From Convolutriloba macropyga (taxonomy: Eukaryota): a stretch of DNA of 63,920 nt. This document shows positions 1 to 63,920 of the stretch, in pieces. The translations under genes were made by a program, and so were the position numbers. The stretch is from assembly GCF_964194025.1 (NCBI RefSeq), contig NC_134477.1, positions 59,334,001-59,397,920 on the forward strand, given 5' to 3'. The notes under the pieces are model-generated. The model was not told where the DNA came from. It saw nothing but the letters and a program-made list of their open reading frames with translations, and ran no database searches. The stretch's first letter is position 1. Each line of letters begins with the position of its first letter.

Positions 1-1352
1 TGTCCTCATGCTTGTATGTTCTGTTAGATGCCTACGGTACGGCTAGTTCTCTTTGCTTGATTTTCATGATCAGAGGGTTCCGATCACCGATTTTCAAGTT
101 GTTCAATTTGTGTCGAAGATGCACTTCGTGAACTGATGACCATTTTGCAGAACTTTCACCTTTCTAATGAAGTTATTGAACCCACCATAATAATACAAAT
201 TGAAAATTATTTTCCCCCATATTAATTCTTCCACATTCATAATTTGACAGTTCGATGTTGGAGATGCTCAGTTTTCGTTTGGATCATATGGCCGCAAATA
301 TGTTTTTTTTCACGGAATTTTGTAAATGTGGAATCATTAACGTAAGGCAGAAATTAATTATTATATTTATTTATAATCTTACAACGGAGGAATTTCGCAC
401 ATGTTCAATAAACTACTTTGAGATATTTCATCATTTTGATTGAAAAGAAAATAATTAGTTCTAGTTTGAAACTATGCTTGATGTTCCGATTTGTAATTAA
501 AGATAAAAGTCTATTCCTATCATCAAAGCTTTTAAAAATCACCGATTTGTTTCATCATTTTCTTAAACTTTTTCATTTTGAGTGAGCTTTTTTAATCACA
601 GGTCCTACTTGAATACGTCCATTTGAAAGACGCTCAAGTCTTTTGGATGTTCTCCACACTTCAAATTTGTTTATAGTATTATTGATCTTCCTTTAGATTT
701 AAACAGTTCAACTCGCAAGACTCGATTTTTAAAAAGACCATAACAGCGGTCATACTTTCGACATAAATAGGAAATCGCTGCTAAGTGAAATCATCTTCGG
801 CGGAAAATTCCAAACAAACAGTTGTCGTTTAGAAAAAACGTTCATGAATCAAAATTTCTGTATGCCAAAATGTTTGTGTTTCTCCGGTTTTCGTAATCCA
901 AATCTCATCTATGCTGCGCAATCGCGAGGTCGCTGTTGCACAGAAGATTGATCAAGTCGAAGAAACCGAAGATTTTAAACAGTAGAGCATACTGCAACTC
1001 CGCTGTTTGTTCTGGTTCCTCAAAACAAATCCATCTTAGGAAATGCAGGTAATAATATGTTTTCTTTCAATTAGCAGGAAAACATGCCTTGACATATTTT
1101 GTACACAGAAACTCGAGAGAAGTTATATTAATAGCAACTGTTATAATTTCATTTCAACAACTTGTTTAAATTATCAAGGATTACTTTTAATTGCTATTTT
1201 GAGATGCATAGCCATATAAAATTAAACTATTTTAAATCACTTACAAAAAGAAATCCTGAATCTTCCATATTGTCACCAAACCCTCTGTTTTCGAACCATG
1301 GAACTAGCCGATCCGTATATTGGATGACAAAAATAAAAAGTTACAAAACAAA

Positions 1353-1628
1353 AACTTATTGTACAATTTAGAGGCACGTAATTTTATTGAGAAACGCTCA
1401 AGTTTGTTTCGACACTTTGGTTGAGCTATTACATTTGATTTTGACAATCTCGTTGTGACTTTTGAATAGTTATAGGAAAACATGTCATTACAAATGACAT
1501 GTTTTCCTATAACTATTCAAAAGTCACAACGAGATTGTCAAAATCAATCTAATAGCTCAAACAAAGTGTCGAAACAAACTTGAGCGTTTCTCAATAAAAT
1601 TACGGGCCTCTAAATTGTACAATAAGTT
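1353..1628. repeat. Long near-perfect palindrome (~137-bp arms, 3-nt loop)
   Basis: aacttattgtacaatttagagg...catgtcatt-aca-aatgacatg...cctctaaattgtacaataagtt; about 4 differences between arms. Confidence 0.95.
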
Positions 1629-4600
1629 AAAAACAATAGGCATAATTCCATCTGATCTTGATCTAAATTCTGTCCAGAAAGTAACAGACTTCTGTCATCA
1701 CCTCAAAAATTCGTACCTCGTCTGTAACAATGAACTATCTAAATTCGTATTTAGTTTGTAGTGTGACTTAGCAGGAGCTCTTCTAGGAGATCAACAGGCA
1801 TCGCACCAGTTAATTACTTAAGTATTGATCGTTTTTTTTTTTGAGACACGAAGTAGTTGATCACTGCCTGGGGCCCAAAGCAGCTCATAGAGATGTCTTC
1901 CCGGCACAGTGGTTTTTACTTCTGGTCCCAAATTCACCCAAAGCGCCAAATGTTTTGTTTTTATTGGCGCGAAAGACTAGTTCCCCTGCTGTGACGTGGT
2001 TTCAAGAGCTTTTATCTGGGTATTGTGCTCCCCTTTTTAAATTTTAATTCAATTTTTTTTTGTTTATAATAGATTAAGTAAGGTAAATTACACCAATCTT
2101 TTGGTTTATCCCTTCCTCTTTTAACCTTTGGATACTAAGCATGTAAAGGTTTTAAGAATGCTGACGATGCATTTGCTAGGCGTTTTAGGAATGCTGACGA
2201 TGTCGTTATGCTGGGGGTCATGTTGCGCATTTTAATTTATGACTCAAATGGTTTTAAAAGATTAAGCAAGTCAATCTACTCTAATCATTAAGTTTATCCT
2301 TTCGTTACTTGCCATTTTGATACTAAGAATGTAAAGGTGTTAAAATTGCTGCTGAGCTTGATTCAATGATTCTAGCATTATACCAGGTTGCTGCTAATTT
2401 AGTAATATTTGTTGTTAATTAATAATTTTCCGTCTGTACTATATACGCTGTGTAAAATTTACTTCTTGAATTCTTGATCTATCGCCTGGGCAAACTGAAA
2501 AGAAGTTCACAGTGACTCGTTGTTTGTCCCTTCCATCTGTAAATATTGTTGATTTTGCTAGTGTATTGTTAATACGTATGAGATGGATAAATAAATCTTC
2601 TTCTTCTTCAAAAAAGAAACCTCTCACTCCATGGCTCTCAACACAATGACGCAATCGCGTCACAAAAACAAGAACCAATAAGTTCTGTGGACTTAGCCCT
2701 CCATTGATAATTGTAAATAAATTTGCACAAAGCTATGTTGCACCTGGATTTTGTATAAACTTTGCAAGCCAGGACCAATGTGTATGATAAACTTCAGAGT
2801 GACAGTGTTTCGTAGACTTAAAATTGTTTTTTGTCAACCGCTAATTCTGGCTAAACAGAAACTGCTGTTTTTCATCAGTAACATGATTATAGCGAACACT
2901 ACAGGAGAGATTAGATAACTATATAGTCCATTAAGAGATATTCTGAACAGCCGACTCACAGTAATAGTTTTTTAATATTGACATAATTGCTTTAATATAT
3001 TTCTTTGTTGGCCTTTAGATTATGCTGAAAGCACTCAATCAACAATTATTTGGGCAAAAACATCCAGATTGATATACGCGCAAAATCATGATTTTTAGAA
3101 AAGATTTTAATCACGGAAAAAAGAATCTAACATTTAATTTCCAGAAAAAATCAACAGATAATTGATGAATAGATCAGGCATACTCTTGAGAAATTATTTT
3201 TTCCGCGCTCACTAAGAATTAGCTACAGAGTTACTTCTAAATAAAATTAAGCCGTTTTTAAAGGGGAAAGTAGTCAAGATGCTTTTCTGATAAAAAGATG
3301 ATCTCAGGTACTCGGAAAAAATGCTTTCTAATAGTCGAATGAAAAATCTGTATAATTGAGCTGAACTTTGTCGAGTAGTTCCTCGAAGGGAATTTTATTC
3401 TCAGATTAATGCTTGCCACGTTTTAAAAAACGAGCAAATTAGGGCTACGAATATTATGCGATCACTGGATGGGGGTTATGTGACAACTTTCCTTGCGCAC
3501 TTGTAAGCATTTTTCATCCAAACTTGAGTTCAAGTTGTGATTGGAGTCGGGAATATTCGGCTAAATATTATTTTTTTTGCAGTCTGCTAGACCTACAGCA
3601 AATCGGCGTCGTCCACGTTATGCTTAATATAACCATGCTTAAGGATTTAGTTAGTTAAAAATCTTCAAATATCCAAAAATTCATTTCGTGTCTCGTTATT
3701 GGAATAAAGATAAACTTATTTAATTGAACTCAGCCAATTTTATTCAGCGCATGATTCAGTAATTCAATCAGTATTACTTAACAACGTAGTGACTAACAAG
3801 ACATTCCTACGGTTCAAGGTTAATCATACCACCTTGGTTAATTCGGGCAAACAGTAATTGATGAACTTAGACAACCTGTCAATTTTAACCCATCAATGTC
3901 AAATGACACTCAAGTCAAAAGTCTACCTTTCTAGAAGATCCTGCATGTTTTGTTTACAGCATGAAATTTTGAGACTATAAACGTTTCGGCAATTTAGCTC
4001 GTATAATTTTGTTCAAACTCTTTTGAAGAGCTTAAATAAACGCGACAAGGCTGGCTTGTGTTTATTTTTGGCATATCGGCTCTATCATTTTATTTTCTAC
4101 AGAAATCAATTGATATATGAAGTGTTTTCATGAACAAAAACTATTTAGATTAGAAATGCATGAACAAACTAACGTCAGTATCAATATTTGGATCTTTTAT
4201 GATATGTTCACATAAAAACAATCTTCTCCGAAAAATCAATTTTCCTCTGTTATAAAAGACGAGTTAAGATATAATACTTGTAAATTTACTTCGAATTTTC
4301 AATTAGAGTAATGTTAGTGGTTTCATTGTATGAATACAAGTTTACATAGTTAAAACAAAAAGCCACAAAATGTAATTTTAATTAATTTACAAATTATCGA
4401 ACCAAAATACATCAATTCTCCACCAAAATAGATTGTTTTTAAGATTCATTTCAAAACACATGGTTGTTTTAACTTCTGAGGCTCAAATTTGGAAAACAAG
4501 AAGCTAGCTGATTAGTTCACCTGCTAGATGTTTTAAGCCTTCAAAATTAAAACTTGAAGCTCATGAAAAAAATAGAAAGTAATGGCCATGGTCTGAAAAT

Positions 4601-4668
4601 CAGTGCATTGCAAATGTGCTTAGATAGATATTGGTTATGTTCATAGAAGTTTAAATTAGTTCTGGTGA

Positions 4669-6684
4669 TTATGACTTCTTGACCTGATAAATGTGTTCGT
4701 TAGTTGGATGGTGAAATTTGGGCAAGAACAGTCCGAATTTGCTTTCGATGCCAGCGAAAGCCAGTGACGCTGTTTTGAGTCCTCCAATATGATCTGGATT
4801 TGTAGGCGCAATTGTTTCTTTGAGAGAGTTAGCTTTCGCTCCTTTAGGCTTCGCTTTCGGCTTCGGTCCTCCGAAGTCAACGGGCAGCAACCTTTGCAGC
4901 AGCTCATAGGTCAACAATGTAACACCGAATTGGGGCGCAGATCGGAATACCCGTTGGTTGGCCCCCACCCAAAATACGCGTCCACCTTCCTCTCGAAGTA
5001 GCTTTCGGGCACAATCGATCACGCCAGTGTATACTTGTTGACCTTCTCTGGCTTTCACTTGCAGTCTGGTTTTGATGACATCCGCCGGGGTAGTTAGGAA
5101 AGGTGCCGGCACGCCCGCTAGAACACCTGCGAGAAACATGTATGAAAGAGGTAAGACACCCTCGTCATTTGTGAACGCGAGTTTCAAATTTGCGTAGATT
5201 GGGAAATAGATAGCTGAGAATGGAATATCACGCAGGAAACAAGCTCTGGATCCTTTATAGAGTCCAGTCAATCCAAGCTCTCGGATAACTGAGATAGCAT
5301 TTATCTTCTTGGTCGTTTTGACCTCCCCGGCTACCTGCAGTCGAATCTTGACAATTTCGAGGGGGTTGGTGAAGATGACCTGGCACCCTCCGGCGGTTCC
5401 ACCAGCCAAAATTTCACCCCAAAGTGGGTATGTACCGTCTTCTCTGACAACCTGATCCCTGACTATATCATTCATCGTCAATTTGATGGCCTTTTCAGGA
5501 GCCACTCCAACCAGTTGGGGAGGGAGACCTCGGTAGAGACCCAAGTAGCCTTCGAATCTGATGACTTTGAAGAAGCAGTCCCAAAAGTTTTTGTACATAA
5601 CCTCTCCAGGTATGGATGATCGTTGATTTTGCAGCCTTGTTTTGCATAAATCGATGGGATAGACAGCTGTCGCACCACAACACCCGGCTATTGATCCCAG
5701 ACCAAATCGGTATACGTTTTCTGCAATTGCCAGAAGCGCTCCTCGTTTATCCGCCGGCGCAGGAGCTGCCTCCGTTTTGGTCTCCACTGGCACTTCTGGC
5801 TCTAAAGGCCTGGGAATCAGTTTCTCAAAATCAGCTTTTGTTAATCGGCCCGCTTCGTGGTTGAAAGAGACGATTTGGAACAAAAGTTCAACTTCCTGAG
5901 GTGTCACGTCGGCACGGTCTAAGGCAGTCTGCATGTACTCGTCTTTCAGAACGAAATTCTCATTCTTTCGCTTGGCTCCTGTTTTTGCTTTCATTGTGTC
6001 TTCGAATAATTTGTAAAATATTTCGATGTTTGATAGTACCTTGTTAAGGGCAAGAAATGATGAGTAGCTGATTTTGTTTCCTTTAGCTAAGGCCACAAGA
6101 TTTTCCGATATAAACGGTGTCATTGAATTACTTCGCAGCGATGACATAACTTCCTGGACATCAAGAGGGAAAATCATGCCATCTTTACTTTTGTCTCGCT
6201 TTTCGAAAGCCTGCTTCAGATGCTCAAGTTGCAGCCCATTTAACATTTGAGCAAAGTCAGAGTAAGGTAATTCTCTGGTTCTAGCTTCACCAAAATGTCG
6301 ATATACAAACTCGCAATTATAGTTGAACGGCAGCACTCCAAATGCCACAGTTTTTGAATACACTTCTTTGAACTCGTTGAAAGTCACAAATCCCGATTTC
6401 GTGGCATCAAACAGCCGAAAAACCATTCGATAAGACACATCTGGGGACTTCAAGAAAGTTTCAAATGCGCAGAATTCTTCAAAGGATATTCTGCCATCTT
6501 TTGTGGTGTCAACTACTCGAGTAAGCATTGCCATGCACTCATCAGAAGCGTCATTGTCGACATTTACACCAATAAAATTTTTGATGAAAGATGGTCCAGA
6601 TATGAACTGGTTTCCCTTGTCATCTTTCTGATCAACATATTTGGTGAACACAGCAGATAGTTCATCCCGAGTAACATCCGGCAT
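4669..6684 (-). CDS. SLC25A12/13: Calcium-binding mitochondrial aspartate/glutamate carrier (aralar/citrin), single coding exon
   Basis: 671-aa ORF: N-terminal EF-hands (DTTKDGRISFEEF, DATKSGFVTFNEF), three carrier signature repeats (PIDLCKTRLQ, PLEIVKIRLQ, PADVIKTRLQ), aralar-type C-terminus NPDHIGG...IESKFGLFLPKF. Confidence 0.96.
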   Translation of the reverse strand: MPDVTRDELSAVFTKYVDQKDDKGNQFISGPSFIKNFIGVNVDNDASDECMAMLTRVVDTTKDGRISFEEFCAFETFLKSPDVSYRMVFRLFDATKSGFVTFNEFKEVYSKTVAFGVLPFNYNCEFVYRHFGEARTRELPYSDFAQMLNGLQLEHLKQAFEKRDKSKDGMIFPLDVQEVMSSLRSNSMTPFISENLVALAKGNKISYSSFLALNKVLSNIEIFYKLFEDTMKAKTGAKRKNENFVLKDEYMQTALDRADVTPQEVELLFQIVSFNHEAGRLTKADFEKLIPRPLEPEVPVETKTEAAPAPADKRGALLAIAENVYRFGLGSIAGCCGATAVYPIDLCKTRLQNQRSSIPGEVMYKNFWDCFFKVIRFEGYLGLYRGLPPQLVGVAPEKAIKLTMNDIVRDQVVREDGTYPLWGEILAGGTAGGCQVIFTNPLEIVKIRLQVAGEVKTTKKINAISVIRELGLTGLYKGSRACFLRDIPFSAIYFPIYANLKLAFTNDEGVLPLSYMFLAGVLAGVPAPFLTTPADVIKTRLQVKAREGQQVYTGVIDCARKLLREEGGRVFWVGANQRVFRSAPQFGVTLLTYELLQRLLPVDFGGPKPKAKPKGAKANSLKETIAPTNPDHIGGLKTASLAFAGIESKFGLFLPKFHHPTNEHIYQVKKS

Positions 6685-6778
6685 TATACTCTGAAAATGG
6701 TCACCAAATTGTCACACTGGTTGGAATTGCCTCTTCAACTTTTTACATCACTTTAGACCACCTATATACAAAGTTGGA

Positions 6779-7072
6779 TATTTTCCGTTTGTGCCCCCCC
6801 CCCAAGTAGTTATGCATCCCCAGTTCTGCTAAACTGCCCTGTACTAGACGACGTCAGACAAAAACAACCAGACTGGAGTGATACCTGGAAAAACCCAAAC
6901 ATAGCGCTTAATCTCTGGAACACCTGGATAGGGAGAGCGGGCCCCGATTAACACACACACACGCATCCCCAGTTACAGAGCAAGTACCATTACATAGTAA
7001 ACTACAATGCAAAAATTTGGCACGTTGCAAATATGCACCTACTAAGCTGGGGGGCACAAACCGAAAAGATTC
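6779..7072. mobile_element. MITE-like element with C-run/G-run terminal inverted repeats (duplicated at ~8423-8715)
   Basis: ttttccgtttgtgcccccc ... ggggggcacaaaccgaaaa; related copies at ~31405, ~57047 and ~58701. Confidence 0.65.
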
Positions 7073-7818
7073 ACAAAGTTTATCAGCACTAAAACAAATC
7101 AATAGATCTAATGGTACTCTAATGAATTTGTTTTCTAAGAGAACACTAGGCAGCAAAAAAGGGTCTTTCCCATTATAGCCCCCCAAAAATCAAAATCAAG
7201 TTATAGCATACAATTAAATTCATCATTTATGCTTACAATTGTTGGTTACAAGTTTTTGTTTTGTTCCAGTATCGAATGCTATTGTTTCCCATTTATGTTT
7301 GCAGGTTTCTACAATTTTCATTAAGTTCATAGGAGCCATTTCGTATTATCTCTGTAGCAGCTGAAATGCGGTTATGAGAAGTCAACTAAAATCAATTATA
7401 ATGGGCAAGCCCATGTCATCATCCGGCGGCTCACCTACAATGATTTCCGATTTTGTGTTAAAGAGGTGGTTATGAATTTTCATCTGGGGGGGGGGGGGGG
7501 GGGGGCTATAGGTTACTTGCCCAATAAGCTGGGGGGGGGGCTATAATGGGAAAGACCCGCAAAAAAGACCACATATTTAAAAGGACGGCATTTAGAAAAA
7601 GGTCAATTAAAACAAAGCCCCTACCCGGAAAGGGTAGTCGGTCAAACACGGGGGCGGCAAGGCAACTCCTATAGACATTTACAAATCGTGACAATAGTCA
7701 AAAGTTGTGACAATAGTCAAAAGGACGGCATTTAGAAAAAGGTCAATTAAAACAAAGCCCCTACCCGGAAAGGGTAGTCGGTCAAACACGGGGGCGGCAA
7801 GGCAACTCCTATAGACAT

Positions 7819-8328
7819 TTACAAATCGTGACAATAGTCTCGCTTTTCGAAAGCCTGCCTCAGATGCTCAGTTTGCAGCCCATTTAACATTTGAGCAAAG
7901 TCAGAGTAAGGTAATTCTCTGGTTCTAGCTTCACCAAAATGTCGATATACAAACTCGCAATTATAGTTGAACGGCAGCACTCCAAATGCCACAGTTTTTG
8001 AATACACTTCTTTGAACTCGTTGAAAGTCACAAATCCCGATTTCGTGGCATCAAACAGCCGAAAAACCATTCGATAAGACACATCTGGGGACTTCAAGAA
8101 AGTTTCAAATGCGCAGAATTCTTCAAAGGATATTCTGCCATCTTTTGTGGTGTCAACTACTCGAGTAAGCATTGCCATGCACTCATCAGAAGCGTCATTG
8201 TCGACATTTACACCAATAAAATTTTTGATGAAAGATGGTCCAGATATGAACTGGTTTCCCTTGTCATCTTTCTGATCAACATATTTAATGAACACAGCAG
8301 ATAGTTCATCCCGAGTAACATCCGGCAT
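7819..8328 (-). pseudogene. Truncated aralar duplicate (about the first 163 aa, EF-hand region only)
   Basis: 169-aa ORF identical to the aralar N-terminus except T13I and QLEHLK>QTEHLR, ending in 6 junction-derived residues (YCHDL tail). Confidence 0.88.
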
Positions 8329-9390
8329 TATACTCTGAAAATGGTCACTAAATTGTCACACTGGTTGGAATTGCCTCTTCAACTTTTTACATCACTTTAG
8401 ACCACCTATATACAAAGTTGGATATTTTCCGTTTGTGCCCCCCCCCCAGTAGTTATGCATCCCCAGTTCTGCTAAACTGCCCTGTACTAGACGACGTCAG
8501 AAAAAAACAACCAGACTGGAGTGATACCTGGAAAAACCCAAACATAGCGCTTAATCTCTGGAACACCTGGATAGGGAGAGCGGGCCCCAATTAACACACA
8601 CACACGCATCCCCAGTTACAGAGCAAGTACCATTACATAGTAAACTACAATGCAAAAATTTGGCACGTTGCAAATATGCACCTACTAAGCTGGGGGGCAC
8701 AAACCGAAAAGATTCACAAAGTTTATCAGCACTAAAACAAATCAATATATCTAATGGTACTCTAATGAATTTGTTCTCTAAGAGAACACTAGGCAGCAAA
8801 AAAGGGTCCTTCCCATTATAGCCCCCCAAAAATCAAAATCAAGTTATAGCATACAATTAAATTCATCATTTATGCTTACAATTGTTGGTTACAAGTTTTT
8901 GTTTTGTTCCAGTATCGAATGCTATTGTTTCCCATTTATGTTTGCAGGTTTCTACAATTTTCATTAAGTTCATAGGAGCCATTTCGTATTATCTCTGTAG
9001 CAGCTGAAATGCGGTTATGAGAAGTCAACTAAAATCAATTATAATGGGCAAGCCCATGTCATCATCCGGCGGCTCACCTACAATGATTTCTGATTTTGTG
9101 TTAAAGAAGTGGTTATTAATTTCAGTTGCTCGCCTACATCGATTTCCGATTTTGTGTTAAAGAGGTGGTTATGAATTTTCATCTGGGGGGGGGCTATAGG
9201 TTACTTGCCCAATAAGCTGGGGGGGGGGCTATATTGGGAAAGACCCACAAAAAAGACCACATATTTAAGAGGACGGCATTTAGAAAAAAGTCAATTAAAA
9301 CAAAGCCCCTACCCGGAAAGGGTAGTCGGTCAAACACGGGGGCGGCAAGGCAACTCCTTTAGACATTTACAAATCGTGACAATAGTCAAA
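7837..9390. repeat. Recent tandem segmental duplication of ~6193-7700 (aralar 5' CDS plus upstream region)
   Basis: Near-identical to 6193-7700 with scattered substitutions; GTC microhomology at the 7837-7839 junction; internal ~50-bp re-duplication near 9125-9180. Confidence 0.93.
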
Positions 9391-9487
9391 ATTAAAGCTC
9401 TTTTTGACAGATATTAGGTGGTGATCAGCAGTTATTTATGGGTCAAAAGGGAGGAAACCAAAATCTATACCAAAATCGCCTAGCGCA

Positions 9488-10867
9488 GGACATTTTGGTA
9501 TAGAGAAAACGTACAAAAGAGCTTGCGAAAGGTTTTATTGGTCGTGCATGAGAAGGGACGTAGGAAACTGGATAGAAAACTGTGACGTTTGCCTAAAAAG
9601 GAAAGGCACTAAGCAGAAACATCGGCATTCACTCACAAAATGGAAACCTAGTCATCCATTTTGGCAAGTATCTCTGGATATCATGGGTCCACTTCCCGAG
9701 TCTCAGGGAAACAAGTACATTTTGCTTATCGGTGATCAATTCAGTAAGTGGTACGAAGCTGTAGCGTTACCCAATCAAGAGGCAAAAATTGTGGCAAAAG
9801 CGTTTGTTGAACACTGGATAGTAAGATTCGGCTGTCCAGTCAACCCACACAGTGACCAAGGGTCAAACTTTATGTCTAAATTGTTTCGTAGTCTTTGCAG
9901 TGAACTAGGAATTCAGAGAACATCAACCACATCCTACCATTCACAAGGGAACGCAATGATTGAACGAACAAATCGAACAATAGAAGAATGCCTCTCCTAA
10001 TATATAGGACAATACCAACACGAGTGGACTAATTTTCTACCCAAAGCGATGATGGTATATCGATCATCAATTCATAGTGTAACAAGATACAGCCCAGCGT
10101 TTGTGGTACTGGGTTTTCCACTGTCGCTACCTATAGACTGCTTCTATAGCACACCACAGACCACAATATATGCAACACCAAGTGACTATGTTTTCACGAT
10201 GAAAGAGAAACTGCAGGAAACGCACCACTTGATGCGAGAGTCTATGGATGTGGAACAAGAACGCCAGAAGTCGTATTATGATCGCAGTAAGTATGGGCCG
10301 AGCTATAAAGTTGGCGAAGAAGTGTTAGTTTTCAACCCAACGGTTAAAAAAGGAGAAACAAGAAAGTTTACTTCTTTCGATAGAGGACCATACATAATTG
10401 TTGAAATTATAAACGATTTGAATTTCAAGGTAGAAGATAAAAGGACGAGGAAAGCTATCAAGGTCCATTATGACCGACTGAAGAAATATAAAACACGAGA
10501 AAAACCATTCACGCCTGAGCCTAAGGCGAAACGAAAAACAACCAGTAAGGAGCAAAAGAATAGCAATTTGAACACCTCAGACGATGGTGATATAATTGAA
10601 ATAGAATCATCAACAGACAGTGAAAGCAATCTAAACACAGAAAATAAATCCGAAGCTGAGGATGCTAACGATTCACTAAATGTTACAAATGAAACGCCTG
10701 AGATTGAAGCTAAAGAATCAGAGCAAGAAACCTCTAAAGGGCAAGAGAAGGCACAAAATGTTCCCGAGGGGGGAGGTGCAACTTCATCGAAAGCTACCGA
10801 GTACACTGAAAAAAAAACCAGCAGAAACAAAAATTCCAAAACCAGAAAAAAAGCAACAGGAATCTAG
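9488..10867 (+). pseudogene. Gypsy integrase (Zn-binding, DDE core, GPY/F module, long acidic tail); one in-frame stop at 9998-10000
   Basis: GHFGIEKT...RFYW..MRRDV...CDVC; LDIMGPLP; HSDQGSNF; SYHSQGNAMIERTNRT; RGPYIIVE...VHYDRLK. Confidence 0.92.
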
Positions 10868-11059
10868 TAGTAAAACAAAAAGTACTGAAGAAAAGATTAA
10901 TAGTAATGCGAAGGCACCAAAAATGGCTACAAGGTCTAGCAGTTGATTAAAATCGGTGCCTGAGAGATTAAAAAATTACTTTACTGAGCAAGATGAGGAG
11001 TAATTTAGCAGCCAGGAAACTGATGATGTTTTTGTTTCAGGAAAATCCAGAAAGAAATA

Positions 11060-12882
11060 ATGGAATCGAAAAGAAAGACGAGTTCGTCTGGAGCATCCTG
11101 TGATGGAATATCACTATGTTTGTATCTGGCATTGCTAGCCATTTTTGCTTCTCCTTCCTTTTTTATTAAATTATACGGCTATGGTTTTGACAATATCGTA
11201 TTAACAAAAATAAATTCTCTGGATCACAGTACAAACTGTGATAACAAAATTCGAGTATGGAAAACAATAGAAGAAGGTAGTTTGATATATGCTGATGTTC
11301 AGCTTGAGATAAAATTAAGATTTTGCATGTATGAAGCCTCATATACTGTGTCTGCACTTAAAAAGAGTAATGTATATGACGATGTTGTCTTTATTACCAA
11401 AAACTCAAGACTCCTAAAATCCATATATCCAATAAACGAAGGAACCTGTAGGAGCATTTGGCGAAACAAAAACTTTGCTTTACCAGGTTTTGGAGATAAA
11501 AACTTTATAGTCAATAATTCAGTAACGGAAAAGATTTTACAACAAGCAAGTGAAACTACTTATGCCGAGGAGCATAGCCAGAGCTTCATGAAAAAAAATA
11601 ATCGTGAAGATGCTATGTATGCTGAGCCTGTAGAGTGGGTTTCACCTACAGAAGTAAAACTTATTGGAAATGTGATGATCAATGCAAAACTTTACATCGG
11701 AACAATTTGGGGAAAACTGATACAAAGAAACCTCTTAAGCTTTAAGGATCCCCTAGGTTTCTCGAAAACTGTTTTTATCAAAACCACATATTTTGAAGAC
11801 GATTTAGTAAACTATTTTTTTGAAAATCAAGGTGAGCAAACATGTCAAACGATCAAACGCTTTAATAAGGAGGACCCTGTAAAAGTTTTTGGTAACAACA
11901 AGACCACTTTTATCAGCGGAAAAACATTACACAAAAACAAATATGAAGATTTTGCATTAGAAATCTTAGAGGAAAAAGCAATTAGTTTGTGTGGACAGCA
12001 GGTGAAAACAACCGGAATTCCAGGTGTTTTTTACTCCGAGGAAAGTTCAGAACTGAAAACTGGTAATCTTAAAATAACCATGGAAATGTTTCTTTCAAGC
12101 GTTGTTGACACCTTGAATTTCGAACTTCTCAAGGAGAGAGAAATTTTTTTATGAAAGTTAGAACGCTCCAATGCGAGATTCAACGACTAAAAATTCAAAC
12201 TATGATTGAAATATCAAAAAACATGGTTAGTCCATCGGTAACGCTCTTCGAGAAAGGAACTCACGTCGAAAGAGCAGGATCTGTGTTATATGTTCATAAA
12301 TGTGCAAAGATGGTAGCAACAATAACTAAACTTCCTTTTTGCACAGAAGAAGTTCCTGTGTTAGTAGAGGGTCAGAATTTTTCTTCTATTAGATATATGG
12401 ACCCTATTACAAAAATTTTGTATCATAATTATACAATCGCTGCCTGCAACCCGCTGTACCAAAATGTTGTGAAATTGGAAGACGGCAGTTTTCAACAATA
12501 TGGAGAAACGCTGAAGAAATTCAATCGTGAGATATATCAGTGGTCGATGAATAATAACTTAAATGTAAGTGATGAAAATCTGCATCGCAGCCTTTTCTCC
12601 AAATCAGACGTAAAACAGAGTCAAATTGCACGAACAATTCGCCATAATAGTAAAGGAATTATCAGTCGGGAAGCATTCCGAGATTCGGATGGAAAACACA
12701 GTCATGAAGATTTTATTCATTGGAACGCTCAGTTCCAAAAACAATTTTTTCTAACAAAAGAAATAACAATTTTTCGTAACTTAAAAACTGAAAGCTTATA
12801 CGTTTGGTTAAAAGCTAAGGACATTGCTGTGTCAGTCTTAACAGTCTACCTCATATTCCAAGTTGTGAAAAAATTTTCCTAA
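11060..12882 (+). pseudogene. Envelope-like glycoprotein resembling chuvirus/Jingchuvirales class III fusion proteins; frameshift in T-run near 12143-12151
   Basis: Signal-peptide-like SLCLYLALLAIFAS; motif CEIQR...GTHVERAGSVLYVHKC...CTEEVPV...YMDPITKIL...C; several N-glycosylation sequons; C-terminal hydrophobic IAVSVLTVYLIFQVV; env position after integrase. Confidence 0.72.
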
Positions 12883-13087
12883 ATTGTTCATCTATTTAGG
12901 ATTAGTCATTAATGGAGCCTCCTGGCAACAACTGTTGCGGAATCTCGACCCTGTAATGTGAACACGTATGTATAATCAATTACTCAAATTAGTTAATGAG
13001 CGTCGAGAACAAAAGAAAATGATTGAAGAGAAAGAGTCCTTGAAAGAGTCGGTTGTGTAAAAAAAGAAAAAAAATGAAAAATGAGTT

Positions 13088-13295
13088 GTCTTGAGTTCAA
13101 GACCCAAAAAAAAAATGAAAATGACCTGTCTTAAGTTCAAGACCAAAAAAAAATTAAAATTAGTTGTCTTGAGTTCAAGACCAAAAAAAAAATTAAAATT
13201 AGTTGTCTTGAGTTCAAGACCAAAAAAAAAAATAAAAAAGAGGTGTCTTGAGGTCAAGACCATTAAAAATAAGGGAGAAGTCTTGAGATCAAGAC
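13088..13295. repeat. Array of six 16-bp palindromes GTCTTGA-NN-TCAAGAC separated by A-rich spacers
   Basis: Copies at 13088, 13128, 13166, 13205, 13245 and 13280 (period 35-40 bp). Confidence 0.92.
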
Positions 13296-13341
13296 TGAAA
13301 ATTTTGAGAAACTTTAGAATCAAAAATGGTTTCTATTAAAC

Positions 13342-14243
13342 ATAGCAGGCAGTGAGACCCCACAAATTGGTGAATATGTGTACTATAAGCCAGCGTTGTG
13401 GAAAGTTATTTCGGAGATTTCCCCGGGAGTGTACCGAGTGGAATCTTGTCTGTCACGGACTCGGAAGGTGTCTACACTAGAATTTCCGGCACCCGCCAAT
13501 ATTCGGTCCCGAGCTCTCTAGACTGAAGTGGAACTGCAAAACCAGTGCGCGCAGTTAGAGAAATTGAAGAGTACAAACTCTTTACTCCAAAAGGATCTTG
13601 TTGAGCTTCGACAAAAACTAGACAAACATTGCGACAAAGCCAAAGAGGGAACAAGAGAAGCATTGGGAAAACTGAGCGCCGAGTGTGAGGAGCTAAGAGA
13701 TAACCTAAAGGCGGCGGCAGCTAGAAATGCCGAACAAGAGCAGTCAATCGACTTACTTAAGCAGGAGTTGGCCGATCTAAAAGTCAATACTGATAGAAGA
13801 GCGAAGCCATGGAGAAAATGGAGAAAGAGAATGACCAATTGAGGTCAGAGCTTCAGCAGTTGGAAAACTATAATCAGTACTTGGCGAGCGATTGCCGAAG
13901 GAAAGACACTATAATTGATAGACAAAAGCATTTTTTGAAGAACGAGAAAGCCAAAACGAAGGCCACAGAAAAGTGTTTATTCGAGATTCGGAAAAAAAAT
14001 GTATTGAATCGGCCTGCGACATTGTACGAGATTTTGTTGGTAAAAAGTTCTGCTTCAAAAGATCAGATCAAAAAACGCTAGCACAAAATGAGCTTGTTGA
14101 CGCACCCTGATGCTGGTGGAGATGAGGAGTTTTTCAAGACCATTAATCGAGCGTACCAAATACTGATGAACGATGGGGCGCGAGAAGCGTACAACAATTT
14201 CGGATTGGACGAGGCAGAGAAAGTCATGAATGACGAAAACTGA
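13342..14243 (+). pseudogene. Accessory ORF: SH3/Tudor-like N-terminus, coiled coil, C-terminal DnaJ (J) domain; two stops and one frameshift
   Basis: Reconstructed: IGEYVYYKPALWKVISEISPGVYRVES; heptad-rich ELQNQCAQLEKLK...; YEILLVKSSASKDQIKKR*HKMSLLTHPDAGGDEEFFKTINRAYQILMNDGAREAYNNFG (HPD motif). Confidence 0.85.
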
Positions 14244-14371
14244 TACCTAAACTTTTTATATGAAAAGTACAAACTTTTTGTTTTTTAAAACGTTCAATTA
14301 TCAAGAGCTGTAAAATTTGTTTGATTTTATGTGAGTGAGTGGCACACTCTATTCTTATTGAGAGGGGGCAG

Positions 14372-14768
14372 TGTGAGTGTCACACGTATGTTAAAAAAAA
14401 GGATGTACTAAAAACCTTGGGTTTCAAAGTCAAAGATTTAGTTTAAATTTTAATTTATTACTTGATTAATGACTGACACAATCTTGACAGGTGTCGACAG
14501 ATTGAAATAGACAAAGCTCGGGCGTCGAGCAATACTAACAATTGTGATATATCAGTATTTACTTGGTTAATTTACCACGGTAATAGAACCGATATTGGGT
14601 ACGGACAAAACTGAGGATAAAATTCATTCATTGAACAATAAACCCACCTTCAGAGTTAAACACTCAATTAGATCTTCATTTATTTGAAACCATTCTCTTC
14701 TGCTTTTATCTTTTTATTAATTAAACTTCAATCTTTGTATTTTTAAACAAGTACCACGCTCAATTACA
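14372..14768 (+). repeat. Putative 3' LTR of the Gypsy-type element (right end approximate)
   Basis: Starts TGTGAG immediately after the purine tract; AATAAA at ~14637; candidate end ...caattaCA; no partner LTR in the window. Confidence 0.55.
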
Positions 14769-14782
14769 AAAGATAATACATA

Positions 14783-15349
14783 TTGCCCACGGGCGGCTGC
14801 TATACTGCTTTTAAAAACACTCGGAGGCTATCTTGCTTATCGACGCAAAGAACGATTTGTCTCAACCGTGCTATTGCCTTCCAAAACATAGAAAAAATAG
14901 ACCCTTCTCTCTGCCATTCCAAATGTAATTCATATCCTGAACGATCAAATTTGTTTATTAACAAACAAACAATATTCTCTCAGAAAGGTACAACCCAAGG
15001 CGACCCCCTTGAGATTTCGATGTATGGAATTGCCAGTATCCCCTTAATTGAACTTATTGGCGATTGCTTCATATTTCAAAAGTGGTATGCTGACGATGGC
15101 AACGTGGTGGGCTCTCTTGATAAAGTGAAGCTTTTTGACTCGTTGAAAAAACATGGTCATGCTTTCGGTTACCATCATACTAAATGCCACATAATTACCA
15201 AAGAACATCTTTTTGAAAACGCTTTTGATCACAACGAAGTTGAAATAGCTGACGGTTGTAAAGTTCTTGGTAGTTTAATTGGTTCTGATAATGCAGAAAT
15301 GAAATTTGTAGAAAGAAGACTAAAACGGCAGTTGTTGGAAAATGTCTAA
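14783..15349 (+). mobile_element. Non-LTR retrotransposon reverse transcriptase fragment (possibly CRE-like clade)
   Basis: GTTQGDPL and WYADDG RT motifs; 26-bp tandem duplication at its right end. Confidence 0.78.
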
Positions 15350-15599
15350 AACGGCAGCTGTTGGAAAATGTCACTTTTTCTACTAGCGAAGTGCCCGCAA
15401 AAGCACCCGAAGTGCTCAAGAAATCACCCAAATTCCTATCCTATGGCACAGCATGAAGTGGAAGTTAGACGACCTGGACGTTTGGAAAATGTCTCGACGC
15501 CTGGACCTGGTATTTAGATGATTAAGTTGGATTTTAATATGCAAGGAGTGAAGTTTATGATAATTGCGCACATTCTGTTGTATCATAATCACATGTTCC

Positions 15600-16545
15600 C
15601 TGTAATTAGTAGTTTTATTGTATGAATACAAATTTACATAGTTAAATTAATTAACCAATAAATGTAATTTTATTTGTTTTACAAATCATCAATCCAAAAT
15701 AAGTCAATTCTTCGCCACAATAGATTATTTTTCATTCCAATACACATGGTTGTTTTAACGGCGAAGACCGAAACTTGGAAAAAGTATCCTGGTTGAATAG
15801 ATCATCTACTAGTTGCTTAAGCCATCAAAATTAAAATGGGAAAATCTTGCAAAAATAGAAATTAATGACCATGATCCGAAAATCCGTGCATTGTAAAGGT
15901 GCATAGATCGGTATTGGTTAGATTCATAGAAGTTTATTTTAGTTCGGGTGATTATAAATTCTTGACCTGATAAATGTGTTCATTTGTTGGACGGTAAAAT
16001 TTCGGCAGGAATAGTTCGAATTTGTTTTAGATGCCAGCGAAAGCTAGTGACGCCGTTTTGAATCTTCCAACATAATATGGATTTGTAGGCCTAGTTGTAT
16101 CTTTGAGAGAGTTAAGTTTCGCTCGTTTAGGTTTCCTTTTCGGCTTCGGACCTCCGAAGTAAATGGGCAGCAACCTCTGTAGCAACTCATAGGTCAACAA
16201 TGTAACATCTAATTGGGGCGCAGATCGGGATATCCGCTGGTGGGTCCCGACCCAAAATACGCGTCCACGTTCCTCTCGAAGTAGCCTTTGGGCACAATCT
16301 ATCACGCCAGTGAATACTTGTTGACCTTCTCTGGCTTCACTTGCAGTCTGGTTTTGATGACATCCACCGGGGTTGTTAGGGATGGTGCTGGCACACCCGC
16401 TAGCACACCTGCAAGAAACAGGTATGAAAGAGGCAAGAAATCCTTTTCATCTGTGAATGCCAGTTTCAAACTTGCCTAGAATGGGAAATAGATAGCTGAA
16501 GAGAAAATATCACGCAGGAAAGAAGCTCCTCTATCCTTTATAGCG
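15600..16545 (-). pseudogene. Older diverged aralar pseudogene fragment (3' CDS plus 3' UTR)
   Basis: Colinear with ~4310-5262 including the 3' UTR; premature stops (~16027, ~16477) and a frameshift near 16335. Confidence 0.9.
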
Positions 16546-17063
16546 TTCAGGTTATGAAATTCTTACTCCTAATAAAGGTCAGTATTCAGCAGAGTAAAAG
16601 AATTAAGAAATTTGATTCAAGTCAGATTTAATAAAAAACTTTCCATTTCTCGCAGAATTGTTTTTGGAAAAGTACATCAGACTGCTTGGGATTGCTCGAA
16701 CTTGGATTACTACCAAACTGACTCCAAAATTNNNNNNNNNNNNNNNNNNNNNNNNNNNNNNNNNNNNNNNNNNNNNNNNNNNNNNNNNNNNNNNNNNNNN
16801 NNNNNNNNNNNNNNNNNNNNNNNNNNNNNNNNNNNNNNNNNNNNNNNNNNNNNNNNNNNNNNNNNNNNNNNNNNNNNNNNNNNNNNNNNNNNNNNNNNNN
16901 NNNNNNNNNNNNNNNNNNNNNNNNNNNNNNNNNNNNNNNNNNNNNNNNNNNNNNNNNNNNNNNNNNNNNNNNNNNNNNNNNNNNNNNNNNNNNNNNNNNN
17001 NNNNNNNNNNNNNNNNNNNNNNNNNNNNNNNNNNNNNNNNNNNNNNNNNNNNNNNNNNNNNNN

Positions 17064-19880
17064 TTTCTTACTTTTTTTTCGTCTATTTTTGCAATCTTTT
17101 TTGATCAATTTTGACATTTGTTGGGGCTATTTTTGGCGTTTTTTCTATCATTTTGACGTTTTTTGGCTATTTGCTATTTTTGACGTTTTTTCAATCATTT
17201 TTGAGGTTCTTTTTGGCTAATTTTGACAATTTTCTTTGGCTGCTTTTGACACTTTTTCGGCTATTTGTGATGTTTTTTGGCTATTTTTGAGGTTTTATGC
17301 CTGCCAAGACTTGGATTAAGACTTGGCAAGTATTGGCTGAGACTCAGATTATGACTTGGCAAGTCTTGGCCGAGACTTGGTTTATAATTTGGCAAGTCCT
17401 GGTCAGGACTTGGATTAGGACTTGGCGAGTCTTGGCCAAGACTTGAATTAACACTTGGCAAATCTTGGCCAAGATTTTGATAAACACTTGGCGAGTCCTG
17501 GCCAAGACTTGGGTAGCACTTGCAAGTTGATTCCAAGGTCAAAGCCAACTTTTCGAAAAATTTCGAGTAAAAATCTTGAGTTCAAAAAAAAATTCACAAC
17601 GTGCAACGGTTTTTACAATAATTTTAGACACTTTCTGGAATCTGATGCAGACTGATGCTAACTTATTCCAACTGATGTACATTGATGCCAGCGGACCCCG
17701 GAAGGTCAAATTCGGCTGTTTTCAGGTGTTTCTGGGCCGTTTTCAGCAATTTTTCAGCCGTTTCAGTCTCTAAAATACGCGAAATCCCCAGATTTCTGTA
17801 CTTTTCAGATAAAAACAAATGTCGAACTTGAACCAAGGTAAAATTGTAACAAGGGGTGCGAATGTGATGGTCCCCATGATAGCACGAGGTTTTACACACG
17901 TTGCTTTATTTTTGACGTTTTTTTCGACAATTTTTGACTGTTTTTCCAAATATTTTTGGACGATTTCCCGACTATTTTTTACATATTTTTAGGCTATTTT
18001 TGACATTTTTCCGATCATTTCTGACTGTTTTTGGGCTATTTTTGATGGTTTTTCGGCTATTTTTGCATGTTTTTTCGATCATTTTTGACGTATCTTTCGG
18101 CTGTTTTTGACGGTTTTTTGGGCTATTTTTGGCGTTTTTTCTATCATTTTTGACGTTTTTTGGCTATTTTTGACGTTTTTTCAATCATTTTTGAGGTTCT
18201 TTTTGGCTATTTTTGACGATTTTCTTTGGCTGCTTTTGACACTTTTTCGGCTATTTGTGATTTTTTTTTGGCTATTTTTGAGGTTTTTTTGCCTGTCAAG
18301 ACTTGGATTAAGACTTGGCAAGTATTGGCTGAGACTCGGATTATGACTTGGCAAGTCTGGGCCGAAACTTGGTATATAATTTGGCAAGTCTTGGTCAGGA
18401 GTTGAATTAGGACTTGGCGAGTCTTGGCCAAGACTTGAATTAAGACTTGGCAAATCTTGGCCAAGATTTTGATAAACACTTGGCGAGTCCTGGACAAGAC
18501 TTGGGTAGCACTTGCAAGTTGATTCCAAGGTCAAAACCAACTTTTCAATAAATTTCGAGTAAAAATTTTGAATTCAAAAAAAATTTCGCAACGTGCAACG
18601 ATTTTTACATTGATTTTAGACACTTTCTAGGGGGCCCCTGGAATCTGATGCAGACTGATGCCAACTTATTCCAACTGACGTCCATTGATGCCAGCGGACC
18701 CCGGAAGGTCAAATTCGGCCGTTTTCAGGGGTTTCTGGGTCGTTTTCAGCAATTTTTCAGCCGTTTCAGTCTCTAAAATACGCGAAATCGCCAGATTTCT
18801 GTACTTTTCAGATAAAAACAAATGTCGAACTTGAACCAAGGTAAAATTGTAACAAGGGGTGCTAATGTGAGGGTCCCCATGATAGCACGAGGTTCTACAC
18901 ACGTTGCTTTATTTTTGACGTTTTTTTCGACAATTTTTGACTATTTTCCAAATATTTTTGGACGATTTCCCGACTATTTTTGACATATTTTTAGGCTATT
19001 TTTGACATTTTTCCGATCATTTCTGACTGTTTTTGGCTACTTTTGATGGTTTCTTCGGCTATTTTTGCATGTTTTTTCGATCATTTTTGACGTATCTTTC
19101 GGCTGCTTTTGACGGTTTTTATGGCTATTTTTGCAAGTTTTTTTTATCATTTTTGACATTTTTTGGGTCTATTTTTCACGTTTTCCCGATCATTTGTTAC
19201 GTTTTTCGGCTATTTTTGAAGGTTTTTTTTGGCTTTTTTTAGACTTTTTTTCGATCATTTTTGACGTATTTTTTTTGGCTATTTTTGACGCTTTTTCTGG
19301 CTATTTTTGCACGTCTTTTCGATCATTTTTGACGATTTTTGGCTATTTTGTCGTTTTTTTCGGTTATTTTTGACGTTTTTTCAATCATATTTGACGTTCT
19401 TTTTGGCTATTTTCGACGATTTTTTTTGCTGCTATTGACATTTTTTTGGCTTTTTGTGACGTTTTTTTCGGCTATTTTTGACGGTTTTTTTTTCCTGCCA
19501 AGACCTGGATTAAGACTTGGCAAGTAATGGCTGAGACTTGGAATAAGACTTGGCAAGTATTGGCTGAGACTTGGATTAAGACTTGGCAAGTGTTGGCTGA
19601 GACTTGGATTAAGACTTGGCAAGTATTGGCTGAGACTTGGATTAAGACTTGGCAAGTGTTGGCTGAGACTTGGATTAAGACTTGGCAAGTATTGGCTGAG
19701 ACTTGGATTAAGACTTGGCAAGTATTGGCTGAGACTTGGATTAAGACTTGGCAAGTATTGGCTGAGACTTGGATTAAGACTTGGCAAGTATTGGCTGAGA
19801 CTTGGATTAAGACTTGGCAAGTGTTGGCTGAGACTTGGATTAAGACTTGGCAAGTCTTGGCCAAGTCTGACAAGTCTTAA
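17064..19880. repeat. Composite satellite: T-rich ~20-bp units, GACTTGG-based units, ~1-kb higher-order duplication
   Basis: ttttggctatttttgacg repeats; ~17120-18100 duplicated at ~18115-19130; next to an assembly gap. Confidence 0.9.
19500..19866. repeat. 33-bp minisatellite, about 11 copies
   Basis: (agacttggcaagtattggctgagacttggatta)n. Confidence 0.95.
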
Positions 19881-20300
19881 ATGTGTTATCATCATATCTC
19901 TGAATCAGTACTGATACCTAGACTTGGAATAAGTGCTGATTCCCAGTCACTTGATTCCAAGTCACTAGTGGGTGACTCAGAGTGGCTATCACAAATTTTT
20001 AACTTGACGTTAACCTGGACTTTTTTAAGCGAGCATCTCGACTTTTTCTCGACAAAAATCGAATGCTCTAATTTGGTTCTGGTATATAATTTTGTGTCAC
20101 AGTTTCTCTAGACGCAGAATTTCATAGTCACCTAACCAAGCTTAAAACACGAAACGCGCACGTTTTAAAATGACGAAAGTTAACGGAAGTCAACTTGTGG
20201 CTAAGTAGCAACTTCTGGCATTTTGACTTTTGGCACTGCAGACTTTCGGCATTTTAAAATGTGCACGTGAGTGTTTTAATGTTCACTTCTTTTAATTTAG

Positions 20301-21515
20301 GCAAGACTTCATTAAACTAGACACAGCCAAACCTCCAGTCCATCGCCCAATTGAGTCCCTGGAGTTCGGTCCAGAACCGCCCGGAACCCAGCGAGTGTCC
20401 ACTTACAAAGACCAGTACCCTCAGTTCTTAGCATACCAGAAGAGACAGGCTATTCCTACTAAGGGCAGTCACTGGATTAACAAACCCACTAATTTGTTAT
20501 CGGAGAGAACTACTAGTTATGAGCGTAAGTTTTCTGAGATCCCCCCCCCCCCCAGCACCAGCCCCGTCCTCCCCTACTCTCGGCCCTCGGCTCTACCATG
20601 CAACTTTTAAACTTTTTACAGCATATTTTGCACGTCTTGATATCAACTGGGTTATAAAAAATCGGCTAAATTTTTATAGGAGAAGACTAAATGGTTATGA
20701 ACGCCCCCCCCCCCCCCCCCCCCCACCACCATCACCTCTCCCGTCTTCCATCCTCTCGGACCCCTCTCGGTTGGGGTTATTTGGTAAAATTTGAATTTCC
20801 TAACAACCTTAAAAAAATGATCGCGATAACAGCCAAAACTATGTTTTGAAAACCAAAGTTTAATTTTGATAAGAGTACAATTTGACGTTCATGAGACAAA
20901 TTTAGTATTTTGGAGTTGAGTATAGTTTGAAAGTAGGTCTGGAATTGTTCATTAGGTGACTTTAACCCACATTTTGGGGACTCACGACGAACCCTTATGC
21001 GAAACGATTTTCCCTACCAAGACCCCGATGTGAAATTTGCCCAGGAAACGACTACAAAAACCGACTTTCAATGGAATTCCGACTCGTACGAAGCGCCTCT
21101 GAAATCGGCTCGGCCGCAATACGTTGCAACAATTCCAGCTCCATTCGACAGCCAATCACATAACAGATTGACTTATGTTCCTCACGAATTACGTCATTAC
21201 GAGGCGGCATTCGACGACTTATGTAATCCTCAAGTCGTGAAATTCGATGACGCAACTACGTCTCGTTCTCGAATTGGAACGCGACACGAAGGCGTAGGAA
21301 TTGAACACATTTCCAAAAAAGGAAAAGGGCCTGCTTCGCCGAGAGTTCCGAGTGAGGTCGAAGCTCTTATTACGTCACGAACTGTCGGAAATTTAGAGTC
21401 GGCTGACGCGATTAGCAGTCGGCTTGAAGTCTTGAAGCAGAAAACTTCGGGAGGTCCAAATCCACCGAATTTTTCCACGACTTACAGGAGAGCATATATT
21501 CCTTCCAAAAAGTGA
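20301..21515 (+). CDS. Last two exons (20301-20524, 20956-21515) of a SAXO/FAM154-like Mn-motif microtubule inner protein
   Basis: AG/GTAAGT splice sites with matching phase; repeated motifs STYKDQY, TSYERDF (across the splice), TTTKTDF, FDSQSHNRLTY, FSTTYRRAY; upstream exons not located. Confidence 0.68.
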
Positions 21516-21745
21516 AAAACTTGCATCACGTGAAGAATCACGTGAAGGTCAAACTTTATTTCAAACATAATTAAAACGATTGCGGATAAGTGCCTTCAAT
21601 TAATGGTTACTAATTAATATATTACTAAATAATTAACAAAAATAACAGATCTACAAAATCTTCCAAAAAAATCGGTCTGTTTACTATGATTATGGATGTT
21701 AGTAATGTTAAAAGGTGATTTATAGTTATTTAGCATGTTAGAAAG

Positions 21746-22056
21746 GTTTTTTTCACCCCGATTCATTTAAACCCTCTATAATTTCACCCCTCTATCATTT
21801 GCAGTCGGGCATGTTTTGCAATAACTAAGCGGATATGTTGATCCCATGTCCCATTATGATATTTTCATATTAAGTCCCGCGGGCCGCTAAGGCATGGCCA
21901 AGTGATTATAATTTATTTTAGTAATTATTTTACTAATTTAATAGTCCCAATTTTATAAAAGAATTTTATGAAAGATCCCAATTTTTAATCGATTAGTCCC
22001 AATTTTATATGAAATCGGGGTGAAAAGATAGAGGGGTGAATAAAAGCGGGACACCG
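21746..22056. mobile_element. MITE-like inverted-repeat element
   Basis: ttttcaccccgatt/ttcacccctcta at left versus aaatcggggtgaaaa/tagaggggtgaa at right. Confidence 0.6.
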
Positions 22057-22345
22057 TTAGAAATACAAAAATGCTTGAGTGAAGCAAAATTTTTGATGTC
22101 TCAGGCTGGAAGTTTTCTAAAATTTATGCAATAAATGCGCTATAAATGCGGTGAAAAATGAAAATTTCGGAGAATTCTCAAAATTTCAGCGGATTTCAGC
22201 GCATTGACGACAATTCTACATAATTTCAGTCCATATCTTACAAAAAAAATGCGCTGAAACGGCGCCGACATCTCGACCCGGGTGACTTAAACTTTATTTT
22301 TAAACATAAGCTTTGAGTTTTTGTGCTCACTAAAGTTAAATTTGA

Positions 22346-25300
22346 TCACAATTTAACATCGACCAATTCGTCTAAAGATTTGATCTGCTGGTCGAAAGCC
22401 GCTCGCATTTTGAGCACCTCACAGAACATCTTTTTCGCATTGTGATTGTCAATTTTGAGTTTGTTGAAATCGGATTCCTTGAGCGAGTTGATCTTCTCGT
22501 AAGTGTAGCCTCTTGTTATCATTGTGGGGTAGAGTTCGCCTAAAATGGAATCTTTCATTTATTTGAGAGAGCCTCTCCCTCTGAACTGAGAGCCTCCCAA
22601 TTACCTGTCGGCGCTCAGCTGTAATGCCGATCTCTTATTTCGTGTTTTCCTACTTTTAACTCTGTGAATCGAGTTTATGAAAATTTAAAGGGGTCATAAC
22701 TATATAGGTTATAAACCAAAGTCCACAATCTGAAAAATTTGAATTTGAGCACATGAAAGTATGGTCAGGCGCTTTTTTTCACACGCACAAAAAATACGCT
22801 TCTAAGTTAAGTTCTAAATTCTAAATTACGCGAAAAACCGAAATGTGAACGTGGACGATTTCAGGTTGAAAGGATGCCTGGGTCGAGCTGGACAGGCCGA
22901 AGTGACCTCTGATAAGACGATCTTCGAGCGCACACATGTTCCCGGTGCGCTCGAATTACATGGTCTGGAAAAAGCTTCGAGCGCACTTTAGTCTGGACAA
23001 TGGTCTGGAACTTGTCTGATCGGAGGTCACTTCGGTCTGGGACGGTCTGATCAGAGGCAATTTTGAGCGCGACATAAACCTGGGTGTGCACATAACAATT
23101 TCTCTCTGGTACCCCGGATTTGAGTGTCAAAATAGTTCGGCGCTTGTGAAGACGATATCATTAATAAGCACGGCTGAATTATATTAAATTCAAATTAAGT
23201 TTTAAGTTCCCGAATGCCCAGAGCGGGAACAGACTGGCCTATATCTGGCTTATATCTGGCCAGCATCTATGCCCTGTATCTGGACAAACAATTGAGATTT
23301 TACTGGCTGCACAAGTTCTCGCGTCAAAACAATGACATGAACGGAAAAAGTGACTCAATTATGAAAATAAGGAAAATATTAAAAGGTAGATACAAACATA
23401 TAGGAAAACCCTGCAGAAAATGAAAGATTTCCTGAAATCTCAAAAAGAGGTCAAGGGAAATATGTCCAAGATTGACAGATTACGAGAAAAAATTGTTGAT
23501 ATCAGCGACGTTCTGAGTTAAAAATTCACAAAAAAATTCTAGAAAAAATGGCCAAAAACAAATGAACCAATTTTAGGGTTCCTGTAACCGCGTTAAAACT
23601 GTTCTATTCAATTTCGAGTTCTTTTATAATATTATAAAAATTTTAAGGTCATTTTAGAGGTGTCACCCAATGAGAGGGGACCTTCGTTTTTGTAAGTATT
23701 GTCTCACCCAACGAGCAGGGAGATCGTAAATAGTTTAATGAAGATTGAAAAGAGAAGAATTTTTAAATTTAAGGAGAACAAGACTGATGGTATTAAAAAG
23801 TGCAAATAGAAAAAAAAATATACACATTTATGAATGAGAAACTGAGAAAGTGACACCAAACATAGTATAAAATGAAATGTTCACTTTTTATCAAAAAATT
23901 AAACCCACAGTTTTAGCTCAGGAAGCTAAGAACACTGGAAAACTTTCGAAAATACTTTATCTTCCTGTGGTTGCAATTCTTTTAAACAAAGCAAAAATTG
24001 AAAGCACAAAATTGTCATCAAAATTAAAACAAGTAGGAAGTGGACTGGGTAGTTCTTATCTTGTGAGCTTTGTATTTCAACACGCATATGTGAATCTGAA
24101 TACGCATTGCAAAGGGGCGATTTGATTTTGCAAGCAATTTTGAAGGCACCTTTAAACAGAACTTAATTAGGAAGTGCACGTTAAAACAAAATTTACACGT
24201 TTGAATACAACTTCATTTCAATATATTCGATTACTAATGAAGTTCTGCTTCAACGCTTTTTTCGCTTATGTATAGCTTTTTGAATCCAAACGGAAACAAA
24301 CTTGTCGTTGTGAAAGTTACAATTCTTGTGACTTTGTTAGGGCACGCGGTAATTCTTGGTTTCAATTTTGTTGAGACCTTGAAAGTTCTTTTGACCTTGA
24401 ACACTTCCCGGCCTCCTTGAACTCGTTCAATTGTGACATCTGTGGGCTTCCTTTGTTATTATCTTGCAAGTACAGTTGAGGGTACAAAGAAGATGATTTT
24501 GTTGAAACTGACAACTTGGTTTTTGTGAAAATTGTCAGAAATGATATCAATTTCATATAAAACTGATTCGGTACATATTTTCGATGGTGTGATCAAACGA
24601 ATTGGGAATCCTTGGGTGTTTCTCAAAGTTTAATCATTTAATTTGCTCCACGATCTTCTGATTCTTCTCGATGAAGGGGTATGAGGCGACTGACTGGTCT
24701 GATGTAAACTCCAGTTTGTGTTTTCACCTGAACAACACGAACAATGTTGTCATTACCGTCGAATGTCTGTATTATAGAAGCAAGCGGCCAGCACATTGGG
24801 GGAGTGTTGTCTTCTTTGATGATCACAATATTGTCCACTGTTTGTTGTACGTTTTCTGTCCTCCATTTGTTCAGCTGCTGCAATGAAGAAAAGTGTTCGA
24901 CACTCCATTTCTTCCAGAACTGACGAATCATTTTTTCTATGTTTCTCCAATGTCGTGACAAGGTGTTCTTCCTTGGTGAAGATGGCTGGGGTGTAGCTGT
25001 GATATGTCTTCCGATGATGAAATGTCCAGGAGTTAAAGCTAGGGGTTTGATGTCGGTTGATGGCGCTGTTAGAGGGCGAGAATTGAGGATGGCCTCAATT
25101 TGTGTCAGGAGAGTTGCGAAATCACTGGTTGATAACTTAGTCGATCCAACCTTTCTGTAAAGCTGGAGCTTCATAGATTTAACAGCAGCTTCCCACAGTC
25201 CTCCAAAATGTGGCGTCCTGGGAGGTATTGTAAACCAATCAATGTGATTTTGGCTCAGAAAATTGTTAATGAGATCCCTGAACTCTTCATCTCGAAGAAG

Positions 25301-28300
25301 TTGCCTGAATTCGAGTTCTCCTCGGGCTCCAATGAATGTTGTAGAATTTTCACTGTAGATTGCTTGGGGAGTACCGCGTCTTCCTGTGAATCTCTTGAGG
25401 GTATCGAGGCAATCTTCTTTGGTTAGATTTTCCACTGGCTCTAAGTGTATCGCCTTTGTGGTGAAACAAATGAATATAACTGCGTATGATTTTTGCAGTT
25501 TCTGTGAAGAATCTTTGGTATAAAACGGCCCGCTATAGTCCGTCCCAGTGAACTGGAAGGCAAAAGATCCAACTATTTGTTCTGCTGGCAGATCTCCCAT
25601 TAATGGCTGGCGTATGCGGGCGTCAAATCGTATGCAGTGCCTGCAGTTGTGAATGACTTTCTTAACACTGGCGATTCCTCTAGGAGTCCAAACTGTTTGT
25701 CGGAGGGCAAAAAGGGTCATCTGGGGTCCACTGTGAAGGTTTTGTCAAATGACTTTCTCGGATGAGTAACTCGGCTAGTGGAGATGTTTTTGGAATGATT
25801 ATGAGGAACTTTTTTTCCACGCTATACGGGGAATTTGCAAGACAACCATCAACGCGGATGACGTTGTTGTCTTCGTCGAAAAATGGGGCGAGGCTGAGTA
25901 GATGACTGTTTTTCTTGATACGCTTGCTGGATGATCCAACTGGTAGGTTTGAAGTTGAGTCTTCTGGTGTTGTTGATCCTTTTATATACCTGAACTCCGG
26001 CAGAAAGAGTTGTTGCATGATGCTGTAAAGGGCTATTCTCGCTGAGTGGAGATCTGATGGGGAAAGTTGATGACAAACACCAATTTGTCTTTTTGCTGTG
26101 ATGTGTTGCTTCTTCATCCCAACTGTTGATAGAAGGCTTGTTGGCGGCGATGAAAGACTTGATGATAAATCCGTCTGTAGCTCGTAAACAGATTCGTTCT
26201 GTGATTTGTGCTCCATTGATTCTTATTGTTTTTGTTGCCCTTCATTTGGACGTTGTTCATCGAAGAGCTGATGCTGTTTATTTGGGTTAACAAAGCTGTT
26301 AAATTCATGATAATAGTCTGGTGTTGAAAGAAAATTGCAGGATGGTGGAACCAAGTCAGTCGGTGTTGACTGGATTTCAGTGGTTGTTTGCTGAAGTCTA
26401 TTCAAACCTTGCGTAAATTGCTTTGCCTTTGACCCTGTGTGCTCGCCAGGGAGAGGGAGCTGCGGGCACAAATCTTCTGCTTCTTGACTGAGGTGATGGA
26501 TGTTTGGCTGTAGGGATTGGTCTTTATGGCTGCTCTGAAGAAGGGGCTGTGGTTGTTGGGAATCGTTTCGATAGCAGATTTTCTGGCGATGAGATGCGAC
26601 ATGATTGTTGCTGGAGAAACACGGATCTTCGCATGGATTTACCTGCAGGTTGGTTACAACAGTTTTTCTGTGAAATTGTTTAAAGATTGGTCTCGGGGGT
26701 TCATCTTGTGTTGTAGATGCTGATGATCTTGGTCGTTGTCAGAAGACTTTAGTTGAACATTCCAGTGCGGCTTTTTGTCAGAAACTGCTTTTGGTTTTGG
26801 TTTTTGATACGTATTTGAAAGATCAATTGCAGGTAGCGACTGACTGTGATTGTTGCTTGACCTTCTCTTTTTTTCTTGCTTGTAGTTGTTGAGTGAATAG
26901 ATTAACGTAAGCGAAGACTATTACAAGTTAATCTAATATTCTGTTGTCTTGCTGCTGATGCTGCGTTACTAGAGACAGTTGGGCTTATGAGTTTACTTCG
27001 CCTAAAGCGTCAGCTGAGGCGTAGCAGAGAGGTGTAACATCCAATGAAGGCCAAAACTGCTCGTCTTGACGCAACCAATTGGGTCCTTTCCACCAAAGTT
27101 GGTGATTAGGAAGTTTGTCGGCTGAAATTCCTTGTGATGCGCAATCAGCTGGATTGTCTTCTGTTGGTACAAACTTCCAATTTTCTGATGGAATGATGAT
27201 CTGAATCTTGGAAACTCGGTTAGCAACGAAAGTCTTCCATTTCCTAAGTATATCCTTAATCCAGGGGAGGGACACCTGTGAATCGGTCCGAGCAAAGACT
27301 TTGGGGTTGGGAAAACGGCTGTCATTGATGGCTTTTTTCACTGCTTGAGACAATTGCGCTCCAAGAAGTGCTGCACAGAGTTCTAAACGCGGGACACATA
27401 AAGTTTTGATTGGGGCAACGCTTGTTTTGGCTGTTATCACTTGTGTGTGCACTCGGTCGTCCATTTGCTCTCGCACGTAGACAACTGCGGCATACGCTGT
27501 GGTTGAGGCGTCACAAAACACATGAAGCTCCAAAGATGACGAAAAAAGTGCTGCAAAAACTCATCGTTCAAGTTTGATCCTTTCCACTTCTCTGAGTCGA
27601 TGCCGAAATCTTCCGTATTGTTCTAGGATGTTTAACGATAGGAATTGGTCCCAGGTCAACTTGTTCATCCAAAGAATTTGCAAGAAGGATTTCAACAAAA
27701 TGGTTGTTGGTGACAATCATCCGAGTGGGTCAAACAACCTTGTGACTTCCGATAACATTTTTCTCTTTGTGTTGCGAAATTCTTTGTCCAGATAAACTGT
27801 GAAGGCGAAACGATCTGGAACAGGGCTCCCCTTTATGCCAAGGGTTTTGACTGTGTAGTTGTCACTGTTGATTATCATTTTGTCTGAGGTTTCGCAAAAA
27901 CTGGAAGGCAATCGCTCAACAAGTGATGAAACGCTTTATGTTCATTTTCGTATATCAAAACAAGCTGTTTTCAGTGTTCCAATTATTTTGTCCTGAAGTT
28001 GAGCGGCGTGTTCTACATCTGAGGCTCCCGTGCTCTAAATCGTCCACATACATGTCATCATTGATTGCAAGGCGGAGGTTGCTGTTGGTGCAACTGTTTG
28101 CTAAGGCTTTGAGAGGTCTAACTGAGTGGTACGAAGATGATGCTATTCCATAGGTCACTCTTGTCATTCTGTATGTTTTCAGTTCTGTGTCATTTGGATT
28201 TTTCCATAAAACCCTGTGAAATCCTTGTCTTCATCGTCGATTTGAACTTATCGGTACATCTTGGCAATGTCGGCAGAAAGTGCTACTTGATGAAACCGAA

Positions 28301-31300
28301 AACGAATCAGAATTCCAAACAGGTCCTATTGAAGTTGAGGTCCAACCATGAGACGGTCGTTTAAAGATACTCCGCTCGCTGACTTAGTGACTTAGCTGAG
28401 ATAACGAATATGACTCTGTGTTTAGTTGTGCTGCAAGCGTCTTTGATGACACAATGGTGTGGCAAGTAGAAACAGTTTGTTGCGGGCACATGAATTTTAT
28501 TCCTGGGAACTTCTTTCATGTGTCCAAGTTGAATGAAATTCTGAATGAACTGACTATATCTGTTGTATAAATCTGGTTGTTTCTCCAGTTGGAAGATGAA
28601 GCTCCGTAGTCTTCTTTTCGCTTGATGGTTTGTGTCACCCAGGGGTTTGGAGTCTTCTTTGAAAGGGAGTCTCACAACAAATCTTCCCTCTGAGTTGCGT
28701 CGGGTGGTACTTTTGAAGTGATCTTCGCATTTCTGTTCTTCTGATGTCCACAGTGTTGCTGTCGGAATTTCTTCAATCACCCAGAATTGCTGTAAATGGT
28801 CTGTTTCAGAACAAATAAAAAAGACTGAAGTTGAGTACTCTTCTTTTCAAGTTGGCTCTCGCGTCCAATCACGAGCCAACCGAAACAAGATAGGCGGCAG
28901 TCAATTGGCTTTTAAGGTTTCTTCATTCTGTTGTCTCCAATCGTGATCTCTTTATAGTGTCCTGCTCCAATTATCAAGTCTATGGTGGATAGCTGTTTGA
29001 AGCTTGGGTCCGCAAGATTGAGGTCCTGAAGTTTTGTCCAACTGCTGACATTTACATGACGCGAAGGCAGATTGCTGGTCAATTTTGCTAAGACAGTTGC
29101 TCTGATGCGGATGAAGTCTTCATCCTTCGTTTTCAGAATCAAGTTAATGATCTTTTGCGGCTGTTGACTTCTTGAACTCCGAGCCCAAAAACTCGGCCGT
29201 CGGCTTTTCCTTTTTTCAATCCAAGGCGTTGTACTGCATGCGTTGTTTTGGGATCCAGAGTCTAGAATGGCTCTGATATCAGTTCTTTTTCCGTTGTTGT
29301 CAACTGAAACAATTGCGGTGGGAAGAAATACTTCCTCTTCTTTTTCTTCATTTTGCGACTGTGCTGCGGCTGTAAAATTTTCTTTGCTTTTGTTGACTGT
29401 TTTCGATGCTTGATTGCTTGCTTCTTGTGGTGACGTACTGCTAGTTGTAACCGTTGGCGCTGATGAAGCTCTCCTCGATGTGTTATTGGCTTCCAAATGC
29501 AAAAGACTGTAGTGCTTTCATTTGCATTTCTTACAAGTTAAACCGTTGCATTGTTCACTTCGATGTCCGGGCGTAGGCAGTTGAAGCAAAGTGTTTTTGT
29601 CTTGATCAACTGAGCTCGGTCCTGTACTGCAAGTGCTTTGAAACTTTATCATTGATAAATTGTGTGGTTTTAGTCGCAACATTCACACGTTGTAGTCGCT
29701 GATGTGGCTATATGTGAATGGAATCTTCGAAGTTGTGGGCTGCTGGTGGGCTTCTTGTCAATGGCTGATAATGACTGCTGTATGGCTGCTTCTAGGGCGC
29801 GTGTTCTTTCTTCCATGAAGTTCTTCAAATCAAGATAGCGTTGGGGATTTCTTCCTTGTGATGAAAGGTCCCAACATTTTCTCGTTTCGGCGGACAATTT
29901 CTCTGCAATGAGGTACACGACAAAGATGTCCTGATCGTCCACGGGCTGTCCAAGGTTGCTGAGCGCTAATCTGTGTAGAAAAAGAGATTTTTGAACAAAT
30001 ATTGTTTACTACAATTAACGTTTTTGATAAACCGTTACTTAGTCTTTTTTTAAAACTAAACAGTATAATCAAAATTAAAGGGAAGATTGCATTACAATTT
30101 GTATACATATTTGTTCTACGTTCTAAATCTCAAGTTTCTAATTATTTTTTAGTGTGACAACTGTTTATCGGGATCCAATACTGAAACTGTCTTTCATACC
30201 GTGATCTAGTTAATTCGCTCACAAAAGAATATAAAGAAAAAAAAGCTCAAATTTGTTGTTGTCTTAACCTCTGCATGAAAAAAGCTACGTGAATTTGTTT
30301 TCAAATGTTTTTGACGTCAAGTGTCCAGGTGTTTTTCCGTGAATTTGAGTAGCGAAATCGGTTCAAAAATCTTTAGTCTATTCGAAGCACAAAATCAGAG
30401 GCGACAGAATTTGGTTCATGATTTTGCAGTTATTTACATCTTTAAGCTCCTGCATTTTAACAATCCTCTGGCCTGAATCTTGAAAAAACATAATTAGGTA
30501 ATGAATAGGAGTTATTAAAAAATACTCTGAGGCGAAACAACCCAATTTTGTTGTTACTTACAATAATGATAGACGTAATTGAATTTATTATATTGTGTCA
30601 CTTTTTTGGGGCTCTTTTTCGGTGTTAATTTTTAAAATGAAATTAATTTTTGGGAATTGGTGCACGCTATTTAAATTTGAGGATGTATTCTCACCCCTCC
30701 CCTAGCTTAGTGATCAAATTAATGTTAGACCCCACAAACGCAGGTGCTTTTTTTTACATAGTAACGTTCTATATAACATTATAAAATTTTAAAGTCGGGC
30801 TGGAGGCCTAAAAAGCGCAAAGGGGAAGGGGCAGAATAGATGCAAATTTAGTTCTGTAAAGTGCGTTCATGTTCTGATTCTGCGTGACTATAGAAATTTT
30901 AGAGACTTAAGTTTTAAACAGTTCCACTATTATGTAAACATAAAATACGCTTGAGAGAAAAAATAGAAGAACTGTTATGGGGTCTACGCTGGTGGAACAA
31001 CTGTGAAAATGGATCAGTACTGGATTCGAACCAGCATCTCCTACTTTCAAGCCTAGTGTGCTACCCATGTACACCAACTGGTTTTAAGCTTTCAGACTTG
31101 GACATGTCTTATAACGCGTTCTCACGTTCTTTCTTGTTCTTCAAGGCTTCATTTATCTAGTCAAGTATAAAGTGAACAAGCAGAACTTCTTGTCAAGTTT
31201 ATCCTATGCACAATTTACATTAGGTTGTTCTCTCTCAACGTTCTAACAAGAAACGTATAACCTTAAAAAGTCGACATATTATAAAACCTAAGGTTGCTCC

Positions 31301-34300
31301 TTGTATTATATAAACGTGGTAACATTCTATCGAAAAAACAAACAATTAAATCCTGGTAAAAAAGATTGGTGCAAAATGACATTCGGATGGTAATGCACTA
31401 AACGGATCTATTCTGTTTTGCCCCCCCCCGCAGCTTAGTGGGCTTATATATTTTACGCCCCCAGGCGCACGTTCTATACTTTTACATAGTAACGTGCTAT
31501 ATAACAACATAATTTGTCACTGGGGGCGCAAAAAACACTGGGGGGCTGAAACAGAATAAATCCCACTAAACATACCTAGTCCATAAGAATCCAGAAAGAA
31601 TCGAAGTCGTTCGGAGTCGTCTGGATCTGTAATCTCTGGTTGCTCACAGTACGAGAAGGGGTCCTCTACGTCCAGGACAGAACTGCCAGGACTTAAATCC
31701 ATGTTCTCAAAATTCTCGATCACTTCAAATTTACTCATGTTTTTTGGTTTTGCTTTTTAAGGGTAAATAAAATAGCCAAATTATAAATTTTTGTCTTAAA
31801 TTTAAGTTTTTTTCAAAAGTAGAGGGTTAAACCCTGGCCTGCATTTCTTTTCATTTTTTCAATTTTCCATTGCTCTGATTTTTGCAACAAAGTGTCCTCT
31901 AATTTAATGAAAAACTATAGAAGAGAAAAAAATAGGAATTCTAATCAACTCTCGTTGCGAGTCCACTTTTGCATAACTTGCCGATGAAATAACTTGTTAG
32001 CGCTCGATTGGTACTAAAAATCCTAAACCACGGCGAATGCTTTTGGATTCTCGAGTCGAAAATAGAGGTTAATCTTGTAAGAGCTTGCGAGGTTCTTGCA
32101 AGATTCTTACAAGACGTTGTTAAATCTTACAAAATTCTTACAAGATTCTTACAAGATTCTTACAAAATTCTTACATGATTCTTACAAGATTCTTACAAGA
32201 TTCTTACAAGATTCCTACACGATTCTTACAAGATTCTCACACGATTCTTACAAGATTCTTACAAAATTCTCACACGATTCTTAGAAAATTCTTATAAGAT
32301 TCTTACAAGATTCTTACAAGATTCTTACAAGATTCTTTCATGATTCTTACAAGATTCTTACACGATTCTTACAAGATTCTCACACGATTCTTACAAGATT
32401 CTTACAAAATTCTCACACGATTCTTAGAAAATTCTTATAAGATTCTTACAAGATTCTTACAAGATTCTTACAAGATTCTTTCATGATTCTTACAAGATTC
32501 TTACACGATTCTTACAAGATTCTTACAAAATTCTCACACGATTCTTAGAAAATTCTTATAAGATTCTTACAAGATTCTTACAAGATTCTTACAAGATTCT
32601 TTCATGATTCTTACAAGATTCTTACACGATTCTTACAAGATTCTCACACGATTCTTACAAGATTCTTACAAGATTCTTACACGATTCTTAGAAGATTCTT
32701 ATAAGATTCTTACAAGATTCTTAGAAGATTAACCTTTCCCTACAAGATTCTTACAAGATTTTTTTCTTTCAAGATACTTAGAAGACTATCTCGGTTATCT
32801 GTTTACGCCCTTCTTTTCTCGCCACTGTTGTTATATGAAGAGTGTCGAGAACAGAGTGGCAGAAAAAAAGACCAATCACCTGCTGTGTCTTAATTTATGC
32901 AACTTTTCTATGTCAGTCCTATAGAGTTTCAACGCTATCGAACGTTTTAAAGGTCAAAGTTCAAATTTGAAACATGCAGATATCTAGCAAAGCACTGCCC
33001 ATTTGCACACCCGAGTTTTTCGAACGTTAGCTTGCGTTGCAAATTTATGGGACTTACTATAGCGTGTCCCATAAAGTTGAAATCAGCGAGCGTTTCAAAA
33101 GCCAGTTAGAGTTCAAAGTTCAAATTAAAAACAAGTAGAAAAAATTGATAAATGAAGGCTTACTGAAAAAACATCGACATTTAAATAAGCACATTGATGC
33201 TCAATTGCACGTTTTTGGCGTTTTTCGAACGTTCGCTTGTTTCAACTTTATGGGACAGACTATATAATCGCACCGAGAGTTGATTAAAAATTTTACCACA
33301 AGGCTGTTTTCGCAATCTCGAAGCTGTTTAACAACCCACAACTCGGTTTCGCCTCGGAGTTTTCTACTTTTTTGAGAGCGATAACAACCCTGTGGTTATA
33401 TTCATTCCTGTTTTGTGTGGTTACTGCAAGTGAATCATTCGATGCTCTTTTTTTTCAAAACCAAAACCCTTTCCTGCCATGTCCGACTGGGGTGATCCAA
33501 AATCTATCTGGGAAAGTGACATGGCCAGCTCGTCTCCTCTGGGCGAATGACTACTTTTGGCGAACAAGTTACTCCCGCTGCTCGCGCTTAAGTTGCTAGT
33601 TGGCAAACTCAACTCCGAAAGTGACCTTTGAAATGACTGGGAAGGGGAGACGACACCCCACTCTTGGTTTTTCCTGACGAGGCTGAAAAAGAGACAGAAT
33701 GATCCAGACAAAGGCTTTACACTCGGGCTGAGGTGCGATTCGTAATGGTAAGCCCAGGTTTGGTCGATAAAGTAAGCAAGAATTATGCACTGAGGTCCAA
33801 AAATTTAGTGATAATTCCGGTGCAGCTGTAACAACATTTCAGCACTGTTCAGCAATTTAGTAAACAAAAAAAAAATAAAATGCATATAAAGGACTACCAA
33901 AGAATGTGCATTAGTTGGGACTGAAGATGGAATTGAAACAATCTAATTGGCGCAAATGTAAACTCTATTAAGAAATGAAATAAAGGAGAGCGAATTTAAA
34001 AAAAAATTAGTTCTTTCCTGAAGTGATTGTTTCTCATTTCTCCTATTTTTGAAAGCACTTAAAGGAACTAATATTGTTATTGCACAGTCATATTAAACAT
34101 TTAGGACTAAGGCGGAATTTCTAACAACGAAAATTAAAGATTTGCGCAAAAATAAATGTAAAAGATAGTAATAAATTTTCCAAAAATTCCTGAATTTAGT
34201 TTTTTTTTAAAAAAAGAAACTATAGCAGCGTCCTTTTAGTTTTTTTCACATTTGACGTTGACCGAAATTAGTGGTTGACTAGAACCCAGCGGGGGGCCGA

Positions 34301-37300
34301 AGTTTGATATATATCGGAAGCTTAAAAAACAATTACCAGATTATCATGTCAAGAAAACAAATTTTCCGTTTATCAGGGTAAGTTTTTTTCCTGTTGTTCT
34401 TGTCTCAAAAAACCAGATTTGGCCGGTATTGCATTTTTTTGCCAAAATCATTTCTTTATTTATTCATTTCTTATCAACTTTCTTTATATTTTCTACATTA
34501 TGTATTCAAGTTTTAGTGTTTCAAGTTTAGCGAAAGTGCCCGAGAACTATACAAACGTAAGTTTTTTCATCTAGTTTTTCTGATATTTCCTTTTGTTAAT
34601 TCATTAAAAGTTATAAAAAACACCATAACTTTTTCCCTAGAATCCAATACTTTGATACAGAGAGGCCCTAATGGGCTGGCACGCACGTTAGGTTGTTCAA
34701 AAGGTAGATGATGCATCAAGAAGATAAACAACAACTTCTAAATTTGTTTCGTATCTTCTTTTTCACAAGAAAAACTGTTTTTGTTATAATCTGTTATGAA
34801 AGCTGTTCAACAAGATAAAGTTTTTGCAAAACAAAAGTACCGAAATTCTGCTATTTCTCCAATTATGAAATTTAATATAGGATTTCCTAGAAAACTGAAA
34901 AAGAACATTGTTCTTCTCCTCTGTTTCCTCTTTAATAATTGTAAACGCCTCTTCAATTTTCCAATTATGCTTTTTAATCGTTTCGGTATTGAATAAAATG
35001 AAGATCTACTACCAACTCAATTTTAAACTGGGCAAAAATTGGCGCCAAGAAGAAAAAAGAACTTGAGAAGAGAAAAAACTTGTTCCTGTTTTTGTTTTTC
35101 CAAAAGTTGTTTTTATGAGGAAATTTTTGCATTGTTTTGCTTTCAAACAAAATTGTTTAATCTGCCGTAATCATAAATATAAAGTTTAATAAGATTTTTC
35201 ATAACTATATAGCTATCATAATCGTATGAGTTAATATACCCCACACCAACCCCTCCTCCAATACTTTTCCTTTACACTTTTCCTTTTTTTCTTCCAGTTC
35301 TTAAACAGCTTCCCTTTTCAACTTTCAATAGACCTCTCAACTTTGCAAAATAGTTGTTGACGTACTCTATTAAATTATATTAATTAAAACTGACTAAGAG
35401 TCTAAAAATAAAACAGGTTGCCTATTATGATTCTTTTTTCTAATAAATTTGTCTTTGTATATATTTTGAGAATTTGAGAATTGAAAGTTTAGATAGCCTG
35501 CAAAGTTTTCAAATTTTTAGGCGGCTGAGGGTATATGGGACAGAATTACTTATAGTAAATAAAATGTCAGTGATAACTCGCTGCGCTTTTAAAAGTTTCA
35601 ATTTTTTTCAAAATAAAGTGAAATGCATCATATCATGGGACAAGAATTCGTTTTGAGGCATTGATTCTTGATCAGCATTGATTCGTTTTGAAGCTCTGAA
35701 TCATGATTGAAGAAGAAAATTCATAAAAAACATTCTATAATGACCAGACTAACATCTAATTTATTTAGTTAAGCTGAAGAAATCTTAATTTTAACATCAT
35801 TATAGAGGGAGTGACACATCACAATAGTATTGTGCAACAATTTTAGATTGCAGCTGGTTTAGAGTTTTAATCTTTAAGTTTTGAAATTCCAATTTGGTTT
35901 TCTGTGTGCATAATGAGCCAATTTATGACATTTTACCAATTTTAGTTGAGGCAGTTTTTATTTTTATGAAGCTAATCAATCTCTTGTAAAGCGAGGTTTG
36001 AACGTGAGAGTGTGTTGTGTGTATTTCTGTCCTTGTGTTTGTGTGTGTGTGTGGGTGTGTGGGCATGAGGGTGTGTTGGTGTATAAAAAACCGGTATGTT
36101 ACTGTAAAAATTGACCTAAACGATTCGACAGCGGGATTCGTGGTTTAGTTTGTTTTAGCTAAATTAATTAAGCTTTATATTTAAGTGATCTTACCTTATT
36201 TCTGACCTCAAAGTGTCTTCCTTGATATCAAAATAGTTTTGAAAAAGAATAAATTATACTTTATAAATGTAGTACTGATAACTGTTGAGAAAGAGCTCAA
36301 CTAACTGGGTTTAAAGGCAGAAAAGTATTATTTGTTAATAGGCAAAGCAATAGGGCCCACAGAGCAAAATCACAATTACCTCTTGAAACACGCAAAAGCT
36401 TAATAAATTGTGTGCTATTTTTTGCTATAGAAAATAGGTTTACAATGCACAAGGACGGACAGGTCCTCATGACCCATTACTCGGTTTCCGAACTGGAGGA
36501 GGACGATGAGCTGGAAGAACGCGAGCGAGGCTTCCTTTTTATCTTCTGCGGTTTTGAAATCTGACTTCCCCTAAGTAACTGAGAATGAAGAGAGCGAAAC
36601 TCACTCTGAACACCTCTGAGATGACGATATGTTTTCGAAAAAGACCCAGAGGCAGACACAGTGTCCGTATTCGCCCCAGTATTGTGGACTTTAGAAATTT
36701 TTGGTCGCTTAGTTTGTTTTTTCTTTAAAGTAAAAACCTCTGCGAAAAGCAGAAGACTTGCCGCCCGAGACTCGTCTAACATGTTAGTGAGCTTGAAAAC
36801 GTGAGCTTTTATTTTGTCAAGGTCATCTGTGGTATCATAACGGTCACGTTCATTAGCCTCACGAGACTGTCGAAGCCTTATCAGCTGATCCCGAAGATTG
36901 TGGTTTCCAGTGGAAATGTCAACTGGGATCGCCACAAGATCCAGAGTATCTAGTAGAGGTCTGCGTCTTGCATTGTAAAGATCCTGAATGCGAACTTTTC
37001 CCTTATGGTAAAGTTCAACAAAACGCAACACTGCGTGCAGATTTGGTGAAAAGACTAAACCGATTAGCTGGATTGGGCAATTTCGCGGAGGACCAATAGC
37101 ATGGCGTGTATTGCCTCCTTCTTGCGGGCTGGCTTGTGAACCCGAATTTGCTGTTACCGAAACCGTCGTCACGACTAGAATATTTTTGAATGGCGGACAA
37201 AAGATAACAGCCATTTCATCCGAAGACACAGATGAACAGACATCCGTTTGATGCTGATGAACTTGATGCTGTGATGGATTCTCTCTGAACACCAGCAATT

Positions 37301-40300
37301 GGTCCTTTGCCCCGTTTCCAGTTATGCCTGAATTTGACTGCAAGTCCATGATATCATTGAGCAGCCGAAATGCAGGAGAAGAAACAGCTGATAGCAAATC
37401 CGGGTCAAGAAGAATATCAGGGTCTGGAGAAGCAGGCGTTATGTTAACTGTTTCCGATTTGAGAGAAGTGCATATGAGCTGCTAATGATCGATGAGAAAA
37501 TTTTAAATAAAGCAAAGAAATTTAGTATATTGGCTTTTTCAAAAACAAAACACTAGGTAAAACAAAGGATCAGCTGGAGTTTAAATACTTGTTGTATAGC
37601 GCGGAGAAGTTAATTGTGCTGACGGATAAATTGAAACAACTACAACAGTTCTGTTGTCGGGAGCGTCGTCAACGTCGTTTAAAAGTTGGTCCGGAATGGC
37701 AGGCGCAGATGCGTCTTTATTATGAAGCATTTTTGTTAAATGCGCGATAGGGTTGAGAAGCCAAAAGCTGTCCAGAAAGGAACTCCATGAGAAAGGAGTC
37801 TGAGCGCAAAAACAAGTTTCAATGTATAAAAAATTAACCCCATGATGTGCCAACGTTGTTAGCGTAACCACAGTGCACCTCTCGGCGTAATACCAACCAT
37901 CGCTAGTAACAGATTGCAAATCAATCAAGTATTTCCATAATGCCAAATTTTCCAGTTCGTCAGAAACGCTGGGGTTAAAATGCATTAAACCGGATGAGAA
38001 AGTTGACTGCGGGACCAAGTTATAATTCTCGTCCCGAAATGGTGCGGCGCGAGTATTTTAAAACTCGAGCTTTAGCGCCTTGCCTTAAGTTTTTATAGAA
38101 AAAGAGACCAGCGGTATGTAATGAAGCTAAGTTATCACTAAAATCTAAGTGGCCGAAAACACTTAAAGACTTGGCGGACGAGCGACAGAATAATCATATC
38201 CCTAGTGCATCCAGATGCCTTCTGAAGTGCGGTACATGTAAGGTGCTATGAGATCACGAGCAGTTAACGTATAGTTGGATAAACAACCTGTGTAATCGGT
38301 TTCATGAAACGAATTTGCGTATCATTGCCCAAATTTACTGGAACTTCTTCCGTGCAGTATGGGAAATCCGCAATCCCCGCTTCAATTTTTGCACATTTGT
38401 GATAGTAAAAAACTGTATACATTTTTTTTACATGTATACCAACCATGGAGCCAGATCCTCATAAAAGATTTGGATAGTCCAAATTTGACACTAAAGAAAT
38501 GTGTCCATTTAATATCATCTGACGCGTATTGCAAATTTCAATTTTGATGAAGTTCATAATTCGTTGCCGCGAATGATGCGCGTTGACATGCACAAACTCA
38601 ATTTTAGTCCTATAGACTAAGTTTGGAATCGCATCTGTGTTGTAGTCTTTTTCCGGAAAATTGCTCTGTTATAGGTTCAATGACAAAATGAACACCAGAG
38701 TAGGTCGTTGGTCGAACTTTGTACGAGCATACGCTAACAGTGCTGCTCAAACAACAGAGTGTTCGAAAGATCAATACAAAAGACGCGGAATGAGCCTTGG
38801 AAGCAGTTTTTCCAATCAAGTACATGTATTCAGCAGATGAGAATTGAACGCCAAGATGCTCCATAAAAAACTCGAATATATATGTAATCAATCTTGCATT
38901 GGTCGTAGAAGTGTGGTAAACAAGTGATTGAGTCATATTGAAAATCAGATTGAATGTGGGTTTTTGCGTGTGTGGGTGTTTGTGTGGGTGTGTGTGGGTG
39001 TATGTGTGTGTGTATGTGTGTGTGCTTGTTGTGTGCCTGTGTTTGTGTTTTTGCGTTTTCTCGAGCGTGTGTGTGCGTGTGTATGTGTTGTGTTTGGTTG
39101 ATCTTTGATCTCAACTTTAGTATTGGTCGCCAGTGAAAACGTTCGTGTCGACGCGGATGTGTTTTTTAGTCTAAACGAGTGTGCCCTTGTATTTCAGGTT
39201 GCTCACTCGTTTCGGACAATGCTTAAGAGTAAGCTCATAGCACTTCACTGACAGATGAGTGCTTTTCTGATTGAATTTTCAGAGATCACAGATTCATTAA
39301 ACATAGCAAAATCAGAGAAGTGACATCTCATCCATGAAGCCCAAATTATCATTAATACACCAACAGAAAACCATGTTTTGGTAAAATTTTTTTATTGACT
39401 ATAAAGATACACACAATNNNNNNNNNNNNNNNNNNNNNNNNNNNNNNNNNNNNNNNNNNNNNNNNNNNNNNNNNNNNNNNNNNNNNNNNNNNNNNNNNNN
39501 NNNNNNNNNNNNNNNNNNNNNNNNNNNNNNNNNNNNNNNNNNNNNNNNNNNNNNNNNNNNNNNNNNNNNNNNNNNNNNNNNNNNNNCGGCTGCGTTGAGT
39601 ATCTATTTCCGGCTCTTCGAAGGCAGATTGCGGGATTGAGTACAAGTATGGGACTAGAAAAATTAATGCAATTTATGTCCCGAATTTCGTTCGCTCACCA
39701 AATATTCGTGCCTTCACCAGATTTCATGCGTTCATGTAAAGAGTTTCGTGCTTTCACGTTCAAACTTTCGTGCGTTCACCAGACTTTCGCGCCTTTTCCA
39801 GATTTGGTGCGTTCGTGTTCAGATTTTTGTTCGTCCACTAGATTTTAAGGTAATACTTTTGTTCAGACGTTTGTGGTGCGGTTCTGTTCAGACTTTCGCG
39901 CGTTCACCAAACTTTTGCGTGTTCAGGCTCAGACATTCGTGCGTTCACCAGATTTTGTGCATTGAGGTTCACTATTTCGTGCGTTCATGTCCAGATTTTT
40001 CTTCATTCAAATTCAAACAAAATTCAATAACTACACATAAATTATTTCCTAGTATTCAGCATAAATTTATTTATTTTGTATGTAAATCCTCAAAATTATA
40101 GCTTCTATCTAGAGCAGTAAAAAAACATTGCGTAAAAATTAAAAAAAAAGCATTGCAAGAAATTAATTGACTGATTACATGTACTCTGGCATTTATTCGA
40201 TTTTTTCGACTGCAGTTTCTTTTTATAATTCAAGAAGTAAAAGTTTCGAATGCAACGCAAAAGACTGGGTGCATTTCTTTCACCATCGGCGTTTTGCTAC

Positions 40301-55300: not shown

Positions 55301-56580
55301 AGACTTAATAAACTAACGACGGAAAAATTCAAATTTTTCCAGTCTTTTTATTAATCTTTAGATGTGTACACTTCACTCAGCCAGATTCATTCATTGTTAT
55401 TTCATTAAAAAAAGAACTATAGGCACTCCGTTTATTTGTGTAGTCAATTATAACCAATAATTATAATGGATTATTTAGTTTCAATCCAATAAAAAGTCTA
55501 ACCCGGTTGCGGAAAAAAAACCCACGGAAAAAATCCCCTCTACATTTTAGATACGAATTAAACCCCCACGGAAATAAACCCCCACGGAAATAAACCCCCA
55601 CTTTACTATTAAAGAGCTGCGCATTTAGCGCGTTTGGCCATGCCTCGCGGGCCATGGCCATACCTCAGCGGCCTGTGGGACTTGATATGAAACTATCACA
55701 ACCGATCAAATTATCACGACCGAAATTCGATTTTAAAATGGGGGTTTATTTCCGTGGAGGTTATTTTCCGTGGGGTTTTATTTCCGTGGGGGTTATTTTC
55801 CGTGGGGGTTTATTTCCTAGACCCGTCTAATCAGCTACACATTGGTGCAAGTTATGCAACTAATGTAATCGCAACGAGAGTGATTAAAAACATTAGCATG
55901 CCGTTATTATTATCACCCTCCCCAAGTTGAGGTGCGCGACCCAAACCAGTCCTGCTCAGGCCTAATTGGGTCGCGCCCAGGGGTTATAAAGTACCTAAGG
56001 TACAGGGCATACCTACGGTCTGGAAATTCTTATCAGGGCACCATTAATATCCGGACAGTCTGATCAGAGCATGGTGCACAGTCTGGACAGTCTGAAAGGA
56101 CCACCTTTCCAGATTCTGCACGGTCTGATTAAAACCCCTTCCAAATTCTCTATAGCCTGATCTGAACAAAGAGGTCCAGCCGAAGAAAACAAATTTGACA
56201 GTACCCCTAAGAAGAGGTGGACGGGATAACATAAATAATTTCTAAAAAGTCCCCTTCTTACCCCCACCCCCCCCCCTTTACCCTCCACATATTGGGTTTA
56301 ATTTTGAGGGGTAATTTCAACAATGGGATTTATCTTTTTTTGACAGAAGAAACTTGTACTTAACAATATTAAAGTTAATCAATTTTCGGAAGTTATTTCA
56401 CCTGGAAGCCCGACTAAGTACAGTGAGTGCCCCCACAGCCGCAGCGTCGTGCAAAGCTGTAGAAAGTGCAGCCACTTTCTGATGAGACCAGGATGAGGAT
56501 GAAGAATATGACGTCAGAGAACTGAGTGACGTCAGAGAACTAGACAGAAGAGAAGAGCGAGCACTCCAGTTGCGGAACAT
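22346..56580 (-). CDS. USH1G/ANKS4B: USH1G/ANKS4B (Sans)-like ankyrin + SAM scaffold protein, ~446 aa. Proposed exons: 56580-56402, 55206-55108, 54482-54346, 52881-52725, 46714-46675, 46574-46538, 41562-41457, 33682-33468, 31752-31576, 22539-22346
   Basis: All junctions are GT-AG with compatible phases (total 1341 nt). Spliced N-terminus LHDAAAVG...KDSSGRTPGMIAAEKGNLEALILIHKRGGKLDKQDYLGDFALHLAA...ALDDQKLTPLE...NP...REAER parallels Sans. SAM domain LRFFLDSYGL|GELYPTMITRGYTYEKINSLKESDFNKLKI; tail LVDVKL. The small central exons are less certain. Confidence 0.8.
23878..24403 (-). repeat. 3' LTR of the BEL/Pao element
   Basis: Bounded by TGTTCA...TGAACA inverted ends; preceded on the minus strand by the purine-rich tract aaggaggccgggaag. 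Confidence 0.78.
23878..29970 (-). mobile_element. Degenerate, 5'-truncated BEL/Pao LTR retrotransposon in the last intron of the Sans-like gene
   Basis: gag with Cys/His knuckles (~29500-29970); protease RAILDSGSQ; RT YLPHHCV...YVDD; RNase H ELHVFCDAS...PRLELCAA...NPAD; integrase GTDYSGP...PHFGGLWEAAVKS; C-terminal FWKKWSVE; many frameshifts. Confidence 0.93.
31011..31080 (-). mobile_element. tRNA-derived SINE head or tRNA pseudogene
   Basis: Minus strand has A-box-like TGGTGTACATGG and B-box GGTTCGAATCC; poor anticodon arm. Confidence 0.55.
31405..31563. mobile_element. MITE-like element (same family as 57047-57230)
   Basis: attctgttttgcccccc ... gggggctgaaacagaata; internal cagcttagtgggcttatatattttacgccccc shared in reverse with ~57170-57205. 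Confidence 0.7.
32071..32770. repeat. 11-bp tandem satellite (AAGATTCTTAC)n with higher-order structure
   Basis: About 60 copies with recurring variant order. Confidence 0.96.
35831..39100 (-). mobile_element. Second decayed element carrying a glycoprotein remnant and accessory ORFs (boundaries uncertain)
   Basis: 38264-38446 encodes YYHKCAK...PYCTEEVPV...IRFMKPITQV, homologous to 12151-12882; followed by ORFs 37581-38018 and 36477-37397; tentative LTR TGTG(35831)...CACA(36374). Confidence 0.55.
36477..37397 (-). CDS. Uncharacterised 306-aa intronless ORF with coiled coil and basic/Ser-rich tail, probably element-encoded
   Basis: Long open frame downstream of the glycoprotein remnant; LRDQLIRLRQSREANE heptads; KRKPRSRSSSSS end. 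Confidence 0.45.
   Translation of the reverse strand: MLSAVSSPAFRLLNDIMDLQSNSGITGNGAKDQLLVFRENPSQHQVHQHQTDVCSSVSSDEMAVIFCPPFKNILVVTTVSVTANSGSQASPQEGGNTRHAIGPPRNCPIQLIGLVFSPNLHAVLRFVELYHKGKVRIQDLYNARRRPLLDTLDLVAIPVDISTGNHNLRDQLIRLRQSREANERDRYDTTDDLDKIKAHVFKLTNMLDESRAASLLLFAEVFTLKKKQTKRPKISKVHNTGANTDTVSASGSFSKTYRHLRGVQSEFRSLHSQLLRGSQISKPQKIKRKPRSRSSSSSSSSSSETE
39685..40000. repeat. Degenerate ~20-bp tandem repeat (ttcgtgcgttcaccagattt)
   Basis: Multiple copies, with further copies at ~40415-40520. Confidence 0.8.
40743..41334. mobile_element. Non-autonomous TIR element with subterminal (aaatgcggtgaa) repeats and an internal tRNA-like segment
   Basis: TIRs tacccgggtcgaggttt / aaacctcgacccgggta; related end at ~22270-22285; B-box GGTTCGAACCC at ~41147. 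Confidence 0.8.
44420..45250 (+). mobile_element. Highly decayed LINE reverse transcriptase fragment
   Basis: Remnant motifs SNVLEKIL, FLDVRKA.DTV, SILGSVLF, WFRYNRLSLNTEKT, with stops and frameshifts. Confidence 0.75.
47788..47860 (-). mobile_element. tRNA-derived SINE head or tRNA-like pseudogene
   Basis: Minus strand TGGTGCAACGGTAGC (A box) and GGTTCGAGTCC (B box). Confidence 0.5.
47947..52470 (-). mobile_element. Near full-length LINE (CR1/L2/Jockey-group-like) with extra esterase-like ORF, PHD-finger ORF1, APE-RT ORF2 and (CAA)n tail; frameshifted
   Basis: ORF1 CKTC...CVSC..HLH..C; APE motifs YNPP, CGDLNFP, TLDV, TDH; RT motifs YRPVSLL, YTDFSKAFDKV, PQGSLLGP, FADD; (caa)n at 47947-47975. 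Confidence 0.92.
51885..52467 (-). pseudogene. SGNH/GDSL-esterase-like ORF upstream of LINE ORF1 (frameshifted)
   Basis: MVYIVGASSL (block I-like), KSGYNLH, WHDLINNS (block III-like), VVGIVFCER. Confidence 0.45.
55495..55830. mobile_element. MITE with inverted arrays of (aaacccccacggaaat)
   Basis: Left aaacccccacggaaata repeats versus right atttccgtggggg repeats. Confidence 0.75.
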
Positions 56581-57046
56581 TCTAGAACTTTCGACGATAA
56601 GATTGTTCTAGAATAATCGTGTGCGTGTAATTTATAAAGGAAGTTGTAATTGACACGTTATCAGTAATCAAAGAATATTATATTTCTAGTAATTCATTTG
56701 GTTGTGTCGAAAAGAATGCCCTAAAAATTGGTTTGAAATAAAAATTCTAGAATATTCTTAAGTAATTTATATAGGAAAGTTGCAATTCCCAATTAATTTT
56801 AATCGAAAAAAATTATAATTCTAGTATTCATTTGGTCGTGCAGCAAAAAAATCATGCCAAAAATTGGTTTGCTATCAATTTACTGATTGTATTATGTGTT
56901 GTTTTTATTTTGCGTCGCATGAGCGCGCGCAAAACACCTGGGCGAGCAAACAGCCATAAGCACGCCAGCATAACGTACAAACATAAAAACATAACCAATC
57001 TCATTGAAGCAAAAATTCTTACACGAAAAGGAATTGAAATCAAGGA

Positions 57047-57230
57047 TCCATTCTGTTTCGAGCCACCCCCCCCCCCCCCCCCCGCCCTCCCTCAGTGTTT
57101 TTTACGCCCCCAGTTACATTTAATGTTTTTTTATACAACACAATTCTGTGTAAAAAATAGCACGTTCGCCTGGGGGGCGTAAAATATATAAGCCCACTAA
57201 GCTGGGGGAGGAGGCAAAACAGAATAAATC
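57047..57230. mobile_element. MITE-like element (family of 31405-31563)
   Basis: attctgtttcgagcc...ggcaaaacagaataaatcc; internal sequence is the reverse complement of the 31.4-kb copy. Confidence 0.7.
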
Positions 57231-58700
57231 CGAAATCAGTTTGCCAAAAGCACATGTTATCCTAAGAAACGCAGTAAACCTAATTTGTAGTAATCAACCG
57301 TTTAGAGGGCTCAAAACAATAAAAGTCACTTACAAATATATTCTGAATCCTTCAATCTAGGATTGATTGGTTGATTGATTCAGTTGTGGGTCAAATTCGA
57401 GTCAGTAATACAAGAAACGTTAACAAGAAAACTGGGCACTCCAGCTTCAATGAATCTCACAGACCTGAAACGGTACATTAAGTTCTAAAAAATTAATCAA
57501 CCGCTGCGTGAAAATGTTTGCTCTCAAATTATTGTTGAAGAACAAAACTTTTGAAATTTTTGATCAAATTTATTTTGCGTCCCTGCTTTTTGTTTAACTT
57601 TGGCACAAATTGATTAAATTAACTATAACCGTAGACAAAAAATAGGTTGCAATTTTGTTTTGAGTCTTGCTAGAAGATGCATTACCTTATAATAAGTTTC
57701 TCGTTTATCTTGTGAGAATAACGTACCATAATGTTTCATCTTATGAAAATCTTTACAAACCAGCCCCCCCAACCAGTAGATTAAAAATACTATTGCGTTA
57801 ATTTGTGGAGTTTTAGACAAAGAAATTGCAAAGATTATTACCAATTATAATGTTTTATTACAGCATAACTTTTTATAATATATGATTCAATAGCATAGAC
57901 CATTTAGCATAATCGTTGCTCTATCGTTTTATCTCACACTGTAAGGCCCTTTGAAATGTACTCAGATAGTTTTTGGGGAAATAAAGAGGAGAAAATGACC
58001 AAATTGTCCTTTTTATTTAGTAGGAGCGCAGTAGGATTACTAATGATTTTACTCGCGTATTAACACCGTGATAAACTAAATGTTTACGAGGGACAATTTT
58101 TCTGTAAACTACTTTTTTACTGAAAATTATCTTAGATAGAATTAATATAAATTGAGATGGGGCGCAAATTAAAAAACTTTATCATAAAATTTATGAATTT
58201 TAAATAATTTAGTGCATATAAGTGACGGAGTTATATCCGAAATGAACATGACTGATGGCGTGCAAAATCTGCAATATCGGCAGATCTCGTAAGTTTCAGC
58301 TTTTTACTGCCAGCAACTCTGGAAAAATGGTCAATCAGTTTTACTCTGTTCTAATTCTGTTAAAGAAGCAGATTTTCTCAATGGGAAAAAATTTTACGTA
58401 CAATATTTTTCAAAATTTCACTTGAGACGCATAAAATTGTGAAAATTATGTAACTCTGAAAAGTTTTTGAACAATTTGACCAGATATCCTTATTCCTTCA
58501 AAGTTGTTCAAGCTTGTTTGTATACTTATTTGTATTTCAGTCAATTGACGGTCTGAAACTTTATTTTATGTTTACAAATTTGTAATTAACGTCATAGATT
58601 CGTATTGAAAATTTTATACTTTTATGCTGATAACTGCTAAGTTTATACCAATCACTGTATGCTGTTCAGAACTCTCAGCAATCAACCTTTTGAATTAAGG

Positions 58701-58863
58701 GATTTTTTCCGTTTGTGCCCCCCAGCTTAATGGGTGCATATTATTTGCATTCCCCCAACAACACGTGCCATATTTTTACATAATGATTTACTATGAAACG
58801 GCACGTGCTCTGTAACTGGGGGGGGGGGGGCATAAAGTACTAGGGGCACTAACAGAAAAGATC
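58701..58863. mobile_element. MITE-like element (family of 6779-7072)
   Basis: gattttttccgtttgtgcccc ... ggggcactaacagaaaagatc. Confidence 0.65.
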
Positions 58864-61509
58864 AAAATTGAGTTTTTAGTCCAATTTCTTCTACTTTGCT
58901 TTAACCTTTTGAACTACACTTAACAGCAGAAAAATTAAGTGTGTTTCACACGAGTAAAAATTGAATTCTAATTACTTATTTAATTAAGTAAGTATTGTAA
59001 ATGGCAACCAGAGAGCATTTAATGATTCCAATAATCCAATTAGACACAAAGTTTAGAAACCGATTTAAACTTTACATAAGAAATACTCCTATTTTTTTAT
59101 TGATATATCGACATTGGTTTAACATTGTGCCATATTTTTTGCCTTACTACGCCACGGCAAATGTTTAAAAATAGCGTACCAAACGTACTTGGAACTTTTT
59201 TGACAAATTTTGCGAGTCTTTCGACGATTTTTCAAGTTACGACTTATTCTTTTTTGCTTGATAATGTAAAAATGGTGTAAAGTCTTGGAGCCCGTTTGAT
59301 ACTAAGCATGCACAAGTCATAGGGTTATTTAAAAAATCACACTAAAATAGTTTTTAGCTACGCTAAATTATAACATTTCGCTTAAAAAGATTTGAAAAAT
59401 TTCAATTCTGCTACCAAATACTTATCAATTTATTCCATATTATCGTGCCACGGAATCTTTTTTTGCAAGACCTATCCGAACGAATTGATTTTTCATATAA
59501 ACAAGCTTTATTGTGCAGAGAGTCTTACGCTTTAACTGTTTATAATAAATCCTGTATGTCGCAAATATGGCTAACGTCAAATCTGAAATTTCACCCCCCC
59601 CCCCCCCCACCCTACCAATAAATGTCTGATTAAAGAGTATTTTTTTTTTTGAAAATTTTCCGAATTTTTTTTAACAATCTTGAAGTCACATGGTCTATGA
59701 GAGTTGTTCAAAACCAGGACTTCAAAAGCTGTTTCTTTAACTTCTAACAGATCGAGAGCCGTTTTCTTTGAAGTGTGTTTCATGACCAGCAGTTGAACAA
59801 GATATCTTGTTCACTTTTTATACTGCTTAAATCCGCAGATGTAAATATTCGCTAGCCTTCCGTTTTTGCAGATGTTTTAAATTGTAACAATCTCATAAAC
59901 TCGAATCGAAGGGGCTTCAAAATCTTAGATACGTACAAGTTTATGGTTAATCTCTTTTCCGCTGAGTCCCACACCAAAACAACAAAAATAGCACACCAAA
60001 AAACAAGAAAAATAAAGACAGAGCAAGAGAGCGTTGAAAATTTATCAATAAAATCGTGTTTTACAAATTTCACGACGCGTTTGTGATTATCTGTACATGA
60101 GAATAGGAATTCGATATGTTGAATTATTAATCATCTCAAAAGAGCAAATTTTACTAAAGCACAGTTTAAGTGAACTTTTTTTTCCAAAACACATCAAATG
60201 ATTCTGTTACTATTTTAAATAAAATGTTTGTAGAAATTAATCGATTACTTCGATAAAGAAAAATTTTTTTTATCTTATCAAAATTATTCATTACCAATCT
60301 ATTACACGAATTATAGAAATTCTATTTTGACAAAATTAAATTTGAGACTTCCCGACGCAGATTTTTTAAAACAATTCAGCTCAAAAACGTTACATAATAT
60401 TGCCCTTAAAAGCGCTGAAATTCGCTGAAATTATGTCAGGAATGTGCAATTTAGATCAATAGTCTTCATGTACCACTGGTTCTTATTGTACCACAGAATG
60501 GATAAAAATGACTCTGAAAACAGCTTATATCAAATCGAATCCCCATTTTGATTCGAAAGTTAGTGCGAGCGATCAAAAATCAAATCTCAAGAAACGCAGG
60601 CAGGAAAAAACTGACGACGAAAATGGATTCTCGTTTTGTAACCCTGTTGCTTGTGAGAATAGCCCGAATAAATCGAAAGGTTTGTTTGTTAATTATTATT
60701 CTCATAACGACGTTAAGGTGCCAGCCCAAGTCTATTCAAGATTAATTCTTGTCTTTTTGAAAAAGCTCATTTCAAGTTTATTTGGAAACTTTTTAAATTC
60801 AGCTCAATTTTTGAATATTTGATAACCAAATGTAAACCAAATCATTAAAACTACAGGAAACTATCGCAGATTAGCAGATTAGCTGAAGTTAAACACAAGC
60901 CGATGCTTAGGTGCATAGGTGTGGAAATTTCAGTACCACAGGCACCGCTCAATTTTGCCTTTTCCAAAACTTGCAAGTGGACAGTTGCTTGACAGGTATT
61001 TCTGCTCGAGTTGAAATCTTACGAGAGAATTTGTTTTTTGATATAGGATTTAGTCTTCATTCAATGACCAAAAATGGAGAAAAATCGAAATTAACGAAAA
61101 GCCATTTCGATGTCCTACAAACAGTTCCACTGTTTTTACTTCCACTAATTTTCGCTAAGTTTTTAATTCCACTAATAGTTCCACAATTTGTTCCCGCCAT
61201 AAATTTGCAATAATTAGCTTGGACTATAGTGTACTTTTCATTCAAATTTTTGTATAAAATGCACAATTGTTGAGCGAATTTCATTTTCAAAAAAATAAAA
61301 AATTGCCTGCAGTTTTGTTTCAAGAACCATGAATTAAGCACAAAGACCCGGAATAGAAATGCGCGTCAAACTATCGCAAACCTAAACAATTTTAAAAAGA
61401 TTGTTGAACTTTGTGAGCAAAAGAAGCCAAATGGTTAATCCGGTTTATAAAATTATCCCCTTCTGAAGTTGGGATGATTTGGGGTGATACAATGATTACC
61501 CAGGTTGAG

Positions 61510-61790
61510 GTCCTCGTTCAAAATGATCTATGAAAATACCCATCCAGACCATTCTTGCTTATGAAAATACCCAGGCAGACCAAAAATGTCTATGATCCAG
61601 ACTTTGCCTCGTTCAAAACTTTGGTGGGTGCATGTGCTCGTTCAAAAACTCTGATGAAAAGACCCGTACAGACCAAAATGCGATATGATACAGACTTTGG
61701 CTCGTTCGATTTGTGAAAAGAGTCAGAAAGACCGAAAAAGTTTATGATCCAGTCTTTGGGTCGTTCAATTTATGAAAAGACTCGAGCTAA
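61510..61790. repeat. Degenerate tandem repeat (tatgatccagactttg.ctcgttca..tatgaaaa), probably a DNA-transposon subterminal array
   Basis: Recurring ctcgttca, atgaaaa and cagacc motifs. Confidence 0.55.
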
Positions 61791-63920
61791 GAAATACCGA
61801 CAAAAATGGCGTCGAAACGTTGCTATTTGTTGGTTTCATCGGTTTTGCTTGTATGAAGCGTGGTTTTTTTTCGGTTTTGTAGAAGTAATCCGTATTGGTT
61901 GTGAGAAGCGTCGGATAATCGGAATAGCCAGAGTGTTTGATGTTAGCTGATTAGTGTTTGATGTGTTTGATGTTTGCTGTTATTGATCTAACTATATTCA
62001 GCATCAAGAAAAATTCCTATTGTATTTCCCGGAGAGTGTTTACTGTTGATAAAAGTCCTGAATCTCATAGCTTTTAGCTTCTAAACAACCTTACCGACCA
62101 TGATAGTTCTTAGCGCCTTTACCAAACGATACAAAAGATTGTTTTCATTAGATAAGTCAAATAATAATGCTGCAAAAAAACAGAAAAAGAAAATCGTAGT
62201 ACCGTTTCGGAAAAAAAACCTATCCCGAAGGTATACTCAAGAAGGAAAAATGCAACTGACGATTCCAAAGTTTGTTCATAATCTCCGTGGAATCATGCGC
62301 GTCTTAGAATTAAATAAATGAATTATAACTGTTTAATATACTATTGAGTGTTTAATATAAAATGAGAGTGTTTGCTGTACTGTCGCGGTTAGCTGTTGTA
62401 GAAAAAAGGAAGTGAAACAGTAGAACAATTGAAACAAGTGAAACAATGATCATTTTTATTCATGATAATCTCCTCTATGATTGTGTTTTATTTGAAATCA
62501 TCTGATTTTTTTATTACAACAATATTGTAGCTCAAGGGAGTGTGTTTGATGGACACATTCATTACATAACCCAGTTCCCTCTGTCAAATTTTCCTCCAAA
62601 AGATTCTCACCTGGTCCCCAAACATGGACTTTCCTGAAATAGAGATTCTAGTTTTGGATTTGCGAAATCCCAGTCAGTAATTCAGGAATTCGAATTATCA
62701 GGCAGCGCCTGAAGTCAAAAAATGAGTGCAAGTAGGTCGGTTTCATAAAATTTTTTCTCTTAATCCTTTTTGGGTCAATCTTTATCGATAAACAATGCTA
62801 TCCCTTGGTCTTCTATGGAAAATATAAAATCTAAAACTTGAAGTAACAAGTTTTGCTGTGGAGTCAATTAAAGGTAGAAGCAAGACAACTCGATTAATAT
62901 CTAAAAAGAGTTGGTTTTCTAAGGGCGGATTCAAATGACAAAAGCAAATTAGCAGTTGGCGATGAGGAAGTGATCGTCAAAACTTCGTTTTTGGGTTTCA
63001 ATCTTGGGCAAACTAAAACTGTTTCCGACAAATAGTTTTTAATCTAATTGAAGTTGATGCCGTATTTCTCCACTGGAACCCAGAACGTACGAAAAATCAA
63101 AGAAGAACAAAAATTGAAAATAAAATTGTTTACCATTGGCAACAACCTAATTGTTACCTTGGAAAACATTTAAATTGGGCAGTAAATCTTGTAACCATTG
63201 TGCGAATTTTGATTCATCTAAATGAATTAATCTCGACAGAAAAAGACTAAATGTTCACTTCTTGAGCAACTAAAAAATTGGCGTGTTATAACTTTGCTTT
63301 GACTACTAATCCAAAAGCACTATGCATTAGGTCAACTGGACTATGGCTGCTTACTTTCGGCTGTGATAAACATAAAACAACTGGAATTTATTTTCAAAGT
63401 ATTAGTAAGAGTATATATTGTGATGAAAGCTTAACCAATAGAGGCCTTGAAGTTTTTGCCTAAAAATTTTCTGTCTTACCCTTGTAACAACGCGACTTCT
63501 GAAATCCGAACTCTTCGAAAAGTATGTAGCCAGCTAGAAAAATCATAGTTTGGTACAACCTCAGGTCGTGATTTGGAAGTTTTGATGTCTCAAGTTTCCA
63601 GGATTGGATTATTAAGATTATTAATAATAGTAATAATAAATGAATAAAATTGTTTTCGCAAAATTGTTTTTTTTTTGCAATGATGAACAAACAATTGTAT
63701 ATTATTTACTCGCTTTTTTCAGTAAAACTAGTCAAATACACTGCTTAAAACTATAAATAGGAGTATAGGTACTCCAGTCATTCCGAGTTTTTTTTCAAGT
63801 GTAGGTTCTATGGCAAAATTTAGCATCTTTGGATGCCATGACTGCTGGCGAATGCTTTCTTTTGGGATCTATTCCGTTTTTGCCTTCCAACATCGTGCAC
63901 TATGCAACCCCCAGTAACAG

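What the first reader, a model, noticed from the sequence alone, without database searches (positions are those of the whole stretch)
13342..14243. Retrotransposon-encoded DnaJ/Hsp40 J-domain protein hidden by stops and a frameshift
Reading through TAG at 14079-14081 (probably Tyr) gives a complete J domain: YEILLV...IKKR(Y)HKMSLLTHPDAGGDEEFFKTINRAYQIL...R..YNNFG. It is intronless and ends ~115 bp before the PPT. J domains recruit Hsp70, and polyomavirus T antigens use a viral J domain this way. Inference: the element may co-opt Hsp70 for particle assembly or uncoating, or to counter host defence. The ATA at 13342 may be a mutated start codon.
Basis: partly seen in the sequence, partly recalled or inferred. 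Interest (0 to 1): 0.85.

Follow-up and report, generated by a model that had tools for sequence, protein, structure and literature searches.

The report
Retrovirus-like element encodes an Hsp70 recruiter
Envelope-carrying jumping genes in an animal genome keep, under strong selection, a fourth gene that joins a chaperone-activating J domain to what is likely a copy of the element's own integrase tail, a protein that would aim the host's Hsp70 chaperone at the element's own replication complexes; the copy in this window is decayed.

Summary
Confirmed and extended. The J domain is real (Pfam DnaJ 4e-15). It ends a fourth gene (ORF4) between a Monjiviricetes-type fusion env and the PPT/3' LTR of a gag-pol-env Ty3/gypsy element. 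The window copy is a decayed, 5'-truncated member of a high-copy family; 15 of 30 copies examined are naturally open. ORF4 is under purifying selection like pol and env: dN/dS 0.12 between two subfamilies (J domain 0.05) and 0.14 for shared variants in a second family only 27% identical in ORF4. Intact homologues at 26-44% identity exist in other data sets, and the element J domains form one clade. New here: the N-terminal SH3-like barrel is most likely a copy of the gypsy integrase C-terminal domain, joined by a coiled coil to the J domain, so the protein looks like a class C Hsp70 adaptor. ATA 13342 is not a mutated start (0 of 61 copies have ATG); it lies in a predicted splice acceptor. Expression, binding and target are untested. 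No paper found; the scan earlier noted a J domain in an unrelated dinoflagellate DIRS element.

The parts
9479..10867 (+). 3' part of pol: integrase (H2C2, rve core, C-terminal domain) and acidic tail; one in-frame stop at 9998-10000; element lacks its 5' half in this copy
   Evidence: Pfam Integrase_H2C2 1e-15, rve 5e-13, Integrase_p58_C 1e-7; no second LTR in the window; 5' junction read
10301..10498 (+). Integrase C-terminal SH3-like domain with GPY/F module; likely ancestor of the ORF4 barrel
   Evidence: Integrase_p58_C
11060..13060 (+). env, Monjiviricetes-type fusion glycoprotein; broken by frameshifts in this copy, 677 codons open in some siblings; predicted splice acceptor AG at 11039-11040
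   Evidence: PF24664 1.3e-11, 5.5e-11 in an open sibling; acceptor motif in 15 of 16 copies
13067..13301 (.). Array of about 39-bp units, each with a 16-bp palindrome and an A tract, between env and ORF4 (4-14 palindromes per family A copy, none at this place in family B)
   Evidence: (D9)
13330..13345 (+).
   Evidence: AG kept in 40 of 40 young and 16 of 21 old copies; inference, no RNA data
13346..14243 (+). ORF4: barrel + coiled coil + J domain. Broken in this copy: first in-frame start lost near 13387, stop 13519-13521, frameshift near 13795, stop 14079-14081
13357..13503 (+). ORF4 N-terminal SH3-like beta-barrel, likely derived from the integrase C-terminal domain without the GPY/F loop
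   Evidence: models; fold searches; profile tests 72, 111; dN/dS 0.04 for codons 24-66
13504..14012 (+). ORF4 coiled coil, length variable between families
   Evidence: coiled-coil Pfam hits below cut-off; one long helix in the model of a homologue; dN/dS 0.17
14022..14195 (+). J domain, HPD at 14103-14111
   Evidence: PF00226 4.4e-15; PDB J domains of Sis1 and DNAJA1 1e-11 to 2e-10; dN/dS 0.05
14360..14371 (+). Polypurine tract
   Evidence: sequence; directly before the LTR in siblings
14372..14804 (+). 3' LTR, 433 bp, ends TGT...ATA
   Evidence: sibling homology ends at 14804; paired LTRs and 4-bp target duplications in siblings

Best explanation
The J-domain gene is a selected fourth gene of envelope-carrying Ty3/gypsy elements, and its product, likely made from a spliced RNA, is predicted to be an adaptor whose J domain would switch on host Hsc70 while its barrel, likely a copy of the integrase C-terminal domain, would dock it on the element's own integrase-nucleic acid complex for remodelling. 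Shown: gene position, copy number, selection, domain order, intact HPD (about 0.97). Inferred from J-domain biology: it activates Hsp70 (about 0.85). Inferred from homology: barrel derived from the integrase CTD (about 0.8). Inferred only: the client is the element's own complex (uncoating of the incoming core, or release of integrase after joining), as auxilin aims Hsc70 at clathrin coats or ClpX takes apart the Mu transpososome (recalled analogies).
For: Position between env and PPT in family A, in its older subfamily (LTR match behind 11 of 11 loci, env in front of 9 of 11) and in family B, whose pol is 52-55%, env 31% and ORF4 27% identical to A. Selection: A young vs old dN 0.072, dS 0.58, ratio 0.12, p 2e-24, other frames 1.5 and 3.4; family B variants shared by 3 or more of 20 copies 47 synonymous, 19 not, 0 stops, ratio 0.14, singletons 0.98, pol 0.12, env 0.19. 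HPD in 38 of 41 young A, 14 of 23 old A, 16 of 20 B and in the distant homologues. Nine element J domains form one clade, 100/99. Barrel profile: best hit lies in the integrase CTD in 65 of 82 gypsy Pol proteins with a hit (6.2 expected; 120 searched), top 19.2 bits; reversed profile 5 of 38; 30 column shuffles 0-15 inside, top 8.7 bits; rows from other sources alone 49 of 68; no PDB sequence above 12.2 bits. Model: four-strand barrel, long helix, J domain, pLDDT 88.9. Acceptor AG two bases before the start codon in 20 of 20 family B copies.
Against: The barrel lacks the GPY/F loop of the integrase CTD, so it may have lost the parent's binding mode; profile-profile probability is only 34 (E 4e-4) and a single-sequence comparison with the window's own CTD gave nothing. 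By fold the nearest solved structures are PWWP/Tudor/KOW domains at Z 6-7.8, which is a common-fold level. Within young family A alone the signal is weak (shared by 3 or more: 11/16, ratio 0.50 in 30 loci; shared by two: ratio 1.8 with 5 stops). Most Ty3/gypsy elements replicate without such a protein (established knowledge), so an essential uncoating or disassembly role is not required. In family A no start codon lies upstream of the first barrel strand (0 copies with ATG in codons 1-23), so its start is unresolved.
Confidence: 0.45

Rival explanations
1. Counter-defence adaptor: the Tudor/PWWP-like barrel binds a host silencing factor or chromatin (PIWI/nuage proteins, or the palindromic array on the element itself) and Hsc70 strips or unfolds the repressor, as the polyomavirus T-antigen J domain does for Rb-E2F (recalled).
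For: Top fold matches are PWWP and Tudor domains, among them Krimper bound to methylated Aubergine; separate, probably spliced gene rather than a Pol domain; palindromic array beside ORF4 would suit a coiled-coil dimer.
Against: By eye only two of the four aromatic cage positions of an SMN-type Tudor are aromatic in alignment A4 (cage positions recalled); sequence profile points to integrase CTD, not to any Tudor in the PDB; barrel and J domain evolve very slowly (0.04, 0.05), unlike an arms-race surface; family B has no palindromes at that place (0 of 20).
Confidence: 0.25
2. Hsp70 decoy or stress switch: ORF4 occupies or redirects Hsp70 without a client on the element, like phage RB43 Rki, raising the heat-shock response or chaperone supply.
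For: Precedent: Rki is a non-generic phage J protein that interferes with DnaK and stabilises sigma32 (PMC3486835, abstract); ORF4 lacks a DnaJ client-binding domain.
Against: A decoy needs only the J domain, yet the barrel is kept in all intact homologues and is as constrained as the J domain.
Confidence: 0.15
3. ER co-chaperone for Env: in family A an env 5' exon is spliced in frame to the ORF4 acceptor, giving a lumenal J protein that recruits BiP.
For: Family A has no start codon before the barrel although codons 12-23 are constrained (ratio 0.10, p 0.03); env contains donor-like sites (seen by eye).
Against: Family B (17 of 20) and several distant homologues start with Met directly before the barrel and have no signal or membrane segment.
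Confidence: 0.05
4. Neutral passenger: a captured host J gene that hitch-hikes with the element.
For: Singleton variants are neutral and half of the young copies are broken.
Against: Singletons are equally neutral in gag, pol and env, as expected after insertion; lineage differences show ratios 0.12-0.14; architecture kept at 26-44% identity.
Confidence: 0.02

Closest known systems
[quoted passage not shown]
   Same: gag with CCHC knuckle, PR-RT-RH-IN order, env, LTRs, PPT, 4-bp target duplication
   Different: A fourth gene after env. [quoted passage not shown] Env type here rests on Pfam PF24664 only.
Additional ORFs of LTR retrotransposons: bdelloid ORF3 (GDSL esterase, DEDDy exonuclease; PMC5408684), CERV of Cer1 (PMC10309623, listing only), plant aORFs (PMC7264820, listing only)
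   Same: Captured accessory gene near the 3' LTR, typically from a spliced message (passage)
   Different: None of the passages or listings seen names a J domain; here the gene is in addition to env and is a chimera of a likely integrase-derived module and a captured co-chaperone domain.
Virus-encoded J-domain proteins: polyomavirus T antigens, giant-virus DnaJ, phage RB43 Rki (PMC3486835)
   Same: HPD J domain with the short HPDxGG loop; weak sequence hits to large and small T (E 7e-4); fold hits to giant-virus and phage J proteins
   Different: Those are DNA viruses; J domain here is C-terminal behind a barrel and coiled coil; no shared flanking domain.
Class C (type III) J-domain proteins such as auxilin, zuotin, Sec63 (recalled)
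   Same: J domain plus an unrelated targeting module, no G/F region or client-binding CTD
   Different: Encoded by a mobile element; targeting module likely from integrase; no orthology to a host class C protein found.

Membership tests
J-domain proteins | J-domain profile above cut-off | tested here: met
   PF00226 56 bits in the window copy, 49-60 bits in open homologues, cut-off 27.8
J-domain proteins | HPD motif between helices II and III | tested here: met
   window 14103-14111; 38 of 41, 14 of 23, 16 of 20 copies
J-domain proteins | J fold | tested here: met
   AlphaFold model of homologue P0063 matches Sis1 J domain, Foldseek E 4.9e-5
J-domain proteins | Stimulates Hsp70 ATPase | not testable with these tools
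   needs an assay
Hsp40/DnaJ class A or B | N-terminal J domain followed by G/F region and DnaJ_C client-binding domain | tested here: not met
   J domain is C-terminal (residues 236-293 of 308); no DnaJ_C or zinc finger in Pfam at E 1
Ty3/gypsy (Metaviridae) LTR elements | LTRs with target duplication, PBS and PPT | tested here: met
   10 two-LTR copies, matching 4-bp duplication in 7 of 10; PBS-like TGGCGAC after the 5' LTR
Ty3/gypsy (Metaviridae) LTR elements | Domain order PR-RT-RH-IN with GPY/F-type integrase CTD | tested here: met
   for families A and B
Env-carrying Ty3/gypsy elements | env ORF of viral fusion-protein type, conserved | tested here: met
   PF24664 in both families; shared-variant ratio 0.19-0.21
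Env-carrying Ty3/gypsy elements | Placement within the errantivirus clades by an RT tree | not tested
   no reference set was at hand; nearest named integrases are 35-41% identical metazoan gypsy proteins
Integrase C-terminal SH3-like domain | Sequence homology to gypsy integrase CTD | tested here: met
   65 of 82 against 6.2 expected, controls negative; CTD profile beats all 200 shuffles for 6 of 9 rows; hhalign E 4e-4, probability 34
Integrase C-terminal SH3-like domain | GPY/F loop motif | tested here: not met
   first strand joins the second directly in all rows that reach it
Integrase C-terminal SH3-like domain | Structural match to a solved integrase CTD | tested here: inconclusive
   SH3-like barrel predicted; the listed rows are PWWP, Tudor, KOW and SH3 domains at Z under 8
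Tudor methyl-arginine readers | Complete aromatic cage | tested here: inconclusive
   by eye two of four positions aromatic in A4; cage positions recalled, no structural superposition read out

The most novel reading that the evidence does not exclude
A clade of enveloped, retrovirus-like elements built its own chaperone adaptor by duplicating its integrase C-terminal domain and fusing it to a captured J domain, and uses it to drive host Hsc70 to uncoat its core or dismantle its intasome: a retroelement counterpart of auxilin or ClpX-MuA, bearing on the open question of how integrase is removed after integration.
Probability: 0.3. Interest if true: 0.9.

Novelty: new variant of a known kind. 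Interest (0 to 1): 0.76.

Why it matters
Reverse-transcribing elements are thought to borrow chaperones passively; nine literature searches here found no LTR element that encodes a J protein. This one has kept it across families whose env proteins are only 31% alike, under constraint equal to pol. If the barrel points to the client, it names a step in the retroelement cycle (uncoating or post-integration disassembly) that needs Hsp70 and supplies a natural reagent to test it. It is also a clear case of a new gene made from an element's own domain plus a foreign one.

Tried and rejected
ATA 13342 as mutated start: rejected. One-off host retrocopy: rejected. Expression: no RNA holder listed; the four runs of unknown kind are contigs with even cover, and none of the 15 joints shown (525 not shown) is a leader-to-env or leader-to-ORF4 GT-AG joint; this says nothing on expression. 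Complex prediction of barrel with integrase: tool not available. DNA context of distant homologues: scans with the alignment were not accepted for lack of conserved words; P0109 in metagenome contigs found no relative; so their link to gypsy elements rests on equal contig lengths only. Donor of the J domain: tree unresolved outside the element clade, 24 of 38 inner branches open; only two complete host J domains were recovered from 19 loci near DnaJ_C hits, neither close; a search of the genome with a DnaJA-like protein returned only short J-domain matches, which by place and open-frame length are mostly element copies. Nearest generic J domains share the short HPDxGG loop but only 1 of 6 looked up had a name. 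Barrel in Pfam (best: Integrase_p58_C, E 0.17, 1 of 9 rows), PDB sequences and ESM Atlas: nothing significant; no integrase chain among the fold rows listed. HPD count had an index error and was redone. Alignment A3 held a wrong row and was replaced by A4. Host species not determined; a BEL/Pao element in the window indicates an animal. PMC9004415's one 'DnaJ' is a neighbouring gene name.

Full report
OBSERVATION. The stretch 13797-14240, read with X at the TAG, scores against Pfam DnaJ at E 4.4e-15 (56 bits, cut-off 27.8). HPD lies at 14103-14111, the stop at 14241-14243, the purine tract at 14360-14371 and the LTR at 14372-14804. The window copy has four breaks in this gene: no start codon near 13387, a stop at 13519-13521, one base short near 13795 and the stop at 14079-14081. 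Among the other young copies 1 of 41, 1 of 41 and 0 of 41 share the two stops and the gap, so these are post-insertion decay.

THE ELEMENT. Upstream lie an integrase remnant (9479 on) and an env with the Pfam Monjiviricetes_fusion domain (E 1.3e-11). A DNA search of the genome scored 40 of 630 candidates and returned 38 other full-length matches at 94-96%; 28 of the 29 sibling loci fetched continue to the LTR end and 15 of 30 loci have an open frame of 304 codons or more ending at the same stop. Of 20 loci fetched at 10 kb, 10 were measured with both LTRs: 7.1-9.9 kb, LTR pairs 93-100% identical, matching 4-bp target duplications in 7 of 10. Open siblings show gag with a CCHC knuckle, pol in the order PR-RT-RH-IN, env of 677 codons, then ORF4. 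So this is an env-carrying Ty3/gypsy element with a fourth gene, active recently; the window copy lacks its 5' half.

RELATIVES. A diverged protein query pulled out an older subfamily about 75-80% identical in DNA; LTR sequence follows ORF4 in 11 of 11 such loci and env precedes it in 9 of 11. A query with a distant homologue revealed family B in the same genome: pol 52-55%, env 31%, ORF4 27% identical to family A, same gene order, 14 of 20 loci with an open ORF4 frame, start codon in 17 of 20 and an AG two bases before it in 20 of 20, behind a branch-point-like motif. The representative search gave intact homologues from other data sets (P0063, P0068, P0083/P0218, P0109, P0118, P0094/P0238; 26-44% pairwise identity); P0094 and P0109 have no close match among the scored candidates of this genome (best 50% and 43% over short stretches). 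Their DNA could not be fetched; but contig lengths 9213, 8799 and 6614 listed for members of the P0083 cluster recur for gypsy Pol proteins, a hint that they too sit in gypsy elements. None carries a name.

SELECTION. Copies decay neutrally after insertion, so private and shared variants were separated. In 20 family A loci singletons give ratios 0.96-1.21 for gag, pol, env and ORF4, and variants shared by three or more give 0.29, 0.32, 0.21 and 0.31; in 30 loci ORF4 gives 0.50, and the two-copy class 1.8 with 5 stops, so young family A alone is weak evidence. Between 42 young and 25 old copies (one tandem duplicate dropped) dN is 0.072 and dS 0.58, ratio 0.12, p 2e-24; barrel 0.04, coil 0.17, J domain 0.05; the two other frames give 1.5 and 3.4. 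In family B shared variants are 47 synonymous, 19 not, 0 stops (ratio 0.14, p 5e-15; barrel 0.11, coil 0.13, J 0.16), singletons 0.98, pol 0.12, env 0.19. These loci were top hits of protein searches, which favours open copies, but the neutral singletons show that this bias is small. The p values treat variants as independent and are approximate.

THE PROTEIN. A model of homologue P0063 on an 11-row alignment (pLDDT 88.9) shows four beta strands, one long helix and a J domain; Foldseek's best match is the Sis1 J domain. The J domain is C-terminal and there is no G/F region or DnaJ_C: class C, not Hsp40 proper. The nine element J domains form one clade (100/99) among 41 rows; the donor is unresolved. 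The N-terminal 50 residues fold as an SH3-like barrel near PWWP, Tudor and KOW domains at Z up to 7.8, a level that shows only a common fold. A weak Pfam hint (Integrase_p58_C, E 0.17) led to a direct test: a profile of nine barrels run over 120 gypsy Pol proteins put its best hit in the integrase C-terminal domain in 65 of the 82 that had a hit and a located CTD (6.2 expected by length; top 19.2 bits, E 7e-6); the reversed profile gave 5 of 38, thirty column shuffles 0-15 with top score 8.7, and the six rows from other sources alone 49 of 68. The same profile found nothing above 12.2 bits in 177,635 PDB sequences. Against this: hhalign probability 34 (E 4e-4), no match to the window's own CTD alone, and the GPY/F loop is missing. 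The GPY/F module is described as proposed for integration specificity (PMC3104679, one passage).

MECHANISM. Shown: a selected gene of barrel, coiled coil and HPD J domain between env and PPT. Inferred: spliced mRNA (acceptors; extra ORFs of LTR elements are typically spliced, PMC5408684, passage); a soluble protein, probably a coiled-coil dimer; HPD-dependent activation of cytosolic Hsp70, of which the genome has several. Class C J proteins work by placing Hsp70 on one client through their other domain (established knowledge). As that domain most likely descends from integrase's nucleic-acid- and integrase-contacting tail, the likeliest client is the element's own integrase-nucleic acid complex or core (0.45). 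Rivals: counter-defence (0.25), Hsp70 decoy as for phage Rki (PMC3486835, abstract; 0.15), Env-fused ER co-chaperone (0.05), neutral passenger (0.02). Open point: family A has constrained codons before its first in-frame ATG, so an upstream exon or a non-AUG start is implied.

WHAT IS KNOWN. Nine paper searches gave no LTR element encoding a J domain; I saw listings only, except term passages of PMC13524379 (supplements searched by term), PMC5408684, PMC6338049, PMC3104679, PMC9004415 and the abstract of PMC3486835. Subscription papers, Repbase-type annotations and bioRxiv supplements were not searchable, so a database note cannot be excluded. The scan's earlier notes hold a J domain in a dinoflagellate DIRS-like element (e1-7628316; not checked here) and nothing like this protein by sequence. 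Auxilin, ClpX-MuA, T antigen-Rb and Tudor cage positions are recalled.

VERDICT. Real, conserved, selected, apparently undescribed: a new variant of accessory-gene-bearing LTR elements, with a chimeric co-chaperone whose function is predicted, not shown. Interest 0.76.

Noticed in passing
window 4669-6711 (-), 7825-8737, about 15600-16530: Intronless Aralar/citrin-type carrier gene (EF hands plus Mito_carr); its 5' part is duplicated 1.64 kb downstream at 97-99%, and a diverged partial copy (83-87%) lies 11.3 kb away.
   Followed up: no
window 13067-13301: Array of palindromic 16-mers spaced by A tracts at about 39 bp between env and ORF4; 4-14 per family A copy, none at that place in family B. 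Could be an enhancer, insulator or protein-binding array.
   Followed up: partly
L002/L016, L011/L024, L093, L094: Internally deleted copies that keep ORF4 and the LTR occur as tandem units of 2.2-5 kb in both families; found with ORF4 queries, so retention is biased.
   Followed up: no
window 24638-29517 (-): Decayed BEL/Pao element (Peptidase_A17, DUF5641).
   Followed up: no
window 48028-51709 (-): Non-LTR element remnant with endonuclease and RT, and an upstream C4/C1-like zinc-finger frame.
   Followed up: no
window 1353-1628: Nearly perfect hairpin of about 275 nt with a 3-nt loop.
   Followed up: no
window about 31980-32900 and 16600-19930: 11-bp tandem array, and a 22/33-bp T-rich array with 1-kb higher-order units.
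   Followed up: no
protein P0252: A gypsy Pol related to this clade (44% in integrase) carries a precomputed Macro domain hit, PF01661.
   Followed up: no
family A LTRs, e.g. window 14372-14804: LTR ends are TGT...ATA rather than TG...CA; family B ends in ACA; both share the PBS-like TGGCGACAG.
   Followed up: partly
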